Assembly (NCBI GenBank): GCA_018818405.1
Contig: JAHIRY010000038.1
Location: 35,449 to 99,448 of the forward strand
Direction of reading: 5' to 3'
DNA length: 64,000 nucleotides
Source of the DNA: Patescibacteria group bacterium
Lineage (GTDB): Bacteria > Patescibacteriota > Patescibacteriia > UBA11705 > JABHMO01
Part shown: one piece after another, positions 1 through 64,000 of the stretch
Layout: each line of letters begins with the position of its first letter
Position numbering within the stretch: position 1 is the first letter of the stretch
Notes under the pieces: model-generated
Databases searched by the model: none
What the model saw: only the letters and a program-made list of their open reading frames with translations
Told to the model about the DNA's origin: nothing
Position numbers and translations under genes: made by a program

Positions 1-28
1 ATTCATTGACCTTTGCGCGGGAAATTTT

Positions 29-916
29 CTATTTCTTTTCCATCAACGCTTTCACCCAGTCCGGCGGATTTCCGTCGTAGACCTGTCTGAGAGCATCGCC
101 CACCGTCATATCGCCGAGCTCGGCGCGGATTTCTTCCGGCGTCAGCTCGGCAGAGGACAAATCGAGCGAATTTCCCTTTTCCGCGAGATAGTCCGCCAGG
201 TTCTGACCTTCTTCGGTCGAGAGCAAGGCTCGCGCCTCGTCTCTCGACAAAACCAAAACGCCGTCCGGCGACAGTCGCTCTCGCAAAAATGATTTGAAAA
301 TGTCAGCCGCTTCATTGCGCGCCAACTCTTCCTCCTCGGACATTTCTTCATCTTCCTCATCCGAAATAATTTCCGTGAACCACCAGTGATCCGGCGAAGC
401 TGGATCAGGCAGATCTGCCGCAAGGCCGGAGCGCTTCGGTCCGAGAACCGCACAACGCTGCAGAAGTTCTCGCAGTTCAGCATCGCAGGTGAATTTCATT
501 GAAATCTTTTCGCCGAACATCTCCCCCATCGCCAACCGAAATCTCTGCAGACGTTCACGAGCAATCAGCGCCTGCAGGATCTTCTCCTGAAGACGCTCCG
601 CTTGTCGCGGATTCCCGCTCAAAAGCGGAACATCATAGAAATCAGGCGGCGCATCTTTGGCCGATGCCAGAATCATCAAAATATTTTCCTCTTCAACCCG
701 ACAGGATTCCAAGAGGAGACAGGCAATTATCTGACGATCAGACTCTGTCAACTTCGCCATCATTGGCACCGCTTCATCCGGCTGCCACTCAGCCGCATAG
801 CCGAGCGCCAACAAAGCGTCTGACAGGTTGCATGCAAAAATCGCTTTCTCATAAATATCATCAGCACCATTCCAAGAATGAAAAAGATCACAGATCGTCT
901 GTCTCGGACTTTCCAT
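29..916 (-). CDS. hypothetical protein with an acidic EED-rich segment; GC-rich relative to the core. The ORF runs to 943, but an AGGAGG SD sits 5 nt before the internal ATG at 916.
   Basis: 295-304 aa ORF; SD AGGAGG upstream of MESPRQ start; no recognisable domain. Confidence 0.55.
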   Translation of the reverse strand: MESPRQTICDLFHSWNGADDIYEKAIFACNLSDALLALGYAAEWQPDEAVPMMAKLTESDRQIIACLLLESCRVEEENILMILASAKDAPPDFYDVPLLSGNPRQAERLQEKILQALIARERLQRFRLAMGEMFGEKISMKFTCDAELRELLQRCAVLGPKRSGLAADLPDPASPDHWWFTEIISDEEDEEMSEEEELARNEAADIFKSFLRERLSPDGVLVLSRDEARALLSTEEGQNLADYLAEKGNSLDLSSAELTPEEIRAELGDMTVGDALRQVYDGNPPDWVKALMEKK

Positions 917-1031
917 GGGAACCTCCTGTACGCCTGAGAACATATTACAATATCACTAAAAATTATTTTTGTCAATCCATTATCTAAAATTACTTAAAAA
1001 TTACATTTTTAATAAACTGTAAATTCTAACC

Positions 1032-1060
1032 TTGCCAATATTATAAAATTGCGTTAAACT
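1032..1060 (+). promoter_or_regulatory. putative sigma70-like promoter TTGCCA-17-TAAACT for the 1107 gene
   Basis: hexamers seen in sequence; same TAAACT -10 recurs at the rpmA and HAD promoters. Confidence 0.35.
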
Positions 1061-1106
1061 TTCGCTGAGTGTGAATTTCCCACAACAGCGGGCAAGGAGG
1101 TAAACA

Positions 1107-2090
1107 ATGGAAGTCGAACTGTTTCTCGATCAAATTACCAGAGGAATTGAAAGCTACCATGGCGCGAGTCTGCGCCAACTTGATCTTTCAATGCACAAAG
1201 CATTCGATGGCGGTGACGCAGTGCCGGACGAATTGTATGTGGTTGATTTTCCCGGTCTCGGATTGGGACAAGATCTCCTGCTCAACCGCCAACTGTGCGG
1301 CCTGCCTAAACTTCTGAGAATTCAAAAAACAGCGCACACCATGATGAGAACATTCGCGCTGTTTCATCCGGAATTTTTCACCGGTTCGAATCTCTCAGTC
1401 GCACAATTCGTCATTCACTGGGGCGGTCGGCCGATGGATCTGACAATCGCCAACCCGCCGCTGTTCCCGCAGATGATCGATACCTGTCTGCTCAAAATCA
1501 GACGATTTCCACAAGGAGATGATTGGAGAGGAGAACTGCAAGACAAAATCGGCGATTGGTATCAAGACGATCTTTATATCGCGGCTGAAGAATGCTCCGC
1601 ATCCGGCGCGTCATTCGAGTGCTTCGCTGAACTGGCATTTCAGAATCATGTGCCGAAAACGCTGATCGTCTTCCCTGTCTGCTGCAGTCTGGAAGGAATT
1701 CAGCGGCTGCACAAAGTTTGCCTCAAATACAATGTGCGGCTAATCGCTCTGCTCAATTCCGCACTCATCCAAGTAAACCCGATCGGAACAACGCTGCACA
1801 AGACCGATCTCGGTCTTCTGCCGAAAACAGTTGTCACTCGCGAATTTTACGATTTGCTTGATAAGCGATACCAAGGAACTCCGATCTGCTGGGTGGGAGA
1901 CATGGGCGAGAGCATTCACAAAATGCCAAAGCATATTCGAGACATGCTCGCCGATATGCGCAAACTGCAATTTGATCCAAAAAAAGAAAACTGGAAACTC
2001 TGGCCAACCTTCATCAGGGAAGCGCAATTCCAAACAGAACTCCTGCAAAAAGATCCGGAAACATATCGATACTTTCAGGAAATTTTCTAA
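1107..2090 (+). CDS. hypothetical protein (327 aa), GC-rich, divergent from the 29..916 gene
   Basis: strong SD AAGGAGG 7 nt upstream; long ORF; no recognisable domain. Confidence 0.6.
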   Translation: MEVELFLDQITRGIESYHGASLRQLDLSMHKAFDGGDAVPDELYVVDFPGLGLGQDLLLNRQLCGLPKLLRIQKTAHTMMRTFALFHPEFFTGSNLSVAQFVIHWGGRPMDLTIANPPLFPQMIDTCLLKIRRFPQGDDWRGELQDKIGDWYQDDLYIAAEECSASGASFECFAELAFQNHVPKTLIVFPVCCSLEGIQRLHKVCLKYNVRLIALLNSALIQVNPIGTTLHKTDLGLLPKTVVTREFYDLLDKRYQGTPICWVGDMGESIHKMPKHIRDMLADMRKLQFDPKKENWKLWPTFIREAQFQTELLQKDPETYRYFQEIF

Positions 2091-2096
2091 AAAAAA

Positions 2097-2133
2097 ACGG
2101 CGAACCGGAAACCGGTTCGCCGCATTTTTTTAC
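2097..2133. terminator. bidirectional intrinsic terminator between convergent genes
   Basis: A-run, hairpin CGGCGAACCGG-AAA-CCGGTTCGCCG, T-run overlapping the miaA stop. Confidence 0.7.
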
Positions 2134-3047
2134 TTCAAAAATTCCAAAGCTATTTCCTCCGCTTGTTCTTCATTTTTCACCCAATGAATCCGCTCGTCGC
2201 GCCGAAACCAAGTCATCTGGCGCTTCGCGTATCTTCGCGTGTCGCGTTTGATCAGTTCAATCGCTTGTTCCAAAGAATATTTTCCGTTCAAATAATCGCA
2301 AACTTGCCAATAACCGATTCCGGTCATGCTCGGCAAATCGCAGGAATATCCGCCAGCCATTAATTTTTTCACTTCTTCGATCAAACCCGATTCAATCATC
2401 CGGTCAACGCGCTGATTTATTTTCTCATAAAGTTTTTCCCGCGGCGCGCCAACGCCGATTTGCAAAAATTCAAATTCAGAATCAATTTCTTTTTTCATTC
2501 GTTCAAACGGTTTTCCCGTGGCAAAACAAATCTCAGCCGCGCGCGCAACGCGCCGGGGATTTTTTGCGTCAATTTTATTTTCAATTTTCGGATCGATTTT
2601 TTTTATCTCTTCCAAGACGGCCGCAATCCCCTTTTCCTCAATCATTTTCTCAAATTTAATTCTCAATTTCTCATCAAAGCCGCCTCGCAAATCATAATTA
2701 TCTATCAACGCGGAAACATACAATCCGGTTCCGCCGACAATTATCGGCAATTTCATCTGACCGACTTCGCTTATTTGTTTTCGCGCCGATCCGAGCCAAT
2801 CATCCAATGTAGAATTTTCATCCGGCGCAACAACATTCACCAAAAATTCTTCTATTCCGTCAAAAAAATATTTTCCGTTTTTCTCGGTCAGCGGATCTTT
2901 GTTTGTTCCGATATCCATTTCTCGATAAACCTGCCGCGAATCAGCGGAAATCAAAAAACCGTTGAACTTTTTTGCCAGTTCAAGCGCGACTTTTGATTTT
3001 CCAGAGGCTGTCGGCCCGAGTACGACAATGATTTTTATTTTTTTCAT
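2130..3047 (-). CDS. miaA: tRNA dimethylallyltransferase; the ORF extends to 3080, likely start is MKKIKII at 3047
   Basis: P-loop GPTASGKS, DSRQVYREMDIGT and overall MiaA-length match. Confidence 0.85.
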   Translation of the reverse strand: MKKIKIIVVLGPTASGKSKVALELAKKFNGFLISADSRQVYREMDIGTNKDPLTEKNGKYFFDGIEEFLVNVVAPDENSTLDDWLGSARKQISEVGQMKLPIIVGGTGLYVSALIDNYDLRGGFDEKLRIKFEKMIEEKGIAAVLEEIKKIDPKIENKIDAKNPRRVARAAEICFATGKPFERMKKEIDSEFEFLQIGVGAPREKLYEKINQRVDRMIESGLIEEVKKLMAGGYSCDLPSMTGIGYWQVCDYLNGKYSLEQAIELIKRDTRRYAKRQMTWFRRDERIHWVKNEEQAEEIALEFLK

Positions 3048-3258
3048 AATACTTGACCGAAAACACTTCAATCTGCTCATAACGCTAAATTAGCGCTTTA
3101 TTATATCAAAGCAGACAACAAAACATGGAACAATCCAATGTCGAATAAGTATATCTCATTTCTAATATTTTTGGAAGCGATTTGAACAAATATTATTATT
3201 CATAAAATTTTCGTGCTATAATTAACTCGTAAAAATTAATGAATAAACTTGTAAATTT

Positions 3259-3663
3259 ATGATGGGATTCAACGCAAACATTGAAAAAGAAACATTGGAA
3301 AATGAAAATTTCCGCAAAGTTTTGTACACAGCGAAACACAGCCAATTGGTGCTGATGAATTTAAAACCGAATGAAGAAATCGGAATGGAAATCCATGCGG
3401 ACAACGATCAATTCTTCCGTTTTGAAAAAGGCCAAGGGAAATGCGTAATCAACGGCAATGAATATGAAGTCAGCGACGGAAGCGCTGTCATTATTCCCGC
3501 CGGAGCGGAACACAACATAATTAACGCTTCAGATACGGAAGATTTAAAACTCTATACGATTTATTCACCGGCTCATCACAAAGACGGAGTTGTCAGATCC
3601 ACGAAAGAAGAAGCTGAAGCCGAAGGGAATGAAGAAGAATTTGACGGCGTGACAACGGAATAA
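3259..3663 (+). CDS. cupin-fold small protein
   Basis: EIHADNDQ...GAEHNI cupin His motifs, 134 aa. Confidence 0.65.
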   Translation: MMGFNANIEKETLENENFRKVLYTAKHSQLVLMNLKPNEEIGMEIHADNDQFFRFEKGQGKCVINGNEYEVSDGSAVIIPAGAEHNIINASDTEDLKLYTIYSPAHHKDGVVRSTKEEAEAEGNEEEFDGVTTE

Positions 3664-3806
3664 TTTTTAAACTTTTCTTCACCCCAAAAATTGCTTATAA
3701 AATAAAATTTATTAGCTATCACCGTTAACATCTAACAATGCCCCAAAATGAATAAACAAAAAAAGAGGCTCAAAATTGCTGGGAATATTGGGATTGCGAT
3801 ATTGAA

Positions 3807-4040
3807 GTGCGAAAAAAATGCGCCGCCTACACAACTGATTCGGGACGGGAATGCTGGATGCTCGCCGGATCATTTAATAAAGCGCCAAATTGTCCGAAAC
3901 TAAAACAGCATTTCAAAGATTGCTGGGAATGTCCATGGTTTTTGAAAATGAACCCGTCATTCAAAGATGAACCAGCTTCGTCGAGGGAAGAACTGTTCAG
4001 CAGTCTCTGGCGATCGGGAGAAACGCTGGGATCTTATTGA
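3807..4040 (+). CDS. small Cys-rich hypothetical protein (77 aa)
   Basis: ORF in a 430-nt gap; 5 Cys including CWEC; no SD; weak support. Confidence 0.3.
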   Translation: MRKKCAAYTTDSGRECWMLAGSFNKAPNCPKLKQHFKDCWECPWFLKMNPSFKDEPASSREELFSSLWRSGETLGSY

Positions 4041-4097
4041 AAAATAAATCCACATTTCAAAATGTCCGAACCGATTTTTTATAATTTTAAATAATCA

Positions 4098-4817
4098 ATG
4101 TCCATCCTTTACATCACATTGCTCACAATAGGCGCGGCCGCGATCGGAACAATAACCGGATTCGGAACTTCGACAATCATGCTTCCGATCCTGCTTTTGT
4201 TCTTTCCTTTGCATGAAACGCTTCTGCTCGTCGGAATCATCCACGGATTCGGCAATATCTGGAAAATATATTTTTTCAAAAAAGGCCTGCGCTGGAAATT
4301 GATTTTGTTATTCGGAATTCCCGGAATTTTCGCCTCTTACTTGGGCGCGCGAATCGTATTTTCTTTTCCGGAAAAAACACTGTCGCAAATTCTCGGCGGA
4401 TTTTTGGTCGCTTATGTAATTTTTTTATTTTTCAATCCGAAATTCAAAGCGCCGAAAAACAGTATTACCGCAATGGCCGGAGGAACTCTCTCCGGATTGT
4501 TCTCCGGAATTTTCGGAATGGGCGGCGCGGTCAGAAGCGCATTTCTCAGCGCATTTGATCTGCGGAAATCAATCTTCATCGCCACTGCCGGCGCGATCGG
4601 CCTGTTCATCGACACCACGAGAATCGCAACTTATCTGACAAACGGCGCGCGATTGGAAACAAATCTGCTGATCGGACTTTTTATTTTCATTCCCGCTTCT
4701 TTCCTCGGAGCGTTTGTCGCGAAAAAAATCGTATCGCGAATTCCTCAAAATAAATTTCGCATAATTATCACTGCATTTATATTTATCATCGGAATAAAAT
4801 TATTGGTATTCCCATAA
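4098..4817 (+). CDS. TauE/SafE (DUF81) family membrane exporter
   Basis: multi-TM, glycine-rich GFGTSTIM / GMGGAV motifs typical of the family. Confidence 0.75.
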   Translation: MSILYITLLTIGAAAIGTITGFGTSTIMLPILLLFFPLHETLLLVGIIHGFGNIWKIYFFKKGLRWKLILLFGIPGIFASYLGARIVFSFPEKTLSQILGGFLVAYVIFLFFNPKFKAPKNSITAMAGGTLSGLFSGIFGMGGAVRSAFLSAFDLRKSIFIATAGAIGLFIDTTRIATYLTNGARLETNLLIGLFIFIPASFLGAFVAKKIVSRIPQNKFRIIITAFIFIIGIKLLVFP

Positions 4818-4833
4818 AAAATAACGGCAACTT

Positions 4834-5307
4834 ATGAAACCATCAATAAAAAAAGGCTTCAGCTTCGGACTCACTTCCGGCATTATTACCACGCTCGGCT
4901 TGATTGTGGGATTGAATTACAGCACGCATTCGCAAATCGTCGTAATCAGCGGAATTATCGTCATTGCCATCGCTGACGCGCTTTCCGACGCATCCGGCAT
5001 TCATCTCTCCGAAGAATCGGAAAATAAACATTCGACAAAAGAAATCTGGGAATCAACCGTCTCAACATTTTTGTCAAAATTTTTTTTCGCCATAACCTTT
5101 GTAATTCCCTTTTTGCTTTTTTCCCTTTCAACGGCAATGATTATCAGCGTATTCTGGGGATTATTATTAATTTCCATTTTCAGCTTTTATATCGCAAAAC
5201 AAACAAAATCAAGATCATACAAAGTAATCGCCGAACATTTACTTATCGCCATAACGGTTGTCATCGTCACAAAGTTTGTCGGCGCGTGGACGGCAACCCT
5301 TCGTTAA
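4834..5307 (+). CDS. small integral membrane protein, possibly VIT1/CCC1-like
   Basis: GLTSGIITTLGLIVGL resembles the VIT-family N-terminal helix; 3-4 TM. Confidence 0.5.
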   Translation: MKPSIKKGFSFGLTSGIITTLGLIVGLNYSTHSQIVVISGIIVIAIADALSDASGIHLSEESENKHSTKEIWESTVSTFLSKFFFAITFVIPFLLFSLSTAMIISVFWGLLLISIFSFYIAKQTKSRSYKVIAEHLLIAITVVIVTKFVGAWTATLR

Positions 5308-5323
5308 TAAATTATTCTTTCTT

Positions 5324-5761
5324 ATGAATATAAAAAAAATACTGGCGCCAAATTTTTTCTCTCTTCTCGGAATTTTTGCGATTATTGCCGCTTATCTCGC
5401 GATTCCTTTTTCAATGGAACTGAAACAAAAACTTTTTCCCGCCATTGCCGTACTGGCGATTTTATTTTTTCTCCTCGGAATAGCATTGCTTGTCATGACG
5501 ATAAAATCAAAAACAAAAGGCAAACTCAAATTATTTCTTATTTTCACCGGAGCATCGGCAATCGCTTTTCCCGTCAGCGTCATTCTGCACAATGTCATTT
5601 ACGGATTGTTCATTCATTTCTTCGGAGAAAATTTCTGGGGAAACGGCGGAGACGAACCTGTTTTTTTCATTTTGGCGACAATGGTTTGTCCGATAATTTT
5701 TCTCATCGGAGCGATCGGAAGTTCGATTATTTTTTTCAAACAAAATAAAAAATTTTCATAA
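5324..5761 (+). CDS. hypothetical membrane protein; ORF from 5258, likely start is MNIKKIL at 5324
   Basis: hydrophobic ORF; upstream extension overlaps the previous gene. Confidence 0.5.
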   Translation: MNIKKILAPNFFSLLGIFAIIAAYLAIPFSMELKQKLFPAIAVLAILFFLLGIALLVMTIKSKTKGKLKLFLIFTGASAIAFPVSVILHNVIYGLFIHFFGENFWGNGGDEPVFFILATMVCPIIFLIGAIGSSIIFFKQNKKFS

Positions 5762-5807
5762 CACCGCCGTCCCGCTTATCAAATTTTAGAAATAGTTGCA
5801 AACAGCC

Positions 5808-5850
5808 AAAATAAAAAACTCGGACAAATAATTTCCGAGTCTTTTTGTTT
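5808..5850. terminator. bidirectional intrinsic terminator
   Basis: A-run, ACTCGGA-loop-TCCGAGT hairpin, CTTTTTGTTT. Confidence 0.65.
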
Positions 5851-5856
5851 AAAAAA

Positions 5857-7128
5857 TCAAACGATTAAAATCCAAGTCAACGCTTCTTTTATTTTAACAT
5901 TAACAATATCTCCCTTTTTGCAATTTGAATTGTAAATTCTCACGCGCTTCATTTCCCTTGAATTCCCTTCGGCAAAATCTTTTTCCGCTTTATCAATCAA
6001 CACTGAAACTTCTGTTCCCAAATATTTTTGATTCTTTTTCAGCGTGATTTTTTCCATCAGATCTTGCAACTCATGCCAGCGCCGCTTTTTTTCGTCGCGG
6101 GAAACATCGTCTTTCAACTTTGCCGCCACCGTTCCTCTTCTCGGCGAATACATGGCGAGAAAAGCGATATCGAATTTTATTTTCTCATAAAATTTCAAAG
6201 TGTTTTCAAATTGCTCGCGCGTTTCTCCGGGAAATCCGACAATAATGTCAGTGCCGATGGCAATATTCGGTTTGATTTTTCCTAGTTTCAAAATTATATT
6301 CTCATAATCTTCAACCGTGTACTTTCTGTTCATTGCATTCAAAATTTCATTGTCCCCTGATTGCAAAGCCAAATGCAAATAATTCGCCATTTTCGGCAAA
6401 GCCATCGCTGCTATCACTTCATCATTCATGTCCTTCGGATGAGCGGCAACAAATAAAATTCTTTCGATGCCGACTGTTTGATTCACTTCCCAGAGAAGCT
6501 TGGCAAAAGCATGATTGAAAGGATTTTGCTCGGAAAAACTTTCCGCGTCCTCAGGCGAAAAAGAATTTACATTTTGGCCGAGCAATGTTATTTCCTTGCA
6601 TCCGTTCTTTGCCGATTCATTTATTTCCGCCAAAATTTCTTTTATCTTTCTGCTGGATTCCCCGCCTCGAACATAAGGCACCGCGCAATAACTGCAATAA
6701 TTGTCGCAACCTGACATGATCGGAACATTTGATTGAAAATAATTATCATACTTCGGCAAAATATCAAAATAATTTTTACTAATATACAAATTTCTTCCGC
6801 TCAAAAACATTTCCAGTTCATTCAAATTTTTAATATTGAATACAAAATCAAAATTTTTTGACAAACGTTTTCTATCCTCCGGAAGCACGCAGCCGGTGAG
6901 AATGGTTGTCATCTTTTTTTCGTTTCTTTCATTTTCAAACTTTTTCAAAAATCCCCAAATGCGATTGATCGCGGTCTGGCGAACCGAACAAGCGTTGACA
7001 GCAACAATGTCCGCCCGTTCCGCGCTATCAGCCAAACGATAACCCAACCGTTCGAAAACAGCGGCCGCTCGCTCCGAGTCTGACCTGTTCATCTGACAGC
7101 CAAAGGTAATAATATGATATGTTTGCAT
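5857..7128 (-). CDS. miaB: tRNA-i6A37 methylthiotransferase (radical SAM, TRAM domain)
   Basis: TFGCQMN N-terminal MTTase motif, CSYCAVP radical-SAM CxxxCxxC, C-terminal TRAM. Confidence 0.9.
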   Translation of the reverse strand: MQTYHIITFGCQMNRSDSERAAAVFERLGYRLADSAERADIVAVNACSVRQTAINRIWGFLKKFENERNEKKMTTILTGCVLPEDRKRLSKNFDFVFNIKNLNELEMFLSGRNLYISKNYFDILPKYDNYFQSNVPIMSGCDNYCSYCAVPYVRGGESSRKIKEILAEINESAKNGCKEITLLGQNVNSFSPEDAESFSEQNPFNHAFAKLLWEVNQTVGIERILFVAAHPKDMNDEVIAAMALPKMANYLHLALQSGDNEILNAMNRKYTVEDYENIILKLGKIKPNIAIGTDIIVGFPGETREQFENTLKFYEKIKFDIAFLAMYSPRRGTVAAKLKDDVSRDEKKRRWHELQDLMEKITLKKNQKYLGTEVSVLIDKAEKDFAEGNSREMKRVRIYNSNCKKGDIVNVKIKEALTWILIV

Positions 7129-7281
7129 AAAAATTTGACAAAATAAAACATTTATTTCATTGTTTTATCTAATTTTATTTAATTAAATATATCAAATGAA
7201 AAAATAAAATTCAAGCGCCAAGCTCTTCAAAAATCATAAAAAAAATGTTATGATAGGGACATTACTTTCACATGACTTAAT

Positions 7282-7683
7282 ATGATTATCCATTTCTACA
7301 AATTCATCAACAATATTAAATCAAGTCCGGCCAGGAAAAACAAATTGCTTTTGATTTCCACCGGCATTGGCCTCGTACTAAACGGATTGATTTGGGCGTT
7401 AATTCTCCTAAAACTCCGACCGGTCGTGAGCCATCTTCCGGCTGACCAGGCATTCATTCCCCTGCATTACAACATTTATTTGGGAGTTGATTCCTATGGC
7501 CGCTGGGAAAAACTTTTTCTTTTGCCCGGAGCCGGAATATTATTTTGGTTTGTTAATTCCCTGTTCGCGGCGATTTTATTCAGCAAAAAAGAAATTCTCA
7601 GTTATTTTTTATCACTAACCTCAACGATTCTTCAAGTATTTCTATTGATCTCAACTATTTTTATAGTTCTAATTAACATCTAA
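7282..7683 (+). CDS. hypothetical membrane protein
   Basis: 133 aa, 3-4 TM helices, immediately upstream of mraY. Confidence 0.5.
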   Translation: MIIHFYKFINNIKSSPARKNKLLLISTGIGLVLNGLIWALILLKLRPVVSHLPADQAFIPLHYNIYLGVDSYGRWEKLFLLPGAGILFWFVNSLFAAILFSKKEILSYFLSLTSTILQVFLLISTIFIVLINI

Positions 7684-7697
7684 ACAATTTTATAATT

Positions 7698-8747
7698 ATG
7701 GAAACTTCCATTGTATTCAAAATCGGAGTACTTAGCATTTTATCTTTTCTCATAGCTTTTTTTTGCACTCCGTTGCTTTCTCATTTTCTCTATAAATTCA
7801 AACTGGGAAAACAAATTCGCGACGCAAAAGAAACTCCGATTTTTTCCAATTTGCACAAAGAGAAAGAAGGCACGCCGACAATGGGAGGAATTCTGATCTG
7901 GGGAGCGACACTGATTATCGCATTAACATTTTATATTTTGCATTTTTTCTTTCCCGGATCTTTTCTCGGAGATTTGAATTTTCTGACGAGAGGCCAGACG
8001 CTTTTGCCGCTCGGAGCGCTCATCATTGCCGCCATTCTCGGACTTGTTGACGATTATCTGGGAGTAAAAAAAATCGGACCCAAAGGAGGCGGACTGGGAA
8101 TGCTTTACCGGCTCGGACTTTACGCAGTCATCGCTCTTGGCGGCGCTCTCTGGTTTTATTTCAAACTTGGCTGGGATGTTTTCCATGTTCCTTTTGTCGG
8201 AAATTTTGAAATCGGATTTTGGTATCTCCCGCTTTTCATATTTATCATTGTGGCCACCGCTTTTTCCGTCAATGAAACAGACGGACTCGACGGATTGGCC
8301 GGAGGAACATTGGCCACCGCTTTTGCGGCTGAAGGCGCGATCGCTTTTGCGCAGGGAAAATTCGAGCTGGCCGCTTTTTGCGGAGTGATCATGGGAGCTC
8401 TGATCGCTTTTCTCTGGTTCAATATCAATCCCGCCAGATTTTTTATGGGAGACACCGGCGCGATGAGCCTCGGAATCGTGCTCGGTATTATTGCAATGCT
8501 CACAAACACCGCATTGCTCTTGCCGATCATCGGATTTATTTTTGTAATAGAATCATTGTCCGTCATTATTCAAATATTATCAAAAAAAATTCGCGGCAAA
8601 AAAGTTTTTCTATCCGCTCCCATTCACCATCATCTGCAAGCCATCGGCTGGTCGGAAACAAAAATAGTAATGCGTTTCTGGCTGATTTCCTCCATTACCG
8701 CGGTCATCGGCGTTGTAATATTTTTATTGGACAAAGGGTGGTATTAA
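7698..8747 (+). CDS. mraY: phospho-N-acetylmuramoyl-pentapeptide transferase
   Basis: GTPTMGG, DDYLGV, NETDGLDGLA signature motifs. Confidence 0.9.
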   Translation: METSIVFKIGVLSILSFLIAFFCTPLLSHFLYKFKLGKQIRDAKETPIFSNLHKEKEGTPTMGGILIWGATLIIALTFYILHFFFPGSFLGDLNFLTRGQTLLPLGALIIAAILGLVDDYLGVKKIGPKGGGLGMLYRLGLYAVIALGGALWFYFKLGWDVFHVPFVGNFEIGFWYLPLFIFIIVATAFSVNETDGLDGLAGGTLATAFAAEGAIAFAQGKFELAAFCGVIMGALIAFLWFNINPARFFMGDTGAMSLGIVLGIIAMLTNTALLLPIIGFIFVIESLSVIIQILSKKIRGKKVFLSAPIHHHLQAIGWSETKIVMRFWLISSITAVIGVVIFLLDKGWY

Positions 8748-8802
8748 ATAAGCGAGATAAGTTTATCCCGCCCGCGGCGGGGCGAGTTAAGTGTATCATT
8801 CA
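8748..8802. repeat. dispersed repeat family R3, copy 1 (AGCGAGATAAG...GTTAAGTTTATCCCGCCC)
   Basis: shares ~45 nt with 42398-42485 and a partial/inverted copy at 11329-11423. Confidence 0.7.
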
Positions 8803-8869
8803 ATATTCTATATTCTGTCACCTCAAACCCCTAAAATGAAAAAGCTTGCGCCAATGTTAAACGAACAGT

Positions 8870-10207
8870 ATGAAAAAATTTCCCAGTTTCAAAAACAAAA
8901 AAATTCTCATCCTCGGACTCGGTTTGCTCGGACGCGGAATCAAGGATGCTATTTTTTTTGCGGAAAAAGGAGCTGACGTTAGAATTACGGATTTGAAGAC
9001 AGCTGATCAACTGAAAGAATCATTGGAAAAATTGAAAAAATATAATTTTAAATTCACTCTGGGCGAACACAAGGAGCAAGATATTTTGGAAGCTGATCTT
9101 ATTATTCGCAACGCCGCTGTTCCCGCATCTTCCGAATTTTTAAAATTTGCAAAAAAGAAAAAAATTCCGGTTGACATGGATGAATCTTTGTTCGCCGAAT
9201 ATTGTCCTTGTCCGATCATCGGCATTACCGGCACCAGAGGCAAGAGCACCACAACCGCGCTGATCGGAAAAATTTTGCAAAACAATCTGGAATTTTTAAA
9301 AAGAAAAAATGTTTATGTGGCGGGCAACATAAAAGGAGAAGCCACGCTTCCGCTGATCGACAAAGTGACAAAAGATGATTTGGTTGTTCTCGAACTTTCC
9401 AGCTGGCAACTCCAAGGATTCGGCCGAAAAAAAATCAGTCCCCATATTTCGATTGTCACCAATATTTATCCGGATCATCTCAATTCCTACAAAAACATGA
9501 GAGAATACGCCAATGACAAAAAATTTATTTTTCTTTTCCAGAAAAAAAAGGACTTCTGCATTTTGAATGAAAAAAATCCTTACACAAAAAAAATGGGACC
9601 GGAAGTAAAATCAAAATTGATCTGGTTTTCAAAAAAAGATGTGCCAAAAAATTGGAAATTAACAATGCTCGGAAAACATAATTTAGAAAACGCGTCCTCC
9701 GCCATGGCAGTGGGAAAAATTCTCGGACTTTCAAAAAAACAAATGCAATCAAGCATCTCTGAATTTCCCGGTCTGGAACATCGGCTTGAATTTGTAAAAA
9801 AATTGAATAATGTGAACTTTATAAACGACACAACCAGCACCACTCCCATTGCCGGCCAAAAAGCGCTCGAAGCCATTCCCGGACCAATCATTCTCATCGC
9901 CGGCGGCGCGAGCAAAAATTTGATATTAAAAGATTTCGCGAAAACAATAGTAAAAAAAGCGAAAAGCGTTATTCTTCTCGACGGAAATGCCACGGACGCG
10001 CTGGAACGCGATATCAAATATTTTGGCGGCGATCATCTGATCATCGGACGCTTCAACGATTTCAATGAAGCTGTGACGCGAGCGTATGACCATAGCTTGC
10101 CCGGCGATACTATTTTATTGTCTCCCGGTTGCGCCAGTTTTGGATTGTTTGTCAATGAATTTGACCGCGGAGAACAATTCAAAAAAATAGTTAACAAACT
10201 TCAATAA
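8870..10207 (+). CDS. murD: UDP-N-acetylmuramoylalanine--D-glutamate ligase
   Basis: N-terminal Rossmann GLGLLGRG, GITGTRGKSTTT P-loop; stop overlaps the ftsW ATG (TAATG). Confidence 0.9.
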   Translation: MKKFPSFKNKKILILGLGLLGRGIKDAIFFAEKGADVRITDLKTADQLKESLEKLKKYNFKFTLGEHKEQDILEADLIIRNAAVPASSEFLKFAKKKKIPVDMDESLFAEYCPCPIIGITGTRGKSTTTALIGKILQNNLEFLKRKNVYVAGNIKGEATLPLIDKVTKDDLVVLELSSWQLQGFGRKKISPHISIVTNIYPDHLNSYKNMREYANDKKFIFLFQKKKDFCILNEKNPYTKKMGPEVKSKLIWFSKKDVPKNWKLTMLGKHNLENASSAMAVGKILGLSKKQMQSSISEFPGLEHRLEFVKKLNNVNFINDTTSTTPIAGQKALEAIPGPIILIAGGASKNLILKDFAKTIVKKAKSVILLDGNATDALERDIKYFGGDHLIIGRFNDFNEAVTRAYDHSLPGDTILLSPGCASFGLFVNEFDRGEQFKKIVNKLQ

Positions 10208-11328
10208 TGCTTAAATTTAAAAAAACATCAGGCTATCACGCGCCAGATTATGTTTTGATTGCCGCCTTCGGATTACTCGTCTTTCTCGGCATTATCATAT
10301 TGTCTTCCGCCGGAGCTGCCATCGGATATCAAAAATTTTCCGACAGCTATTATCTGGTAAAGCATCAAATATTCTACGGACTTTTGCCGGGAATTGCTTT
10401 GTTTTTTCTTTTCTCGAAAATCAATTATCAAATTTGGAAAAAACTGACGCTTCCACTGCTGGTAATTTCCATTCTTCTGCTCATCATTGTTTTTATTCCC
10501 GGAATCGGCGCTGAATACGGAACAGCGAAAAGCTGGATAAATCTGGGAAATTTTTCTTTTCAGCCGGCAGAGCTGGTAAAGCTGACTTTTTTGCTTTACT
10601 TGGCAACATGGCTGGAAAAAAGAGGAATTTTTGGCGTCAAAGATTTTTATTCCGGATTTTTGCCTTTTTTATTTTTGATCGGCGTGATTTCCATTCTAAT
10701 GCTCTTGCAACCGGACATGGGAACCTTGACAATCATAATTTTCATGTGCATTTCGGTTTTCTTCGCATCCGGCGCAAAATTCAAACATGTCGCTTCATTG
10801 CTCATGGCCGGAGCGCTGGCGATTTATCTGTTGATCGTCAAATCTCCGTATCGCGCGGCGAGGCTAACCACTTTTCTCCATCCGGAGCTCGATCCGCAAG
10901 GAATCGGCTATCATATCAACCAAGCTTTTCTGGCAATCGGATCCGGCGGATTTTTCGGCCGAGGATTCGGACATTCCAGACAAAAATTTCTTTATCTTCC
11001 GGAAGTCACCGGCGATTCCATTTTCGCGGTAATGGCCGAGGAGCTCGGATTTTTCCTCTGTCTGTTAATCGTCGGACTTTACATTTTAATTTTTCTGCGC
11101 GGATTGAATATTGCAAAAAAATCTCCCGATCAATTCGGGAAATTAATTGTAATCGGCGTTCTGAGCTGGATTACCTTTCAATCATTTTTTAACATTTCCT
11201 CAATGCTCGGACTCCTGCCCATGACCGGCGTGCCTCTTCCATTCATCAGCTACGGCGGTTCTGCGCTGGCCGTGGGAATGGCCGCTTTCGGCATTGTCAC
11301 AAATATTTCAAAACAAACGCAAGAGTGA
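10207..11328 (+). CDS. ftsW: SEDS-family peptidoglycan polymerase FtsW/RodA
   Basis: 10-TM SEDS architecture, conserved PEVTGDSIFA and C-terminal GGSA motifs; dcw context. Confidence 0.85.
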   Translation: MLKFKKTSGYHAPDYVLIAAFGLLVFLGIIILSSAGAAIGYQKFSDSYYLVKHQIFYGLLPGIALFFLFSKINYQIWKKLTLPLLVISILLLIIVFIPGIGAEYGTAKSWINLGNFSFQPAELVKLTFLLYLATWLEKRGIFGVKDFYSGFLPFLFLIGVISILMLLQPDMGTLTIIIFMCISVFFASGAKFKHVASLLMAGALAIYLLIVKSPYRAARLTTFLHPELDPQGIGYHINQAFLAIGSGGFFGRGFGHSRQKFLYLPEVTGDSIFAVMAEELGFFLCLLIVGLYILIFLRGLNIAKKSPDQFGKLIVIGVLSWITFQSFFNISSMLGLLPMTGVPLPFISYGGSALAVGMAAFGIVTNISKQTQE

Positions 11329-11423
11329 ACGAAGCGTTAAAGCGAGAAAGCAAGAAAGCAAGTTAAGCTTGTAAGCTCGCGAGCAAAATACGTTAATTCT
11401 TCGTACAATGCTTATCTCGCTAA
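11329..11423. repeat. repeat family R3, copy 2, with an internal inverted AGCGAGATAAGCA arm
   Basis: AGCGAGAAAGCAAGAAAGCAAGTTAAGC ... TGCTTATCTCGCT. Confidence 0.6.
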
Positions 11424-12605
11424 TTACGGCGCCATCTCCCGTAATTTTTTTATTGCCACGGTCAGAGATTTGATAAAAGTATTTACTTCAACTTCAGTAT
11501 TATCTTTTCCCAACGAGATACGAATACTGCCATGCGCCCATTTCGGCTGAACGCCCATGGCGGTCAGCACATGCGACGGTTCCAACGAACCGGATGAACA
11601 CGCGGATCCGGTGGAAACCGCAACGCCATCCATATCGAGAAGCATGAGAATGCTCTCTCCTTCGGCATTTTGAAAACTCACATTGATAATATTCGGCAAT
11701 TGAAATTCTCCTTTGCCGTTGAATCTCACATTTTCGAATTTTTCCAATTCACCGGCAATTTTACTTTTTATTTTTTTTATTTTCTGAATATTTTTTTCCT
11801 GTTCATCAGCCACCAGTTCGACCGCTTTGCCAAGACCGACAATCCCCGGGACATTCAATGTTCCCGGCCGCAAACTGTATTCCTGATGTCCGCCGAAAGC
11901 GAGCGGCTCAAACTTTATTCCTCTTTTTGCAAACAATCCGCCGATTCCTTTCGGTCCGAATATTTTGTGTCCGGAAAAAGAAAGAAAATCAACGCCCAGC
12001 CAATTTACCTGGCAGGGCAAATAATTAAAAGCTTGCACTGCGTCAACATGAAAATAAATCGGCAAACCTTTTTCTCCGCGCCGGTCTCTTTCAACTTTTA
12101 TGATTTCGCTGATTTCTCTGATCGGTTGAATTGATCCGACTTCATTATTGGCGTACATAATGGAAATCAAAACGGTATTCGGCTGAATCAATTCTTTCAA
12201 TTTTTCCAATTTCACAACGCCCGCCGAGTCAACTTCAACAAAACCAGCTTCAATCCCCTCTTTTTTTGAAATCGTTTTAAATACTTCCAAAACAGAAGGA
12301 TGTTCTATTTTCGAAGTGATGATATGCAAATTGTCTTGTGTCTGCAAAAGTGAATTTATAATTCCCTGAATCGCCAAATTATTACTCTCGGTAGCGCCGG
12401 AAGTAAAAATAATTTCCTGCGTTTCACAACTCAAATAATTGGCGATTTTTTCTCTCGCATCATCAATCGCGCTCAGCGCTGATTGTCCCGACGAATGCGC
12501 TGAATTGGGATTGCCGAAATTTTCCTGAAAAAACGGCAACATTTCCTGCAACACGCGAGGATCGACTTTTGTTGTCGCTGAATTATCGTAATAAATTTCT
12601 TTCAT
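11424..12605 (-). CDS. iscS: cysteine desulfurase (NifS/IscS class)
   Basis: PLP-lysine region SGHKIFGPKGIGGL, conserved C-terminal active-site Cys loop. Confidence 0.9.
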   Translation of the reverse strand: MKEIYYDNSATTKVDPRVLQEMLPFFQENFGNPNSAHSSGQSALSAIDDAREKIANYLSCETQEIIFTSGATESNNLAIQGIINSLLQTQDNLHIITSKIEHPSVLEVFKTISKKEGIEAGFVEVDSAGVVKLEKLKELIQPNTVLISIMYANNEVGSIQPIREISEIIKVERDRRGEKGLPIYFHVDAVQAFNYLPCQVNWLGVDFLSFSGHKIFGPKGIGGLFAKRGIKFEPLAFGGHQEYSLRPGTLNVPGIVGLGKAVELVADEQEKNIQKIKKIKSKIAGELEKFENVRFNGKGEFQLPNIINVSFQNAEGESILMLLDMDGVAVSTGSACSSGSLEPSHVLTAMGVQPKWAHGSIRISLGKDNTEVEVNTFIKSLTVAIKKLREMAP

Positions 12606-12641
12606 AAAAATTATTTTTAAAATTCGTGATAAATTTATTTC

Positions 12642-12902
12642 TTATTCCACGGCAATCACTTCCGTCACTTCAGGCACGGCTTTTTTTATTTTCGCTTCTA
12701 CGAAATTTTTCAAAGTAATCGAAGCCATGGGACAATGCTTGCACGCTCCCTGCAAACGCACTTTTACTATTCCATTGTCATCAACTTCGACAAATTCCAA
12801 ATCGCCGCCATCCATCTGAATCGCCGGACGAATTTCTTCTATTACTTTTTTTACATCTTGCAACATAAACAATTTATTATTTTTAAAATTTGTTAATCGC
12901 AT
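12642..12902 (-). CDS. NifU C-terminal-domain (Nfu-type) Fe-S carrier; the start may be the internal MLQDVKK at 12866
   Basis: IRPAIQMDGGDLEFVEV...CKHCPMAS motif. Confidence 0.75.
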   Translation of the reverse strand: MRLTNFKNNKLFMLQDVKKVIEEIRPAIQMDGGDLEFVEVDDNGIVKVRLQGACKHCPMASITLKNFVEAKIKKAVPEVTEVIAVE

Positions 12903-12928
12903 CAGGCGGGTGCAACCCGCCTCTACAT
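12903..12928. repeat. hairpin module R1 (AGGCGGGTGCAACCCGCCTCTACA)
   Basis: identical 25-mer recurs inside the composite repeat at 39262-39286. Confidence 0.7.
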
Positions 12929-12934
12929 TTTTGA

Positions 12935-13330
12935 TTATCTCGCTTTCTCGCTCACCAACAAATAATTTTCAATCGCTTTTTTCAACGCATTCTGCGCCAA
13001 AATGGAACAATGCTGTTTGATCAACGGCACGCCGCCCAATTCTTCCACAATATCTTGTTTTGTAATTTTCATCGCCGAATCCAAGGTTTTTCCTTTTGCC
13101 AAATCTGTCAGAGAAGAAGAGGCGGCAATGGCAGCGGCGCAACCCAAAGTTTCGAATTTGATGTCATCAATGATTTCCTCGCCGGCTTGATTCTTTTTCA
13201 CTTTAATATAAATTTTCATGATATCACCGCATTTGATATTTCCCGCTTCACCGACAGCGTCAGCATCTTTAATTTTTCCCTGATTGTGCGGATTTTTGAA
13301 ATATTCCAATAATTTTTTTGAATACTGCAT
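12935..13330 (-). CDS. iscU: Fe-S cluster scaffold IscU/NifU N-terminal domain
   Basis: three conserved Cys (GNIKCGD, LGCAAA, QHCSILA), 131 aa. Confidence 0.9.
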   Translation of the reverse strand: MQYSKKLLEYFKNPHNQGKIKDADAVGEAGNIKCGDIMKIYIKVKKNQAGEEIIDDIKFETLGCAAAIAASSSLTDLAKGKTLDSAMKITKQDIVEELGGVPLIKQHCSILAQNALKKAIENYLLVSEKAR

Positions 13331-13420
13331 ATTTTGTTGATTAATTAATGAATTTATAAATGCGACTAGCCAATAATTTATTCCAGGCTACATGATTTAC
13401 TGTTCTATTACTGATTTACG

Positions 13421-13540
13421 CAATTTCGAATTTAGGATTTAATTGAATTCTAGGCGCAAGATTTTGCGCCTCTACGAAATTCAAAATTTTAAATTGTGCT
13501 CCCTGCCAAGTGCTCTTTGCTCCCTGCTCATTGCTCGCTG
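13421..13540. repeat. composite structured intergenic repeat, copy 1 (nested hairpins plus CT-rich GCTCCCTGC tail) inserted between iscR and iscU
   Basis: near-identical TTTCGAATTTAGGATTTAATTGAATTCTAGGCGCAAGATTTTGCGCC and TGCTCCCTGC blocks at 39203-39345. Confidence 0.75.
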
Positions 13541-13574
13541 AAACCAAACTTTCAACTAACACTATATTCTAACC

Positions 13575-13964
13575 TCAAATCAACTCCGCCAAACTAATCT
13601 CACCCAATGTTTTTCTGATCTGGCTGTAAAGCTTTGCCCAGACAGGATGAATTTTGCATTTTTTCGAATTGCAATGGATTCCTTTATCCGCGCAAGAAAA
13701 CGGCGCAACAGAACCATCCAAAGCTTCAATCATTTCCAAAACACTGATTTCTTTTGCCGGCCGAGTCAAATAATATCCGCCCTTTGCGCCCAGATCAGCC
13801 CGAATAAGCTCAGCTTTTTTCAGCTGAGCGAACAATCTTTCCAGATAAGCAAGGGAAAGGCCTTCTTCCTTGGCAATCATTGCCAAAGAAACCGGATTTT
13901 CTCCGTTTTTGTCCAGATGCACGATGGCGCGCAATCCGTATTCCGATTTGGTTGAAAATTTCAT
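13575..13964 (-). CDS. iscR: Rrf2-family transcriptional regulator (IscR-like)
   Basis: N-terminal wHTH, C-terminal Cys cluster; heads the iscU-nfu-iscS operon. Confidence 0.8.
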   Translation of the reverse strand: MKFSTKSEYGLRAIVHLDKNGENPVSLAMIAKEEGLSLAYLERLFAQLKKAELIRADLGAKGGYYLTRPAKEISVLEMIEALDGSVAPFSCADKGIHCNSKKCKIHPVWAKLYSQIRKTLGEISLAELI

Positions 13965-13993
13965 AAAACCAACCCTTTTAGTAGGTCTTTGTC

Positions 13994-14021
13994 ATTATAG
14001 CAAAAAAATAAACCTTGTCAA
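13994..14021 (-). promoter_or_regulatory. sigma70-type promoter TTGACA-16-TATAAT for the iscR operon (minus strand)
   Basis: reverse complement of 13994-14021 gives TTGACAaggtttatttttttgcTATAAT about 30 nt upstream of the iscR ATG. Confidence 0.5.
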
Positions 14022-14027
14022 TAAAAA

Positions 14028-14078
14028 AATTCGCCCGGCAACAGTTGTTGCCGGGCTCGGTTTTTTTCTACAGCTCCG
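14028..14078. terminator. intrinsic terminator after prs (bidirectional form)
   Basis: A7, GCCCGGCAACA-GT-TGTTGCCGGGC hairpin, T7. Confidence 0.65.
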
Positions 14079-15081
14079 GATCAATGTCATCATAAAGCTT
14101 GCGCTTGTATGCTTCCAATGAACCGCCATCATGAATGATTTGAATCGCGTCAGCAAAGTATCTCATTGCCGAAAGAACTCGAAGTTTCGGAATTCTCTTT
14201 TCCGCGGGAATGGGAATCGTATCCATGAAAATAACTTCCTTGACCAAAGGATGCTCTTGCAACTTTCTCAAATTTGCCAGATTGGTCAAAACAGGATGCG
14301 TCACCGCGATTCGCAAAGAAGCCAATCCCTGTTCCGCTAAAAAATCGGCGGAAACGAGAATTGTCCCCAAACTCATCGCCTCATCATCAAACATCCAGCC
14401 GTGCTTGCCCTTGACCTCGCCGATCATTGCCACAGGCACCGCCTTTTCCGAGTCATCATAGCGCCGTTTATCAATAATCGCGATCGGAATTTTCAACATG
14501 CTGGCAATGGGACCGGCATGCTTCCCTTCATTGATATCCGGAGCAATAACCACCGAATCGGTCAAATCATAATTGAGAATAATTTCTCGAGAAAAAATTG
14601 CTTTGGAGCGAAGAGTTTCCACTTTGCACTTGCCTTCGTCGAAAAACCCATTTATTTGCAAAAAATGAGGATCCATCAAAAGAACGCCTTGCGCTCCCGC
14701 CTCTTGCAACAAATCCGCAAAAAGTTTGGCTCCGAGAGTTGATCGCGGATGATCCTTTTTGTCGCTTCGAATATATGGCATATACGGAAGAACCGCAATA
14801 ATCCGTTCAGAGCCATTGTCACGCAAAGTTCGAAGAAGACAGAGCAACTCGAGGATATGCTCGCTCACATTCGGCGACTGCGTCTGAATAACGAAACAAG
14901 TAAACCCGCGGACATTTTTTTTGACATCCACCAAAAAATTTCCATTGGAAAACAATTTGATTTGCGGGCTGTCCGGCGGTCCATCTGTCGGCTCTTCCAG
15001 CGGCACGCACAGTTGGCGCGCCACCATTCTGGCAAATTCGATATGCGAACTGCCAGAGAAAAGTCTGATTCCGTGCGACAT
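14068..15081 (-). CDS. prs: ribose-phosphate pyrophosphokinase
   Basis: N-terminal LFSGSS, RIIAVLPYMPY, divergent PRPP loop MFDDEAMSLGT; length 337 aa. Confidence 0.8.
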   Translation of the reverse strand: MSHGIRLFSGSSHIEFARMVARQLCVPLEEPTDGPPDSPQIKLFSNGNFLVDVKKNVRGFTCFVIQTQSPNVSEHILELLCLLRTLRDNGSERIIAVLPYMPYIRSDKKDHPRSTLGAKLFADLLQEAGAQGVLLMDPHFLQINGFFDEGKCKVETLRSKAIFSREIILNYDLTDSVVIAPDINEGKHAGPIASMLKIPIAIIDKRRYDDSEKAVPVAMIGEVKGKHGWMFDDEAMSLGTILVSADFLAEQGLASLRIAVTHPVLTNLANLRKLQEHPLVKEVIFMDTIPIPAEKRIPKLRVLSAMRYFADAIQIIHDGGSLEAYKRKLYDDIDPEL

Positions 15082-15200
15082 GATTTGTCCCTCCTTTTGC
15101 TGCGGAAATCCGCTTAAATTTTAACGCTAATCATTCATCGTGTCAAAAAAAAACGCCCGATTGTGGACAGTTTTGAAAAAATTAAATTAACCACTTATTT

Positions 15201-15331
15201 TACCTGTCAAACGGGGAGGAAAGAGATTGAGAGATTGAGAGATTCAGTAAATGAATAATTTTAGAACTAAAAATTACTCAATCTCTCTATCTCTAAATCT
15301 CTCAGTATCTCAATCCCACCTTCCGTCAAAC
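15201..15331. mobile_element. MITE-like hairpin element (~110 bp) with arms built from GAGATT hexamer repeats, flanked by a 7-bp direct repeat GTCAAAC
   Basis: GAGATTGAGAGATTGAGAGATTCAGTA ... TACTCAATCTCTCTATCTCTAAATCTC inverted arms; GTCAAAC at both ends. Confidence 0.45.
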
Positions 15332-16221
15332 TATTTGGAAATCAACAAAATCCGCTTTTGTCCTTCCAATATTTTCACGGCCTTTTCCGAGTCGCTCAGA
15401 TTAGACTCGTACATGCGGATCGGCGAACCGTTTTTGTCCGGCGGCAAGTCATGAATCGCGTTCATTATAACATCTTGCTTAAATTTAAAACCGTTTCCCT
15501 TTGTGCGAGTGCCCGGATCATTGGTAATAAAATATTTGCCGTCATATCCGCGAATTACCAAATAATGAAAAATCGGCCCGAGGCCGGAATAATACGGTCC
15601 ATTAAGCTCTCTGCCGGCGGTCGGAACAATCACAATCGAATTATCAGCCAATGCTTTTTTAATGGAATCAATGGAAACATCATCTCTTATCTCCGCTTTC
15701 AATCCGAAATATTCTTCAGCCATTTTTTTCGATTCATCCAAAGTCGTATCAGTATATGCTCCGAACATTTTCTTTTCCCACTCAACCAATTTTAAAATTT
15801 CCGTATTTGCAACCGATTCTGAAACTTCTTTTTCTCCCTTAAAATATTTGGCCGCTGAAATCAAGGCCGCTTCTTCGCAAGCTTCCTGATACGGCAATCC
15901 CCAATCGCCGGTCGGAGCTTGAGATACGAAAGGAGCTTTCAAATCCAAACTTTTCGGCAAATCCGATTCATCATCTTGATTCATATTTGCAATATTCGCG
16001 ACAGTTTCTCTGATCGGTTCTGTCACTTTCGCCACGGCTTCAACCGCTTTTTTTACAACAGAAGTTTCCTCTTTTTCCACAGCGACAACCGCGGCTTCTT
16101 CCTTCACTGCGGGAATATTATCAATCTTTGTTTCATTCAAATCAAAATCTGCTTCACTCGTACATCCGGAAAGCAAAAATGCTAAAATTAGAATTCCCAG
16201 GATTGAAATTTCTTTATTCAT
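15331..16221 (-). CDS. lipoprotein with papain-like C39-like peptidase domain (ORF to 16269; likely start is MNKEISIL, lipobox LLSGC)
   Basis: QAPTGDWGLPYQEACEEAAL Gln/Cys block and downstream His/Asn-Asp; signal peptide plus lipobox. Confidence 0.7.
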   Translation of the reverse strand: MNKEISILGILILAFLLSGCTSEADFDLNETKIDNIPAVKEEAAVVAVEKEETSVVKKAVEAVAKVTEPIRETVANIANMNQDDESDLPKSLDLKAPFVSQAPTGDWGLPYQEACEEAALISAAKYFKGEKEVSESVANTEILKLVEWEKKMFGAYTDTTLDESKKMAEEYFGLKAEIRDDVSIDSIKKALADNSIVIVPTAGRELNGPYYSGLGPIFHYLVIRGYDGKYFITNDPGTRTKGNGFKFKQDVIMNAIHDLPPDKNGSPIRMYESNLSDSEKAVKILEGQKRILLISK

Positions 16222-16262
16222 ATTGGATAATATACAACATTTCGTATATTTGCACAAATCGC

Positions 16263-16291
16263 TTGACATTTGGGAATATTTTGGATAAACT
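16263..16291 (+). promoter_or_regulatory. putative promoter TTGACA-17-TAAACT for rpmA
   Basis: hexamers seen 35 nt upstream of rpmA. Confidence 0.4.
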
Positions 16292-16325
16292 GATTAAGCG
16301 ATAAAATAATAATAATTTTAGCGAT

Positions 16326-16607
16326 ATGGCACATAAGAAAGCGGGCGGCAGTACCGCCCTGGGCCGAGACTCTGCCGGACAAAGGCTCGGAATAAAAAAA
16401 TCTGGCGGACAGACGGTAAAATCGGGAAATATCATTGTGCGCCAGAGAGGAACAAAGGTTCATCCCGGTAAAAATGTAATGATCGGCGGCGATGACACGC
16501 TCTTCGCCACATCAGCCGGCAATGTAAAATTCCTGCGCAAAAAAGTCAAAAATTTTACCGGCAAATTGAAAAAACGAATTTTTGTCAGTATTGTAGCGGC
16601 AAAGTAA
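16326..16607 (+). CDS. rpmA: 50S ribosomal protein L27
   Basis: [10 protein letters not shown]...IIVRQRGTK near-universal L27 sequence. Confidence 0.95.
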
Positions 16608-16618
16608 AACTTCTAAAA

Positions 16619-16680
16619 ACAGAGTTAAATCTCTGTTTTTTGTTTGACAAAAAAATGCGGGAGAAAATGTTATTTCTCCC
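16619..16680. terminator. two back-to-back intrinsic terminators, one per strand
   Basis: ACAGAG-TTAAAT-CTCTGT plus T-run for rpmA; A-run plus GCGGGAGA-loop-TCTCCCGC for the minus-strand gene. Confidence 0.6.
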
Positions 16681-16689
16681 GCGTATTAC

Positions 16690-18720
16690 TCATTCAAAGC
16701 ACTGAAAATCCCTGAACCAAATTTCTCCTTCTCCTCGAGGATCGATTTGGCCGGGAATGATATCGATTTCATGATTGCATGAAACATTGGCCGCCCGCCA
16801 ATCATAACAGCTCCATTCATGCGGAGCGATGCAAGCGCAATTGAAATCAATCCACGAATTTCCCCGCAGACAGATCTCATCAATGTCCGAATCGATCACC
16901 GCCGGATTGCCGACCGCGCTCTTGTCCGCGGAATACCACGCATACGCGCGCATTCCCGCCGGACAAGTGATGGTGCAGCGAACCGACAAATCGATTTCAT
17001 CGCTCGCTTCGTTTTCTTCTTCCCGCTCAACTCCTTCATCATCAATCGCTTCTTCCGGCACATTTTCCGCTGATTCAACTTCTTCTTCCGGAGGATTTTC
17101 CAACGCTGGGGATTCTTCTTCAGGCAAAGAAACTTCCTCTTCTTCAACCGGTTCTTCTTCCGACTCCGGTTCTTCATCATCAATCGCTTCTTCCGGCAAA
17201 GATTCTGCCGGTTCTTCCGGAGGATTTTCATTCGGTATTTGAAATTCTTCCTCATCCAGAATCATTGTGCATTGGCCATTGACGCAAGAGCAGTCCGCCG
17301 GACACCAAGATCCGACATCCACCGCTCCATCGCAATCATTGTCCAGTCCGTCGCAAACTTCTTCCGCTCCCGGAAAGATTCGCGCATTGTTGTCATCGCA
17401 ATCGCCTTCTTCAATGCCGGAACCGTCGCCATCCGAATCAGTTGATTCCACCTCGGCAACGCCGGCGACGCTCAGAAGTCCGTCCATCAAACATTGGCTC
17501 GCGCTTTCCATGGAAATCATCTGTCCGAGTGAAGAAACACTCGAATTGAACTGTTCCTCATTTGCGAGCCAATAAACCTGGCGGCTGTATCCCATCAAAT
17601 TGAAAACTTCCCAGCCGTCAAAAGGCATCAATTCTCCATTTCCCGTCACAAAGAAAATCACTCCGCTCCCATAGCCCGGAAGATCGAATGACGGCTTGAT
17701 CAACGTTCCCGCCCGGCTATAGAGAACTCCGCCAAAATTGCAGCGGTTGTAATATTCGGCTCTGGCGACCGGTTCTGCCAGATTGCGGAGCGCTCCGGGA
17801 ATTTTCCATGTATTGAAACTGAATTCCGATGAAAATTGATAGTAAGCGCAAGACTCGCTGTCAGCGCTCTGCCGTTCCATGAGATAAATTCTTGAATTGA
17901 CTTGAAAAACTTCTCTATACGGCTCCCAGGAAATTTCTCCGCCATATTGATAGCAGGAGAGCTCGCGCTGAGAAACCGTCAGAATTCTCTGCCAATCGAA
18001 ATTGTGCGCATTGAAAACATCTTCATCGAAAATCCAAAACGCGCTTCCGCCGATCAGCAGATATACGCGCGGATCACCGGCCACTTTTATCAACGAATCA
18101 TTCGGATGCCAGGAAACCGCATTGTTGTCATCATGGACAACGAGCGCGCTTCTATTGGATGTTCGCCACGAACGGTCAAAATCATCCAATGAATAGCGCA
18201 AAAAAGCGCCGTGCGTTTTTCCCGGATCATGGACAATCAATTCTTCTCCTTCGATGCCGACCGCAACCATGAAATGTCCCAACCTCTGCGGATCCATTTG
18301 GATATTGACTCCGACGATCACCGGATTTCCGGCTGACAATTCATCTCTGATAAAATCAATATTGCTGTTCGCCTGACTGCTGACAAGACTGAACTGGTAA
18401 TAAACCTCCAAAATATCTTTGAGCTGACTGATGGAAGTGACATTTCCGTCGTAATATTCGGCATTTGCCTGAGGAGAAATGTAATCCCAATGGTACAGCC
18501 AATCAACGATGCTCATGGTGTCGCCGGCGGTCGGCTCGAATTGCAGATGGTAGGCCGCAACCATGAGCGCGCTTGTCGGTCCGCAATTCATGTTTTTGTT
18601 CCAATCTCCGGGCGGTGATTGCGGAATGAACGGCGCGCCGTCCAACAACGTTGCTTGCGCTGAGGTTGCTGAAAGCAAAAGACCGATGATGACGGCAAAG
18701 GCGAAAACTTTACGGTTCAT
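16690..18720 (-). CDS. secreted multidomain protein: signal peptide, C39-like peptidase domain, acidic PEE-rich repeats, MopE-like DNDCDG Cys-rich motif, Cys-rich C-terminus
   Basis: QSPPGDWNKNMNCGPTSALMVAAY block; repeats ENPPEE/ESEEEPVEEEE; CDGLDNDCDGAVD; SD CAGGAGAA. Confidence 0.75.
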   Translation of the reverse strand: MNRKVFAFAVIIGLLLSATSAQATLLDGAPFIPQSPPGDWNKNMNCGPTSALMVAAYHLQFEPTAGDTMSIVDWLYHWDYISPQANAEYYDGNVTSISQLKDILEVYYQFSLVSSQANSNIDFIRDELSAGNPVIVGVNIQMDPQRLGHFMVAVGIEGEELIVHDPGKTHGAFLRYSLDDFDRSWRTSNRSALVVHDDNNAVSWHPNDSLIKVAGDPRVYLLIGGSAFWIFDEDVFNAHNFDWQRILTVSQRELSCYQYGGEISWEPYREVFQVNSRIYLMERQSADSESCAYYQFSSEFSFNTWKIPGALRNLAEPVARAEYYNRCNFGGVLYSRAGTLIKPSFDLPGYGSGVIFFVTGNGELMPFDGWEVFNLMGYSRQVYWLANEEQFNSSVSSLGQMISMESASQCLMDGLLSVAGVAEVESTDSDGDGSGIEEGDCDDNNARIFPGAEEVCDGLDNDCDGAVDVGSWCPADCSCVNGQCTMILDEEEFQIPNENPPEEPAESLPEEAIDDEEPESEEEPVEEEEVSLPEEESPALENPPEEEVESAENVPEEAIDDEGVEREEENEASDEIDLSVRCTITCPAGMRAYAWYSADKSAVGNPAVIDSDIDEICLRGNSWIDFNCACIAPHEWSCYDWRAANVSCNHEIDIIPGQIDPRGEGEIWFRDFQCFE

Positions 18721-18753
18721 GGCTATTCTCCTGTTGTCTGTGAGTTTGCCGGG

Positions 18754-19479
18754 TTAAAACCGAAACCAACGAAGAAACGTGTTGAAAACCCGTTTCAATT
18801 CTTCCTGATTCCGGCCGGCGGGAAAAAAGGCAATGTCGTAAATGAAACCGGAACCCTGGACAAAAATTCTCGGTTCTCCGTAATAAATTCCGGAAACCCG
18901 TTTTGCTTGAATTGCGTTCAACTCTTTTCGCACGGGGATGACCAGCTTTTCATGTTCAGTGACAATTCCGCTGTAGATTTCTTCGAAAAATTGATTCCAA
19001 TCAGACACAGTCGTCTGATATACATCCACGCTGATCAAATTGAATTCCGTCGCGTATTTCTCAGAATTCACTTCCACGCTTCCCGACTCTCCGGTAAAAT
19101 AATCCGCCGGCGCCGCGCCTCCCTGAGCAATGAATTTTTCCGTGTCTTTCACTCGGATCGAATAGCGGATGAATTTTCCTCCGCCGCTGTCATTTCCCAG
19201 CAATTCCACTTGCCAACCGGCCGGATACTTGAAATCAAAACGATTGACGGAAAACTGCAGCCAATTGTCAGCCGGAATTGTGTCCGCGGTCAGAGCCGCC
19301 GGAGCGACAGCGTCGCCGAAACGGGTTTGCTTCACTTCTCCCGCTTCCGGCAAAAGCTCTGTCTCGATCTCTTTCTGTTGCCGGCATCCGGCGAGAAAAA
19401 TGAGCGACCAGAAAACGATCACTGTGAAAACCGGCAAATTTTTTTTGAAAGTTGTCATAGCGTTTCTCCTTTTTGCCAA
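18754..19479 (-). CDS. secreted lipoprotein, hypothetical (lipobox LAGC)
   Basis: signal peptide; same operon as the 16690 gene. Confidence 0.6.
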   Translation of the reverse strand: MAKRRNAMTTFKKNLPVFTVIVFWSLIFLAGCRQQKEIETELLPEAGEVKQTRFGDAVAPAALTADTIPADNWLQFSVNRFDFKYPAGWQVELLGNDSGGGKFIRYSIRVKDTEKFIAQGGAAPADYFTGESGSVEVNSEKYATEFNLISVDVYQTTVSDWNQFFEEIYSGIVTEHEKLVIPVRKELNAIQAKRVSGIYYGEPRIFVQGSGFIYDIAFFPAGRNQEELKRVFNTFLRWFRF

Positions 19480-19502
19480 ACAAGTTGTTCAGCTGTTATT
19501 TG

Positions 19503-20159
19503 TTAGTTGCTCCGAGCCAAGGCTCTCCACGGAAATTTATTCATGAGACGATTGACATACGATTGGCTCAAACCTCGGTAAAGCAGAGTCATCTCGTAGG
19601 AAGAACCCTCGCTTTTTGCCATGACGCGAGGCGCGTCCCAATAATGATCTCCGCTCGCATTGAGCAAAGTCACTTCGATTTCTCCGACTTTCGCGACTTC
19701 GTGCGCGCCGGAAAAAGAGGTTCTCAGCATTTTCGATGAATTTACGGAAGCGCCTTCCATTTTTTTGATCAAGAACAAAGAATATTCAGCTGACTTTTTT
19801 CGGCTCTTGTATTCCACCGCGTTCGGTCTGATCAGACAAAACAATGATGACGCTCCGACCTGTTTCACAACATAAATCTGTTTTCCCAAATCCCGCTGTT
19901 GCAGCCACATGACGGGGAAAAGAAAGTTTTGCAATTCAGATTCCTGCCACTGCCGTTCATTGCCGGCAAAAACCGTCGGACTGACATTCTGATCGCGAGG
20001 CAAAATCATATCCGCCTCCGGCGGATCCACTCCTTCCAGAGAAAACCGATCTTCAAAATGCAACTTTCTTCCGATTGTTTTTCCATGGCCTGCGCAGCCA
20101 ATGAAAATCGTTGCAAAAAAAACGAGAGACAAAACCAGCTGAAACTTTTTCATTTCCAT
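19503..20159 (-). CDS. secreted lipoprotein, hypothetical (lipobox FIGC)
   Basis: signal peptide; first gene of a three-gene minus-strand operon. Confidence 0.6.
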   Translation of the reverse strand: MEMKKFQLVLSLVFFATIFIGCAGHGKTIGRKLHFEDRFSLEGVDPPEADMILPRDQNVSPTVFAGNERQWQESELQNFLFPVMWLQQRDLGKQIYVVKQVGASSLFCLIRPNAVEYKSRKKSAEYSLFLIKKMEGASVNSSKMLRTSFSGAHEVAKVGEIEVTLLNASGDHYWDAPRVMAKSEGSSYEMTLLYRGLSQSYVNRLMNKFPWRALARSN

Positions 20160-20392
20160 TCTCCTTGTTCAAAAGGTTGAATTGTCAAAGAACCGAATTC
20201 ATTTCATGCGAACCTCCGTTTCCAAAAAGTCAGTTCAACCATCCCATTTCTCAACTTCATTGTATGGAGGAATCAAGCGCAACCGAAGAAAAATGTTATA
20301 AACACTCGTCAAAAAAATTAAAAATCAAAAATCTCCTTGGTAAAAAGAGATTTTTCTTGTCGAAAGACTTCAACAAAAATCACACAAGCCGA

Positions 20393-20421
20393 TTGACAGT
20401 GGCGTTTTTTACGGTTAAACT
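20393..20421 (+). promoter_or_regulatory. putative promoter TTGACA-16-TTAAAC(T) for the HAD pair
   Basis: hexamers seen 40 nt upstream of the 20460 ATG. Confidence 0.35.
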
Positions 20422-20459
20422 GATGACGTTCGTTCATTTCACAACAAAGGAGGCGCGGT

Positions 20460-21308
20460 ATGACGAAAAGGCTTGTTCTGATTGATATTGATAATACTCT
20501 GGTCAACATTGATCTGGGATTTGACGGCTGTTCCGCCGACCAAATAAAAATCGCCTTGAGAAAAGCGATGTCAAGCGGACTGACGATAGGATTGCATTCG
20601 GATCGCCCCGCATTTGACCTGTTCGCGATTCACAAAAATCTGGGACTGAACGGTCCTATCATTGCGGAAAAAGGAAACATTCTTCACTTTCCTCCCAAAT
20701 GGGACATGGAGCCGAATCAAGATCACCGGTTTCTCATGTTTCAATTTCTAAAGACCGAACTTCTGAATATTCTGCTCACCGAATTTTCCGATATTGATGT
20801 ATTTGTCGGCAAAAATCAGAAAATGTTTCGCTTTCTGGCGCAAAACAGGCCGGCTGAAAATCGCAAAATTGTTCTGATCAATAATTACCGAAAGCTGAGT
20901 TTGGCTTTCAATGTGTGCGAGCAAGATCCTGAATCGGAAAATTTGTGCATGAATTTGGTGGAACAAACAGCCAAGATTATTCGCAACTTGTTCACTGCAA
21001 TCTTTGAACAAGAGCCGACAATAGAAATCTATCCGGCGACCAGAGCTTGCATCATCCATCTCCGCGATTCCCACAAACGCAATTCTCTGCCAAAACTCTT
21101 CAGACAATACGGCGCGGGACACAAAATTATTATGATCGGCGATTCGGCTTTTGATTTTCTCGGCAAAGACATCACTCACTGCGCAGTGGAAAACGCATCC
21201 GCCGAATACAAAGCTCTTTGCAACTTTATCGCGCAAAAAGACAGAACCTGCGGTGTGATTGAATGCCTGAAATGGATTCAACGAGGAGGCCACCATGGAA
21301 AAAGATAA
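20460..21308 (+). CDS. HAD-superfamily phosphatase (HAD-IIB/Cof-like)
   Basis: motif I LIDIDNTL (DxDxT), motif IV IMIGDSAFD; SD AAAGGAGG. Confidence 0.75.
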   Translation: MTKRLVLIDIDNTLVNIDLGFDGCSADQIKIALRKAMSSGLTIGLHSDRPAFDLFAIHKNLGLNGPIIAEKGNILHFPPKWDMEPNQDHRFLMFQFLKTELLNILLTEFSDIDVFVGKNQKMFRFLAQNRPAENRKIVLINNYRKLSLAFNVCEQDPESENLCMNLVEQTAKIIRNLFTAIFEQEPTIEIYPATRACIIHLRDSHKRNSLPKLFRQYGAGHKIIMIGDSAFDFLGKDITHCAVENASAEYKALCNFIAQKDRTCGVIECLKWIQRGGHHGKR

Positions 21309-22128
21309 ATTGATTCTCATTGATGTTGACGGAACATTGACCGACGCCTCGTATCAAATCACCGACTCCGGAATCACAAGAAAAATAATGGAAATGCAGA
21401 AACAAGGCTGGACAATCGGGCTGAACTCGGATACGCCGTTTTCTCGTTTGGAAGCAAGAGCGCGGGCTCTTCATTTGAATGGACTGCTCATCTGCGAGCT
21501 GGGCAACAGCATTCATCAAATCAATCCGACGCAACTGATTTGGGAAGAACGGCACAAAGAATCTTTTGCCGAGCTGAATGAAAGATTTCAAGAGGCTGCC
21601 AAAAAATCATTCCCGGAAATAATTCGCAGAGAAAACGACCTGAAATTTTCCCTCGAACGCTTCCGGAATGAATTGCTCCCACACGGATCCGAAATCTGGA
21701 TATTGCATCATGCATCCCGCCGGCACAGCTTTGCGTTTCAGCTGATAAAAAAAACGCCGAGAGGCGACATTTTCGTTGACAGACTCCTCATTCGACTGGC
21801 CGAATGCGCGCAACGGCTTTTCCTCGAAATTTTCCATAAAGAGCCGCTTGCCGATGTGAATCACAAATACGGGGTCTGCATCCTGCATCACAAAGATTCA
21901 CGCAAATCAAAAGCCGCGGCCGCCGTTTTCGCGATCCTCGGCTATGAAAAAATATATATGATCGGAGACAGCATGTCCGACTTTCTCAATCATCCATGCG
22001 TTGTGCAATGCGCGGTCGGCAATGCCTCAATCGAATACAAACGAGAATGCTCCATTGTTGCCAAAAATCACCTCGCCTCAGGTGTAATCGAATGCCTGGG
22101 GCAAATCAAAGAAATGAAAGACGAATAA
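21295..22128 (+). CDS. HAD-superfamily phosphatase, tandem paralog (overlaps the upstream gene by 14 nt)
   Basis: LIDVDGTL, YMIGDSMSD; colinear similarity to the 20460 protein. Confidence 0.75.
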   Translation: MEKDKLILIDVDGTLTDASYQITDSGITRKIMEMQKQGWTIGLNSDTPFSRLEARARALHLNGLLICELGNSIHQINPTQLIWEERHKESFAELNERFQEAAKKSFPEIIRRENDLKFSLERFRNELLPHGSEIWILHHASRRHSFAFQLIKKTPRGDIFVDRLLIRLAECAQRLFLEIFHKEPLADVNHKYGVCILHHKDSRKSKAAAAVFAILGYEKIYMIGDSMSDFLNHPCVVQCAVGNASIEYKRECSIVAKNHLASGVIECLGQIKEMKDE

Positions 22129-22133
22129 ACAAA

Positions 22134-22170
22134 AAAGCGCCGGACAATGTTCCGCCGCTTTTTCATTTTT
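22134..22170 (+). terminator. intrinsic terminator after the HAD pair
   Basis: AAGCGCCGG-ACAATGTT-CCGCCGCTT, T-run. Confidence 0.6.
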
Positions 22171-22269
22171 CGCTGATATTAAATAAACAAATTTCACGCA
22201 TGATTGACGTAAAAAAATGAAAATGATAAATTTCAAATGGAAATAACCTGCGCACAAGGAGGAAAAAGC

Positions 22270-22923
22270 ATGCGCAATGCGAAATTTGTTCCGGTCATTC
22301 TTTTCTTTGCGGCGACCATGTTCGCCGCTTGCACAGACGAAAATGACAATTCGAAAAAAAAAGCAAGCGAAGGTGAAGCAGAATCGGTCGGCTCGATGAC
22401 AATCATTTCCATGCCGGTGGAAGACGCGGAAATCATTCTCAATGAAGAGGAAACCGGCCACCGCACGCCGCAGACTTTTCACAATCTTTCGCTCGGTCTT
22501 CACCAAATAGAACTGAAACTCGCCGGTCGGCGGCAAGCTGATATTCCGCTGGCGGTTTCTCTGACCGCCAAGGAGGAAGACTCCGATACTCCGCAATTAT
22601 TGAATGTTGAAATTTTCCTGTACCGAGAACTCTCGGGGGGATGGAAAGATGAATCCGGCGCGCGCGTCGAGGCGGAAATGGAAATTGTGACCGAGGAATA
22701 TGAATATCTGTGTCCTGACACGCCGCTCAGCGTTCGCGGATTCGATCCTGTCGGATCGCTCTGCGTGGAAAAAGACGATACGCTCTCACTCTGCAAAACG
22801 CATGACGCGAAATGCGGCGAGCAGTTTGCTCAAGGCAGGATCGCTGATGACGGCAATGTCGTGGAATTCACGGTAGCCGAATCTGAAAAAGTGATTCGCT
22901 ACACCAGACTCCCGACAATGTAA
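22270..22923 (+). CDS. lipoprotein with PEGA-like beta-sandwich domain (ORF from 22237; SD indicates the 22270 start)
   Basis: signal plus lipobox FAAC; MTIISMPVEDAEIILNEEETGHRTPQTF...HQIELKL PEGA-like pattern; paralog of 24046. Confidence 0.7.
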   Translation: MRNAKFVPVILFFAATMFAACTDENDNSKKKASEGEAESVGSMTIISMPVEDAEIILNEEETGHRTPQTFHNLSLGLHQIELKLAGRRQADIPLAVSLTAKEEDSDTPQLLNVEIFLYRELSGGWKDESGARVEAEMEIVTEEYEYLCPDTPLSVRGFDPVGSLCVEKDDTLSLCKTHDAKCGEQFAQGRIADDGNVVEFTVAESEKVIRYTRLPTM

Positions 22924-22954
22924 TCCGCGCGCAAACGCGCAATCAACTGAAAAA

Positions 22955-22990
22955 CCCGCGAACGCGCAGAGCGTCGCGGGAATTTTTTTT
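22955..22990 (+). terminator. intrinsic terminator
   Basis: CCCGCGA-loop-TCGCGGG hairpin, T8. Confidence 0.6.
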
Positions 22991-23030
22991 AAGTGAAACT
23001 ATTTATAAACCTGCGCCCCGATCAGCGAAA

Positions 23031-23250
23031 CTACGACGACAGCAGACTCTGAATCGAGTTCAGAGTGACAGGTGTGGGGCGCGAATTACTAACAATTGCA
23101 ATGAACCTCGAATAGTTGCCACAGTTTCGCAAATACGCAAATGCACAGTTACTCTTACTCCGTCGTCGGCTCTCCCATCGTCACTCTGAACTCGATTCAG
23201 AGTCTGCTTCCGGTTCGCTTAGTCGATTCGCTTACAATGTCGTCATCGCG
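23031..23250. repeat. palindromic repeat family R4, units a (inverted) and b (direct) (core CGTCACTCTGAACTCGATTCAGAGTCT plus ~45-nt tail)
   Basis: 23045-23069 and 23178-23250 are mutually inverted copies; core is itself a 9-bp-stem hairpin. Confidence 0.8.
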
Positions 23251-23267
23251 CAACAACTCACATACCG

Positions 23268-23573
23268 CTAATTCCACGTTGCGCTCAAATCTTCAAAATT
23301 AGGATTTTCCTTTTTTATCAAATCAATTTTCCACGGCCGATGCCATCGCTTCAATTGTTTTTCTCTGGCAATGGCAGAATACACATCCGTAAAATCCTCG
23401 TAATAAACTAATTTTTGTAAACAATAACGAGCGCTGAATGAATTTGGATTGTATTTATTTTTGTGTTCCCACAAACGCCGCTCAACATTGTTCGTCACGC
23501 CAATATAAAAAACCGTATTCCTTGTGTTTGTAATAATATATACATAATAATTACGTTGAACAAATTTTCGCAT
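23268..23573 (-). CDS. small GIY-YIG nuclease (YhbQ/COG2827-like)
   Basis: YVYIITNTRNTVFYIGVTNNVERRLWEH GIY-YIG core; 101 aa; paralog of 33838. Confidence 0.8.
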   Translation of the reverse strand: MRKFVQRNYYVYIITNTRNTVFYIGVTNNVERRLWEHKNKYNPNSFSARYCLQKLVYYEDFTDVYSAIAREKQLKRWHRPWKIDLIKKENPNFEDLSATWN

Positions 23574-23676
23574 ATCATTTTTTAAATCATGCTAACTAAT
23601 ACTTTCAGAATAGCACAATTTTTTTTCGACCGGAATAAACAACGAAACAATCGCGCCTTCGTTCAGCGAAACTTCC

Positions 23677-23905
23677 GACGCTAACAGACTCTGAATCGAG
23701 TTCAGAGTGACGGGGTGCGGCGCGTCGTCTCATCATCATCATGATTATCCTCGTCACTCTGAACTCGATTCAGAGTCTCCCTCCGGTTTCACCTAGTCGG
23801 TTCCGCTACGACAGCGTCCGCCCGCCCCTCCTCATCGTCACTCTGAACTCGATTCAGAGTCTCTTTTCGGTTTCGCTTAGTCGATTCGACTGCAACGGCG
23901 TCGCG
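23677..23905. repeat. repeat family R4, units c (inverted), d and e (direct, tandem)
   Basis: 23677-23712, 23749-23819, 23833-23905 share the CGTCACTCTGAACTCGATTCAGAGTCT core and tail. Confidence 0.8.
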
Positions 23906-24045
23906 AAACATTCGTCTGCCGTGTACAGGCGTCACAAACGCAAACATTCCCGTAAATTTACACGCAACCTTGACAAAAACCAAAGCAAATGATATATTCG
24001 GCATAGAAAGAAATCACATGGCGATTTAAACAAGGAGGTGTAGCC

Positions 24046-24756
24046 ATGAAGACGAGAACCATGTTTCTCTGTGTCCTGTTCCTTTTTTTGACAACCGTAG
24101 CCGCATCCTGCGGCGAAGACCCCACCAACGCGCCGGGCGAAGGCGAAGGCGAAGGCGAAGGCGAGGGTGAAGGCGAGGGCGAAGGCGAAGGCGAGGGCGA
24201 AGGCGAGCAGCTCGGCTCGCTTACCGTCACCTCCGCGCCGCACGACGGCGCGCAGATCATCATGGATGGCGTGGACACCGGATTCGTCACCCCGCACACG
24301 TTCGACGAGATCAGTGTGGGACGGCACGAGGTCGAGCTCAAGCTCGACGGCCGGATCCAGGCCTACATCCCGCAGGAGGTCGTCCTGACCTCCGGCAAGG
24401 AAGACAGCACCGTGCCGCCAAGCGCCACGGCCGAAATCTTTCTGTATCTGGATCTGACGGGAAAATGGTATGAAGCGGAAATAAATCGGACGACCGAAGC
24501 AGTGGTTTTCCCAAGTGCCAGACTCCAACAACCGGAAATCTCCTGCCCAACCACGGAGATGGCGGCAGGCAAATTTCCCCTATACAACACACTGTGCATC
24601 GAGAGAGACGACTCTCTCTCTCTCTGCAAAGACCATGCCAGCGACTGTTATGGAGCCGAAGTCCGCGGCTCCGTTCAGGAAAACGGCACGAAGATCGAAG
24701 TCACAGATTTCTTTTTTTCTCCGCCGAGGGTACTACACTACACTCTGGTGCAGTGA
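24046..24756 (+). CDS. PEGA-domain lipoprotein paralog with (GE)13 low-complexity linker, strikingly GC-rich (~60%)
   Basis: signal plus lipobox AASC; LTVTSAPHDGAQIIMDGVDTGFVTPHTF aligns colinearly with the 22270 protein; SD AAGGAGG. Confidence 0.75.
   Translation: MKTRTMFLCVLFLFLTTVAASCGEDPTNAPGEGEGEGEGEGEGEGEGEGEGEGEQLGSLTVTSAPHDGAQIIMDGVDTGFVTPHTFDEISVGRHEVELKLDGRIQAYIPQEVVLTSGKEDSTVPPSATAEIFLYLDLTGKWYEAEINRTTEAVVFPSARLQQPEISCPTTEMAAGKFPLYNTLCIERDDSLSLCKDHASDCYGAEVRGSVQENGTKIEVTDFFFSPPRVLHYTLVQ
24136..24207 (+). repeat. (GGCGAA/GGCGAG)n hexanucleotide tandem repeat encoding (GE)n
   Basis: about 11-12 tandem hexamers seen directly. Confidence 0.85.
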
Positions 24757-24794
24757 ACTGCTCTATAGTGTAGTAGCATTTGGCCAATCAAAAA

Positions 24795-24826
24795 CTCCCA
24801 CCGTCAAGAACGGTAGGAGTTTTTTT
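24795..24826. terminator. bidirectional intrinsic terminator between convergent genes
   Basis: CTCCCACCGT-CAAGAA-CGGTAGGAG, T7. Confidence 0.65.
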
Positions 24827-24831
24827 AATTG

Positions 24832-27800
24832 CTACGGTAATACTATAATTTTTCCATCGAAAGAAGTCCCCGGCTCTCCGTGCTCATCCAGTGGATCACA
24901 CAATGGAAAATCACCTTCATTATAACACCCATCCGCACCCCCGCACGTCCCATTACACCACCCCCAATTATCCGTCACAATCACCCGCGGAATATACTGG
25001 CAGGCGGGATTGCCTTGGTATGTTGTTCTGCAGTAATTCGGGTCTGCGCCGGCAGTGCCGCAATCCTTCAAAACAGGATCAGACAAATTACAAGTATAAG
25101 TATTATTGTAAGAGAAATACGATTCCATGCATGCATCAGTCGTGTCGCCGAAACGATCATCCTTTTGATCGGAACATTTCCCGGTGAAGAAACATCTGCT
25201 CGGATCGCTTCCCTCTTCACATCGCGGATCGTCAGCATCATAGCACGCGGAATCATCAGAGCAAGCCAGACCGGAAACTCCGTTGCATATTCCCAACGGT
25301 TCATTGGCCGGTCTCTGACATCGAGGCTTATGATTTTGGTACTTTCCATCAACGCCCACTCCCTGAACTCTCTCACCCCAATCGATCGTCACATTTCTTA
25401 TCGGCATCTGATCATCATTCGCCCAAGCATAGAAATTCATTGTCACTGCCAACTGACCATCCAGACTTACAATATCGCCGCTCGTCTGTCCGCGAATGGT
25501 CATCGTATTGGGAATAGCGCCATACAAAACATTTCCTTTCGCGTCAGACCTGCCACTGGGTATTGCGGCCGCAATCATCGGAACACCGACTTTTTGCTCA
25601 TTACTGATATCCCAAATTTTATTAGGATTATTCAAGTAGCCTATTCCATCGGCATTGCTCGGAATGTTAATAATATTTGAGCAGGATGCGCTCGGATCGC
25701 TTTTCATTTCCGGAGGATTTGTCGCGACCACTTCTTTTAGAATAACCGTGCCGACATACCCAAATGGAGTATGCTCATATTTTTCTATTGGGCAACTATT
25801 ATTCTCCAATGTCCTGCCGACATAACATTCCGCAGATATTTCCTGCTGTGCAAAGTTATAACTGTCTATGAAAAGCCAATGTTCTGCCAAAATGCTCCGA
25901 TCAGCTTTCTGCCATATGCAATTCGCCTCATTGCGTTCAATATTTGGCAAATTGGCAGTGCAATAAACACGATTTCCAGCATTGCCGACTACCGGAGCGG
26001 TATTCACACATTCGGTATCCCAGAAGCAAGGATTGCCGGAATTCGCTCCCGATTGATTATTGCAATGGCGAAGAGTAAGAATATTGCATTCCAACGGATA
26101 TTGAGCGGTTGTACAAACATTTGAATCACTGGTGCAAGACAATCCGTTTATTTCAGGATGAATGCTGGTGCAGGTTTTTTCTTCAATATTTTGAATTTTC
26201 ATTTCGTAATAAGTCTTTGCCGCAGCAAAATACTTTTTCAAAGCATCAATACTTTGATAAACAATTCCGCCCTCAGGATAGTTCTCTTCCTGATTGCACC
26301 CAGCACCCAAAAATAAATTGTAAATAGTCTCGCCAATACCGCCCGTCAATGCCAAGGCTCCAAGCGGATTGCACTTTGGCTGATCAGGAATTTGAACGGA
26401 TTTATAAATTTCATTAGTAAATGCTTTGTTTTTTCCATTCTCATCGGATACTCCGACAGCAGTATCACAGCTTTGCTTTGATATTTCGCCGATCGCCGCA
26501 TTCGTATTGCCGGCTGCATCCTTGTACCAGCCAGCCGATTGATCAGCGGGCATATTTATCGGTTTACATTGATATGTCATTTTAAACCAATCTTCATCCT
26601 CTAGGCTACACTCATCTGTAGCGCCATCATGGTCGAATATACCGCCATCATGTTCGAATGAATTCGCTCCGCCGATATTATAATTCTTATCACAACTGGG
26701 ACGTTCAAACTTCTCGCCACCGCAATCTCTGGTCCAACAAGATGCTGTATTTCCAATGCCTCCAAACGGATCAGTATTCGCATTAATTGTTCCGGCTGAA
26801 ACATTGGAGCTTCCCACCAAGCGATCCCATAATTTGTCCGCTGTCCACCGAGTATAAACATTTGGATTGCCGCTCACGCAAGCGGAACCGTTTCCATCGC
26901 ATTCTATTCCGGCAGTACTGGAAGCTAGGCCGGCCGGCAAACAATTTTCACGAACTTCTTTTGTTTCTCCATTACACGCATCCAGAGCCCCTCCATCGCA
27001 ATCCCTATACCCTTCTTCCGTTTGATTATAATTCTGTCTCTTTTCCCAATTACTGCTTTTCAGACAATAGTAAGGACTGCCATCGCTAAATCCATAATCT
27101 TGCGGCCAGAAGCCGGCGGAATCATATTGATTCTGCAAATCCTGCAATCCGGCCAACGCTTCCGTCGGATACCAAGTAATGCAAGGATGTTCTTCTTGTT
27201 TGTTATTTTTCGGCAGACTGATGTCCTCTTGCAGACAATATCCTTCCCAGCCATGATAATCTATGGCAGTGCCTTTCTTTTTCATGCATAACCCCGGTTC
27301 ATTTCCTTTTGAGATAGGTTTTGAAGAATTGAGAGAACACTGGATAGAAGAACACATTGTTTTATTATTTATCTTTACCATGGGAGAACTATCAATTTGC
27401 GGATAATCAAAATCATCGCACTGACATTGAATATCAGGTGAATCCTGACAAAAGCCTTGTTCCGGATCTGCTGGCGAATATAATTCTGTTTTCGGCACAT
27501 ATTTTGTGATCGCCCCACCACCATATTGAACCTCTCGATAATAACAACCGTAGTCTTCATTTTTATTAATTTCCGCAAAATCCACATCCAGCCAAGAAAT
27601 ATTCGCGTTTACGTATAAATCAGTGCCTGCAATACCGGCTGGAAACGGCGAATCATCCTTCGGATAAGCACGGCATTCCGGAGCTGCAGCTTCTTGAAAT
27701 GTTCTTTCTGATTCCGAGGTCTGCACACAAATTCCACTCAAACATCGACAATTTTCTCCGCTTGGATTTGCAACAGTACAAGCATCCGTGCAATCACTAT

Positions 27801-30800
27801 CCTGTTCACAAGAGGTATCGGTTAATTGATTTACCAATCTAAAATCTTTTTCTTTATAAACTTGCCCGCGAACTTCTTCACAACTAACGACTGCCTCAAT
27901 CCTGCAAATATTGCCTAAGGAAATGCAGTTTCGTCCTCCGCTACAATCATCGGCTGCTTCGCAACGGCCATATTCTCTTTCTCCACCGCAATAACTTCCG
28001 CAATCAGCATCCGTGGAACACAACCCTTCGTTCGGATTACCAAAACAATATTGTTGACCGCAATCATTGTCATTCACACAAAGATTGCCTGAAGTTACTC
28101 CTCCGCATCTCTTGTCCGGTTCAACCCCGCGTCCCTGCCTCAAATCAAAAGAATTATAAAAATTTACCGGCGCCATATCCGGAATCGCCATTCCGGTATA
28201 ATCGAGCGAAGACCAGCTGACATTTCTATTCTGATAACCGTCAGTTTCATCCGTTCCCTTCAAAGGTTTGTTCAATGACAATAAATTATTATTATCTTCA
28301 CCGACAATGAAATGCGCGCACTTCAATGTATCTTCCGCCGGACTGAGCTTGTCGCAAACTCCGACATCATCGCAAACCTCAATATATTTATTTTTATTCG
28401 AATCCCACGCCCAGTGACTGGACTTGCAATCGTACCAAGCCGCGCATTCGCGATCGCGGACGACTTTTACTATGGAATTCGCATCATTTTTTGAAGCAAT
28501 CAATTCAAATGTACAGGCAATCTGTCTATCAGTACATGTATTAATCTGCTCGGCGCGCGCTTCTCCTGCGCAAGTCAAATAATCTTTTTCAGCATTCACA
28601 CAAGATTCGACTTTTTTACAATAATCATCTTCAGTACAATCACCCACCCGCCCCAGAGCATAACTATCAAACGTCGAAGCATTCTTTGGCGGAACAGCAC
28701 TTTGTTTATCATTTCCTTCAAAATATGTTAAATATCCCTGCCATTTCAAATCAGGTTCGCCATTGGCATTTAACATAGAGGTATCATTCATCAAAATACA
28801 ACCTTCTTTACGACTGACATCTGAACAGGAAGTCTTGTCTATGTCTTCATTATTAACATAATAATAAGCTTTTCCTTTGTCTGACAAAGTTTTATCAGTG
28901 GGATCCACGAACGCGGTGCACAAATCCGCGCTTGACTTGCAGATACCGGCCCAGCCTGAGAAATCTTCATCATTTATTCGAATAATCTGCGAATTTCCAT
29001 CTTCATAATAATTCTTTGTCTCGCATAGTACATCCGGATCATTATCATTCAGTTTCTTTTTGAACCATCCAAATATACTCTCAGAACCTTGCTGAGCTTT
29101 TCTGTATTCGCAAGTTTTATCACCCGGATCCTTAAAATAATAAGTTTCACCTTTTACTCCCTTGAATTCCTCACATCTCAAATCACTATTAGCGCACAGA
29201 GGACTGTTCTCACTATCAAAAGTATCAGGATCCAGTTTGTAAAATACATTGTTCCATTTGTCCTGGGATGGAATATAATTCCCCTCAGCATCCACCATCA
29301 AAGTCGGCAATCCCAGAGCCGTACAACCCTTTTCCGTGTTTTTACATTGTTTATCTTTTGTGTTAACGAGATAAATCAATGAATCTTTTTCTATTTCTTG
29401 AAGGTAGCAGACACCATCGTTCCAATTTCCATCCAAATAACCACACATGTTTTCATAAGTCTGTGAAAGAGCGGGAGGTTCACCGCCAACCTTTGCACGA
29501 ACTTGGAATGTACATGCTTGCAAATTTTCATTCACAACGGCTGCAGTTCCCGGTATCTGGAAAAAATTATTCGTTGGAACTGCCTCCCATTTACTCATAT
29601 AAGAGGAACACAATTCAACATTCAACGGAATTTTCTTGTATCCTTGTTCAAATGGAGACGAACTGTTCTTCGTATCAATCATCGTCTCGCAACCGACCTT
29701 GTCAGCCGAACAGATATTGGTAAAGTTTTTCAGATAATGAGTATTCTTGCCGCTGTCGCGATATTCGCGGCAACCCAGCTGAGCTTGCGGAATTTGTCTG
29801 TCAGCTTCATTTGCCGGAGTATGGGTCAGCTCATTGTCGCAGATCGCCGGAGTACTCCATGAATTTTTGATTAAATATTTGAGATCATTTACTTTTGTGA
29901 TTTTGAAATTGTCGATGTAAAAAGTTCTTTCGCACTGGGACGCGCGTATGCCTATAACACCGGAGGCATAAGTCTCATCCACACTCAAATTAAAAGTATG
30001 AAACTGCCAATCAGCATTAACCGTGCCGTCACCCAATAAAAATTTTCGATCTCCGGTGTTTATATTTTCAACCGGCCTCACATCAACATTGAAATTCGTG
30101 GGATCGCCTTTGATCCAAAAAGAAACAACATAATCACCGACTGCTGATAAAAGCGCATTTTTTGTATATATTCTTGGTGATTCAACACAACTCAATCCCT
30201 CAATCCCGTTAACAGACTCTATTTCAGTCTTCTCTTCCACCATTAAATACTGCCCATCCGCTTGTGTCGTAAGCGACATTGGACTTCCTTGCAAACTAGT
30301 TACCTCTCCGGTCGCAAAATTATTCTCATAAACAATTTCCTCATCACCGCTGAAATTGCCTTTGTATTCTCTGCAGCCGGCGGCAGGCGCTGAACATTTC
30401 TTGCCTTCGCCCGGAATTGCCATGAAAACGCATTCGCCAGTGTTCCACTGCCCCTGCCTCAGTTCGCATTGAGCCTGATCCGCGTATTGCAATGTTCGGC
30501 GATAAGGATGACAATTTTCCGAACAAGTCAGAGTCTTTGAATACAAACGATAAGAAACTCTGCCGGCATCATCGTAAAATTCACGGCAGTCGGGATTTGA
30601 TTTTACAGCGAATATTTCCGCGTTGCACCGGGTTAGATTTTCTTCCTCTGCAATCGTCATTGCCGGAGCATTTCCTCCGAGTTCTTTTTTCAATACATAA
30701 TTCTGCAATTGATAACCGGAAACTCCGCCTCCGACCCAAGTATAATAATTGGCGCACTGAGCCTCGCCCTCGGGAAGTTTCTGGCATTGCCTCAATTCGG

Positions 30801-33753
30801 AATAATATTCTTTTGATTCTCCGCCTCGCGACAATTCATCCAGATTGGTAAATTCATCGCATCCGGCGCTGGCCGCGCTGCAAGTTTTTGCAGTATTCGG
30901 CATGAAATAAAGCGGAAACTCTCCATTTTCAAAATAAGTTTTCGACTGGTTGAATGTCGCATAGCCAGCGCATTGCTGAGGACAATAATCCGCGAATCCG
31001 GCAACGCCGTTGATAGCGCGTCCGCGATCAGTCGGCGTGAAATTCTGACAGCCGACATCTTCGGCAGAACAAAGTCCGGCAAAATCAGAACAGCCTTTGT
31101 TTTTCTCGGTTTTTACCGCATCATCGGAAACATCAATATCAGCCTCAGTCTTCGGCCTGCCATAATCCGCCTCTTCAATTGTATTGTAGCAACCCAAATA
31201 TTCAGGCGCTTTTTTCACATAAACAACATTCTGGCTGGCATATTCATTGAATTCATGCATTTCGGAAATTGCCGGCAGAGAAAGTTCCTCAACCATTACA
31301 TTGTCCACGATCGCGTCTCCGCCGGCCACAGCCAATTGAAATTGCAACTTGTCAAGTACGATTGGATTCGCTCCGGTCGATACTTTCACTTGCCAAATTT
31401 TATAAATTTTTTCCCAGCTGTCCGTTGCTGTCGCCGCTGTAATATCTTTATTGGCAACAGCTGACATGGCCAATCCATCTGCATCGGGAGCAACCAATTC
31501 GATCACTGCCGACGCATTGGCCTGTTTCTTTTTCACAAACCCGGAAACCGCAAAATATCGGGCTGTTTTCTTTGGCGCGATTTCAATATTCGGAATAATT
31601 AAATTTTCCAAAGCGGCTAATTTAACGGCCGCTCCTCCTTCATAAGACTCGGAAACCACATTTTTCCCGCCCGCCCAGCCGGTGACAATGTTCGTTGATT
31701 GCAATTCATCAATTCTCCCTGAAAAAATTTCAAAATCTCCGTTTACCACCAGATTCGTTCCCAATCCGCTCGCTGTTTTCACAAATCTCGTGCAACCCTC
31801 TTGATTCGGATTGCATTGCGCGTTTTCGATATTTTTATTCAATAAAATTTTTGAAGCATCCGCGTCCACCCAATTCCAAGAATTATCCGCCAATATTTTC
31901 TCAGTGCTGTACCACTTGCAACCCGCGTTCGTCGCGTCGCAAACCGATCGATCGACAGTGTTCATCACCAAATTAACGGATTTTCCCTTCCTCATCTGCA
32001 AAGAACGGCAACTGTCATAAACGCCCGAACATTCATCTCCGCCCAATCGGAAAACATTTTTCTCAGCCGCGCAATATCCCCAGGAAAGACACTTGCCCTT
32101 TGCATCAGTGCGCACACAGCTCGGCATATCAACGCAGACTTCAGCTCGAGTGTTCGAACCCGCGTCAATCAACAATGGTCCGTTAACCAACGCATTGCAT
32201 TGCGTTGCCGGATATTTCAAAATCCAATTCGGATCAATCAACTGCCTGAATTTATAACCCGCGTCATTTGGATTAGTTTGATTGAATTGACTGATTACAT
32301 AATTCAATGAGACAACTTCTTCCGAACCAACCTGACTGGCGGCAAGCTCCCAGCCGATTGGAATTATTCTCGCTGTTCTCAGTTTCACCAAATTGGAATA
32401 ACAAAAACCGTATTGATAGCAATCGGCATTGGAATTTCTCGCATCATACTTTCCGATCAAACGGCGCTTGCCGTCAATCAGTCCCTGATCAATGGCCTCC
32501 TGCACTGACAGCGGCTTGTCCTGAGTTGAACGGCGAACAGCATCGGCAAACGCATTATCCATGACGCAATTGTTTATCTGCCTTGTCCGGGGACAAGAGG
32601 TATATTCAGTCAATAAATCAATTTGCTTGGTGGAATAAGTGAAATTAACCTGCTTTATTTTTATTACGTCTTTTTCCACCTGCTTTTTCGTATCAAACAT
32701 ATTGTCAGCCGGCTGATAACTCTCCGAAGTTTGCACCAATCCCTTTTCAAAAAACTTCTTGCTCATGAAGTCAACAAATCCTTTTGAAATAAAAGTATTA
32801 ACAAAAGCGCCGATTACCGATTCCGGTATATCGGAAATCACATAACTGGCCGGTTCCATTTCAGTATTCTTCGCCTCGGTAATTGCTTGCAGTTCGTTTG
32901 TCATGTGTCCGCGCAAAAGGAAAGAAGGCGTTTTTATAATATCGCCACTCAGACTGGTTATCGCCTTTGCTCCTAAATTTTCCGTTCTTTGCTTTTCTTC
33001 CGCCATGCTTGTAATGCGCTGTTGTCTCTGCAATTCATCTTCCATTGTCAGATACATCCCGATGTCAGAACTTTTGCGATCAAACTTCACTTCAATGATT
33101 CTCTGCAATGCGATAAGAGTACCGGCGGCCGGATTATCAGAAATATTATCAGCTGTTCGTTTAACATCCTCGACAAATGATTCCCAATTATCTAACAAAT
33201 TACTTAAAGAACAATCCGGTTTTACCCTTGTTTTATCTTTTAGATATTGATTATCCAAACCAATAACGATTTTCAATTTTACATCAGCTCCGGGATCGCA
33301 AATATCAAATCCCAAATCATCCCAAAATACATCTCTGACATAGGTAATGAATGTCGCTGCCGTGTAATCCATTATATCCTGCTTGAATTTTTCCCACGAC
33401 TGAGTGTAAAACATCGGTCCCTCGCCCTTGTCGCCGGTAGTGACAAAATTATAATATTGAGACGCCGCTGTTTGCGCCAGAAAAACCATAGTATTGCGCA
33501 AAGTAATGGCTGCGGATAAAATCAATGCTTTCTGCAAACGATTTTCCACATTTTTTTGAGTTTTATCAACCGTTTTCTCAATGTTGCGCTTGACTTCAAA
33601 ACCCATATCCTGCGCATTTTTAGCGGGATCAATGACCGGCAATTCAGCGCGAGCCTCTCGCGGGAACAACATGCCGGCAGCAATGAAATTTGAAAACGCA
33701 AAACAAAACACCAAAATCGCGATTGATATTTTTTTGTTTTTATTTAAAGTCAT
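24832..33753 (-). CDS. giant (2973 aa) Cys-rich secreted/surface protein with CBM4/9-like beta-sandwich segments
   Basis: uninterrupted 8.9-kb ORF; N-terminal signal/TM; many Cys; NGDFE...GW CBM-like blocks. Confidence 0.85.
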   Translation of the reverse strand: MTLNKNKKISIAILVFCFAFSNFIAAGMLFPREARAELPVIDPAKNAQDMGFEVKRNIEKTVDKTQKNVENRLQKALILSAAITLRNTMVFLAQTAASQYYNFVTTGDKGEGPMFYTQSWEKFKQDIMDYTAATFITYVRDVFWDDLGFDICDPGADVKLKIVIGLDNQYLKDKTRVKPDCSLSNLLDNWESFVEDVKRTADNISDNPAAGTLIALQRIIEVKFDRKSSDIGMYLTMEDELQRQQRITSMAEEKQRTENLGAKAITSLSGDIIKTPSFLLRGHMTNELQAITEAKNTEMEPASYVISDIPESVIGAFVNTFISKGFVDFMSKKFFEKGLVQTSESYQPADNMFDTKKQVEKDVIKIKQVNFTYSTKQIDLLTEYTSCPRTRQINNCVMDNAFADAVRRSTQDKPLSVQEAIDQGLIDGKRRLIGKYDARNSNADCYQYGFCYSNLVKLRTARIIPIGWELAASQVGSEEVVSLNYVISQFNQTNPNDAGYKFRQLIDPNWILKYPATQCNALVNGPLLIDAGSNTRAEVCVDMPSCVRTDAKGKCLSWGYCAAEKNVFRLGGDECSGVYDSCRSLQMRKGKSVNLVMNTVDRSVCDATNAGCKWYSTEKILADNSWNWVDADASKILLNKNIENAQCNPNQEGCTRFVKTASGLGTNLVVNGDFEIFSGRIDELQSTNIVTGWAGGKNVVSESYEGGAAVKLAALENLIIPNIEIAPKKTARYFAVSGFVKKKQANASAVIELVAPDADGLAMSAVANKDITAATATDSWEKIYKIWQVKVSTGANPIVLDKLQFQLAVAGGDAIVDNVMVEELSLPAISEMHEFNEYASQNVVYVKKAPEYLGCYNTIEEADYGRPKTEADIDVSDDAVKTEKNKGCSDFAGLCSAEDVGCQNFTPTDRGRAINGVAGFADYCPQQCAGYATFNQSKTYFENGEFPLYFMPNTAKTCSAASAGCDEFTNLDELSRGGESKEYYSELRQCQKLPEGEAQCANYYTWVGGGVSGYQLQNYVLKKELGGNAPAMTIAEEENLTRCNAEIFAVKSNPDCREFYDDAGRVSYRLYSKTLTCSENCHPYRRTLQYADQAQCELRQGQWNTGECVFMAIPGEGKKCSAPAAGCREYKGNFSGDEEIVYENNFATGEVTSLQGSPMSLTTQADGQYLMVEEKTEIESVNGIEGLSCVESPRIYTKNALLSAVGDYVVSFWIKGDPTNFNVDVRPVENINTGDRKFLLGDGTVNADWQFHTFNLSVDETYASGVIGIRASQCERTFYIDNFKITKVNDLKYLIKNSWSTPAICDNELTHTPANEADRQIPQAQLGCREYRDSGKNTHYLKNFTNICSADKVGCETMIDTKNSSSPFEQGYKKIPLNVELCSSYMSKWEAVPTNNFFQIPGTAAVVNENLQACTFQVRAKVGGEPPALSQTYENMCGYLDGNWNDGVCYLQEIEKDSLIYLVNTKDKQCKNTEKGCTALGLPTLMVDAEGNYIPSQDKWNNVFYKLDPDTFDSENSPLCANSDLRCEEFKGVKGETYYFKDPGDKTCEYRKAQQGSESIFGWFKKKLNDNDPDVLCETKNYYEDGNSQIIRINDEDFSGWAGICKSSADLCTAFVDPTDKTLSDKGKAYYYVNNEDIDKTSCSDVSRKEGCILMNDTSMLNANGEPDLKWQGYLTYFEGNDKQSAVPPKNASTFDSYALGRVGDCTEDDYCKKVESCVNAEKDYLTCAGEARAEQINTCTDRQIACTFELIASKNDANSIVKVVRDRECAAWYDCKSSHWAWDSNKNKYIEVCDDVGVCDKLSPAEDTLKCAHFIVGEDNNNLLSLNKPLKGTDETDGYQNRNVSWSSLDYTGMAIPDMAPVNFYNSFDLRQGRGVEPDKRCGGVTSGNLCVNDNDCGQQYCFGNPNEGLCSTDADCGSYCGGEREYGRCEAADDCSGGRNCISLGNICRIEAVVSCEEVRGQVYKEKDFRLVNQLTDTSCEQDSDCTDACTVANPSGENCRCLSGICVQTSESERTFQEAAAPECRAYPKDDSPFPAGIAGTDLYVNANISWLDVDFAEINKNEDYGCYYREVQYGGGAITKYVPKTELYSPADPEQGFCQDSPDIQCQCDDFDYPQIDSSPMVKINNKTMCSSIQCSLNSSKPISKGNEPGLCMKKKGTAIDYHGWEGYCLQEDISLPKNNKQEEHPCITWYPTEALAGLQDLQNQYDSAGFWPQDYGFSDGSPYYCLKSSNWEKRQNYNQTEEGYRDCDGGALDACNGETKEVRENCLPAGLASSTAGIECDGNGSACVSGNPNVYTRWTADKLWDRLVGSSNVSAGTINANTDPFGGIGNTASCWTRDCGGEKFERPSCDKNYNIGGANSFEHDGGIFDHDGATDECSLEDEDWFKMTYQCKPINMPADQSAGWYKDAAGNTNAAIGEISKQSCDTAVGVSDENGKNKAFTNEIYKSVQIPDQPKCNPLGALALTGGIGETIYNLFLGAGCNQEENYPEGGIVYQSIDALKKYFAAAKTYYEMKIQNIEEKTCTSIHPEINGLSCTSDSNVCTTAQYPLECNILTLRHCNNQSGANSGNPCFWDTECVNTAPVVGNAGNRVYCTANLPNIERNEANCIWQKADRSILAEHWLFIDSYNFAQQEISAECYVGRTLENNSCPIEKYEHTPFGYVGTVILKEVVATNPPEMKSDPSASCSNIINIPSNADGIGYLNNPNKIWDISNEQKVGVPMIAAAIPSGRSDAKGNVLYGAIPNTMTIRGQTSGDIVSLDGQLAVTMNFYAWANDDQMPIRNVTIDWGERVQGVGVDGKYQNHKPRCQRPANEPLGICNGVSGLACSDDSACYDADDPRCEEGSDPSRCFFTGKCSDQKDDRFGDTTDACMESYFSYNNTYTCNLSDPVLKDCGTAGADPNYCRTTYQGNPACQYIPRVIVTDNWGWCNGTCGGADGCYNEGDFPLCDPLDEHGEPGTSFDGKIIVLP

Positions 33754-33781
33754 TTGATTTTATATTTATGATTTTATTAAT

Positions 33782-33860
33782 GTCGCACTTCGACAAGCTC
33801 AGTGTGACAGGGGGGGGGAAGCGCCCCCTCTCACTTGTCAGGCTGAGCCTGCCGAAGCCC
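33782..33860. repeat. repeat family R5 (inverted unit, G9/C5 hairpin, partial direct unit), downstream of the GIY-YIG gene
   Basis: GTCGCACTTCGACAAGCTCAGTGTGAC, AGGGGGGGGGAAGCGCCCCCT, CTGAGCCTGCCGAAG. Confidence 0.75.
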
Positions 33861-34143
33861 CGTTCGACAACTCCTTCAATCTTTCAATATTCCCCTCAAT
33901 TAATGCAACTTTCTTTCTGCGGCTCCAACCTTTTATTTGTTTTTCTCTGGCGATCGCGTCATTCACATAATAATGTTCTTCCGCATATACCAATCGAACC
34001 GGCCGCCGCGAATATGTATAACTTTTTTCGCTTATTCCCAAATTATGTTCATCCAGCCTTCGTTCAATATTATTTGTTATTCCCGTATACAAACTCCGAT
34101 CGCTGCATTCAACTATATAAACCGTGTATATCTTTCTAAACAT
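33838..34143 (-). CDS. small GIY-YIG nuclease, second paralog (ORF to 34167; likely start is MFRKIY at 34143)
   Basis: YTVYIVECSDRSLYTGITNNIERRLDEH GIY-YIG core; C-terminus is read through the R5 repeat. Confidence 0.8.
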   Translation of the reverse strand: MFRKIYTVYIVECSDRSLYTGITNNIERRLDEHNLGISEKSYTYSRRPVRLVYAEEHYYVNDAIAREKQIKGWSRRKKVALIEGNIERLKELSNGASAGSA

Positions 34144-34160
34144 TTGCAATAAACTTTTAT

Positions 34161-34311
34161 GTCGCACTTCGGCAGGCTCAGTGTGACATGAATTTAACTG
34201 TCACACTGAGGCTAAAAGCCTGTCCCGAGTCGCATCGAGCGGAAGCGTGCTATCATCGTCATCGCAATAACTGTCACACTGAGCCTGCCGAAGTGCCGCT
34301 TCGCTTAACAC
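34161..34311. repeat. repeat family R5: one inverted and two direct units (GTCACACTGAGCCTGCCGAAGTGC...TTCGCTTAACAC)
   Basis: 34161-34187 (inverted), 34200-34222, 34273-34311; 11-bp stem between the first two. Confidence 0.8.
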
Positions 34312-35162
34312 TAATCCCCCTGCTTCGCCTGTTCCAACGCGTCCAAATACATCTGCTTCAAAGTCGCATCATCGAATTCCTGCAACATTGATTCCTCTAC
34401 GCCCTGATCCAACAACAACTGTTTTATTTCCGCTACCGACAAATTTTCCGGAGCCGTTGTCGGCGATCCGTTCATTGAATCCTGCAAATCCGGATTATCT
34501 TTCAATGTTTGTTTGTATGCTTCGAGAATTGTCGCGTCATCGATCGCGTCAACTTGTTCTCTGGTAAAATTTCCCGAGCTGACCAAAATCTCGCGCAATT
34601 GCGCCGGCGAAATATTGTCAACATTCACTTCAGCGGTTGAACTTTGTTCCGCTGCCGCTTCACCGGTTGAACTGCGGAAACATTCCTGTCCGAGCGGACA
34701 ATTCGGATCTTCTCCTTTTGAAATTTCATCAAAATCGGAAATTCCATCACTGTCGCTGTCAGCCAAATACGGACTTGTTTCATAGACATACATTTCATCA
34801 AAATCATTTATCTGATCGCTGTCAGTGTCTTTGCCTTTTAAAACCGCCGGATCTTCATCGGCCGGATCAGTTGTTTGTTGTGAATTTGCTTGCGTATCCG
34901 TTGTTTTTCCGCCGATCAATGGAAATGGAATTGAAAGCGCTCTGGTAATTTGAATAAATCCCAGCGCAATTATGCTCAATCCGATAAACCCAATAAAAAT
35001 CAAAGCAACTTTTTGATTGCGTTTCAACGCTTCAGGCAAAATAAAATTTTCTTTATTCCCATCAAGTTTTTCTCCGAGAGAATTGCCTTCCGCGATAATC
35101 TCATTGCCGTTTTCATTATTTAAATCATTCAGCTCATCTTTCTCCGGCTGATTTTCATACAT
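34311..35162 (-). CDS. single-pass membrane protein with thrombospondin-type-3-like Ca-binding repeats
   Basis: TM helix ALIFIGFIGLSIIALGF; DSDSDGISDFDE, DTDSDQINDFDE motifs. Confidence 0.65.
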   Translation of the reverse strand: MYENQPEKDELNDLNNENGNEIIAEGNSLGEKLDGNKENFILPEALKRNQKVALIFIGFIGLSIIALGFIQITRALSIPFPLIGGKTTDTQANSQQTTDPADEDPAVLKGKDTDSDQINDFDEMYVYETSPYLADSDSDGISDFDEISKGEDPNCPLGQECFRSSTGEAAAEQSSTAEVNVDNISPAQLREILVSSGNFTREQVDAIDDATILEAYKQTLKDNPDLQDSMNGSPTTAPENLSVAEIKQLLLDQGVEESMLQEFDDATLKQMYLDALEQAKQGD

Positions 35163-35295
35163 AGTCTATTGGTAATTTTTCTATGTTAATTATACCACAA
35201 GAAAGCTCTTTCCCCAAAGGGAAAGTGGATAAAATATTTAAACTCGAAAAATTAAAAAATCTTATTTTTACAAACAAAATTTTTGAATGGCAAAT

Positions 35296-36138
35296 TCACC
35301 ATTTTAAATTCCGCGCCAAGAAAATCCAGTCTTCCACTGACAATTCCTGCGCGCGAACCGTCTCCTTCAAACCCAACTCGTGAAAAACGCTGAGAATCTT
35401 CAAAAGAGGAATATTCAATTTTTCCGCCAGATTGCTCTTTAAAAGTTTTCGCTTCGCGCCAAAACCCGCGCGCGCTATTTCAAAAAGCCGCGTTGAATCA
35501 ATATTATATTTATCGGAACGAATCCGACCGAGTCTGATCACCGCGCTTTCCACTTTCGGTACGGGAAAAAAACAATTGTGGCTGACGGAAAAAAGAATCT
35601 TCGGCTCGCAGGAAAAACGGACAGCCAATGACAGCAAATTCATATCGCCCGCGCGCGCCAAAATCCGCTGAGCCACTTCCTTTTGAATCATGAGAATCAT
35701 TTCTTCCGGCGGATAATCGCATTCCAAAAATCGTCTGATGAAATTGCTCGTAATATTGTAAGGCAAATTGGCGACAATCTTGTACGGTTTTCCGCCAAAC
35801 TCTTTCTTTATCTCAGCCATCGGTATTTTCAAAATATCAATGTTTTTTATTTTTAAATTTTCATATTTCTTTCCCAATTCTTCGGCCAAAACATCTGACA
35901 ATTTTTTGTCTTTTTCCACCGCGAGAACATGGCCGGTCCGCTCCGCCAGCTCAGCTGTCAAAAATCCGAGGCCCGGTCCGACTTCCAGCACATTGACGGT
36001 CTTTTTTAATTCCGCCGAATTGATAATTTTCTTCAATATATTTTTATCAATCAAAAAATTCTGGCTGAAATATTTTTTCGGCATCAATTGATATTTTTCC
36101 AATAATTCGAATATCTCTTGTTTCATTTTGAATAACAA
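35296..36138 (-). CDS. rsmA: 16S rRNA (adenine1518/1519-N6)-dimethyltransferase
   Basis: FSQNFLID, LEVGPGLGFLT SAM motif, NLPYNIT. Confidence 0.85.
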   Translation of the reverse strand: MLFKMKQEIFELLEKYQLMPKKYFSQNFLIDKNILKKIINSAELKKTVNVLEVGPGLGFLTAELAERTGHVLAVEKDKKLSDVLAEELGKKYENLKIKNIDILKIPMAEIKKEFGGKPYKIVANLPYNITSNFIRRFLECDYPPEEMILMIQKEVAQRILARAGDMNLLSLAVRFSCEPKILFSVSHNCFFPVPKVESAVIRLGRIRSDKYNIDSTRLFEIARAGFGAKRKLLKSNLAEKLNIPLLKILSVFHELGLKETVRAQELSVEDWIFLARNLKW

Positions 36139-36180
36139 AAATTATTTGTAATATTCCGCCGTCATCCGAAACAATCCGTT

Positions 36181-36238
36181 CGGAAATGTGGAATTGTAAG
36201 GGTTCAACATGTTGAACCCTTACAATTCCACATTTCCG
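36181..36238. repeat. 58-bp perfect palindrome (29-bp arms) between prfB and rsmA
   Basis: CGGAAATGTGGAATTGTAAGGGTTCAACA|TGTTGAACCCTTACAATTCCACATTTCCG verified base by base. Confidence 0.9.
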
Positions 36239-36262
36239 CAATTCCGTTATAATTCAACGTCC

Positions 36263-37357
36263 CTATTTTACGATGCTGCGCAAATACGATTCCATTAGCG
36301 GCATCAATTCTCCATCCAAAACCGCGTCAACATCAGTTGCTTCAAATCCGGTTCGATGATCTTTTACCAATTTGTAAGGATGAATCACATACGATCGCGC
36401 CTGATTTCCCCAGGCGGCTTCCGTGTATTCGCCGCGCAATTTTTGCCGTTCTTCTTCATGCTCGGCTTCAAAATATTTTTGCAATTTTGATTTCAAAACT
36501 TTCATTGCCGTTTCCTTGTTTTGCAATTGCGATCTTTCATTCTGACAGCTGACAACGATTTTTGTCGGCAGATGCGTTATTCTCACCGCCGAATCAGTCT
36601 TGTTCACTCCCTGCCCTCCGTGTCCGCCCGCCCTGAAAGTATCAATCCGCAAATCATTCGGATCGATTTCAATTTCTTTCAATTCTTCCACCATTGGCAA
36701 AACTTCAACCAAGGCAAAAGAAGTATGCCTCATCTTTTCCGCGTCAAAAGGAGAAATGCGCACCAATCGATGAACGCCGTTTTCGCTTTTGAAATAACCG
36801 TAACTGTTTTTTCCCGACACTTCAAACAAAACGCTTTTTATTCCAGCCTCTCCGCCGGATGAGATCGTGATTATTTTCGAATTCCAATTTCGCTTTTCAC
36901 AAAACCGCAAATACATTCTCAAGATCATTTCCGCCCAATCCTGCGCGTCTGTTCCGCCGGCTCCGGCATGAATGGCAACAATGCAATCGCCGCGATCGTA
37001 TTTTCCCTGAAACAACAAATCGATTTCCAGCTCATCAAATCTTTTTTCCAATCGGCCAAGCTGTTCTTCAATTTCTTTTTGCAGATTAACTTCCCTGTCT
37101 TCCTTGTCCATTTGCGCCAATTCTTCCAGATCTTTTATTTCATTTTTCATTTTTTCCCAATTTTCGATTTCCTGCTCAAAATCACTCGCCTCTTGACTCA
37201 CTTGTTTTGCTCGAGACTGATCGCTCCAAAATCCGGGCCGGCTCATTTGTTCTTGCAATTCAATGATTCTCTGTCTTTTTTCATCAATTCGAATAAGTTG
37301 CCAGACTTTTTGCAGGCGGTCTTTCAATTCTCCAATTTTTATTATTGTTTCATTCAC
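36263..37357 (-). CDS. prfB: peptide chain release factor 2, single uninterrupted ORF (no programmed +1 frameshift)
   Basis: SPF tripeptide, GGQ motif (GGHGGQGVNKT), RF2-specific N-terminus. Confidence 0.9.
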   Translation of the reverse strand: MNETIIKIGELKDRLQKVWQLIRIDEKRQRIIELQEQMSRPGFWSDQSRAKQVSQEASDFEQEIENWEKMKNEIKDLEELAQMDKEDREVNLQKEIEEQLGRLEKRFDELEIDLLFQGKYDRGDCIVAIHAGAGGTDAQDWAEMILRMYLRFCEKRNWNSKIITISSGGEAGIKSVLFEVSGKNSYGYFKSENGVHRLVRISPFDAEKMRHTSFALVEVLPMVEELKEIEIDPNDLRIDTFRAGGHGGQGVNKTDSAVRITHLPTKIVVSCQNERSQLQNKETAMKVLKSKLQKYFEAEHEEERQKLRGEYTEAAWGNQARSYVIHPYKLVKDHRTGFEATDVDAVLDGELMPLMESYLRSIVK

Positions 37358-37371
37358 AATATTTTTTCGTG

Positions 37372-38598
37372 TTATTGATTATCCTCCCGTTCAGCCAATT
37401 TAACTTTCAATGTTTTTTCCGCGTCTTTGTGAAAAATTTTCAAAGTAATTTCATCGCCCGGTTTGAATTTTGCGATAAAACCGACAAGCGAGTGTTCATG
37501 ATCAATCTTCTCGCCGTTTATTTCCAAAATAATGTCATTTTCCTCGATTCCCGCTTTTTCCGCCGGACTGCCGGGAACAATGGCAACACTGTCATCTCCA
37601 TCGCCGCGAACAATCAGCGCGCCGTATTCATATTTCAAATTTTCGCTTCTTGCCAATTCTTCATTGATTCCCGCATAACGCACACCCAGCCACGGCCGAA
37701 CGATTCTCCCAAAGGTTTTCACGCTTTCAATAACATTCTTCGCCTGATTTATCGGAATGGCAAAGCCGAGTGACTGACCGCCGTTGTTTACCGCCGTATT
37801 GATTCCAATAACCTGACCGGCAATATTCAAAAGAGGACCGCCGGAATTTCCCGGATTTATCGCCGCGTCCGTCTGCAAAGCTTCTTCAATCACCTCTGAA
37901 AAACCTCTGCCATCACCGGCAATGATCCGCCGATTGATTCCGCTTATGACCCCGCGAGTAACGGTATTTCTATATTCATCCAACGCATTGCCAATGGCAA
38001 TGGCTGTTTGTCCGATTTCAATTTTGTCAGAATCGCCAATATCGATCACCGGCAAATCATTGGCGTCAATTTTCAAAATGGCAAGATCGTAAACCGCGTC
38101 GCGGCCAAGAACCTTGGCTTCAAATTTTTTTCCGTCATTGAACACAACCGAATATTCCGCGTCAGGATCTGCCACCACATGTCTATTTGTCACAATCAAT
38201 CCGTCACTGCCGACAACAAAACCCGAACCTCCGCCAATCGCTTGCTTTTCCCCGTCGGCGCTCGGCTGTTGAAAATCATTTCCGAAAAAATCAAACGCAT
38301 CCGGTCCGGTCATATTGAAAACATTATTCACTTCTTTTGTGACAAGAATACTGACAACGGACGGAGAAACTTTTTTCACCACATCAATAGTGGAAGATTC
38401 TTCTGAAACTTCATAAACTTTCTTTTGGCCGGTAATCTGCTGAGTCAGATCATTTTCCAAAAATTTCTGTCCCCAAGAACTTCGCTCCAAATACGGCTTG
38501 ATAAAAAAAGAACCGCAAGCGCCGCCAAAAGCGCCGACAATCAAACTCACGATAACCAACATGGCGAACAATCCGCGAAAATCTTGTTTTGTCTTCAT
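37372..38598 (-). CDS. htrA: HtrA/DegP-family serine protease with PDZ domain, N-terminal TM anchor
   Basis: catalytic-His region GSGFVVGSDGLIVTNRHVV; GNSGGPLLN catalytic Ser motif; C-terminal PDZ. Confidence 0.85.
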   Translation of the reverse strand: MKTKQDFRGLFAMLVIVSLIVGAFGGACGSFFIKPYLERSSWGQKFLENDLTQQITGQKKVYEVSEESSTIDVVKKVSPSVVSILVTKEVNNVFNMTGPDAFDFFGNDFQQPSADGEKQAIGGGSGFVVGSDGLIVTNRHVVADPDAEYSVVFNDGKKFEAKVLGRDAVYDLAILKIDANDLPVIDIGDSDKIEIGQTAIAIGNALDEYRNTVTRGVISGINRRIIAGDGRGFSEVIEEALQTDAAINPGNSGGPLLNIAGQVIGINTAVNNGGQSLGFAIPINQAKNVIESVKTFGRIVRPWLGVRYAGINEELARSENLKYEYGALIVRGDGDDSVAIVPGSPAEKAGIEENDIILEINGEKIDHEHSLVGFIAKFKPGDEITLKIFHKDAEKTLKVKLAEREDNQ

Positions 38599-38752
38599 AT
38601 TTTTTTGCTCAAGAAACCGCTGATAAATATTTTTTTACACGAATTTTTTTATAAATTCCTTCATTCCGCCCGGCAAAAGAAAAAAAACTCGATTGAAAAA
38701 AATTTTTCAGAAGCTTCCCTACAAGTTAAAAATTTTTATTTGCTCATTATAC

Positions 38753-38785
38753 CAAAAAAAATACTGTTTCAAAACAGTATTTCTT
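38753..38785 (-). terminator. intrinsic terminator for the 38793 gene
   Basis: ATACTGTTT-CAA-AACAGTAT hairpin with adjacent A-run (U-run on the minus strand). Confidence 0.45.
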
Positions 38786-38792
38786 ATATTTC

Positions 38793-39062
38793 TCATTGGC
38801 CTAAAAAACCCTTCAAAAAATCACCCGGCACGCTCGAGCCGCCGCCAATATTCCCCATTAATTGTTTGTAGGTTTCAATCGCTTCGCGCAAAATCGGAAC
38901 CGCGTACAAAATGGCCAAAACCACCGGAACAATAATTATGACAAGCTTGATAATGCTGAAAATCTGCGACCACAAAATATACCGCTGAGTCCGAACCATC
39001 ATTTTGTGGATTCCTTTTGAATATTCCAAATTCTGACGCAACAACTTTTTTATTTCCTCCAT
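38793..39062 (-). CDS. small hypothetical membrane protein
   Basis: 89 aa, one TM helix; located downstream of the composite repeat. Confidence 0.45.
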   Translation of the reverse strand: MEEIKKLLRQNLEYSKGIHKMMVRTQRYILWSQIFSIIKLVIIIVPVVLAILYAVPILREAIETYKQLMGNIGGGSSVPGDFLKGFLGQ

Positions 39063-39202
39063 ATTATATTTTTATTTCGAATTTCATTTTGAGGTCGCTA
39101 ATTTACCGCCGCAGCGTGCGGGGTTCCGCTCGCAGCGGGACGAATGTCACAAATATTACGAATTATCCTTTGCAACTAAAAAATTTATAATTTATTATTT
39201 TA

Positions 39203-39345
39203 GTATTTCGAATTTAGAATTTTATTTAATTGAATTCCAGGCGCAAGATTTTGCGCCGGATTAGGCGGGTGCAACCCGCCTCTACAAAAATTGTTACATG
39301 CTTCATGTTATGTGCTCCTTGCTCCCTGCTCCTTTCTCCCTGCCA
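39203..39345. repeat. composite structured intergenic repeat, copy 2 (includes the R1 hairpin module)
   Basis: same blocks as 13421-13540 plus the AGGCGGGTGCAACCCGCCTCTACA module. Confidence 0.75.
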
Positions 39346-39348
39346 ACG

Positions 39349-40035
39349 CTACCGAACCCTGCAAACCCCGAACCAATCTTCAAATTTCCGACAGATTTCC
39401 TGCAATTGTCTTTTCGTATAAATATTCTCACTGATAAAATCCATATTTACCAGCTTTACCGCCGGACGGAATTGCTGGAGAAAAAATTTGTCAGCGCCTT
39501 TTACCTGCTCCGCCATTGCGACAATGTCATCTTCGGAATGAAGGCGCGGCAAAACAGTGGAACGAAATTCATGAGGCAATCCGCTCTCTTTTATTATTAT
39601 AACACTTTTCTTGATTGAATCTAAATCAACTTTGCGGCCGATAATTTGCGGATACTTTTCCCACGGAAATTTTATATCCATCGCCAGATAATCAACCAGC
39701 TTTGCCTTTACAAGATTTTCCAACACTTCCGGCCGGCTGCCGTTGGTGTCGATTTTTATGAGATAATCCAAATCTTTTAATTTTCCGACAAAAGAAATCA
39801 GATCATTCTGCACTGTCGGCTCTCCGCCGGTAATGCAAACCGCGTCAGTCAAATTTTTTCTTTTTTTCAAAAAATTCAAAACCGTTGACACCGGAATCAC
39901 CCGCGAAATTCCCTTGACAATTTCCGGATTATGACAAAAAGAGCAGCGAAAATTACACCCGATGGTGAAGATTGTCGCTGCCACTTTGTCCGGATAATCA
40001 ATGAGAGTTGTCTTCTGGAGTCCCCCGATTAACAT
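39349..40035 (-). CDS. nrdG: anaerobic ribonucleotide reductase activating protein (radical SAM)
   Basis: CNFRCSFCHNPE CxxxCxxC radical-SAM cluster; adjacent to nrdD. Confidence 0.8.
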   Translation of the reverse strand: MLIGGLQKTTLIDYPDKVAATIFTIGCNFRCSFCHNPEIVKGISRVIPVSTVLNFLKKRKNLTDAVCITGGEPTVQNDLISFVGKLKDLDYLIKIDTNGSRPEVLENLVKAKLVDYLAMDIKFPWEKYPQIIGRKVDLDSIKKSVIIIKESGLPHEFRSTVLPRLHSEDDIVAMAEQVKGADKFFLQQFRPAVKLVNMDFISENIYTKRQLQEICRKFEDWFGVCRVR

Positions 40036-40110
40036 TTGATTTCAATTAATCCAATCGAGTATTTAACGCGATTTTAAAAACAAAGAATTATAACAGATTA
40101 AACTTTTTAT

Positions 40111-40254
40111 CTATTTATTCAACATGCGGCTGAATGTTTTTCTGTCGCCGAATTCAGCTTTTTTTCCGTCATTCCACCGCTGAATCGGACTCAAGTATCC
40201 GACAACCCGTGAATAAACCTCGCATTTTTGTCTCTCAAGTTTTCTTGCTGCCAT
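40111..40254 (-). CDS. standalone 47-aa glycyl-radical domain ORF (the C-terminal tail missing from NrdD)
   Basis: MAARKLERQKCEVYSRVVGYLSPIQRWNDGKKAEFGDRKTFSRMLNK; RVxGYL glycyl-radical motif and downstream N.GK..E..R as in NrdD C-termini; not in the ORF track because it is under 60 aa. Confidence 0.6.
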   Translation of the reverse strand: MAARKLERQKCEVYSRVVGYLSPIQRWNDGKKAEFGDRKTFSRMLNK

Positions 40255-40300
40255 AATTTTTTTCATTTTATTTTTATTAAATTAAATTCTTTTTTTCGCT

Positions 40301-42367
40301 TTATTGAAATTGCTTTACTTCATTCGCCAGCAGAATATTCTCCGCATATCCCATTTCTTCGTCGCATGTCGGACAATATTCATATTCTCCTTCCAGATAT
40401 CCATGAATCGGACAAACGCTGAATGTGGGAGTAATGGTAAAATACGGCAAACGGAAATTTTCCGCGATTTTCCGAACCAATGCTTTTGTGCTCTCGGCCG
40501 ACGGCAGGCTCTCGCCGACAAATCCGTGCAAAACCGTTCCGCCGGTATAGCGCGTCTGCAATTCATCTTGCAATCTCAACGCTTCGAAAATATCATCAGT
40601 GTAATTCACCGGCAGATGAGTGGAATTCGTATAATACGGCGCAGCGCCGGTATTTTTGCACGCTTGTTCATTGGCAACGACAATTTCCGGATATTTTTCC
40701 TTGTCCAATCGGGCGAAACGATAAGAAGTTCCTTCAGCCGGAGTTGCTTCCAGATTGAAAAGCTCATTGCTGGCATTCTGATAATCCATCAGCCGCTCGC
40801 GCATGAAATCCAATAATTGCATTGCGAATTTGTGTCCTTCCGGAGCGGCGATATTTTCTCCCAACAAATTCAAGCAAGCTTCATTCGCGCCATTCAGTCC
40901 GATGGTATTGAAATGATTTTTCCAATATTCGCCGAAACGTTCCTTGATCCCGGTCAGATAATGTCTGGAATACGGATACAGACCGCCGTCAATGAATTTT
41001 TCCAAAATTCCGCGCTTCACTTTCAAGCTGTCTCTCGCCAGATCCATGAGTCTTGCCAATTGTTCAAAAAATTCTTCTTTTGTTTTCGACAAATATCCGA
41101 GCCGAGCCAAATTGATAGTCACAACTCCGATCGAGCCGGTCAGCGGATTGGCGCCGAAAAGTCCGCCTCCTCTTTTTCTCAATTCCCTATTGTCCAGACG
41201 CAGTCGGCAACACATGCTTCGCGCATCTTCCGGCGACATGTCGCTGTTGATAAAATTTGAAAAATACGGAATTCCGTATTTCGCGGTCATTCCCATTATT
41301 TTTTCAATAATCGGCGCTTCCCAATTCCAATCTTTGCTCACATTGTAAGTCGGAATCGGCCAGCTCAGAACTCTGCCCTTGCGATCGCCCTCGGTCATTA
41401 CTTCTATAAACGCCTGATTGAACATGTCCATTTCAACTTGATATTCGCCGTAAGTTTCATTTTGCGGTTCGCCGCCGATGAGAACTTGTTCATTCGCCAG
41501 ATTGCTAGGAACGAACAGATCCAGCGTCACATTGGTAAACGGAGTTTGAAAACCCACGCGCGTCGGCACATTCATATTGAAGAGGAACATTTGCACTTGC
41601 TGTTTCACCTGATCGTAATTCAAATTGTCATAACGGATAAACGGCGCGACCAAAGTATCCAAATTCGAAACAGCCTGCGCTCCTGCCGCCTCGCCCTGCA
41701 ATGTATAGAAAAAATTTACCAATTGGCTGAGAGCGGTTGTCAAATGTTTCGGCGGTTTGCTCTCCACTTTTCCGCGCACTCCGCCAAATCCGCGCAACAT
41801 CAAATCCTGCAAATCCCAACCGCAACAATATGGCGCCAGAAGTTGAAGATCATGAATATGAAAATCGCCCTGCACATGCGCGTCTCTGATTTCCGGAGAA
41901 TAAACTTTGTTCAGCCAATAATTCGTACTGATTGTAGATGCAACATAATTGTTCAATCCCTGAAGAGAATAATCCATGTTGCTGTTTTCGCGCACTTTCC
42001 AGTCCAACTGTTTCAAATATCCCTCCATCAATTCATCGGAATTTATCATGTTCTGAATATCGCGCATTTTCGAATGCTGATCGCGATATATGATGTAATA
42101 CTTTGCAACTCGCAACAGTTTGCTTTCGATTAAAATATTTTCAACAATATCCTGAATCTCTTCAACCGCGGGAATTGATCTCTCATGAAATTTTTTGTTC
42201 AATGTCTCAACCACCAAATCCGATAATGCCTCGGCTTTTTCCCGGTCAGGCTCGCCGGCCGCACGCATTGATTTAAAAATAGCCAATACTATTTTTTCCT
42301 GATCAAAATCAACGATTCGGTCGTCTCTTTTTCTTATTTGAATGATTTTGTTGGCAGAATAGGTCAT
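40301..42367 (-). CDS. nrdD: anaerobic ribonucleoside-triphosphate reductase, class III, truncated before the glycyl-radical loop
   Basis: N-terminal ATP-cone; class-III core; C-terminal CPIH...CPTC Zn-ribbon remnant, then stop; no RVxGY in this ORF. Confidence 0.9.
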   Translation of the reverse strand: MTYSANKIIQIRKRDDRIVDFDQEKIVLAIFKSMRAAGEPDREKAEALSDLVVETLNKKFHERSIPAVEEIQDIVENILIESKLLRVAKYYIIYRDQHSKMRDIQNMINSDELMEGYLKQLDWKVRENSNMDYSLQGLNNYVASTISTNYWLNKVYSPEIRDAHVQGDFHIHDLQLLAPYCCGWDLQDLMLRGFGGVRGKVESKPPKHLTTALSQLVNFFYTLQGEAAGAQAVSNLDTLVAPFIRYDNLNYDQVKQQVQMFLFNMNVPTRVGFQTPFTNVTLDLFVPSNLANEQVLIGGEPQNETYGEYQVEMDMFNQAFIEVMTEGDRKGRVLSWPIPTYNVSKDWNWEAPIIEKIMGMTAKYGIPYFSNFINSDMSPEDARSMCCRLRLDNRELRKRGGGLFGANPLTGSIGVVTINLARLGYLSKTKEEFFEQLARLMDLARDSLKVKRGILEKFIDGGLYPYSRHYLTGIKERFGEYWKNHFNTIGLNGANEACLNLLGENIAAPEGHKFAMQLLDFMRERLMDYQNASNELFNLEATPAEGTSYRFARLDKEKYPEIVVANEQACKNTGAAPYYTNSTHLPVNYTDDIFEALRLQDELQTRYTGGTVLHGFVGESLPSAESTKALVRKIAENFRLPYFTITPTFSVCPIHGYLEGEYEYCPTCDEEMGYAENILLANEVKQFQ

Positions 42368-42397
42368 AATTACTGACTAATAAAAATTAAATAATGG

Positions 42398-42485
42398 TAA
42401 GATAGTAAGCGAGATAAGCAAGAAAGAGAGATAAGCAAGTTAAGTTTATCCCGCCCTCGGTGGAACGAGTTAAGTTATAATTCGC
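42398..42485. repeat. repeat family R3, copy 3
   Basis: AGCGAGATAAGCAAGAAAGAGAGATAAGCAAGTTAAGTTTATCCCGCCCTCGG...GAGTTAAGT. Confidence 0.7.
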
Positions 42486-42766
42486 AATTATTCCTACAAG
42501 CTAAACAGCTACAACTTTTACAAATTAAAAAAAGATAGCCCCGCAAGCATATAAATCATCTCCATATGCTTAACTACATTATACGCCAATTGCAATGTCA
42601 CGGCAACTTACCGAATATTAAATTTTTTCACCTAAAAATCAGAAAAATTAAGTGTCGCCAAATTTTCAGGGAAATGCATTCTTTGTACTGTGGATAAATA
42701 AAAACTCGATTCATCTATTACAAAACCCGGACAATTGCCCGGGTTTAAACTATTTTAAAGTTTATT

Positions 42767-44080
42767 TTACATCATTTTTCGTCGAATAAATGCCGGGATT
42801 TCCAGATCTTCATCATCATTTGAAAGCAAATCATCATTTGAAGAATTCGACTCCTCCTGTTTATATCTGCTAAAATCATCCAACTGCGGCGGTTGTTGCC
42901 TCGGTTGTTGTTGCGGTTGTTGCTGAGGTTGCGGTTGCTGTTGCGGCTGTTGCGCCGGTTTTTCCGGCCGGCGGAAATCAAACAACGGTCGTTCTTCTTC
43001 CCGTTCCTTTGGCGCCGGAATCGGTTCTTCGCGAGGACGGATAGGAGCCGCAAAAAAATTCGGCGTTGGCTGTACCGGCTGAGAATTGGAATTTATTTTC
43101 GGAACAGATGAGAACGAAGCGGGAGATTTTTCATCAAATCCGGTTGCCACCACAGTCACTTTTATCTGCTCCTTTAAATTTTCATCAATAACCGCGCCAA
43201 AAATGATTCTCGCGTCATTGTCAGCTGATTCTGTGATTGTCTTTGCCGCTTCGCTCACTTCATACATAGACAAATCCGGTCCACCGGTGACTGTAAACAA
43301 TATTCCTTTCGCGCCTTCTATGGAAATTTCCAAAAGAGGACTGGCGATCGCGGCTCGCGCCGCTTCGACCGCGCGATCATCACCGCCCGCTTCGCCGATT
43401 CCCATGAGCGCTGAACCGCTGTTTTCCAAAATTGTTCTTAAATCAGCAAAATCAATATTGATCAAACCGGGCAGAGTGATCAATTCGGAAATTCCTTGCA
43501 CACCCTGACGCAGAACTTCATCCATAACCATGAAAGCCTCGATGAGCGGAGTTTTTTTGTCTATAATCTGCCAAATCTGATCATTGGGAATTGTTATCAA
43601 AGTATCCACTTTTCCTTTGAACTCTTTTAATGCTTCTTCCGCGATTTTCTTTCGCGGCGCGCCTTCAAATGAAAACGGTCTGGTCACTACCGCGATTGTA
43701 AGAGCTCCGATCTCTCTGGCAACTTCCGCGATCTTCGGTCCTGCGCCGGAACCTGTTCCTCCGCCCGCCCCGCATGTAATAAAAACCAGATCAGCGCCTT
43801 CCAATGCTTCTTTAATTTCCATTTGCGATTCTTCGGCCGCTTTTCTACCGATACTCGGGTTCATGCCAGCGCCCAATCCTCGGGTCGTCCCCTTTCCGAT
43901 GTGAATTTTATTTCCAGCCAAATTTGCATAGAGAGCTTGCAAATCATCATCCACAACAATAAATTCAACCCCTTTAATGCGAGATTGAATCATTCGATTA
44001 ATTGACGCTCCGCCAGCCCCTCCCACGCCCACTACCTTGATTCTGGCAAATGTTTGTATTTCCGGTTTTACTTCTGGCAT
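42767..44080 (-). CDS. ftsZ: cell division GTPase FtsZ with Q/P-rich C-terminal linker
   Basis: GVGGAGGASIN, tubulin signature GGGTGSG, C-terminal QQPQ repeats. Confidence 0.95.
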   Translation of the reverse strand: MPEVKPEIQTFARIKVVGVGGAGGASINRMIQSRIKGVEFIVVDDDLQALYANLAGNKIHIGKGTTRGLGAGMNPSIGRKAAEESQMEIKEALEGADLVFITCGAGGGTGSGAGPKIAEVAREIGALTIAVVTRPFSFEGAPRKKIAEEALKEFKGKVDTLITIPNDQIWQIIDKKTPLIEAFMVMDEVLRQGVQGISELITLPGLINIDFADLRTILENSGSALMGIGEAGGDDRAVEAARAAIASPLLEISIEGAKGILFTVTGGPDLSMYEVSEAAKTITESADNDARIIFGAVIDENLKEQIKVTVVATGFDEKSPASFSSVPKINSNSQPVQPTPNFFAAPIRPREEPIPAPKEREEERPLFDFRRPEKPAQQPQQQPQPQQQPQQQPRQQPPQLDDFSRYKQEESNSSNDDLLSNDDEDLEIPAFIRRKMM

Positions 44081-44154
44081 ATCATCGGCAGTTAATGTTA
44101 TTCATACAAAAAGACTTTTCAATTCCTCGATTTAATTATTTAATCATATTATTC

Positions 44155-45405
44155 TTATGAAATCAAATGCTTGAACCAATTTTTTATTTTGTCGGAAGTT
44201 TCTCTGACTGACATGAATTTATTGGAAAAATTAAATCGTCCGCCGCCTTTTTCATTCAACACATTATATCCCCACATCACCAGGCCCAAGGCCGTTGCGA
44301 ATGACAAATCATTCACCTTGTCAACCGCGGTATTGAATCTTCGGCTCACGCCGAGAGAAACCGGCAGCATTGATTTCTTTTTGCCCACTTCTATAATTCC
44401 GGGCAATTTCGCTCCGCCTCCGATCAACATTATCCCGGCAGGCAAGAGTCCGCTGCGATTTATTTTCTGCAATTCTCCGTCTATTTTTTCAAAAATCTCT
44501 TCTGTTCTCGCTTCAATTATTTCAGCAATATATTTTTTTGAAAAAGTTTGATCATCGCCGCCGAAATCGCGCAGATTTATTTCCACTCCCTTGTCAAAAA
44601 CACCGGGGATTGAATGCCCGACTTCCAATTTGATGCGCTCGGCAACATCAAGCGATGTCTGAAGTCCGATCGCCAGATCAGCTGTAATATGATCCGAACC
44701 AAGCGGCAAAACCGCGACATGAATCACATCGCCTTCTTCAAAAACGATTATTTTTGTTGTTGACGCTCCGATATCAACCAATGCAACGCCCAATTCTCGC
44801 TGTCGGACAGAAAGAACCGCTTCCGCTGCCGCCAAAAAAGACAGCACCAAATCATTGATATCCAAACCGGTGCGATAAATTCCTTTTGTTAAATTTTTAA
44901 TATGAGAGCTGAGTCCGCGCACTACCTGAGTGGATACTTCCAGCCGAATTCCCGACATTCCGATGGGATCTTTGATACCGATCTGATTGTCAATGGAAAA
45001 AGTCTTTGGAATTACATGCAAAACTTCATAATTTACCGGAGCCGCCACCGAGCGCGCGGCTTCTATTACTCTCTCAACGTCATTTTCCTGAATTTCTCCG
45101 CTGGTTCTGGAAATCGCGATCACGCCATTGCTTTCCTGAGAATTGATATGAGTTCCTCCCAATCCGACCCAAGCATTTTCAATCGGAAGGCCGATCATTC
45201 GTTCGGCTTTTTCCAAACAAGCGGAAATACTGGAAACCGCGTCTTCAATACTAACAACCGAGCCTTTGTTCAGGCCGGCTGACGGGACTTCCACCACGCC
45301 AATGATATTCAATTGTTCGGCTTCACTGTTCTTTGTGATTTGCCCTACCACTATACGAACATTGGCAGAGCCAACATCCAAGCCGGTTATTATATGTTCT
45401 GCCAT
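44155..45405 (-). CDS. ftsA: cell division protein FtsA
   Basis: actin-fold ITGLDVGS start; adjacent to ftsZ. Confidence 0.9.
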   Translation of the reverse strand: MAEHIITGLDVGSANVRIVVGQITKNSEAEQLNIIGVVEVPSAGLNKGSVVSIEDAVSSISACLEKAERMIGLPIENAWVGLGGTHINSQESNGVIAISRTSGEIQENDVERVIEAARSVAAPVNYEVLHVIPKTFSIDNQIGIKDPIGMSGIRLEVSTQVVRGLSSHIKNLTKGIYRTGLDINDLVLSFLAAAEAVLSVRQRELGVALVDIGASTTKIIVFEEGDVIHVAVLPLGSDHITADLAIGLQTSLDVAERIKLEVGHSIPGVFDKGVEINLRDFGGDDQTFSKKYIAEIIEARTEEIFEKIDGELQKINRSGLLPAGIMLIGGGAKLPGIIEVGKKKSMLPVSLGVSRRFNTAVDKVNDLSFATALGLVMWGYNVLNEKGGGRFNFSNKFMSVRETSDKIKNWFKHLIS

Positions 45406-45596
45406 AAATAATGAATGTACAAAACTAATAGTAAAAACTATCTTTTTGTCGTTTTTTTGTTTTATTTTTGTTTTTTATCATGAATCCCGCTCGATCGCGA
45501 GCTGGATGCTAATACCAGTATAGAATAATTTTTAAAAAACTCCAACTAACAAATTTATTCACATGAACAAAAAGTTATGTGAATTCGAGCAATTTT

Positions 45597-45956
45597 CTAG
45601 TTCAAAAAATACGGAACAAATATAAGCAAAGCAATCGCCGCGCTCGCCATTGCGGAAACCAGAACAACCGCTGACATAATATCCTTTATTTCTCCTACAT
45701 ATTCATGCAGTCGAGGCTTGAACATATCCACAAGCCGTTCAAATGCGGTGTTTAACATTTCCAGAATAATCACTGCCGCGATCATCAAAATTATCAGGCA
45801 CCATTGCCACAACTTTATCTGCAAATACACTGACAAAAAAACCACAACCATGGTCGCAATCAATTGAAGACGGAAATTCTGTTCCTTTTTCACCAAAAAA
45901 GAAAAACCTCGGAAAGCGAACTTAAAACTCCGCGCCAATCGCTTTAAATTAATCAT
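45597..45956 (-). CDS. dgkA: diacylglycerol/undecaprenol kinase, DgkA family
   Basis: ILEMLNTAFERLVD and KDIMSAVVL match the DgkA core; 3 TM; overlaps ybeY by 8 nt. Confidence 0.75.
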   Translation of the reverse strand: MINLKRLARSFKFAFRGFSFLVKKEQNFRLQLIATMVVVFLSVYLQIKLWQWCLIILMIAAVIILEMLNTAFERLVDMFKPRLHEYVGEIKDIMSAVVLVSAMASAAIALLIFVPYFLN

Positions 45957-46371
45957 AAAATAATTTTAATATTTTTTTCTCCAGCGCTTCCATTTTTTCA
46001 GCTTCCGTCTCTTTTTCATGATCATAACCGAGCAAATGCAGATAACCGTGAAGCGCCAATCGCGCCAATTCATCGGTCAATCCGTTTTCAGCCTGGCGTT
46101 TTGCCCGGCTCGGACTGATAATAATCTCGCCCAGCGGTTCTTCCGGCAATTCAGCGCTCGGCTCTCCGCAAAAAGACAAAACATCGGTCGCCTTGTCTTT
46201 CTTCCTGTAAATGCGATTCAACTTCTTGATCTGATAATCGGAAACCAACGCAAGAGAGATCAACTGTTTCTTGTTAATTTTCAATAATTTTTGCGCTAAA
46301 CTCAATAAATCATTCAATTGCTTTTTCGGCGCTCTAAATTTTGTCTGATTATTTATTTCCAGTATTATCAT
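45949..46371 (-). CDS. ybeY: rRNA maturation endoribonuclease YbeY
   Basis: HGYLHLLGYDHE zinc motif. Confidence 0.85.
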   Translation of the reverse strand: MIILEINNQTKFRAPKKQLNDLLSLAQKLLKINKKQLISLALVSDYQIKKLNRIYRKKDKATDVLSFCGEPSAELPEEPLGEIIISPSRAKRQAENGLTDELARLALHGYLHLLGYDHEKETEAEKMEALEKKILKLFYD

Positions 46372-46397
46372 AATTCATCAGTCTTTCGGCAATAATA

Positions 46398-47486
46398 TTA
46401 TTTCGTCAAAAATTGAAAACTGTTTACAATCATGCCAAACAATGCCGGAAAATCAGCTGTTTCCTTCAGACCGATATTATAATTGATAATGTAAACTGTG
46501 TCCTCTTTTGCCAGATAAACGGTAAAAGCATCCGGACTTTCGATCACTGTCAATTTTTCAGTTGTGGTATAGGATTTCAAATCGGATTTGTTTACATCCG
46601 GAGCTTTTTCCAGATACCAATCTTCCAGACTTTGCTCCGGCGCTTTTTCCGACATCAGAACATTTACAAATTCATTGCGCGCTGAAGTGATCATAACATC
46701 TCGACCGGCTTCATCCACAGCATTCAAAAGCCATGTGGACGGATACAAGAGACTATAACCCCATTGTTCATTTGTATATAATTTCACAAAATCTTTTTCC
46801 GACAACATGACAGCTGTCGCGTCAATCGGGCTGTAAAGATTTTTCAATTCACCTCCATCCGGATAACCATCGCCGTCAGTGTCTGACAATCCCGCGTTAG
46901 TTCCGATTAAATTTTCCTCAACATCAGTCAATCCGTCTTTGTCAGTATCAAGACTGCCAACCATGGAAAGAGCTGTTTGGCGAATTTTAGATGGATCAAA
47001 TGCTTCTATTTCCGGAATTTCCTCTTCCGCAACTTCAGTTTCAACTACCGGAATCTCCGTAATTGCGACTTCCTCTTCCGGAACAACAGGAACTTCAACT
47101 GCCGGCGCGGCCGGCGCTTCGCCCAACTGCGGAGTCACTGCCGGAGCCGGTGTTTGCATGCTTTGATACAAGAGCCAGGCAGAACCGGCGACAAGCACAA
47201 CCAAAATTATTATCACAATGATTGTCAATCCTTTTTTACCGCCCTTCTTTTCTCCGGCCGGAGCGGCAACATTTCCCGAAACGCCGGCAGATGTTTTTAC
47301 TCCTTGATAATATTCCATTGGCATGGTGTGAATAACTTCCGCGCCAACAGGTTCAGCGGTTTTAACAGGAGCGCTCGCTTCCATCGGTTGAGCCGGTGCA
47401 ACGGGCGGCGGAGGCGCGGCAACTTGCGGTGCCGGAACTGCGGCCGGCGTCGGTTGATTTTGTTTTGGTGTCAAATCATCGAACAT
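46398..47486 (-). CDS. membrane protein: P/A-rich N-terminus, single TM, thrombospondin-type-3 repeats (ORF to 47516; start taken at MFDD)
   Basis: DTDKDGLTDVEE, DTDGDGYPDGGE; paralog of 47694, which also starts MFDD. Confidence 0.65.
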   Translation of the reverse strand: MFDDLTPKQNQPTPAAVPAPQVAAPPPPVAPAQPMEASAPVKTAEPVGAEVIHTMPMEYYQGVKTSAGVSGNVAAPAGEKKGGKKGLTIIVIIILVVLVAGSAWLLYQSMQTPAPAVTPQLGEAPAAPAVEVPVVPEEEVAITEIPVVETEVAEEEIPEIEAFDPSKIRQTALSMVGSLDTDKDGLTDVEENLIGTNAGLSDTDGDGYPDGGELKNLYSPIDATAVMLSEKDFVKLYTNEQWGYSLLYPSTWLLNAVDEAGRDVMITSARNEFVNVLMSEKAPEQSLEDWYLEKAPDVNKSDLKSYTTTEKLTVIESPDAFTVYLAKEDTVYIINYNIGLKETADFPALFGMIVNSFQFLTK

Positions 47487-47526
47487 ACAATATTTAAAAT
47501 AAAAATTAATTCGCAATGAATTTTTA

Positions 47527-47669
47527 TCGTTTCATGGCGGTGTAGAGACGCATTGCAATGCGTCGCTACATCGCCATGAAGCGATGACGGCGGCGTGTGT
47601 TTTGTCGCGACAATATACGGCGCGGCGGTAAGTAGCGGCGGGTCTAGACCCGCCGCTACTTACCGCCGC
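47527..47669. repeat. GC-rich nested palindromes: a 9-bp outer stem enclosing an 18-bp perfect palindrome, plus a separate 48-bp perfect palindrome
   Basis: TTCATGGCG...GACGCATTGCAATGCGTC...CGCCATGAA; GCGGCGGTAAGTAGCGGCGGGTCT|AGACCCGCCGCTACTTACCGCCGC. Confidence 0.85.
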
Positions 47670-47693
47670 TACACATTTTCAAAAAATAAACAA

Positions 47694-48464
47694 TTACAAT
47701 TTCCCCGGACCATTCGGATTATAACCGCCGTCCACCTCGTCGCCATCGCTGTAAGTATCTTTGTCAGTATCAGGATCCAGCGGATTTGTTTTGTGAACTT
47801 TTACTTCATCATAATCAGACAAACCGTCTCCGTCAGTATCAACAACTTTTTCATCTGTTTTCAATTCCATTTCTTCAGCATCAGTCAGTCCGTCTCCGTC
47901 AGTATCAAGACTATCATTGGTCGGCGCAACATTCGCCTCCACCGGTTTTGGAATTTCAACCGCAGGCGTCGGAGTCGGCTTTGCGGGCGCCGGTTCTATT
48001 GTTTCTTTTATAACTTGCACATTTTGATCGACAATGACAAAAGGATTTTTTTCTCCTTCCAAGCGCGCCGATATAAATCCATACAAAACATAACCCGAAG
48101 CGCCGAGCAATATTAAAAGCAATACAAGCACGGCAATCCATTTCACTTTTCCGGGACTTGACGGCGCGGGCATTGCCGGCTGAGTCGGCATATTTGCCGC
48201 TGGCGGAGAAACCGGAGCCGACGGTTTAATGTTTTCATAAATATCAACAACTTTTTGTTCGCCTGTCGGTGCCGGGTTCAATGGTTGTTGCATCGGAGCC
48301 GAAACATTCGGCGCGGGCGCAACCGGCGGAGGCGTTGGAACCGCGGGTTGCGGTACGGAAGCTGGAACCATTGGTTGAGGAGCCGGAGCCGGCGGAGTTG
48401 TTGATTGCGGAGCCGGAACAGCTGGCTGAGTCGGCGCACTTGATTGCGATTGATCATCAAACAT
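47694..48464 (-). CDS. membrane protein with P-rich N-terminus, TM helix and thrombospondin-type-3 repeats
   Basis: DTDGDGLTDAEE, DTDGDGLSDYDE, DPDTDKDTYSDGDE. Confidence 0.65.
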   Translation of the reverse strand: MFDDQSQSSAPTQPAVPAPQSTTPPAPAPQPMVPASVPQPAVPTPPPVAPAPNVSAPMQQPLNPAPTGEQKVVDIYENIKPSAPVSPPAANMPTQPAMPAPSSPGKVKWIAVLVLLLILLGASGYVLYGFISARLEGEKNPFVIVDQNVQVIKETIEPAPAKPTPTPAVEIPKPVEANVAPTNDSLDTDGDGLTDAEEMELKTDEKVVDTDGDGLSDYDEVKVHKTNPLDPDTDKDTYSDGDEVDGGYNPNGPGKL

Positions 48465-48488
48465 AATATTTTTCTATTATCGATTTAA

Positions 48489-51400
48489 TTATTTACACAC
48501 AGGGAAAGCAAGCCCCGGCACAACACTGTAATTGTAAGTATAACCGTCGGAGTTTGTTTCCAATCGATATTTCAATTCATAACAATTTTGCAAGCCTGAA
48601 GCGGAAGCTTTGTATGAATAAACCGGATGATCGGTTTCATGCCCGGCGTAAATATTGGCAAAAAGCTGATTACTGCTATTATAACATGTTTCGCCGTTAT
48701 AGCCTTGGGCGCAGTTGACGCAGGCAAATCCCGGAACAGCGCATTGATAACTCAAATCCGGACATTTCAAAATCGGAGTTTCGTCCTCGACCGAGCAAAT
48801 TTCACCGGTATAATCGCCGCTCTCCGCCGGTGTTTCCCATTTGAAATGATTCTCCGGATCTCTCGGCAATTCCGCGCCGAGTTCCCGACCCAATTCTCCC
48901 TGCCATGACGGCCAAACGCTGAATGTTTGTCCGCGGACATAAGATCCCGATTCGAGCATTGGGACTTTATTTCCATGAGCATTCTTGTAATTTTCCAGAT
49001 AAATTCTCATCAAAACCATGTCGCTGATTCTCTTTGTATCGCGAATGATTTGCGATTTGTCCGGATCAGAGCTCGCGTCGCGGTTCAGATTGAACTTGAT
49101 GTATTTCACCATTTGGCTGTAAATGTTCATTGTTTCCGCGCCGGAATTTCGGGAATAACCCAGCAAATAAATATTATTGTAAACCGTCTTGTTAGCGGAA
49201 ATATTGGCCGCTGAAATATAAATGCTCGAACCGTCCTGCGCCGCAGCATAACAATTTCCCTGAAGATCGCAATCCACTTCCACTTTTGAAGTGCTCGCAG
49301 CCGGATTCGGCGCATAATTCTGATACCACACATCAGGCGGCAATGCTTCCGGATTTTCATAAATTCTGAGAGAAATAACATCAGCTGACGGAATTCCGTC
49401 CGGAGTGAAGAAATATTGCGCCAAGAGTTTCGGCTCCTCAGCCGGATCATCGGCGGAAACGCATTTTTTGTCATCCGGAAAATCAATCAATCCGTTTCGA
49501 TCATTGTCAATTCCGTCTCTGCATTGATTCTCGGATTGAAGACGCACTTGCTCTGCCGCCGCTCCCACATCCGAGCCGAATTGGCTGAACAGATTTACAT
49601 AATTAAATGAACCGCCAGAACAATGATCATCTCCGGTACAAACGCCGATCGCGTTTTGCTGATCATCGGAATTTTTCAAATTATGTTCAAAATCAAGATG
49701 AACAATCAAATTCGGATCATTCTGATCAGTTAAAACATATTGATTTGCAATTATCTCTCCGGTTGTTCTTGCCGTTTTCCAAATTCTAAAATCTTCCAAA
49801 TACCCGTTCAAGCCTCTATCCGGAGTTCCAAAAGATGAACCCACATAAATATCTTTATTCTGAGAAACGCCAGCTACAGGAAAGCTGGAAGCAGCAAAAT
49901 TGCTTCTTTCTCCATCAATAAAAATCTGATACTGCAATCCTCCCGGATGTTCTCCGTCATAAACGACCGAAATTGCATGATACCCTGCAGAAACCGATTG
50001 CGTTGTCTGCAATTTGATGGAATTTAACTGACCATATCTCAGATTCCAATAAACTTTGTTTACCAATCGACCATTTTCCTGAATCGGAAACAAACCAATC
50101 AAAATCTGCGGACATCCTCCGGGAACGGCAGCTTCACAATTGAGATTTTTCGTAAAAATCGGTTGAAACACTTGCCCCGACGGCTCCGGCACATATATCA
50201 GTGATTCAATAGTCCACGGTTTGCTGAAATCTGAAAAGTCCAATTTATTTTGCAAAGCGTCGGTATATGGAATTCGCAATTTATCGTTTTGATCAAATTT
50301 AATGGCAAATCTGTTCGGCGGGATTGCCACTGCCGGCGATTCTTTCAATTTCGGCAGATCATCCGTCGTGTCATTTCCTTCGCCGAAATCGCGGCAGTAG
50401 AAGAGACCGACATTATATTCTTTTTCATTCAGATGAACCGGTACTTTTGTTCCCGTTCCGGTTTCATATTCCAACAAATCCCATTTATCCTCTTCAAAAT
50501 GTTCCGGCGACCATGGATTCTCGCAAATCATCATTTCTATTGTTGCCGCGCCTTCGACAAATGCTCCGGTCGAATCAGCGGAATTAACATCAGCGCAAAC
50601 GCAATTTTCCGCGCCTTCCGCACAGGCGACCGCCGGATCCTGCGTCGCGTCGCGGCATACGCGGCGAATCTCGCCCAGAAAACCGCCTTGGTCAAGGCCC
50701 AATTTGTCAACCGTTATCACCGCTTTCGCGTGAATCTGAGTTTCTCCGTTTTTCGCCGTTGTTGTCACTTTAACCTCGTTTTTATTCTTTTTATCAGATC
50801 CGTTCTGCACAACATTGCAAACTTCCTCATCCTGTCCTTCCACCGCTTCCATCGAACAAATTTTCCCGACAATGGAAGAATCATCGGTTCTCCATTCCCA
50901 GCGCCAATCATAAACTCCGGGAATTGCCTGAATCAAATTTCCTTTGCTCTTGGCGATTGCCCTGTAATCTTCCACATGATCCTGATCGAGAATCAATCGG
51001 TAATCAGGATCCAGACTCACCTGATCGAGCTTGCAAACTTCATTGCCGGTTGAAAATTGAGTGGTGAATTGTCCCAAAACATCGCCGCAAATATTGGTCA
51101 TGTCATCCATTACAACCAAGATTTGTTTTCCGGCGGGCAGAGCTTGTTTCGGAGTAATCATAATGGCGGTTCTTCTGTCAGCCGGATTTTGCTCGCCCGT
51201 GCTCTCAACCGAAACATTATCTATCTCAATACGGCACAAATAAGCTTCCTGCGCAAATGTCACTTTTGCCAATAAATTCTTCAGCGCCAATTTCAATCTC
51301 TGGAAAAATCCCATGGCAGTCTCCGCCGGACATGCCTCTGCGCTCAAATAAAATAATTTTATATTTGTTGAAATATTTTGCTCTCCGATTTTCTTGTTGA

Positions 51401-54400
51401 ACGGAATATAAATCAATGCATTCCGGCAAACACCCGCCGAATTTCTAGCCGGAACTATGTTATTCACATCCATGCGAATATCCGGAGACACGCATTGTCT
51501 GTCGCGAAAAGTCAATTCCGTTGTTCCTGTTTTTGAAATCGGATTATCGCCCGTTTCAGTGCCGGTGGCGCTGATATCGGTGCTGTCCTGCGCATAATGC
51601 TTTTCCGGATCATACAAATTCAGAATATCAATATTGCCGACAACCGTTGCCGACTGATACGGACTCTGACCGATGGACTGACCGCCCGGCTCGCATTGAT
51701 CATCCTCTCCGCTTCCAACAATTCCATCTCCGCAGGCAGAGCCGGCTTCAACCGATGAACCTTGATTCAGACATTTTCCATTGCAATATGAAGGAAATCG
51801 ACAGACGCATCCCTGATCAACGCCATAGACGCAACCGGAACCATCGGCTTTTTTGCATTCTGACTCGCATTCTTCATTTCCATCAATCGTTCCATTTCCG
51901 CAACAATTCTCCGTCACCGCGCCGATACAGCTCGTAAATCCTCTCCACAAACATCTTTCATTGCAATCCGGATTGTCAGCCAATGAACAGACACAGCCCT
52001 GAACTCCGTAAGCGCAAGCTGAATTATTGGCGTTTTTACAAATGGCTTCGCATTCTTCTCCGCCTTCCAGCTCTCCGTTGCCGCAGAGCGCTGACGCCGC
52101 CGGCTCTCCTTTTTTATATTTTGAACCTTCATTTAAACATTTGTTCGAACAACCGTCTCCATTGGAAGTATTGCCGTCATCGCAATCTTCGCCTTCTTCC
52201 ACTATTCCATTGCCGCAGACAAATCCGGCAGCGGTTCCCGCTTTCAAACAACCGGCAGTGCAAGCAGGATCCTTTGCCACGCAAACGCAACCTGCATCTT
52301 CATCTTCCGGGTCGCAGGCTTCGCCATCTTTCAAGAATTGACAAGCGAAATCGCATTCTTCCGTATATGCAATATCTTCGATCGAATAAGTTCCGTCTTC
52401 CCTGCCGTTGCCGCAACATTTTTCATTTTCCGCTCCGGTGCAAAGATTCGGCACCGCCTCGCGCAAACAGTTGGCGGAACAACCGTCTCCATTGGCAATG
52501 TTATCAATTACATCGCATTCTTCACCGCTTTCCCTGATCCCGTTTCCGCAAACCGATGCCAAAGAACCGCTGCCTCTGGACAAACATTTGTCAGTGCAAA
52601 ATTCCGGCAACCCCAAATGATAAAGCGTATCGGAAATTGTCGCCACATTCGGCTTGCCGCTCATCCATGCCCAAGTATAATCATATTGATTCAAAATCTG
52701 TCCCTCCGGATCGCAAGCATCCGGCGCGCTCCTCGGCAGAGCTGAATATGAGATTCTCTGTTCCTTCGTCTCGCTGAGATAACTCTGAGGCATGACTGAA
52801 ACCGAATTGATCCGGCATTTCTCTTCTGTATTTTTTGTTTTGAAAACCCAGCTGAACGAGTCCGTTGTTCCTTGTTCCGCTAGCGCGGTGCTGTAATTCA
52901 AACCTGTCAGATCGACTCCGCTCGCACTCTGAGTATTTCCGGAGATTACCACTCGATAAAATTTGTTCGGCAGTAATTCGTTGCTCGGATTTACAGTCAA
53001 TCGGTTGGTCAGTTTTCCCTCTGCGTCCAATTCGAATTGATAATTCGGAATACTTCCCGCCAAATCAACTTCATCAAAAGTGACGCAATCGGCGCCCGCT
53101 CTGCAGGCAAACAATTTAACATTATCCGTATTCAAGGTTTCAGACCCGTCGACAGCAACATTAATCAAACTTGAAGATTTCATCTGAATATTGAAATCAG
53201 CGCCAAAACCGGCATTAATGCACGCTTCATCGCAAGCCGGAAAATATGAAACCACTTTCGGATCAGCGAATTTTATTTCCAGTTGCGCGTCCTTTGAAAC
53301 ATTGCCGGCAGTACGGAAAATCATTGAATCGGTCGCGATGGTTGCGTATGCTCGCACTCCGACAAGTTCATCAACGGTTGTTTCCAAATTTACCGGATTC
53401 GCTTTTGCCTCGGCTGACAATCCGAAAATTCCAATATCTTTTCGCAATCCATCTTCATCGAATGCGTTTCTCTGGAATGAAACTCGCTCGCTGTTCTCCC
53501 GCGGATCATTCGCCGTCCAGCGCCAATTTTCATCCATTAGCGAAATATCCTGGCACTGATATTGTCCGGAAACCATGAAAGATTCCGTGTCATCCAGTGA
53601 ATCAATCAAACCTTTGATCGGCTTCATCAACAATGTATCGGCAGAACACAATTCCGGCAAAGTTCTGAATTGCCATGAATAATCTCTGGGCATGAATTCT
53701 CCTTTTTCTGTCGCAATACCGTCCGCGCCTCCTTTTATTTCAACTTTATACAATGTATTTTTGAACAAATTGGCGTAAAATCTTGGACCCTCCGCTATCG
53801 GAGCCGCTCCGCCCTTAAACAAAGACTTATTCAAAGTTCTGGCCAAATGAAATTCAGTCAACTGTTTTCCGGAAACTTCACACTCGCAATTCGGCGTTCC
53901 GGCGGCGCAAGAACTTCCGTTTCTGAGACAAACGGCAGATTCATTGGTCGTGCCGATATCATTCGGATCAATCGCCCCGACCGGCTGAGTAATGCAATTC
54001 TCTTCGCACTTGTCCAGATCGCATTGGCCGAGATCAACGGTGCAAGTGCAGGCAGCGGAAGTTTCAACGCATTCTTCACTTTTATTTTCCTCGCATCTCA
54101 GCGTACGCAGAGGATACTCGCATTTTTTTATCGTAATATTATTATTCAATGTCGCTGAATTGATAATCATGTTAAAAGTTCCGGAAATCATTCCATTCGG
54201 ACAAGCGTCAATAGAACCTCTGAACGGCGAAGGCGATTGCGGCAAATATCCGCGAGTGCAGGATCGCTCCAATATTTTCGGGACTTTCGGCAAGGAGCCG
54301 GTGCTCACAATCCAGGCAAACTCAGAATCAGCGCCCTCTGCCGGAGCAACGCATCCGTCTGCAAGGTTTGCGCAAATTCCGGTTGCGCAACATATTCTTC

Positions 54401-56957
54401 CTTCACCGCAACTTTCTCCGCTGCAACTGCCGACAGTAAAATGAACTTCATTGCTTTTCTGCGCATTATCATTATTCTCAACATAAACTTTTCCGGAAAC
54501 CGCTTCAGCCGGAATACGCGCTTTCTTAATGGCAGTGTTAGCCCAAGCCGCAGTTTCAGTCACCTCAATTCCCGGATCATCAGCCACTCCTGTTTTGGCA
54601 AATTTAAGTGTGTAATTCGCTTTCGCTCCGAAATTTTGTCCGCTCAAATCCACCAAAATTCCTCGCGGACCATTGTCCGGAGAAATAGAACAAATCGCCG
54701 GACCGGCAGACTCTTCATTTACCGCCAAATTCTTCGGTTCACTGCGAACAGCATCGGAAGTCACCAGCACAACGCCGTAAGTTCCGGCCGGCAGAGTATC
54801 GGAAATTTTTACTTTTACCTCAGAATCATTCCAGCTGTTATTCTCACAACCAAGGCCGGCATTCGTTTTTTCTCCAGCCGCATCCAACAATTCCACCCAG
54901 CCGACTTTTGTTCCGAAATTTTCTCCGCTCAGAGTAATAATTTGTCCTTGTGGCGCCGGACTCGGCGAAATTTCTTTTATTTCCGGCAAATTCTCCAACA
55001 CGGAAATTCTGAAACGAACCGGATTGCTCACAATAAAAGTGCAGACGCAACCGTCTGTTCCTTTTTCACATTCTTTATTATCAACATTAATGCAACGCTC
55101 GCCCTGGCTGACGGAAACATTTACCAACCCTGATTTTAAATTCGGAATTTGTATTTTTGTAATTCTATCTCTAGTCCATTGCGCGCCAGCTGACAACTGC
55201 GTGGGATTTTCTCCGAAATAAACGCGATATTCCGCCGCGCCCGGATCATTGGACGAACCAAAATTGGTTCCGTTCGCCACGACGCTCTGTCTCAGATCGC
55301 CGGCCAGACAATTGGAGCACTCCGCTCCTTCGCAAACGCAATCTTCCCGCGCAACCGAGCACAATCCCGGATATGTCAGCGTTTCATTTATTACAAAATC
55401 TTTTTTCCACCCGCGATCATTTATTGTGTCATCATATTTATTGTCCTTGTTTACAATTTTAATCGGACCGTCGGTCGCGCCTTCCGGCACTTTTGCGATC
55501 ACTTGCCGGTCAGACCAAGCGAAATTATCAGCGCAGCCCATTTCCGCTTCAATATAAACCGGATTATTGTCACTATCAAGTCCGCCGGTAAAATAAACTT
55601 TGCTTGTTCCGGCGACAAAATTTTTAAATCCCGAACCGTAGACGGAAACCAGATTTCCCGTTGCGCTCTCATCGGGCGTCACATTTGTAATTACCGGCAA
55701 AGCAATACATTTATTCGGTTCATCAACGCCTTGCTCGGCGCAATAATATCCGCTCGCGCAATCAACATCATCGCGGCAAGCGCCGTCGCAAGCTCCGCAC
55801 TCGGCTCGTCCGCAAACAGCGACTCCGTCTTCAAAACATGATTCAGGCAAAACTTTCACTCTTATTTGCTTTGTCGCGGAATGATCATCCACATCATCAG
55901 CCTTTGCTTCCAGAGTATGCATTCCTATTGCCAGATCCGCCGTGTCCCATTCAAAGGAAGATTCTCTCGGCGTGGCTCCGTCTTTGCCTTCTTCTGCGAC
56001 CAGCTCGCCGTCAGCGGAAAATGAAATCGCGCTAATGCCCGAATCATCGACAGCCGAAATATTCATATCAACAAAATCATTGACAGAAACCTTGGCTCCG
56101 TCCAGCGGCGAAGTGAAACTGACTTGCGGCGCGGTGACATCAACATTTTCACCGGTTGTAAAATCCGATCGGCACACACTGCCGGGAGCGCAAGACAATC
56201 CCTTTCCGCCGGTCGATTTTATTTCCGTCGGAACAAGAGAGACCGAATATTCGGTATTCGCGCCAAAACATTTTAAATTATCATTCGGCGCCGGACATTT
56301 TTCAGATGGAGTAAATACAACTTTACTGCCAATGACCACAAAATCGCCGGCAACCGCATTACCCTCTTTGTCAATTATCTTTACTGTTTGATCATTAATT
56401 GTTCGAGAATTTACGGTCGAAGAAAAATTGATGCGGACTTTTACATTTCGCACTTTCAATTCAGTACTCGGCGAAATGGATCGTCCGACAAAAGATCGGA
56501 CATTAGCGACTTGCAAACCGCCGATCGGCGCCGCGCCTTGAATTTCAACTCCCGGTCCGGCCTGCAAACCGGTTGCTTCTGACAATCGGCTGATAACAAA
56601 AGATGTAATCGCGTAAGCTGAAAAAACAATTGCCAAACCGATAAAAGAATTGATTAAAATTTTCTTTGCTTTCGCCACTTTCGCCTCTTCTCCTCCGCTC
56701 GTCATGTAAACAAAGCCGCCGTACAAAACCAAAACAATCGCGATCACGCCGACAAAACCGAGAATAATTCTGATAATATTGCCGATCGTCACGCGCAGAT
56801 CAACTCCGGCTGAAAGTCCGGTCGCCTCGCCCACTGTTTCCACTCCCAGATCCGGCGCCTGAGCAAACACTCCGCTTGCAAATGAAAATCCGCTGACAAT
56901 TATGAAGAATATTATCAGCCATTTAATCAATTTTTTTATTTTTCCTTCGTTAAACAT
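48489..56957 (-). CDS. giant (2822 aa) surface protein: pilin-like two-helix N-terminal anchor, Myxococcus-type Cys-rich repeats, LamG/ConA-like domain
   Basis: N-terminus YMTSGGEEAKVAKAKK between two TM helices; repeats CGNGxxExGEECDxxxxxxGDGCSxxC; GYLEDFRIWKTARTTGEI LamG_3-like. Confidence 0.85.
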   Translation of the reverse strand: MFNEGKIKKLIKWLIIFFIIVSGFSFASGVFAQAPDLGVETVGEATGLSAGVDLRVTIGNIIRIILGFVGVIAIVLVLYGGFVYMTSGGEEAKVAKAKKILINSFIGLAIVFSAYAITSFVISRLSEATGLQAGPGVEIQGAAPIGGLQVANVRSFVGRSISPSTELKVRNVKVRINFSSTVNSRTINDQTVKIIDKEGNAVAGDFVVIGSKVVFTPSEKCPAPNDNLKCFGANTEYSVSLVPTEIKSTGGKGLSCAPGSVCRSDFTTGENVDVTAPQVSFTSPLDGAKVSVNDFVDMNISAVDDSGISAISFSADGELVAEEGKDGATPRESSFEWDTADLAIGMHTLEAKADDVDDHSATKQIRVKVLPESCFEDGVAVCGRAECGACDGACRDDVDCASGYYCAEQGVDEPNKCIALPVITNVTPDESATGNLVSVYGSGFKNFVAGTSKVYFTGGLDSDNNPVYIEAEMGCADNFAWSDRQVIAKVPEGATDGPIKIVNKDNKYDDTINDRGWKKDFVINETLTYPGLCSVAREDCVCEGAECSNCLAGDLRQSVVANGTNFGSSNDPGAAEYRVYFGENPTQLSAGAQWTRDRITKIQIPNLKSGLVNVSVSQGERCINVDNKECEKGTDGCVCTFIVSNPVRFRISVLENLPEIKEISPSPAPQGQIITLSGENFGTKVGWVELLDAAGEKTNAGLGCENNSWNDSEVKVKISDTLPAGTYGVVLVTSDAVRSEPKNLAVNEESAGPAICSISPDNGPRGILVDLSGQNFGAKANYTLKFAKTGVADDPGIEVTETAAWANTAIKKARIPAEAVSGKVYVENNDNAQKSNEVHFTVGSCSGESCGEGRICCATGICANLADGCVAPAEGADSEFAWIVSTGSLPKVPKILERSCTRGYLPQSPSPFRGSIDACPNGMISGTFNMIINSATLNNNITIKKCEYPLRTLRCEENKSEECVETSAACTCTVDLGQCDLDKCEENCITQPVGAIDPNDIGTTNESAVCLRNGSSCAAGTPNCECEVSGKQLTEFHLARTLNKSLFKGGAAPIAEGPRFYANLFKNTLYKVEIKGGADGIATEKGEFMPRDYSWQFRTLPELCSADTLLMKPIKGLIDSLDDTESFMVSGQYQCQDISLMDENWRWTANDPRENSERVSFQRNAFDEDGLRKDIGIFGLSAEAKANPVNLETTVDELVGVRAYATIATDSMIFRTAGNVSKDAQLEIKFADPKVVSYFPACDEACINAGFGADFNIQMKSSSLINVAVDGSETLNTDNVKLFACRAGADCVTFDEVDLAGSIPNYQFELDAEGKLTNRLTVNPSNELLPNKFYRVVISGNTQSASGVDLTGLNYSTALAEQGTTDSFSWVFKTKNTEEKCRINSVSVMPQSYLSETKEQRISYSALPRSAPDACDPEGQILNQYDYTWAWMSGKPNVATISDTLYHLGLPEFCTDKCLSRGSGSLASVCGNGIRESGEECDVIDNIANGDGCSANCLREAVPNLCTGAENEKCCGNGREDGTYSIEDIAYTEECDFACQFLKDGEACDPEDEDAGCVCVAKDPACTAGCLKAGTAAGFVCGNGIVEEGEDCDDGNTSNGDGCSNKCLNEGSKYKKGEPAASALCGNGELEGGEECEAICKNANNSACAYGVQGCVCSLADNPDCNERCLWRGFTSCIGAVTENCCGNGTIDGNEECESECKKADGSGCVYGVDQGCVCRFPSYCNGKCLNQGSSVEAGSACGDGIVGSGEDDQCEPGGQSIGQSPYQSATVVGNIDILNLYDPEKHYAQDSTDISATGTETGDNPISKTGTTELTFRDRQCVSPDIRMDVNNIVPARNSAGVCRNALIYIPFNKKIGEQNISTNIKLFYLSAEACPAETAMGFFQRLKLALKNLLAKVTFAQEAYLCRIEIDNVSVESTGEQNPADRRTAIMITPKQALPAGKQILVVMDDMTNICGDVLGQFTTQFSTGNEVCKLDQVSLDPDYRLILDQDHVEDYRAIAKSKGNLIQAIPGVYDWRWEWRTDDSSIVGKICSMEAVEGQDEEVCNVVQNGSDKKNKNEVKVTTTAKNGETQIHAKAVITVDKLGLDQGGFLGEIRRVCRDATQDPAVACAEGAENCVCADVNSADSTGAFVEGAATIEMMICENPWSPEHFEEDKWDLLEYETGTGTKVPVHLNEKEYNVGLFYCRDFGEGNDTTDDLPKLKESPAVAIPPNRFAIKFDQNDKLRIPYTDALQNKLDFSDFSKPWTIESLIYVPEPSGQVFQPIFTKNLNCEAAVPGGCPQILIGLFPIQENGRLVNKVYWNLRYGQLNSIKLQTTQSVSAGYHAISVVYDGEHPGGLQYQIFIDGERSNFAASSFPVAGVSQNKDIYVGSSFGTPDRGLNGYLEDFRIWKTARTTGEIIANQYVLTDQNDPNLIVHLDFEHNLKNSDDQQNAIGVCTGDDHCSGGSFNYVNLFSQFGSDVGAAAEQVRLQSENQCRDGIDNDRNGLIDFPDDKKCVSADDPAEEPKLLAQYFFTPDGIPSADVISLRIYENPEALPPDVWYQNYAPNPAASTSKVEVDCDLQGNCYAAAQDGSSIYISAANISANKTVYNNIYLLGYSRNSGAETMNIYSQMVKYIKFNLNRDASSDPDKSQIIRDTKRISDMVLMRIYLENYKNAHGNKVPMLESGSYVRGQTFSVWPSWQGELGRELGAELPRDPENHFKWETPAESGDYTGEICSVEDETPILKCPDLSYQCAVPGFACVNCAQGYNGETCYNSSNQLFANIYAGHETDHPVYSYKASASGLQNCYELKYRLETNSDGYTYNYSVVPGLAFPVCK

Positions 56958-56984
56958 TTTATTTTTATTTTAAATTTTTTCCTT

Positions 56985-58916
56985 TTACTCCGCGCTCGGA
57001 AGAGGACAAGAATCCGCCGACACCTTTTGCAATGGGAAATTCGCTTCGTTCAAATTCGGACAACAAGAAGTTCCCGATCCCGCATCCGTGCAGTCAGCAA
57101 ACGATTTTGTCGGACTGAAACAATTTTGTCTGGAATCCCGCACCGTTGATTTGATAATCGGCGTATATTTCGGCGAAGCATTCGCAGTCTCCGGACTGAA
57201 CGCGCCATGATTAATTTCAATCTTAGCATCATCAACTTCACCGTCAGCCGTTTCTCCCAGATTCGCGTCAAACCAAGAAGTAAAATCTTCTCCAATCAAA
57301 GCAACCTCCCGATCAACCGATTCCGCGTCCAATCCTTCATTGAAAGTCGCAGACAAAATAACATTTACCGGCAATGAATCGCTGGCATTGTTCGGTTCAA
57401 GCAATGTAATCCAAGGCGGAGTCAAATCAAGCGAATCGCCGGTTTTGAATTTCCATTGAAAATCATCGGTGAGCGGACCGTCGCATTTATCATTAGCATT
57501 TCCATCCAGAGAATTTCCCGCCATATCCATAATTCCCGTGCCCGGAGTGCCCAGACAGCCTTCGATCAAATCAGCTGCCAATGCTTTGCCGGTAATTTCA
57601 ACATTGCTCGGCAAGCAAAATACCGGCTCGCCGCAAGAATTTTCTTGCACTCCCTCGCACGGAGTATTGCTGATAAACTGAATTGTTTTATAACTATTGA
57701 TTCCGACTTTCCAGTCGCCGGGAATATGATTTGTTTCACAATCATCTTTTGCATGATCCGGACCGAAGAGCTGCGCTTCATTGTCATTGTCAGCCGCATT
57801 GCACACCTGCTCCTGGCTCAACGGAGGAATCACCGGTTCATTGAAATTTATTGAAACTATTTGATTCAAATACACATAACCTTGTTTGTCCAACGCTCTA
57901 TCGCTCACATCAGGATATTCATGATCAGCCGGCACAACCGAACGAATCTGCGGCGGAATATTGTCAATGGTCGTGTTTGTCAGAAATCTCCATTTGTAAT
58001 CAGGCGTTGCCAGATTAAAAATGCTTTGGCCGTCCGATCCTTCTCTCAGAATTCCGGAGGTTAACTGAACAATATAAGAAACTTCATTTTCCGAACTGCC
58101 CATATGTTCATTGGCGCTTTGGCCGTACGGATTGAAAATAATTGTCCTGTGATCAGCGGTAATCATCGCATAACCGGGAACTTGTAATTCCGCGTTGCCC
58201 GGAACTTCCTTGCAATCCATCATTTTTTCTTCCGCGCACCCGAAAACCTTGAATGATTCGGTCAGCGAACCGCATATTCTTCCATCCGCCATTGCCGGAC
58301 ATGGATAAGCCGCGTTCGCAGATCCGATGACAGACGCCGGATCAACCGGCAAACGAAATGTCACAAGAATCATTGAATTGCGCGGCACTCCGGTCTGCTC
58401 GGGCAATGGATAATGGCTCTGAATCACCGAGCCGAAAGCTCCGCCTGATAAACTTACTCCCGGTCCGCCTCGTCCGGCGATTGTAACTCCGCCTCCGCCA
58501 CCGCCCGCGCCGACCAATCTATTGACAACAAAAGAAACGATCGCGTAAGCGGAAAAAATTATTACCAATCCTATGGCTCCGTTTATCATCCATTTTTTTG
58601 CTTTTTCCACCTTGGCCGGCTCTCCTCCGCTGGTCATGTAAAGCGCGCCCGCATACATGACAATGATTATCGCGATCGCGCCGACAAAACCGAGCGCGAT
58701 TTTGATAATATTTCCAATAATTACTCTGGGATCCTGCGCCGTGAGTATCGTTTGCTCGCCCACCGCAGTCAGTCCGGCTGTAATCTCAGACTCCGCCGCT
58801 TGCGCGTGAACCGAAACCGGCGAAAATAAAAAAATCGCCAAAACAAATATAAAACAACCGGCAGTTATCTTGATTATAAAATCCAACTGATTTGATTTTA
58901 TTTTGTTTGGCATCAA
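56985..58916 (-). CDS. 643-aa membrane/surface protein sharing the same N-terminal pilin-like anchor, then a Gly-rich linker
   Basis: DPRVIIGNIIKIALGFVGAIAIIIVMYAGALYMTSGGEPAKVEKAKKWMINGAIGLVIIFSAYAIVSFV aligns with the N-terminus of the 2822-aa protein. Confidence 0.75.
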   Translation of the reverse strand: MMPNKIKSNQLDFIIKITAGCFIFVLAIFLFSPVSVHAQAAESEITAGLTAVGEQTILTAQDPRVIIGNIIKIALGFVGAIAIIIVMYAGALYMTSGGEPAKVEKAKKWMINGAIGLVIIFSAYAIVSFVVNRLVGAGGGGGGVTIAGRGGPGVSLSGGAFGSVIQSHYPLPEQTGVPRNSMILVTFRLPVDPASVIGSANAAYPCPAMADGRICGSLTESFKVFGCAEEKMMDCKEVPGNAELQVPGYAMITADHRTIIFNPYGQSANEHMGSSENEVSYIVQLTSGILREGSDGQSIFNLATPDYKWRFLTNTTIDNIPPQIRSVVPADHEYPDVSDRALDKQGYVYLNQIVSINFNEPVIPPLSQEQVCNAADNDNEAQLFGPDHAKDDCETNHIPGDWKVGINSYKTIQFISNTPCEGVQENSCGEPVFCLPSNVEITGKALAADLIEGCLGTPGTGIMDMAGNSLDGNANDKCDGPLTDDFQWKFKTGDSLDLTPPWITLLEPNNASDSLPVNVILSATFNEGLDAESVDREVALIGEDFTSWFDANLGETADGEVDDAKIEINHGAFSPETANASPKYTPIIKSTVRDSRQNCFSPTKSFADCTDAGSGTSCCPNLNEANFPLQKVSADSCPLPSAE

Positions 58917-59008
58917 TTCCTCGCTGTCCTGTATTTACAGAACGGAATTATTTTTTATTTTTCTTTTAACAACTCTGCTTTTTTTATTTCACTAATTCTT
59001 CCAATGAT

Positions 59009-59470
59009 TTATCTCTCTATAATTTCTTTCACAATACCGCTCACAGTATTTCCATCCGCTTTTCCTTTTAATTCTTTCATTGCCGCTGACATTGCTTTGC
59101 CGAAATTTTTTCTGTCTTCTTCCGGCAAATTTTGAATCGCCGCCTCCGCCAGCGCTCTGACTTCTTCGACCGGCGCTTCATCCGGCAAAAAATCTTGCAG
59201 GATTTCGATTTCCGCTTTTTCTTTGTCAGCCAATTCCCTGCGTCCGCCTTGTTCAAAAGCCACAACAGATTCATTGCGCTTTTTTATTTCATTGCGAACG
59301 ATGGAAACAAAATCCTCCTCTGTCAATTCCCGCTTCAGCTCAATGGATTTATTTTTCAATCCGGCTTTCAGCATGCGCAGAGTATCTATCGTCAGACTGT
59401 CTTTCTTTTTTAATGCCTCGGTAAAAACCGCGTCAATTTCTTTGAATGATTTCATAAGATAATTATACAA
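59009..59470 (-). CDS. yqeY: GatB/YqeY-domain protein (the start may be MKSFKE at 59455)
   Basis: YqeY-like helical protein; conserved rpsU-yqeY neighbourhood. Confidence 0.7.
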   Translation of the reverse strand: MYNYLMKSFKEIDAVFTEALKKKDSLTIDTLRMLKAGLKNKSIELKRELTEEDFVSIVRNEIKKRNESVVAFEQGGRRELADKEKAEIEILQDFLPDEAPVEEVRALAEAAIQNLPEEDRKNFGKAMSAAMKELKGKADGNTVSGIVKEIIER

Positions 59471-59496
59471 TATTTTATTAAAAATGAGAATCCACA

Positions 59497-59621
59497 GGCA
59501 GCGGCGGAGAATTAAGATTAAGATTAAGGAGAAAAATTAAGGAAATAAAAATCCAAGCCCTAATTCTTAATCTTATCCTTATCCCTAATTCTTTCACCGC
59601 AACGGCGCCGGCGGAGAATCG
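59497..59621. mobile_element. second hexamer-repeat hairpin element (TAAGAT-type arms) flanked by an 11-bp direct repeat CGGCGGAGAAT
   Basis: GAGAATTAAGATTAAGATTAAGGAG ... CTAATTCTTAATCTTATCCTTATCCC; direct repeats at 59503-59513 and 59609-59619. Confidence 0.4.
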
Positions 59622-59739
59622 AAAACATTTCATCCGATCGCCGGCCGTACGGAACAAAAATCTTTGTTCCCCGTTTTCATTAAAAAAATTTTAAATTATT
59701 CATAAATAAAATATCAACGCAACATCCCGCGCAAAATAA

Positions 59740-59768
59740 AAAAATTCCGCAAACTGCGGAATTTTTTG
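59740..59768 (-). terminator. intrinsic terminator after rpsU
   Basis: AATTCCGCA-AAC-TGCGGAATT with flanking A/T runs. Confidence 0.7.
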
Positions 59769-59781
59769 AATGAATTCGAAT

Positions 59782-60024
59782 TTAATATCGTCGTCTTCGC
59801 TGCGGTTCTTCCGGCAATCGGCCGATCTTTTTCATGTATTCATGCGTTTCCCGTTTTTCTTTTTTCACGAGAGCGCTCTTCCGGCGCATGTTTCGATTGA
59901 CATCGCCCTTGAAAAAACGAATCTTCTTCGCCTGCAACAGCAAACCGCTCTGCATCAGCCGCTTGTTAAAGCGCCGAATAAAAGCTTCAAAAGTTTCGCC
60001 TTTTTTTCTCTTTGAATAAACCAT
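59782..60024 (-). CDS. rpsU: 30S ribosomal protein S21 (ORF to 60066; the SD GAAGGAG indicates the MVYSK start)
   Basis: IRRFNKRLMQSGLL...AKKIRFF, C-terminal RRRRY. Confidence 0.9.
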   Translation of the reverse strand: MVYSKRKKGETFEAFIRRFNKRLMQSGLLLQAKKIRFFKGDVNRNMRRKSALVKKEKRETHEYMKKIGRLPEEPQRRRRY

Positions 60025-60067
60025 TGTTTCGACTCCTTCTAGTAAAAATTTAATTATATTAACCACC

Positions 60068-60185
60068 CGTCACACTGAGCCTGCCGAAGTGCGCATTCGC
60101 CTAAAACGCCATCACCGCCCGTCACGCTGAGCCTGCCGAAGCACGCTCTTCTCTGTCACGCTGAGCCTGCCGAAGCGCACCTTCA
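60068..60185. repeat. three direct R5 units (GTCAC[A/G]CTGAGCCTGCCGAAG...TTCGCCTAAAAC), remote from any GIY-YIG gene
   Basis: units at 60068, 60121, 60157; same family as 33782-34311. Confidence 0.8.
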
Positions 60186-60236
60186 CTTAAACGTCGCCCA
60201 CATATTACCGCAAACATTCACTTCCGTCAAGATCCC

Positions 60237-61574
60237 CTATTTCTTCAACTTTTTCTTCAACTCAGCCACCACTCTCTTCGCGTTCACCACTTCCTGAATT
60301 CCGCTCTCCATGTCGCGCAAAATAACGGTTCCCTCTATCACTTCCTTTTGTCCGAGAATCAACACGAATTTCGCGCCGAGCTTTATCGCCGTATCCAGCT
60401 GAGCTTTCAGCGCGCCTTTTGTGAGATTTGCTCTGACTGAAAAATTTTCCTTGCGCAAAGCTTCAAAAAATGAAAAAGTCTTTTGTCTCGCCTGCTCGCT
60501 GATCTGAGCGACAAACACATCCGGCGCCGGCAAATTTGGAATTTCGCATTTGTTCACTTTCATCCGGCTGATCACTCGTTCGATTCCCATTGTAAATCCC
60601 GCGGCCGGCGTAGCTATTCCGCCCAACATTTGAATCAGATAATCGTAACGCCCGCCTCCGGCCAATGACAGCCGCGCGCTCTCGTCTTCGCCTTCTTTCT
60701 TTTCTTGTTTTTCCAGCGGATGAATTTCAAAAACCGTTTTCGTATAATAATCGAATGTTCTCAAAAGCGTTGGATCCAGCTTGTAGGGAATTTTCAATTC
60801 ATCCAAATATTCCAAAACCTTGAACAAATGATTGCGGCAATCATCGCACAACCAATCCATTGTTTGCGGAGCGTCTTCTTTCAATTTAACGCATTTGACG
60901 CTCTTGCAAATTAAAAATTTCATGGGATCTCTTGTCATCCTCTTTCGGCAATCCAGACAAACCGCGCCTCTTTTTGATTTTAAATATCCGCCCAGCGCTT
61001 TTGCGTATTCCACGCGGCAGCTCGCGCATCCGATGCTGTTCAGTCTGATCTCCGAATCAAGTCCGAAATTTTTCAATAAATAATGTCCGATAATAATCAA
61101 TTCCGCGTCAACCGCCGGCGACTTGTCTCCGATAATTTCAAAACCGACCTGAGTGAACTGGCGCAACTTTCCGGCATCGACTTTTCCCCGCCTGAACATC
61201 GGGCCGCAATAATAAAGTTTAATCGGCTGAGGCTGATTGTCCATATTATGATCAATATAAGCTCGGCAAGTCGACGCTGTTCCTTCCGGCCGCAACGCCA
61301 CTTTTTCTCCCTTGTCAATGAAATGAAAAATTTCTTTTTCCACAATGCCTCCTTGCTTGAAAAGAGTATGATTGAACAATTCATATTTTTCGAGGAGCGG
61401 AGTACGCATTAATCTGAAACTGTAATCGCGCACAACTTTTTTTATTTGTCCCTCCACAAAATCCCAATATTTTTCTTCAGGCGGAAGCACATCTTTCATC
61501 CCTCTTAACAAGGGCGGAGTTTTGATCACTTTTATTTCTTCCTGAGGCTGTTCTTCTTTTTTTCTTCGAGGCAT
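60237..61574 (-). CDS. hisS: histidine--tRNA ligase
   Basis: class-II motifs, LRGMKD N-terminus, GGGRYD motif 3. Confidence 0.9.
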   Translation of the reverse strand: MPRRKKEEQPQEEIKVIKTPPLLRGMKDVLPPEEKYWDFVEGQIKKVVRDYSFRLMRTPLLEKYELFNHTLFKQGGIVEKEIFHFIDKGEKVALRPEGTASTCRAYIDHNMDNQPQPIKLYYCGPMFRRGKVDAGKLRQFTQVGFEIIGDKSPAVDAELIIIGHYLLKNFGLDSEIRLNSIGCASCRVEYAKALGGYLKSKRGAVCLDCRKRMTRDPMKFLICKSVKCVKLKEDAPQTMDWLCDDCRNHLFKVLEYLDELKIPYKLDPTLLRTFDYYTKTVFEIHPLEKQEKKEGEDESARLSLAGGGRYDYLIQMLGGIATPAAGFTMGIERVISRMKVNKCEIPNLPAPDVFVAQISEQARQKTFSFFEALRKENFSVRANLTKGALKAQLDTAIKLGAKFVLILGQKEVIEGTVILRDMESGIQEVVNAKRVVAELKKKLKK

Positions 61575-61607
61575 ATTTTTTTAATTCAAAAATTATAAAA
61601 GAAATTT

Positions 61608-62255
61608 CTAATTGTTTTCAACGGTTATTCCATAATCAACTTCCGGAAAAACGGTCAATCGCCAGATCGGCCAGCCGCGCAACCAGACTTTGCCGACGAT
61701 AAGTTCGCGATTGAGCGGACCGAAACTTCGGGAATCCAAACTGAATTCTCTGTTATCGCCCATAACATAATATTCGTTTTTATTCAATTCCCATGTCTTG
61801 GGACCGCCCAGATGCAGACCTTCCGGCAAATATGCGCTCTCATCTATCATAAACTTTTTTCCTTCCAGAGTATAAATATAAATATGCTCATCAACTATTT
61901 CTATTTTTTCGCCCGGCAATCCTACAATTCTTTTAATAAAATATTGGCTCGGATCTTTCGGATAACGAAAAACCACAATATCTCCTCTGTTCGGCTCGCC
62001 GATGGGGACTATTTGTCCGTCGCTGAAAGGAATCTTCAAACCATAACTTATTTCATTGATAATCAAATATTCATTGTCATAAAAACTGGGCTCCATTGAC
62101 GCGCCCTTGACATAAAACGGTTTTATCAGAAAATATCGCACCGGTAAAATTATCATCAGTGAAATAACCACCACCTTTAACAAATCCCAAACAAAATGTA
62201 TGACTTTTTGCATTGGCGTTAATTCTTCGAAATAATCTCTTTCATCAAAATCCAT
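61608..62255 (-). CDS. lepB: signal peptidase I
   Basis: GASMEPSF catalytic Ser box, GDNREFSLDSR box E. Confidence 0.85.
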   Translation of the reverse strand: MDFDERDYFEELTPMQKVIHFVWDLLKVVVISLMIILPVRYFLIKPFYVKGASMEPSFYDNEYLIINEISYGLKIPFSDGQIVPIGEPNRGDIVVFRYPKDPSQYFIKRIVGLPGEKIEIVDEHIYIYTLEGKKFMIDESAYLPEGLHLGGPKTWELNKNEYYVMGDNREFSLDSRSFGPLNRELIVGKVWLRGWPIWRLTVFPEVDYGITVENN

Positions 62256-62588
62256 AAGCTTTGAATAAATATTCCATTCAATTATTTTAAAATAAAAATA
62301 TAAACTGTTCTTTTTCTAAAATCACGTTTTCGATCTCGATTTTCTTCATGCGCAAACTTCCGAAAATCTCTCAAATTTTTTTCATAAAAAAACCAATCGA
62401 ACCTCGAGCAACAGAACATTTACCGGAGATTCCAATACAAACGGAATTATATCATTGCAATCTTTTTTGGGCAAGAGCAATGCTTGTCAGATGAGTAATA
62501 TTGTTATATAATAAGGCGGTATATGGAATAACTTTCATACAGCGCATTGTTTTATTTGAAAATGGCTGTTTTTTATAATAATCATTTT

Positions 62589-64000
62589 ATGTTCGATAAA
62601 TCAAATAATCCGAAAGAAGAAGATATTGAACTTTCAAAAACAAGAATCAATCTGCTTTCAGCGGACTCAAATACCGGCCCGCGAAGCGCTAAAATATGGG
62701 GCGTCGGCAAATTCGTGCTCTATCTCACTGTCATCTGCTTTATCGCTTTTTTGGTTTTCTCCTATCAAGTGCTCCTGACCGGCAGCAGCATCACGGAAAT
62801 GTTTAATGGAAAACTGAATATTTTCAAACAATTGAACACTTGGGCCGGAGAATCCGGCAAATTGCAAGGAGAAGTTGACGATCGCGTCAACATTATACTT
62901 TCAGGAATGGGCGGACCCGGACATGACGGACCGTATTTGACAGACACTATCATTATTGCCAGCATTCAGCCGTCAACAAAAAGAATCTCTTTTATTTCCG
63001 TTCCGCGAGACTTGCTGGTGGAAATTCCCGGCTACGGCTGGTGGAAAATAAACAATGCCAACGCTCTGGGAGAACAAAAAAGCGAGGGACAAGGCGGAGC
63101 ATTATTAAAAGAAGTCATCCAGCGAACATTTGACATGCCCATTCATTATTATGTGCGAGTTGATTTTTCCGGATTTGAAAAAATTATTGATGATCTGCAA
63201 GGCGTGAGAGTTTATGTTGACAGGAGTTTCATTGACTACCAATTTCCGGCTGATGATTACAAATATCAAGTCGTTTCATTTGAACAAGGCTGGCACACCA
63301 TGGACGGAAAAGAAGCGCTGGAATTCGCCCGCTCCAGACACGGAAACAATGGCGAAGGATCTGACTTTGCCAGAAGCAAACGCCAGCAAAAAATATTGCA
63401 GGCTGCAAAAGAAAAAATATTTTCTTATAATTTTCTGCTCAATCCCGCGAAGATAAGCAGTCTGACAAAAGAACTGGCCAATCATCTCACCACCGACCTG
63501 GAACCTTGGGAAGTCATAAAACTGGCGACTCTGCTGGAAAAATGCGACACGGAAAATATTCTGAGCGGAGTTCTGGACGACAGTCCCGGCGGTTATCTCT
63601 ACGCGAATGTGGTAAATTCAGCCTATGTGCTCGAACCGAGAGGCGGAGATTTTTCAGAAATTCAAGCGATGGCAAAAAATATTTTCAACGAACAAACCAA
63701 AATCACTGAAAAGAAAATCGTTAATCTGGAAATCAGAAACGGAACGGTTATCCCCGGACTGGCATCGCGCAATGCGGAAGAAGTGAAACTCTTGGGTTAT
63801 CGAGTGCTGAACCTCAGCAACGCGCCGGAACAAACATATCAAGAAACCGTTATTTATAAATTATCAAAACATGACCTGCCTGAAGAAACAAAATTTCTGG
63901 CAGACAAATACGCAACAACAATTACCGCGGAATCAATACCCGACTGGATAAATGAAACAGCCGCGCCTGACATTGATTTCATAATAATTCTCGGGAAAAA
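62589..64000 (+). CDS. LytR-CpsA-Psr (LCP) family protein, partial; continues past the window end
   Basis: TM anchor, ILSGMGGPGHDGPYLTDTIIIASI...SVPRDL LCP core, C-terminal LytR_C-like region; no stop before 64000. Confidence 0.8.
   Translation, partial: MFDKSNNPKEEDIELSKTRINLLSADSNTGPRSAKIWGVGKFVLYLTVICFIAFLVFSYQVLLTGSSITEMFNGKLNIFKQLNTWAGESGKLQGEVDDRVNIILSGMGGPGHDGPYLTDTIIIASIQPSTKRISFISVPRDLLVEIPGYGWWKINNANALGEQKSEGQGGALLKEVIQRTFDMPIHYYVRVDFSGFEKIIDDLQGVRVYVDRSFIDYQFPADDYKYQVVSFEQGWHTMDGKEALEFARSRHGNNGEGSDFARSKRQQKILQAAKEKIFSYNFLLNPAKISSLTKELANHLTTDLEPWEVIKLATLLEKCDTENILSGVLDDSPGGYLYANVVNSAYVLEPRGGDFSEIQAMAKNIFNEQTKITEKKIVNLEIRNGTVIPGLASRNAEEVKLLGYRVLNLSNAPEQTYQETVIYKLSKHDLPEETKFLADKYATTITAESIPDWINETAAPDIDFIIILGK

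Follow-up and report, generated by a model that had tools for sequence, protein, structure and literature searches.

A GC-rich PEGA lipoprotein gene of a Patescibacteria genome is probably a resident member of a small surface-lipoprotein family

The window, i.e., the whole 64-kb stretch of DNA of an uncultured Patescibacteria bacterium that was analysed, contains two genes for PEGA lipoproteins, designated here P1 and P2, with a block of repeats between them (Table 1). The sequence-only reading had placed two paralogous PEGA lipoproteins on either side of a GIY-YIG block, and this arrangement was confirmed: BLASTP aligned P1 and P2 with 33% identity (E 4e-40) and both proteins reach the Pfam PEGA threshold (gathering threshold of PF08308: 20.8 bits), P2 scoring above it and P1 exactly at the cut-off. 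All PEGA lipoprotein features named in that reading were located, and some of its numbers were corrected, as given below. P1 is identical to a 228-aa form listed as MBU1132395.1, 'Patescibacteria group bacterium'. Between P1 and P2, the hairpin repeat CTCTGAACTCGATTCAGAG occurs five times, the chance expectation being 0. Upstream of P2 there are MITE-like repeats and the small GIY-YIG gene, and downstream there is a conserved partner gene; no integrase or transposase gene was found flanking P2. Note that two other assemblies break within the repeats between the paralogs (contig L001 begins at 23822 and contig L003 stops at 23205).

Table 1. Features of the P2 locus (positions in the window)
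Feature	Position	Strand	Remark
P1, 217-aa paralog	22270..22923	+	short tether with KKK; no adjacent partner gene
Block between the paralogs	23019..23902		two inverted-repeat (MITE-like) elements, one solo hairpin-repeat copy, GIY-YIG gene
GIY-YIG gene, 101 aa	23268-23573	-	Pfam 1.4e-16
Promoter-like site for P2	23970..23998	+	TTGACA, 17-nt spacer, TATATT, TG ahead of the -10; 11/12 consensus positions; consensus match only
Shine-Dalgarno sequence of P2	24032..24038	+	AAGGAGG, 7 nt 5' of ATG; sequence inspection
P2, PEGA lipoprotein gene, 236 aa	24046..24756	+	whole-gene GC 58.5%, GC3 0.70
Signal peptide and lipobox of P2	24046..24111	+	VAAS↓C (Cys22); PROSITE PS51257-type pattern
Hexamer tract, 12 tandem units	24136..24207	+	7 GGCGAA, 4 GGCGAG, 1 GGTGAA, encoding (GE)12, residues 31-54; TRF period 6, 11.8 copies, score 114
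PEGA beta-sandwich, residues 56-135	24211..24450	+	Pfam PF08308 7.3e-7, 29.4 bits
Best-fit GC3 change point	24433	+	in the last PEGA strand, after codon 129; GC3 0.806 before, 0.570 after
C-terminal beta-barrel-type domain	24460..24747	+	about nine predicted strands; conserved Cys C167, C184, C194, C201; GC3 ~0.57, above window background
Putative bidirectional terminator shared by P2 and the giant gene	24793..24826, core 24800-24814		hairpin and T-run (A-run on the opposite strand); extended stem by inspection
Convergent partner, 2973-aa Cys-rich giant protein	24832..33753	-	ends ...CQYIPRVIVTDNWGWCNGTC...GKIIVLP

P2 begins as expected of a bacterial lipoprotein, with a signal peptide ending in a lipobox and a cysteine within about 35 residues, and the same type of lipobox pattern is present in 15 of the 19 members of the protein family described below. 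Neither the Lgt nor the LspA gene lies within the 64-kb window. Inspection of the orthologous loci L002, L037 and L038 revealed TTGACA upstream of the gene there as well. In the AF2 model of P2 (mean pLDDT 83), residues 1-55 are disordered (pLDDT below 50 for residues 1-21) and are followed by two folded beta domains. Residues 56-135 form strands with block-mean pLDDT mostly above 90 (83-98), giving the expected beta-sandwich, and the model was weakly similar to transthyretin-like and CnaB-type domains. The C-terminal part of P2 is the most divergent portion of the family (26-36% identity). No Pfam or NCBIfam match other than PEGA was found for P2. An MliC/PliC lysozyme-inhibitor lipoprotein was considered and rejected, as the family models gave no sequence match.

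Along its chain, P2 would consist of a lipid-modified cysteine, an acidic tether with (GE)12 that is disordered and about 33 residues long, the PEGA beta-sandwich and a cysteine-containing beta-barrel. Its PEGA score and beta-sandwich model liken it to the PEGA surface and S-layer-associated proteins (PF08308), from which it differs in that its PEGA domain is single and is combined with a lipobox, an acidic repeat tether and a Cys-braced barrel. Surface lipoproteins of Neisseria, namely TbpB, LbpB, fHbp and Lip/H.8 (AAEAP repeats), are known to have low-complexity tethers together with a body of the handle-plus-barrel type. However, the fold similarity of P2 to these is generic and without sequence relationship, the host belongs to Patescibacteria and is not a diderm pathogen, and membership is not claimed. 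Apart from its composition, P2 is an ordinary uncharacterised lipoprotein and its repeat is an ordinary flexible tether.

The hexamer tract forms the core of this tether (residues 23-55). The number of about 12 hexamers given in the sequence-only reading was correct, whereas its (GE)13 was not. Among the scored family members, the tether has 30-36 residues in 9 of 11, and in all of them it contains 5-16 Asp/Glu and no Lys/Arg; its repeat unit varies with the lineage (GE, DA or DG). The ENA MEGAHIT contig L001, possibly built from the same reads, is 100% identical to the window across the entire P2 gene, including the repeat number, and runs on into the giant gene. In a sister lineage, a single hexamer separates the near-identical strains L002 and L034 in this tract, and another family lineage has a 7-aa linker duplication. 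These two differences indirectly support the suggestion that the tract is variable in length, but to call it contingency-type was an overstatement. The longest perfect run is four units, and a 6-nt unit inside the ORF keeps the frame at every length. The in-frame unit, the interrupted tract and the 30-36-residue tethers point to bounded length drift rather than switching. Whole hexamers would be gained or lost by slippage, so that the tether would change by two residues per step within about 30-36.

Contingency loci are found among the phase-variable genes of Haemophilus, Neisseria and Campylobacter. P2 shares with them a short tandem repeat within a surface-protein gene that is able to slip, but the interruptions of the repeat are synonymous and switching is not implied. 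Size-variable lipoproteins with in-frame tandem repeats are also known in Mycoplasma (Vlp/Vsa type), and the P2 family is similar in that its in-frame repeats vary between strains, by one unit in the ortholog mentioned. In contrast to the Vlp/Vsa proteins, the repeat of P2 is a short interrupted 12-unit tether and not the bulk of the protein, and no on/off promoter switch is evident.

The C-terminal domain of the convergent partner (DNWGWCNG...IIVVP) aligns across all loci, including those with short partners of 358 aa and 166 aa. Wherever flanking sequence is available, the family lipoprotein genes stand tail-to-tail with a gene encoding this Cys-rich domain, which is absent from the second giant protein of the window. 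Judging by gene order, P2 probably acts together with the C-terminal domain of the partner at the cell surface, where it could, for example, hold the giant protein at a fixed distance from the membrane. The two genes can be regarded as a conserved surface module composed of a tethered PEGA-barrel lipoprotein and a DNWGWCNG...IIVVP partner that often has about 3000 aa. Such a module could offer a view onto the almost unknown cell-surface biology and host attachment of Patescibacteria.

The base composition of P2 is atypical for the host genome. A GC content of about 60% had been noted for the first two-thirds of the gene, and 63.9% was measured over 24046-24444, where GC3 is 0.80 versus 0.55 in P1. 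The values noted for P1 (about 48%) and for core genes (below 40%) were too low: the GC content of P1 is 51.2%, and that of the other long ORFs is 39-53% (window mean 43.6%). The non-repeat part of the GC-rich segment (24208-24444) has 65.4% GC and a GC3 of 0.886. The background GC3, calculated from 14,116 windows of 79 codons in the 33 other long ORFs including P1, is 0.448 with an sd of 0.071 and a maximum of 0.709, which puts the non-repeat part of P2 about 6 sd above the background windows. The PEGA region is the most GC3-rich part of the gene (0.87-0.93 in 30-codon windows), and in the 3' third GC falls to 51.6% and GC3 to 0.57. A two-segment fit gave an LLR of 7.8, a value that only 14 of 5000 permutations reached; its peak is broad and spans about 24400-24460.

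To place P2 among its relatives, 1.8 billion representative sequences and a word-index search were used. About 18 proteins of 179-263 aa and one 120-aa fragment matched the family in a single stretch; the top HMM matches were mostly long multi-PEGA proteins. A scan of GTDB genomes with the family alignment found only generic PEGA domains in unrelated phyla, none of the matches being a full-length relative. Two scans of metagenome contigs, in a collection apparently without the relevant samples, confirmed nothing. In at least seven lineages, a positional ortholog was found that is convergent with a partner bearing the same C-terminal domain. Between the window and the loci L037 and L038, the giant proteins are 29-32% identical, the products of the next gene 33-35%, and the lipoproteins about 36% and 26%, respectively. 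Since the proteins of neighbouring genes share only about 30% identity from one lineage to another, the inheritance is old and vertical. The closest relative of the GC-rich PEGA part of P2 is P1 of the same genome (50% aa identity), followed by P0023 (46%), P0028 (43%) and P0001 (42%). At the nucleotide level, the best match to the 5' part of P2 is a positional ortholog with 69-70% identity, and the searches turned up no DNA relative above about 70%.

A comparison of 12 family genes from at least nine lineages with a background GC of 38-55% revealed a GC content of 0.51-0.63 and a GC3 of 0.54-0.78, versus a GC3 of 0.27-0.59 in the neighbouring genes. All 12 were GC3-enriched over their own neighbours. 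GC3 was higher in the N-terminal than in the C-terminal part in 10 of the 12, and in the 9 of the 12 genes for which a GC3 value of the neighbours was obtained, both parts exceeded it. Because relatives at the same position in distant genomes are GC-enriched too, the GC-richness of P2 is not read as a sign of recent import. A recently acquired xenolog, as had been proposed, disagrees with the positional orthologs, with the enrichment of the whole family and with the nearest relative being P1, no outside lineage having appeared. The alternative offered, unusual mutational pressure, agrees with the data in a broader sense, as a pressure acting on the whole family in every lineage. Thus, the GC bias of P2 is a maintained family trait and not a mark of recent foreign origin. 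All these characteristics allow us to consider it probable that P2 is a resident, vertically inherited member of a small Patescibacteria (CPR) surface-lipoprotein family whose GC-richness is held at the locus. Care is thus needed when horizontal transfer is inferred from composition, as here a gene 6 sd off in GC3 is old and resident. In addition, the 12 genes, which all lie near 60% GC in genomes of 38-55% GC, provide a clean, replicated example of a factor other than mutation bias setting the composition of one bacterial gene.

As to the force behind the GC-richness, we tentatively favour an enrichment linked to homologous recombination or gene conversion. Frequent events of this kind at a fast-evolving, mosaic surface-protein gene would raise GC, with the bias arising either in the repair process or because selection becomes more effective. 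The GC3 step in P2 could then be a mosaic junction, or else the boundary of a C-terminal domain that evolves faster and has drifted towards the genome composition. The orthologs L002 and L034 have identical flanks (272 nt upstream and 130 nt downstream), and between these the two genes differ by one hexamer and 30 substitutions. All these differences lie in four clusters, the substitutions forming three tight patches, and several codons are altered at all three positions. Variation in short patches between identical flanks was found only in this ortholog pair. In P0150/P0157 and P0159/P0161, the 52-aa leader is near-identical (in three of these four it is fully so), after which identity falls well below 50% (43% across the full length). 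The one further assembly of P2 does not differ from the window and provides no example of a recombination event in this organism. Within the 64 kb there are no silent cassettes or extra copies of P2, only P1 being related (33-35% aa identity), and a word-index protein search with P0153 for a donor paralog of the variable patches found only P0001. Gene conversion between P1 and P2 was rejected, since their nucleotide identity is 40-67% throughout without any high-identity tract. The two L032 paralogs are alike at the 5' end, which is suggestive and not decisive, as biased codon usage inflates the number of shared codons.

In most bacteria, genic GC correlates positively with recombination (PMC4450053; PMC11879095), and it is disputed whether biased conversion is the route by which recombination raises GC (PMC11879095). 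The P2 family resembles these cases, described under the gBGC hypothesis (Lassalle et al. 2015, PMC4450053) or as an effect of selection (PMC11879095), in its signs of intragenic recombination and in a GC3 above that of the genome, independent of optimal-codon usage. However, an effect as large as +0.10 to +0.34 in GC3 for a single gene family, its persistence in deeply diverged lineages and the excess of C over G go beyond the genome-wide correlations, and the mechanism proposed here is inferred. The vls cassettes of Borrelia have 49% G+C in a genome of 28.6% (PMC11499132). This locus is a silent-cassette array with a coding-strand GC skew of about 0.5, whereas P2 has no cassettes in 64 kb and a skew of about 0 outside the repeat; the two are alike in being surface-lipoprotein loci GC-richer than the genome, with variation in short clustered patches. 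A more specific version of the favoured reading, to which we give a rather low probability, is a locus-specific GC-enriching process acting since the origin of the family, possibly a recombination or conversion hot spot at a strongly transcribed, opposite-facing gene paired with a giant adhesin-like protein, by which about 60% GC is kept in genomes of 38-55% along with patchy turnover. If this is true, the family would lend itself naturally to testing biased gene conversion versus selection in bacteria and might represent a cassette-free surface variation in episymbiotic CPR cells.

Some characteristics of the enrichment count against recombination. At third positions, C is enriched more than G (at 4-fold sites, C 0.42 and G 0.32 in the family versus 0.28 and 0.27 in the neighbours) and the enrichment is codon-specific (family versus neighbours: CTC 0.53 versus 0.11, ATC 0.72 versus 0.24), which looks more like codon selection than a symmetric repair bias. 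The near-consensus promoter and the strong Shine-Dalgarno sequence fit a highly expressed gene. Translational selection is a rival explanation; the lipoprotein would be among the most abundant proteins, with its codons held at an 'optimal', mainly C-ending set of the clade, and P1 and the 3' part of P2 would evolve faster or be less expressed. A conserved expression level would make the bias family-wide and independent of lineage. The shift is mostly from T to C at the third position, NNC/(NNC+NNT) being 0.61-0.79 in 10 of the 12 genes and 0.47-0.50 in P1 and L002, versus 0.24-0.49 in the neighbours; CTC is raised and CTG is not. The divergence of the C-terminal part within the family fits as well. 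On the other hand, the bL27 gene of the window, its sole confirmed ribosomal gene (93 codons), has a GC3 of 0.47, with 4 NNC versus 9 NNT and 5 NNG versus 13 NNA codons, and the FtsZ gene is likewise without such usage. (An ORF at 59782-60066 with the look of a ribosomal-protein gene had no Pfam match and was left out as a codon reference.) Moreover, G-ending codons of Glu, Lys, Gln, Thr, Ser and Arg (CGG) are also raised, which is not expected of optimisation in a genome with 44% GC, and the GC3 step lies inside a single gene. Translational selection appears unlikely.

It is also conceivable, with a smaller probability, that import was limited to the 5' 390 nt of P2, recently recombined in from the ortholog of a GC-richer relative in place of the resident sequence, with a mosaic junction near 24433. 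Codon usage shifts sharply: before about 24430 the codons GAG, AAG, CAG, GAC and CGG dominate, and after it GAA, AAA, TAT and GAT do; orthologs elsewhere reach a GC3 of 0.83-1.0 in the same region, mosaic alleles are known within the family, and the repeats and the GIY-YIG gene lie just upstream. However, nothing resembling a donor sequence was found, the positional ortholog named above being the best match at the nucleotide level, and the protein encoded by the 5' segment is closest to P1 of the same genome. The 5' over 3' asymmetry of GC3 in 10 of the 12 family genes makes a special event unneeded, and even the 3' part of P2 exceeds the background.

Selection at the level of nucleic acid appears very improbable. 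According to this explanation, the GC-rich 5' part would be kept for a property of the mRNA or DNA (transcript stability, a structured region, an R-loop or G-rich DNA) in a strongly transcribed gene on the opposite strand. It would agree with the persistence of the bias across lineages, with the purine- and G-rich coding strand of (GGCGAA)n and with the orientation of the gene, as most genes of the region lie on the minus strand, GC skew is uniformly negative there, and P1, P2 and the two HAD genes belong to the few on the plus strand. However, the RNA folding predicted for 24130-24440 does not surpass that of shuffled sequences (z -1.6), no credible Rfam match was found over 22000-25000, and the GC skew near 0 outside the repeat contrasts with 0.52 for vls (PMC11499132). 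Long antisense open frames, in some orthologs of the whole gene length, are explained by GC3-rich genes avoiding the codons TTA, CTA and TCA, and an overlapping antisense gene was rejected on this ground.

Finally, an assembly chimera or the target of a diversity-generating retroelement (DGR) is hardly credible: the sequence is metagenome-derived, other assemblies fragment beside P2 and PEGA domains were reported among DGR targets (bioRxiv 10.1101/2020.04.01.020958), but the second assembly is identical through both segment edges, the same composition pattern occurs in independent samples and lineages, the 64 kb contain no reverse transcriptase among the long ORFs (Pfam scan) and no template repeat or second copy of P2, and the differences between the ortholog strains hit third positions and whole codons and are not adenine-specific.

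The gene under study, P2, was found to be an intact ORF of 236 codons in a core chromosomal stretch that also carries the genes of MraY, MurD, FtsW, FtsA, FtsZ, NrdD, HisRS, LepB, RF1, KsgA, MiaA and bL27. Its protein is 33% identical (E 4e-40) to that of the paralog P1, in agreement with the pair of PEGA paralogs described in the sequence-only reading. The P1 protein is identical to MBU1132395.1 (NCBI, 'Patescibacteria group bacterium') and is present with an NCBI accession in a collection of 15 billion proteins, in which the exact P2 protein was not found. P2 turned up solely as a called gene on an ENA contig (L001) and may be unannotated or differently called in the GenBank record. It is a new, uncharacterised PEGA-domain lipoprotein with a repetitive tether; both kinds are already known.

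Positions, composition and characteristics of P2 and other features of the window
Feature	Position (strand)	GC (%)	GC3	Characteristics
Whole window		43.6		
304-aa ORF	29-943 (-)	52.8	0.57	79-codon GC3 peak 0.71
HAD-hydrolase gene	20460-21308 (+)			
HAD-hydrolase gene	21295-22128 (+)			overlaps the preceding gene by 14 nt
P1	22270-22923 (+)	51.2	0.55	217 aa
Hairpin repeat CTCTGAACTCGATTCAGAG	23019-23902			five copies, 0 expected by chance
MITE-like inverted-repeat units	about 23019-23244, 23660-23818			solo copy 23832-23902
GIY-YIG gene, stand-alone	23268-23573 (-)			101 aa
P2 promoter-like site	23970-23998			TTGACA, 17 nt, TATATT; near-consensus
P2 ribosome-binding site				AAGGAGG, ATG 7 nt downstream
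P2	24046-24756 (+)			236 aa
P2, 5' two-thirds	24046-24444	63.9	0.80	
P2, non-repeat part	24208-24444	65.4	0.886	
P2, 3' third	24445-24756	51.6	0.57	
P2 signal peptide				lipobox VAAS|C, Cys22
P2 tether				33 residues, GEDPTNAP(GE)12Q
P2 PEGA domain				Pfam 7.3e-7
P2 C-terminal domain				four invariant cysteines
Terminator				hairpin and T-run, common to P2 and the convergent gene downstream
Giant gene	24832-33753 (-)			2973 aa, Cys-rich
GIY-YIG gene, stand-alone	33838-34167 (-)			109 aa
ftsZ	42767-44080			
ftsZ tandem repeat	42885-42954 (-)			periods 6, 9, 12, 24
Second giant ORF	48489-56957 (-)			2822 aa
Second giant with its neighbour	48489-58913 (-)			neighbour of 642 aa

The GC-richness of P2 noticed in that reading was borne out. 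Background GC3 in 14,116 windows of 79 codons, taken from 33 other long ORFs including P1, had a mean of 0.448, a standard deviation of 0.071 and a maximum of 0.709, and the GC-rich segment of P2 lies about 6 standard deviations from it. The synonymous-codon likelihood of this segment under window usage was lower than that of all 1,423 background windows. The best two-segment fit placed a GC3 change point after codon 129 (nt 24433; 14 of 5000 permutations were equally good). After P2, the 304-aa ORF is the most GC3-rich stretch of the window; no Pfam match was found for it.

A profile search (1.8 billion representatives) together with a word-index search revealed about 18 single-stretch relatives of P2 (179-263 aa) and one 120-aa fragment. 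Wherever flanks exist (the window and the relatives' loci L027, L029, L031, L032, L035, L037 and L038), the lipoprotein gene is tail-to-tail with the gene of a partner carrying a Cys-rich C-terminal domain, ...CVF.P.V..DNWGWCNG.C...GCY...F.G.IVVP. Proteins of 166 aa up to about 3000 aa carry this domain. In the window, L037 and L038 the partner reaches giant size (about 3000 aa); in L027, L029 and L031 it is large but truncated by the contig end, and L035 has only a 166-aa protein. The module is duplicated in L032, where one of two tandem lipoprotein paralogs lies beside a cut-off giant and the other beside a 358-aa protein, the two partner C-termini being nearly identical. The gene order of L037 continues as in the window, with a homolog of the next gene followed by KsgA; this homolog is also present in L038, where the contig then ends. 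Identity between the window and L037/L038 is 29-32% for the giants, 33-35% for the next gene and about 36% and 26% for the lipoproteins. Judging by the low identity of these neighbours, the lipoprotein-partner arrangement is ancient and vertically inherited.

The DNA of twelve family genes from at least nine lineages was compared. GC (0.51-0.63) and GC3 (0.54-0.78) were above those of the gene's own neighbours in every case, with neighbour GC3 of 0.27-0.59 and background GC of 38%-55%. GC3 of the tether-plus-PEGA part exceeded that of the barrel part in 10 of the 12 genes, and both parts were above neighbour GC3 in all genes with neighbour GC3 measured (9/12). P2 is the extreme of this pattern and P1 its least enriched member. 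The GC-rich part of P2 is closest in protein sequence to P1 of the same genome (50%), ahead of other lineages; its best nucleotide match, at 69-70%, is the positional ortholog L002, and the representative genomes of 185,579 species yielded unrelated PEGA domains only. Since the position is fixed and the neighbours are at about 30% identity, synonymous sites would have been replaced many times, and a composition brought in by import would have been lost long ago at this locus. Given the old syntenic locus, the family-wide enrichment and the closest matches, the proposal of a recent xenolog is not supported. The proposed unusual mutational pressure survives in a modified form: the GC-richness of the family gene must be actively maintained, but it is not peculiar to P2, and the unusual point is its replication across lineages. 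Note that in L038 the gene (233-2095, +) of a 620-aa Big_7 (Ig-like) protein, upstream of the lipoprotein, reaches a GC3 of 0.81 (giant and next gene: 0.56-0.59) and is even richer than the lipoprotein gene; in some lineages the enrichment may extend to other surface-protein genes.

Third positions of the family show chiefly T-to-C shifts and, in addition, A-to-G shifts. The A/C/G/T shares at 4-fold sites were 0.12/0.42/0.32/0.15 in the family and 0.19/0.28/0.27/0.26 in the neighbours. CTC accounted for 0.53 of Leu codons (neighbours 0.11), ATC for 0.72 of Ile codons (0.24) and TTG for 0.06 of Leu codons (0.34), and the G-ending share of Glu, Lys and Gln codons was 0.41-0.65 (lower in P1, 0.19, and L002, 0.36) against 0.21-0.43. 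As the cause we favour, tentatively and with somewhat less than even confidence, recombination-linked GC enrichment: frequent recombination at a fast-evolving surface-lipoprotein gene would keep the enrichment in place. In most bacteria genic GC increases along with recombination (PMC4450053; PMC11879095), the cause being disputed between biased conversion (PMC4450053) and more effective selection (PMC11879095). A precedent is Borrelia vls, a surface-lipoprotein locus at 49% G+C in a genome at 28.6% (PMC11499132). L002 and L034, from near-identical strains of the sister lineage, show no difference in 272 nt upstream and 130 nt downstream; the gene itself has 30 substitutions between them and one GE hexamer more or less. 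All differences lie in codons 32-35, 87-100, 120-121 and 142-152, several codons being changed at all three positions, which looks like short-patch replacement and not point mutation. In another lineage, four proteins have a leader of 52 residues that is nearly the same in all (without any difference in three of them), beyond which identity is well below half (43% at full length), and one carries a 7-residue linker duplication.

Translational selection in an abundant protein was placed second and seems unlikely. It would fit the C preference of the family codons and the strong promoter and SD of P2, but three results speak against it as a full explanation: G-ending codons also rise, the bias changes within single genes, and bL27, the only gene of the window confirmed to encode a ribosomal protein, has a GC3 of 0.47 with a preference for NNT and NNA codons. 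Import of the 5' part of P2 in a single event is more improbable again. Tests gave no support for RNA structure as the cause of GC-richness, an antisense gene overlapping P2, a DGR, silent cassettes or an assembly chimera; P2 is identical throughout on the ENA contig, which comes from another assembly.

The repeat of P2 consists of 12 hexamers (7 GGCGAA, 4 GGCGAG and 1 GGTGAA), close to the earlier count, and encodes (GE)12 rather than the (GE)13 first read. The family shares a low-complexity tether that follows the lipobox Cys and is acidic and free of basic residues; it has 30-36 residues in 9 of the 11 scored members, with 5-16 Asp/Glu and no Lys/Arg in all 11. GE-repeat tethers occur in three lineages and DA/DG-type repeats in others. 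The same length and charge with lineage-differing repeat units indicate that the tether is rebuilt repeatedly by local expansion, length and charge being kept. The one-hexamer difference between the L002 and L034 genes shows that slippage occurs in such tracts, and the suggested length variability is supported in modified form. The contingency-type reading is not: the tract is interrupted, with at most 4 perfect units, every length change is in frame, and the description that fits best is a spacer whose length drifts within bounds, not a switch. Both of this organism's only two assemblies have 12 units. An in-frame low-complexity tandem repeat (GGTTGC-type on the plus strand) was also found in ftsZ. 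It lies beyond the FtsZ_C domain at roughly residues 376-399, close to the C-terminus of the 437-residue protein.

The interval between P1 and P2 contains the 101-aa GIY-YIG gene and a hairpin repeat in five copies, arranged in inverted-repeat, MITE-like units; this repeat was not found elsewhere in the 64 kb. Two other public assemblies break inside hairpin repeats (L001 starts at 23822, L003 ends at 23205). The 101-aa protein resembles group I intron endonucleases (TIGR01453) weakly and below threshold, at 23 bits against a 56-bit cut-off, and the two GIY-YIG genes bracket the P2-plus-giant module, one per side. P1 is without a partner gene, and the GIY-YIG/MITE block lies at the position that, in L032 (region 166-2922), the 358-aa partner takes between the two lipoprotein paralogs, which suggests that the partner gene was lost or replaced beside P1 in this genome. 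With the shortest tether, which contains Lys, and the weakest GC bias, P1 may be a decaying or re-purposed copy. In L034, copies of a different hairpin repeat (CCCTGAAACAAGTTCAGG, GTCACCCTGAGGTTCTCGAATGGGTGAC) flank the lipoprotein gene on both sides, and four 24-nt tandem repeats (CTCGAGAGCCTCGCCACGACATAA) are located upstream in both L002 and L034. The 3' end of the convergent giant is also patchily divergent between these two loci (L002 1127-1169; L034 1271-1535), including a 9-nt indel. The two tandem HAD-hydrolase genes lie on the plus strand, like P1 and P2; nearly every other gene between 11 kb and 62 kb is minus-strand, and the whole stretch has negative GC skew. Should this skew mark the replication strand, P1, P2 and the HAD-hydrolase genes are transcribed head-on to replication.

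As judged from gene order and fold, the lipoprotein may be a binding module tethered to the membrane: it combines a lipid anchor, a roughly 33-residue tether and a pair of small beta domains. The invariant neighbour of the lipoprotein is the C-terminal DNWGWCNG...IIVVP domain, whatever the carrier length, and lipoprotein and partner were duplicated together in L032. In the simplest model, the lipoprotein would bind or process this domain, so that the giant surface protein would be held at the membrane. The DNWGWCNG-type domain is absent from the second giant of the window, the 642-aa neighbour of which has a T4SS-pilin (TrbC/VirB2-like) N-terminus and a Big_5 domain. Genes of TrbL, TraG, TraC and PrgI-like proteins were found near the lipoprotein locus in L031 and L037.

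Follow-up and report, generated by a model that had tools for sequence, protein, structure and literature searches.

A giant cysteine-rich protein family of Patescibacteria with a conserved upstream partner gene and a variable C-terminal third: a candidate for cell contact

The giant ORF analyzed here is real and is one single gene, and its product is a member of a broad Patescibacteria family in which a signal peptide, a conserved cysteine framework and carbohydrate-binding-like folds are combined with a C-terminal third that varies sharply between strains. We read the protein, with a probability of about one half, as an envelope-tethered contact protein of the glycan-binding type that would serve an episymbiont in host recognition or adhesion, and whose distal tip would be exchangeable. 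How uncultivated, ultra-small Patescibacteria recognize and hold other cells is an open question and, to our knowledge, there are almost no molecular candidates for this role outside the Saccharibacteria. The family provides a concrete and widespread one (at least 521 species), to which about 9 kb of genome are devoted. A giant cysteine-rich protein is in itself no surprise in a CPR genome; it is the two-gene module, the rule of even cysteine numbers and the cassette-like variation of the tip that make the question of docking testable.

The giant gene, its family and its partner

The window, i.e., the whole 64-kb stretch of DNA that was analyzed, is chromosomal Patescibacteria DNA with housekeeping genes, including those for MraY, MurD, FtsW, FtsA, FtsZ, NrdD, HisS and HtrA, as well as ksgA and prfA. 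The features of the giant locus are:

24832..33753, minus strand: giant gene, 2973 aa plus stop, ATG start; the NCBI hypothetical protein KKC32_04100
33784-33814 and 33837-33875: the 25-nt repeat GTCACACTGAGCCTGCCGAAGTGC, its copies lying 31-120 nt before the ATG of the giant gene
33838..34167, minus strand: GIY-YIG nuclease ORF, 109 aa, lying as an insertion between partner and giant gene
34163-34311: inverted copies of GTCACACTGAGCCTGCCGAAGTGC, on the far side of the GIY-YIG ORF
34311..35162, minus strand: conserved partner gene, 283 aa, directly upstream of the giant gene in the family; no Pfam match

An earlier interpretation made without database searches (hereafter the sequence-only reading) had described an unbroken ORF of 8.9 kb with a signal or transmembrane N-terminus and a very high cysteine content, and each of these traits was borne out. 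The 2973 codons were read without a single internal stop, a run whose chance, from the base composition of the strand, is about 1e-84; the only hydrophobic segment of the protein (aa 7-31) is followed by an A-x-A cleavage site (REARA/E), and all homologues have the same signal-peptide pattern at their N-terminus; 137 residues, or 4.6%, are cysteines. The protein, of about 330 kDa, is also very acidic, with a net charge of -136, and is identical to the NCBI entry KKC32_04100, recorded for a Patescibacteria group bacterium. Together with a second giant ORF (48489..56957, 2822 aa), the gene accounts for 17,391 nt, or 27% of the 64 kb, as expected from the claim that two giant genes contribute over 17 kb of coding sequence; BLAST revealed no sequence similarity between the two products. 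After the second giant gene, two further proteins combining a TM segment with TSP3 repeats are encoded. Promoter and terminator scans did not exceed what is expected from shuffled sequence.

The breadth of the family, like its obligatory upstream partner gene, had escaped the sequence-only reading. A word-indexed search returned 74 homologues with 24-51% identity, nearly all of 2600-3700 aa, and those that bear a name belong to Falkowbacteria, Uhrbacteria, Kuenenbacteria or Parcubacteria. An exhaustive HMMER search, queried with aa 1-1200, retrieved 1327 representatives of 50%-identity clusters, 1106 of them at E<=1e-30; when each GTDB species was represented by one genome, a pattern scan picked up relatives in at least 521 genomes. 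The family is broad, and all records are titled or named as Patescibacteria (Falkow-, Uhr- and Kuenenbacteria); in the databases it figures solely as "hypothetical protein", uncharacterized, and no description of it was found in the literature searched. Full-length collinear orthologues range from about 2500 to 3700 aa (median of 3010 aa for 207 proteins pooled from the word-indexed and HMMER searches), an alignment of 70 sequences is collinear from end to end, and 83 of the 137 cysteines are conserved in more than 60% of its members (71 in more than 80%). At 48 loci the conserved C-terminal domain always lies 0-12 residues from the end of the protein. Because the full-length orthologues are collinear and this domain is always terminal, the ORF is not a misassembly: the concatenation of several genes, named beforehand as the finding that would overturn the description, is excluded by orthologues that agree in length and in the order of their domains across hundreds of independent contigs. 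The suggested comparison of orthologues across genomes likewise gave proteins of the same length, collinear, and differing between strains in their C-terminal third.

Counted per locus rather than genome-wide, the giant gene is present once at the loci examined. Its most constant neighbor is the partner gene, which encodes, in this order, a variable cytoplasmic N-tail, one TM helix (aa 49-80) and an acidic ectodomain (aa 81-283) with two TSP3-type DxDxDG repeats (predicted to bind Ca), then a conserved C-P-x-G-Q-x-C loop and a pair of helical repeats, each some 40 aa long. Four copies of the partner served to build an HMM, which was applied to 83 loci, 74 of which had room upstream; by a strict rule, a partner match lay directly upstream and on the same strand in 70/74, and in the remaining four a match was also there, either overlapping the called start or 1.5 kb off. 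Partner genes encode 200-320 aa across loci, and the gap to the giant gene is mostly 0-30 bp. Upstream of the giant gene, ksgA was found in 67 related loci and prfA in 44; inheritance of the giant locus is thus vertical. The downstream gene for a PEGA lipoprotein is not a conserved neighbor in the related loci.

In this window the gap between partner and giant gene measures 557 bp and holds the GIY-YIG ORF. The repeat that had been placed directly in the upstream region of the gene, and labeled R5, is almost certainly, or at least probably, GTCACACTGAGCCTGCCGAAGTGC, of which more copies lie at 60063-60193. Since the related loci L001-L003 are devoid of it, the repeat is part of the GIY-YIG insertion and not of a conserved regulatory region.

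Domain anatomy and cysteine framework

From the N-terminus to the C-terminus, the protein is divided as follows:

33646..33753, minus strand: signal peptide, aa 1-36, with a K-rich n-region, hydrophobic aa 7-31 and the cleavage site
32629..33645, minus strand: N-terminal region, aa 37-375, long helices predicted with low confidence, moderate conservation, no database match
31768..32628, minus strand: aa 376-662, the block of highest conservation, in which a Cys-rich beta region comes after a small alpha/beta domain
31204..31767, minus strand: CBM4/9-like beta-sandwich 1, aa 663-850
30349..31203, minus strand: aa 851-1135, conserved and rich in Cys, with C-x5-G-C-x2-[YF] hairpin motifs at three places
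29884..30348, minus strand: CBM4/9-like beta-sandwich 2, aa 1136-1290
27034..29883, minus strand: central Cys-framework core, aa 1291-2240, conserved blocks and lineage-variable insert islands
25654..27033, minus strand: aa 2241-2700, hypervariable region, sparsely occupied and poorly conserved across the family, mosaic between near-identical strains
24835..25653, minus strand: C-terminal domain, aa 2701-2973, all-beta model with a PKD/Ig-like part and a Cys-rich subdomain

For the protein as a whole, nothing usable came out of Pfam, NCBIfam or the PDB sequences, the lone match (DUF3781) being below threshold. A profile of the N-terminal 1105 aa gave weak CBM matches among PDB sequences and one of the C-terminal 984 aa gave none; Pfam had no recurrent match in 40 C-terminal thirds of the family. 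The block of aa 376-662, with its motifs CYSNLVKLRxARIIPIGWELAA and GYGYCxxEKN, matched no known family. An AlphaFold2 model of aa 36-1140 (27-row alignment, mean pLDDT 59.5) was confident at aa 378-515 (small alpha/beta, pLDDT 70-90), 665-845 (beta-sandwich) and 955-1130 (beta-rich), and showed long helices of low confidence at aa 36-375. In the model of aa 1990-2973 (mean pLDDT 46.8), aa 1990-2718 were unfolded (pLDDT <50), including aa 1990-2240, which are nevertheless conserved; the cause is probably the small depth of an alignment that set a fragment against rows of full length. The last part, aa 2719-2973, was predicted confidently as all-beta, with a PKD/Ig-like part that carries a W-G-D-G-type motif. 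Overall, more than half of the modeled residues were of low confidence. The domain-by-domain HMM searches and structure prediction, which had been proposed as a check, yielded two CBM-like beta-sandwiches and a PKD-like module. Beyond these modules, Pfam, NCBIfam and PDB offer no counterpart to about 80% of the protein, which, with this share of its chain lacking a known fold relative, is a good target for structural work.

The presence of CBM4/9-like beta-sandwiches, an early claim for this protein, was confirmed for two modules by fold and by family profiles, the protein itself having no match to Pfam CBM_4_9 (PF02018). Some of its homologues do match: at module 2, P0018, P0024 and P0037 score above the Pfam gathering cut-off of 25.9 bits (27-31 bits), and within the N-terminal 1105 aa, a span that holds module 1 and not module 2, matches occur in 18/41 homologues at E<=0.5 (best 3.6e-6). 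The modules show a beta-jelly-roll sandwich fold of about 130-150 residues, are related to each other (hhalign probability of 80%) and make up about 11% of the protein. Structural matches of module 1 include CBM proteins of phage baseplates, and the NCBIfam GTA head-spike fibre domain (NF048003) weakly matched this module in 17/41 members (best E=5e-10); the match was mapped in two members, and in both it stays below the curated cut-off (36 bits), and the giant protein itself had no NF048003 match. The likeness to CBMs is thus one of fold and profile only, and glycan binding is a prediction drawn from it.

No internal repeats were found by self-BLAST, and hhalign between segments recovered solely the pair of CBM-like modules and a motif of about 20 residues. 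A short motif, C-x5-G-C-x2-[YF], has at least eight copies (aa 605, 647, 895, 958, 1120, 1348, 1470 and 1643), whose cysteines are nearly invariant across the family.

The cysteines themselves follow a strict arithmetic. Among 179 full-length members, which have between 82 and 182 cysteines each, the number in the mature part is even in 168 (94%; binomial p=1.5e-37), and variable cysteines are gained or lost as reciprocal pairs: 1000-1077 (r=0.97), and 1437-1449, 1912-1918 and 2823-2831 (r 0.9-0.97). The disulfide pattern analysis that had been recommended therefore implies, as far as parity and covariation can tell, a fully disulfide-paired protein of about 68 predicted S-S bonds with an extracellular location. 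By this rule, organisms that come mostly from anoxic groundwater would carry out extensive disulfide chemistry outside the cell. The positions conserved in at least 90% of members (n=193) comprise 66 Cys, 30 Gly, 17 Pro, 12 Tyr, 11 Trp, 3 Glu, 1 Ser and 0 His, and no conserved catalytic-type residues were seen among them; the pattern looks like that of a framework or scaffold and not of an active site.

Variation of the C-terminal third

Conservation in the family is highest at aa 400-660, 900-1130, 1300-1350, 1500-1650, 1750-1800 and 2150-2200, and breaks down over aa 2250-2700 as well as in short islands of the core, near aa 1400-1450, 1700-1750 and 1900-1950, where insertions are found. The same pattern is seen at short evolutionary distances. 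In eight close pairs, identities of about 80-100% drop to 35-69% within aa 2250-2700. The pattern is clearest in the strain variants P0019, P0020 and P0021, which come from different samples: they are 98-100% identical over the first 2250 aa, two islands excepted, and only 25-70% identical past that point. Within this trio the differences are mosaic: P0020 equals P0021 near alignment positions 2951-3200, and P0019 resembles P0021 near positions 2551-2650. The DNA flanking the giant gene is about 98% identical between variants (94.7% downstream in one pair), and the substitution rates are as follows:

First 1400 codons: dS 0.03-0.04, dN/dS 0.13-0.16
Variable parts: dS 0.3-1.3, dN/dS 0.3-0.7

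The dS of the variable parts is 10-30 times that of the core and, because this high synonymous divergence is confined to the cassettes, divergent alleles would have been imported by recombination instead of arising from recent point hypermutation. Positive selection is not demonstrated in these parts, as dN/dS is below 1 and relaxed constraint combined with recombination would look similar. The variability of the giant protein may be taken as a population-genetic signature of an exposed recognition surface, and typing of C-terminal-third alleles across metagenomes could be matched with the co-occurring hosts.

Two known sources of localized protein diversity were considered and rejected. As for the target of a diversity-generating retroelement (DGR), the 64 kb contain no repeat pair involving the 3' part of the gene, no reverse transcriptase was found among the ORFs scanned, and variable parts of more than 2 kb with high synonymous divergence are unlike a short, A-targeted variable repeat. 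As for a polymorphic toxin or CDI protein, the last 270 aa or so form a domain conserved at the C-terminus throughout the family, the downstream gene is not conserved and no toxin family was matched.

Interpretation and comparison with known systems

In the reading that we favor, the partner would be anchored in the cytoplasmic membrane, exposing its Ca-binding TSP3 repeats and its helical repeats on the outside, and would keep the giant protein at the envelope by the latter's conserved N-terminal end; we propose aa 37-375 as the cell-proximal end, and the partner is probably the tether. The conserved cysteine-framework core and the two CBM-like beta-sandwiches would form a rigid projecting body, whose exposed, distal C-terminal third would touch the surface of another cell, either a host bacterium or a substrate glycan, and the alleles of this distal part would be swapped between strains via recombination. 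We infer the outward-facing end solely from which end varies. The role in surface interaction that had been suggested for the giant proteins is consistent with the signal peptide, the absence of any other TM segment, the cysteine parity, the predicted binding-type folds and the variable C-terminal third. A far-reaching version, which we put forward only tentatively, is that the giant protein and its TSP3 partner constitute the lineage-defining contact organelle of the branch of Falkow-, Uhr- and Kuenenbacteria, one rigid spike, fastened together by disulfides and attached through Ca2+, made of folds almost all new to Pfam and PDB, and whose exchangeable C-terminal cassettes would set the host cell to which an ultra-small episymbiont can dock.

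The main rival, which we regard as unlikely albeit worth weighing, holds that the giant protein is the main coat of the cell, i.e., an S-layer or envelope scaffold, in which the N-terminal two-thirds would form lattice and anchor, the TSP3 partner and Ca2+ would provide anchoring, and the C-terminal third would vary under pressure from phages or predators. Many S-layers require Ca2+ and have a variable outer face, and groundwater CPR cells show a surface layer in cryo-TEM. A very acidic protein with a Ca-binding partner, conserved at its anchor end and variable at the other, would suit such a coat, and its single copy per locus examined, among housekeeping genes and across at least 521 species, points to a core role in the envelope. 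However, neither an SLH nor any other known S-layer anchoring or lattice domain was detected with Pfam and NCBIfam in the giant protein or in the sets of 41 and 40 family members, and a lattice protein of 3000 aa with some 68 disulfides would be out of the ordinary.

The localized, mosaic and high-dS variability might instead be driven by phages, the giant protein being a phage receptor or shield and its cassettes escape variants, with host adhesion not its main role. The resemblance of a CBM-like module to the modules with which phage baseplates and GTA head spikes bind receptors fits this proposal as well, but the strict conservation of the cysteine framework over 2250 aa and the presence of the partner gene are left unexplained by it, and we consider it improbable. 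Even more doubtful is a secreted enzyme that degrades polysaccharides or cell walls, with the CBMs as targeting modules and the catalytic domain in the conserved N-terminal block. CBM_4_9-type modules usually accompany glycoside hydrolases, and the most conserved block (aa 376-662) indeed has no assigned function; nevertheless, no catalytic family was recognized in Pfam, NCBIfam or PDB, whether sequences, profiles or folds were compared, and the conserved residues are of the framework type, without His and with almost no Ser or Glu.

A role as the tip or adhesin of the T4SS-like or pilus apparatus of the window, with a VirB5/TrbJ-like N-terminus and a giant extension, is very improbable. The mature N-terminus of the homologues often begins with a [VI]-x-D-P-type motif, which we take to recall TrbJ/VirB5, and the window encodes two proteins with a T4SS_pilin domain, one of them the second giant. 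Against this, no VirB5 or TrbJ match was obtained in Pfam, NCBIfam or PDB for 41 family members, the pilin-fused giant has no similarity to the giant protein, and the conserved neighbors are ksgA and prfA instead of secretion genes. Finally, that an assembly artefact joined several genes is refuted by the orthologues, of the same length and collinear in hundreds of independent assemblies, and by the identical NCBI protein on a 101-kb contig.

The contact protein that we favor has its closest counterparts in the large extracellular cysteine-rich proteins known in the CPR Peregrinibacteria/Peribacteria (Anantharaman et al. 2016, PMC4736985), which average 1655 aa and about 7% Cys, are encoded in a 14-gene cluster, have in part some similarity to Myxococcus Cys-repeat proteins, and for which the authors proposed attachment to other cells and noted variation between strains. 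Origin from a CPR organism, a signal peptide, a large size, several percent of cysteine and the lack of functional annotation are common to both. Compared by description, the giant protein differs in its roughly 3000 aa, its non-repetitive sequence, its occurrence once per locus examined, a framework of its own, the TSP3 partner and its presence in another CPR lineage. Unlike the proteins that carry CBM_4_9 modules (family 4/9/16/22/61-type), it has no glycoside hydrolase domain, and its own copies of the module are below Pfam detection; its likeness to GTA head-spike fibres and phage baseplates is confined to one module.

With giant repeat adhesins, such as those of the Bap, RTX and SiiE types or the Giant1-5 proteins of Apilactobacillus (PMC12863079), it shares size, extracellular location, an acidic and Ca-linked character and a presumed role in cell contact. 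In those adhesins tandem Ig-like repeats are numerous and cysteines usually scarce, whereas the giant protein has no detectable domain-scale repeats and about 68 predicted disulfides. Big or cadherin matches were absent from its Pfam results, and reading of its sequence revealed no T1SS signal, LPXTG motif or C-terminal anchor, to which no family match points either. The giant protein therefore differs from the classical giant adhesins in being non-repetitive, framed by cysteines and coupled to a dedicated partner.

Membrane-anchored TSP3 proteins and the second giant gene

Besides the giant gene under study, which encodes a Cys-rich secreted protein, the window holds a second giant gene, whose product opens with a T4SS_pilin/Mbov_0395-type pilin domain followed by Big_5, Big_7, TIG, myxo-type Cys repeats and Laminin_G_3, and which showed no sequence relationship to the giant under study. 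It is adjoined by a shorter pilin-type ORF, and two proteins resembling the product of the partner gene (the gene upstream of the giant under study) are encoded downstream of it:

46398-47516 (-), partner-like protein
47694-48464 (-), partner-like protein
48489-56957 (-), second giant ORF, 2822 aa, 4.3% Cys
56985-58916 (-), 643-aa ORF with T4SS_pilin and Big_5

Both partner-like proteins share the partner's layout, with a Pro-rich tail on the cytoplasmic side, a single TM helix and then TSP3 repeats, and both are matched by the profile HMM built from four partner-gene copies (E=1e-14 for 47694-48464 and 3e-9 for 46398-47516). This suggests that in this organism TM-TSP3 proteins are generally paired with giant proteins of the cell surface.

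An insertion that splits the partner-giant gene pair

The partner gene is separated from the giant gene by an insertion consisting of a GIY-YIG nuclease ORF flanked by inverted copies of a 25-nt repeat, GTCACACTGAGCCTGCCGAAGTGC:

33784-33875, 34163-34311 and 60063-60193, copies of the 25-nt repeat
33838-34167 (-), GIY-YIG nuclease ORF, 109 aa (Pfam E=2.5e-18)

In the related loci L001-L003 the insertion is absent and the partner-to-giant spacing is 3-173 bp; GIY-YIG homologs were found by BLAST close to the giant gene in four further loci. In the window, the 25-nt repeat is also present upstream of hisS, near 60.1 kb. The interval separating prfA from ksgA contains, at 36181-36238, a perfect, spacerless 29-nt palindrome (CGGAAATGTGGAATTGTAAGGGTTCAACA / TGTTGAACCCTTACAATTCCACATTTCCG).

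Lipoprotein and peptidase genes downstream of the giant gene

On its downstream side the giant gene is followed by two PEGA-domain lipoprotein genes and, some 6-9 kb away, by two genes for Peptidase_C39_2-domain proteins, one of which carries a MopE-type metal-binding motif:

15331-16269 (-), Peptidase_C39_2-domain protein
16690-18720 (-), Peptidase_C39_2-domain protein
22237-22923, PEGA-domain lipoprotein
24046-24756 (+), PEGA-domain lipoprotein, convergent with the giant gene

The two PEGA genes are 1.1 kb apart, and clustered in this gap, at 23037-23902, is a 26-33-nt palindromic repeat, GTCACTCTGAACTCGATTCAGAGTCT, in six or more copies of both orientations. The convergent gene encodes a (Gly-Glu)x13 tract through a GGCGAA tandem repeat (24124-24224). 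A PEGA gene occupies the equivalent position in L002 but not in distant loci. In L002 the giant-gene ortholog likewise has C39_2 genes of a similar kind on its downstream side (21946-25736), and the C39/MopE type was found by BLAST in five loci.

Names of the ortholog-bearing records

Several GTDB records with clear orthologs of this Patescibacteria family of giant proteins bear the title 'Candidatus Methylomirabilis sp.' or, alternatively, 'uncultured Gammaproteobacteria'; among them are L027 and many loci under the latter name (e.g., L005, L006, and L011). In the deposited records these titles are probably placeholders or wrong assignments.

Follow-up and report, generated by a model that had tools for sequence, protein, structure and literature searches.

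Two paralogous GIY-YIG nuclease genes of a Patescibacteria genome, each bracketed by its own type of hairpin repeat

The 64-kb window, by which we mean the whole stretch of DNA analysed, contains two genes for small GIY-YIG nucleases, each lying among short repeats of a distinct type, R5 and R4 (Table 1). In a domain search, the product of the R5-associated gene matched PF01541 (E=2e-18), and the domain spans residues 6–78 and 8–83 in the two window paralogs. The catalytic columns Y9, Y19, R29, H33 and E67 are invariant in a 24-sequence alignment that includes both proteins. The R5-clade protein is 100% identical to the NCBI entry 'GIY-YIG nuclease family protein [Patescibacteria group bacterium]', and an NCBIfam search returned no family for it. 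Both paralogs are single-domain proteins of 101 aa, and homologs are mostly 95–110 aa long; at E<=1e-10 to the R5 protein, its clade comprises 2,280 cluster representatives. The preliminary description of this DNA had called the proteins at 33838–34143 and 23268 paralogous, as their 40% identity across 89 residues (E=8e-18) confirms. In BLASTP, the R4 protein scored 87–96 bits against Azospirillum and Sinorhizobium proteins.

Table 1. Nuclease genes and repeat elements of the window
Feature	Position	Strand	Details
R4-clade (canonical Ssn-like) GIY-YIG nuclease gene	23268..23573	(-)	101 aa; PF01541 E=1.4e-16
Five R4 units bracketing the R4 gene	23045..23880	both strands	YGTC-ACTCTGAA-CTCGA-TTCAGAGT-C
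External R5 unit	33785..33809	(-)	loop CTTGT, 2 core mismatches; head-to-head with 33836-33860 (I17)
G9-N5-C5 element	33810..33828		spacer of the head-to-head units 33785-33809 / 33836-33860
Degenerate R5 unit TGTCAGGCTGAGCCTGCCGAAGCCC, downstream cassette end	33836..33860	(+), opposite to gene	repeat family D4
R5-clade GIY-YIG nuclease gene	33838..34143	(-)	101 aa, ATG at 34143, TGA stop 33838-33840
R5 unit, upstream cassette end	34164..34188	(-), gene strand	exact core match; 20 nt upstream of ATG
Degenerate R5 unit, 8-nt insertion	34199..34233	(+)	TGTCACACTGAG[GCTAAAAG]CCTGTCCCGAGTCGC, read from sequence
R5 unit 34272-34296 with genome-specific tail TTCGCTTAA (34300-34308)	34272..34308	(+)	inverted-repeat partner of 34164-34188
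Nuclease-free R5 array, 3 direct units	60068..60190	(+)	60068-60092, 60120-60144, 60154-60178

The R5 unit reads YGTCAC-ACTGAG-CCTGC-CGAAGTG; five units flank the nuclease gene and three more lie at 60068–60178, so that R5 is dispersed to a second locus. Its 24-nt core occurs six times in the window at up to 3 mismatches, against 0 expected from shuffles, at positions 33785–33808(−), 34164–34187(−), 34273–34296(+), 60069–60092(+), 60121–60144(+) and 60155–60178(+). Two degenerate copies, 33836–33860(+) and 34199–34233(+), complete a total of 8 units, a low copy number, with 3 of them away from the nuclease. The flanking units listed in the preliminary description are real, although its coordinates were about 3 nt off and its inventory overlooked the nuclease-free array at 60068–60190. 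The TGTC head of the unit at 34164–34188 is directed away from the nuclease gene, and both its placement and its orientation are repeated in relatives. With the unit at 34272–34296 it makes a 25-nt perfect inverted repeat, a pair that folds at −39 to −40 kcal/mol (z = −6.9 to −8.3), and it stands head-to-head with the degenerate unit 34199–34233 across a 10-nt spacer. The units 33785–33809 and 33836–33860, together with their spacer, fold at −22 to −23.5 kcal/mol (z = −3.4 to −3.8). Two stem variants are compensated changes: GGCT/AGCC in the unit 33836–33860, relative to CACT/AGTG, and CGCT/AGCG in the unit at 60155. The array at 60068–60190 has the S21 gene and hisS as its neighbours and carries tails at 60096–60104 and 60182–60190. 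The ends of the ORF had been proposed to be read out of the repeats themselves, and this was observed on both sides: an alternative GTG start at 34167 falls within the unit 34164–34188, and the unit 33836–33860 encodes the final 8 codons together with the TGA stop codon.

All five R4 units of the 64-kb window adjoin the R4 nuclease gene, at 23045–23069(−), 23180–23204(+), 23687–23711(−), 23753–23777(+) and 23837–23861(+). They have a perfect 8-bp stem, a 5-nt loop, a CGTC or TGTC tag and a CT tail, and form head-to-head dimers at 23045/23180 and 23687/23753. The two types occupy separate zones: R4 units are confined to 23045–23861, and R5 units to 33785–34296 and 60068–60178. Outside the units and ORFs, comparison of the R4 and R5 regions gave just 9–20 nt matches of no significance.

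Nearest-neighbour DNA parameters gave no fold for a single R5 unit (z about 0 relative to shuffled sequences), and pairing was therefore examined by covariation. Across 131 distinct units, the outer stem reached a covariation of 0.45 versus 0.10 when shuffled, with 0/500 shuffles reaching 0.45, and the value fell to at most 0.13 when the partner was slid. Pair types at three stem positions were CG/UA/GC, CG/GC/AU/UA and CG/UA/GC. By covariation, then, the outer R5 stem is a real hairpin; the hairpin described earlier needs correction in that a single R5 unit is not a Watson-Crick hairpin and reveals its pairing by covariation only. The TGAG/CGAA core, which is invariant, is compatible with tandem sheared G·A pairs in just one of the two strands; opposed pyrimidine-GA-purine tetranucleotides pair stably in this sheared G·A manner within the stems of DNA hairpins (PMC10085684). 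Its invariance could instead come from direct base readout by the protein in place of G·A pairing. The R5 tag is invariant among R5-type units. The position after the stem is C in 96% of 172 R4-type units; in R5-type units T (50%) and C (30%) predominate there. The tail TTCRCYTAR, which had been taken as common to R4 and R5, is real in the window but specific to this genome: elsewhere it is rare, following 1 of 276 R5-type and 5 of 172 R4-type units. A literature text search for the R5 15-mer found no paper containing it.

The pairing of nuclease and repeat extends well beyond the window. In 160 related loci from many phyla, ORFs were assigned to the R5 or the R4 clade by the better-matching profile. 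Among R5-clade ORFs, 72 had TGAG...CGAA units, 8 had none and 0 had CTGAA...TTCAG units; among R4-clade ORFs, CTGAA...TTCAG units were found at 72, none at 4, and TGAG...CGAA units at 0. Nuclease clade and repeat type are near-perfectly correlated, in an exclusive partition of 72:0 versus 0:72. The preliminary description had proposed that each paralog travels with its own diverged version of the repeat, an idea that a lack of correlation between nuclease paralogs and repeat subfamilies would have undercut; the separate zones in the window and the partition among relatives both agree with it. Units lay at most 300 bp from the gene in 72/80 R5-clade and 72/76 R4-clade loci. The R5 core itself was found within 400 bp of 46/80 relatives, at a density of 2.0 per kb near the gene versus 0.086 per kb far from it, and a general G·A-type unit lay near 74/80 R5 relatives. 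Of the R4 relatives, 72/80 were flanked by perfect hairpins with the YGTC tag, and almost all of these hairpins belonged to the CTGAA/TTCAG type. Orientation was likewise consistent: the nearest upstream unit was '+' in 44/56 (R5) and 53/63 (R4) cases, the nearest downstream unit was '−' in 50/60 (R5) and 48/60 (R4), and the distance from the nearest unit to the gene match was about 23–43 nt. Under strict patterns, a complete outward-headed bracket was seen in 33/80 R5-clade and 47/80 R4-clade loci. The R5-type hairpin ranges from Patescibacteria to Bacteroidota, Nitrospirota and Proteobacteria.

A system of this kind has been published. Ssn enzymes are single-strand nucleases, and repeats named for the Ssn-related motif (SRM) flank their genes (Chenal et al., Nat Commun 2025, PMC11893778); the SRM repeats are the same as the CGTC-tagged REPs that Di Nocera described in 2013 (PMC11893778, PMC3733652). 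SsnA of Neisseria meningitidis, a protein of 94 aa in which Y6, Y17 and E64 are required for cleavage, binds NTS hairpins with a CGTC tag solely when the DNA is single-stranded, and its cut falls upstream; the cytosine following the palindrome is critical for binding (PMC11893778). The locus order is NTS-ssnA-NTS, many co-evolving pairs are expected, and both the idea of such pairs and cross-specificity assays are already in that work (PMC11893778). Both window genes are flanked on both sides by oriented hairpin repeats in the same manner. The exclusive pairing of clade and hairpin type goes beyond Chenal 2025, and so do the covarying R5 stem with its putative G·A core and the finding, set out below, that the published motif and family definition do not cover these repeats and the R5 clade well.

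Membership in the Ssn family is defined by a cd10448 hit or by BLAST E<1e-10 to N. meningitidis SsnA (CAX49033.1). Our comparison used a surrogate canonical profile of 123 proteins around the Azospirillum, Sinorhizobium and Novosphingobium homologs, with SRM flanks verified for the first two; no Neisseria protein was among the 120 matches listed for the Azospirillum protein. R4 scored 115 bits on this surrogate versus 34 bits on the UPF0213 profile, so the R4 paralog very likely belongs to the Ssn family. The R5 window protein scored 65 bits on the surrogate and 75 bits on UPF0213, and median scores of the R5 clade were 60 bits (canonical), 70 (R4 clade) and 81 (UPF0213). By these profile scores the R5 clade is about equidistant from canonical Ssn-like proteins and UPF0213 and not clearly inside the canonical clade; the function of SsnA can therefore be carried over to R5 with less confidence than to R4.

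The repeats differ from the published definition as well. The SRM search motif, HGTCWYN(0-2)YYVSBRHN(0-5)WNVSBRGN(0-2)RNCYNB, had 0 matches in the window, 0 in 80 R5-clade loci and 1 in 80 R4-clade loci, and it does match the Azospirillum and Sinorhizobium flanks. The Azospirillum homolog (locus L084; an alphaproteobacterial protein of 36–44% identity) is flanked by four units CGTCATCCCCGCGAAGGCGGGGATCCAG, which fit the motif and resemble the Neisseria NTS. The R4 and R5 repeats thus fall outside the published SRM motif, within a kind of system that is itself already published. The motif is a search tool derived from GC-rich stems and not a functional definition.

The UPF0213 scores raise the question of whether the R5 nuclease is a housekeeping enzyme of the YazA/YhbQ type that does not act on the repeats, and near whose gene independent REP-like elements have accumulated. 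UPF0213 proteins are likewise small and single-domain, with a similar central motif (...YT..RRPV.LV...); the R5 clade scores slightly higher on their profile than on the canonical one, as does the window protein, and the best solved-structure matches of the R5 nuclease are UPF0213 BH0048 and EF2693 (1ZG2, 1YWL; E=8e-11 and 1e-8). Independent accumulation, however, sits poorly with G·A-type units placed up to 300 bp from 72/80 R5-clade genes in fixed orientation across many phyla, and about 17-fold denser near these genes than in the rest of the loci. Nor does the genomic context agree: at three loci, Firmicute UPF0213 genes belong to a tight trmNF-yazA-rsmI operon of overlapping genes with no room for repeats, and no flanking repeats were present there. 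The motif REKQ(I/L)KxWxR is common to the R5 clade and Ssn-like proteins, whereas UPF0213 has K-x-L-(S/T)-R and lacks the KxW motif of the R5, R4 and canonical Ssn-like clades. We consider a housekeeping identity very unlikely.

Two further identities were rejected. A GIY-YIG homing endonuclease of the I-TevI type, in which the nuclease is fused to a DNA-binding domain and the gene sits in an intron or stands alone in a phage genome, was set aside because the 101-aa protein is single-domain and no intron is present; on TIGR01453 (group I intron endonuclease), R4 scored 23 bits against a cut-off of 56 and R5 had no match. Rfam and tRNA scans of the whole window gave no matches; neither an intron nor a known RNA accounts for the region. 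A phage element was rejected since 2.9 million viral contigs yielded few units, the R5-type pattern occurring in 4 stretches and the R4-type in 99; no nuclease lay near the 4 R5-type stretches.

The repeats might also work in RNA, serving as terminators or attenuators or as hairpins that stabilise mRNA, a function proposed for classical REPs, with their proximity to the nuclease reflecting regulation of that gene only. The upstream unit precedes the ATG by 20 nt in sense orientation and could belong to a 5′ leader, and REPs are often transcribed (PMC3733652). Yet neither strand of the R5 regions carries a hairpin followed by a T-tract, which leaves no terminator-like site to support the terminator reading that the preliminary description had named as a counter-explanation. 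The array at 60068–60190 is antisense to both adjacent genes, and the RNA of these genes would carry a C·U/U·C core, not a G·A hairpin. The repeats match no Rfam family, SsnA does not bind RNA (PMC11893778), and a clade-specific unit type is unexplained by action in RNA. Action in RNA is, in our judgement, a very unlikely explanation.

Taken as a whole, the locus is probably an Ssn-type cassette, in which a GIY-YIG nuclease gene is bracketed by inverted copies of its own recognition hairpin. The recognition element would be a short oriented DNA hairpin with the YGTC tag at its 5′ end. By analogy with SsnA, the nuclease would be active only on single-stranded DNA, for example in replication, DNA uptake or repair. 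Once bound to the hairpin in the tagged strand, the enzyme would cleave this strand a few nt 5′ of the tag. For R5, the hairpin would take the form YGTC-A-NN-CTGAG-(5-6 nt loop)-CGAAG-N′N′, with outer Watson-Crick pairs free to covary and with two sheared G·A pairs from the TGAG/CGAA core on the tagged strand. The other strand would have unstable T·C and C·T in their place, and the element is therefore predicted to be strand-specific. The R4 paralog would recognise the Watson-Crick sister hairpin CTGAA-loop-TTCAG. With a G·A hairpin for one nuclease and a Watson-Crick hairpin for the other, each presumably discriminated by its own enzyme, the genome would hold two non-overlapping nuclease/hairpin pairs. 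The cellular role may be to limit recombination of incoming repeat-bearing DNA, as in Neisseria, or to propagate the cassette.

The last of these roles bears on why such cassettes persist. They may primarily be selfish mobile elements, in which SRM-gene-SRM is moved or copied as a block with the outward heads as its ends; the nuclease would make breaks, and host repair or recombination would complete the process in the manner of a homing element. This account is compatible with an Ssn-type cassette at the enzyme level and differs only on the reason for persistence. Four R4-clade cassettes (L131, L139 and L152, on three contigs of one sample, and L130) are 93–99.7% identical over about 375–430 bp, the similarity starting 0–17 nt 5′ of the left TGTC head and stopping 0–2 nt past the right GACA head; the 2 kb to either side are unrelated. 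One cassette lies between sufB and sufC in Azospirillum, the window's two cassettes occupy unrelated intergenic sites, with the R4 cassette located between two paralogous genes, and the Ssn authors remarked on the IS-like architecture (PMC11893778). Against mobility as the primary character, GIY-YIG enzymes act by DNA hydrolysis and are not known to carry out strand transfer, and inverted terminal units offer only one cut per strand. No empty site was found through rsmA homologs: the sole close match was an ENA contig, the only other assembly of the region, 100% identical to 25296–40938 of the window, and the next relative stood at 57%. The evidence for movement moreover comes from the R4 clade, not from the R5 cassette, and R5 units are only modestly more numerous in the window than nuclease genes. 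A primarily selfish element seems to us possible but rather doubtful. Of the earlier proposal of nuclease-repeat co-evolution in a selfish system, the co-evolution is supported, while 'selfish' draws indirect support from the near-identical R4-clade cassettes and has nothing comparable for R5.

A broader reading, which we put forward tentatively, is that R5 represents an undescribed class of strand-specific hairpin, stabilised in part by invariant tandem sheared G·A pairs and read by a sister clade of Ssn that lies outside the published definition and search motif. The two clades have no hairpin type in common, although one small genome can contain both. R5 and canonical pairs would then be mutually orthogonal, and the cassettes would be discrete mobile units ending at the repeat heads, the expected cut sites. 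No site-specific nucleases other than the Ssn enzymes are known to work exclusively on single-stranded DNA. Ssn enzymes are under development as tools, the value of which depends on many non-cross-reacting enzyme/site pairs. The R5 site with its G·A core is never found with the Watson-Crick type at the same gene, which predicts a new orthogonal specificity. Since the published motif misses two abundant repeat classes, the reported association of 71% is probably an underestimate. The results also connect the CGTC-tagged REPs described in 2013, until then 'orphan' repeats, with a dedicated enzyme in additional phyla, and near-identical cassettes that end at repeat heads offer a concrete handle on whether the cassettes move.

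Among known systems, REPIN/RAYT resembles these loci in having a single-copy enzyme gene flanked by short palindromes on which the enzyme supposedly acts, with inverted dimers, intergenic dispersal and co-diversification with the enzyme. The resemblance is one of analogy only: TnpA-REP belongs to the HUH tyrosine transposases (IS200/IS605 family) and its repeats carry a GTAG tag, whereas the enzyme here is a hydrolytic GIY-YIG protein and the repeats have a YGTC tag. CGTC-tagged REPs come closer at the level of the repeat. They have a CGTC or TGTC tag, a stem of 8–9 bp, a loop of 4–5 nt and a short unpaired tail, occur mostly as head-to-head dimers, and had no dedicated transposase found (PMC3733652). 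R4 fits this layout, and R5 has the same outline and a 5-nt loop, with G·A at two positions in the stem; because Di Nocera kept palindromes with at most 1 mismatch (PMC3733652), G·A-core units like R5 would have been discarded. The CGTC-tagged REP families described there are high-copy and dispersed over the genome; within the 64 kb examined here, the repeats (8 R5 and 5 R4 units) are few and centred on nuclease genes. The Ssn loci differ from the present ones in host, here Patescibacteria, and in that here the copy number within 64 kb is low and the nuclease activity is predicted from sequence; R5 in addition has an invariant non-Watson-Crick TGAG/CGAA core and no conserved C after the stem. 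Shared with Ssn are a single-domain GIY-YIG protein of about 95–100 aa, a gene bracketed by oriented (C/T)GTC-tagged hairpins, extra copies of the repeat elsewhere in the genome and a repeat variant that differs by homolog. R4 further matches Ssn in its 8-bp palindrome starting with A, its 5-nt loop, the C after the palindrome and its score of 115 bits.

We confirmed the paralogy of the two GIY-YIG nucleases proposed in the preliminary description: the R5-clade and R4-clade proteins of the window share 40% identity across 89 residues. The PF01541 GIY-YIG domain makes up nearly the whole R5 protein (E=2e-18), which is identical to an NCBI entry from a 101-kb contig, 'GIY-YIG nuclease family protein [Patescibacteria group bacterium]'. 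A homing endonuclease was considered and rejected, as the protein is single-domain and no intron lies nearby. We found no third GIY-YIG copy by tblastn of the window, and no Rfam families or tRNAs in it. The nuclease family is large: 11,889 cluster representatives match the R5 protein at E<=0.001, of which 2,280 do so at E<=1e-10. In many of these representatives (homologs P0361-P0510), the match starts 25-60 residues in, which fits gene calls reading into upstream repeats, compare the window's alternative GTG start.

Features of the window around the R5 and R4 nuclease genes, with other repeats and palindromes
Feature	Position	Strand	Remark
R5-clade nuclease ORF	ATG 34143 to stop 33838	minus	101 residues
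R4-clade paralog ORF	23268-23573		GIY-YIG domain E=1.4e-16
R5 unit	33785	(-)	core match
R5 unit	34164	(-)	core match
R5 unit	34273	(+)	core match
R5 unit	60069	(+)	core match
R5 unit	60121	(+)	core match
R5 unit	60155	(+)	core match
Degenerate R5 unit	33836-33860	(+)	within ORF 3' end
Degenerate R5 unit	34199-34233	(+)	8-nt insertion
TTCRCYTAR tails at R5 units	34300-34308, 60096-60104, 60182-60190
TTCRCYTAR tails at R4 units	23214-23222, 23788-23796, 23872-23880
C-rich runs 5' of YGTC heads	33810-33823, 60060-60068, 60112-60120, 23715-23727		on tagged strand
Cysteine-rich protein gene	24832-33753		2973 residues
Lipoprotein-like genes	22237-22923, 24046-24756		second contains (GE)n repeat at 24124-24224
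Palindrome	36181-36238		perfect, 58 nt (29+29 nt, no spacer); just upstream of rsmA/ksgA (35296-36138, minus)
Palindrome	47526-47585		33-nt arms, 91% complementarity, arms overlapping
Palindrome	47622-47669		perfect, 24+24 nt, no spacer
Direct repeat, 45 nt	8748-8792, 42431-42475		87% identity; GC-rich stem ATAAGCGAGATAAGTTTATCCCGCCCGCGGCGGGGCGAGTTAAGT; unrelated to R4/R5

The 24-nt R5 core GTCACACTGAGCCTGCCGAAGTGC occurs six times at <=3 mismatches versus 0 expected from shuffles, and three of these copies, near 60.1 kb, occupy the interval separating hisS from the S21 gene, where no nuclease gene was found nearby. All five copies of the R4 core surround the R4 nuclease gene, and the two unit types are not intermixed anywhere in the window. 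The R5 units around the gene stand in inverted and direct orientation as described: on the gene strand, two inverted units and a forward unit stopping 20 nt short of the ATG precede the gene, which is followed by an inverted unit, the reported G9/C5 element (a G9-N5-C5 spacer) and one forward unit. This order brackets the gene with two units whose YGTC heads (the 5' tag) face outward, each head-to-head with an external unit, and the R4 locus follows the same plan. The downstream inverted unit supplies the last 8 codons and stop of the R5 gene, in agreement with the proposed C-terminal extension of the ORF from the repeat. That the repeats are simple terminators is not supported, since no stem with a T-tract was found and the solo R5 array lies antisense to its neighbouring genes.

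The shared tail held only locally: TTCRCYTAR lies 3-12 nt after both R5 and R4 units in the window but elsewhere follows only 1/276 R5-type and 5/172 R4-type units. Just 5' of several YGTC heads we observed C-rich runs, such as nine C before TGTCAC, and CCACC or CACCGCC before CGTCAC; a cut of the kind made by Ssn, the published single-strand GIY-YIG nucleases (Chenal 2025, PMC11893778), would be expected within this stretch. The gene for the cysteine-rich protein begins on the same strand 84 nt past the R5 nuclease stop, with the external R5 unit and G9/C5 element in its upstream region. The lipoprotein-like genes flanking the R4 cassette (nuclease gene plus bracketing units) are paralogous (33% identity, E=7e-40).

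R4 is a plain tagged hairpin, consisting of CGTC, an 8-bp stem (ACTCTGAA/TTCAGAGT), the loop CTCGA and then C. A single R5 unit showed no folding under standard DNA parameters (z about 0), folding being limited to inverted pairs (z = -3.4 to -8.3). Aligned position by position with R4 (YGTC / ACTCTGAA / CTCGA / TTCAGAGT), R5 reads YGTC / left arm ACACTGAG / loop CCTGC / right arm CGAAGTGC, and its pairs in the R4 register are C-G, A-T, C-G, T-A, G·A, A·G and G-C. The window R5 units include compensated outer-stem variants (CACT/AGTG, CGCT/AGCG, GGCT/AGCC). Selecting solely on the tag and TGAG...CGAA core gave 131 distinct units, from related loci as well as the window, and their three unconstrained outer pairs showed strong covariation (CG/UA/GC, CG/GC/AU/UA, CG/UA/GC), with a score of 0.45 versus 0.10 when shuffled, reached by 0/500 shuffles and falling to <=0.13 with the partner column slid. 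The invariant core sets 5'-TGAG opposite 5'-CGAA, both pyrimidine-GA-purine steps; in DNA hairpin stems, tandem sheared G·A pairs form stably between such steps (PMC10085684, citing the d(ATGAGCGAATA) duplex). This sequence context suggests G·A pairing in the R5 core. The complementary strand would hold T·C and C·T instead, so R5 is expected to be structured solely on the tagged strand.

We searched related genomes for further nuclease-repeat pairs. With aligned R5 homologs as query, scanning a single genome for each species gave 80 loci, spread over Bacteroidota, Chlorobiota, Ignavibacteria, Nitrospirota, Nitrospinota, Lentisphaeria, Cloacimonadota, Vulcanimicrobiota, Proteobacteria and two other Patescibacteria lineages. 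The R5 core CTGAGCYTGYCGAAG (2 mismatches allowed) lay <=400 bp from the gene in 46 of them, at a density of 2.0 per kb near the gene versus 0.086 per kb elsewhere, and most other loci carried a sister core, CTGAGCGRAGTCGAAG, whose loop has 6 nt. Scanning metagenomes with the R4 protein also returned 80 loci, 72 with YGTC-tagged perfect hairpins flanking the gene, nearly all YGTC-A(T/C)N-CTGAA-CTTGT-TTCAG-...-T-C-T. All GIY-YIG ORFs of the 160 loci were then assigned to their best-matching profile, and units within 300 bp were counted: of the R5-type ORFs, 72 had G·A-core units, 8 had no unit and 0 had Watson-Crick units; of the R4-type ORFs, 72 had Watson-Crick units, 4 had no unit and 0 had G·A-core units. 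The locus sets were drawn from different collections, so host lineage could contribute to the split. Host lineage is disfavoured as its cause because both pairs share the window genome, each at its own gene. Thus the unit types split cleanly between two nuclease clades, even inside one small genome, and each paralog does have its own version of the repeat.

Loop length in the R5 clade, either 5 or 6 nt, tracks protein similarity (nearest neighbour with the same loop in 62/75, permutation p=0.02), a finer pattern that host phylogeny may explain. Across the related loci unit orientation is conserved: the closest unit upstream usually lies on the gene strand and its downstream counterpart usually on the opposite strand, at 23-43 nt from the gene match. 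External head-to-head partners flank both window cassettes on each side, and are present at ~29-41% of R5-clade cassette ends and ~9-11% of R4-clade ends. An R5-clade homolog with 46% identity on an alphaproteobacterial plasmid (Sphingomonas parapaucimobilis, L082, ~1350-1450 and ~1790-1830) has G·A-core units with the head CGTTCAGG rather than TGTCA, so the tag itself can vary.

Among plasmids, tblastn detected homologs of the R5 protein at 35-51% identity. Four units, CGTCATCCCCGCGAAGGCGGGGATCCAG, flank the one in Azospirillum lipoferum; they match the published Ssn-related motif (SRM) and closely resemble NTS, the Neisseria member, and the Sinorhizobium gene has an NTSvar-like unit. With these two homologs as stand-ins for canonical Ssn, the R4 clade scored 122-125 bits each way against the canonical clade, and the window R4 protein 115 bits against its profile. 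The R5 clade scored 60 bits against the canonical stand-in, 70 against R4 and 81 against the small UPF0213 profile (YazA/YhbQ-like); the window R5 protein scored 65, 71 and 75. Judged by these profile scores, R4 is very likely a new Ssn family member and R5 may belong to a sister clade. The R5 protein could alternatively be a UPF0213 housekeeping nuclease with the repeats unrelated to it, a reading at odds with the fixed, clade-specific bracket; in three Firmicutes, UPF0213 genes sit in a tight trmNF-yazA-rsmI operon with no repeats.

No empty site was found for the window cassettes, the sole other assembly of the region being identical. Near-identical R4-clade cassettes occur on three contigs that come from one sample and have similar coverage (L131, L139 and L152; ERZ808275) and at a fourth locus, L130, with 93-99.7% identity over ~375-430 bp (~positions 1945-2400 of each locus). 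Similarity extends from 0-17 nt outside the left TGTC head to 0-2 nt past the right GACA head, and the 2 kb on either side are unrelated, giving four unrelated contexts. This pattern has the signature of a discrete copied unit ending at the predicted cleavage sites, for the R4 clade only and with no mechanism implied. Units were disrupted at the left of L131 and the right of L152. R5-type and R4-type units were both rare in 2.9 million viral contigs.

The R5 and R4 loci belong to a published kind of system. CGTC-tagged palindromic repeats have 8-9 bp stems and 4-5 nt loops, form mostly head-to-head dimers and were concluded to lack a dedicated transposase (Di Nocera 2013, PMC3733652). SsnA, a single-domain GIY-YIG protein of 94 residues, binds their Neisseria member, NTS, and cuts upstream of it, acting solely on single-stranded DNA and on the tagged strand only; SRM motifs flank ssnA homologs across bacteria, specificity varies among homologs, and the NTS-ssnA-NTS arrangement is insertion-sequence-like (Chenal 2025, PMC11893778). 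Working from raw sequence, the preliminary description had thus found this kind of system anew; its observation is real and its interpretation essentially right. We infer all enzymology of the R5 and R4 nucleases. The published SRM search motif has no match in the window and matches 0/80 R5-clade and 1/80 R4-clade loci, and the R5 15-mer appears in none of the papers searched. The C after the palindrome, critical for SsnA binding (PMC11893778), is kept in 96% of R4-type units but not conserved in R5-type units. What the R5 pair contributes beyond the published work is a variant hairpin whose conserved core is non-Watson-Crick, a nuclease clade that may lie outside the published definition, and a clean split of two unit types between two nuclease clades.
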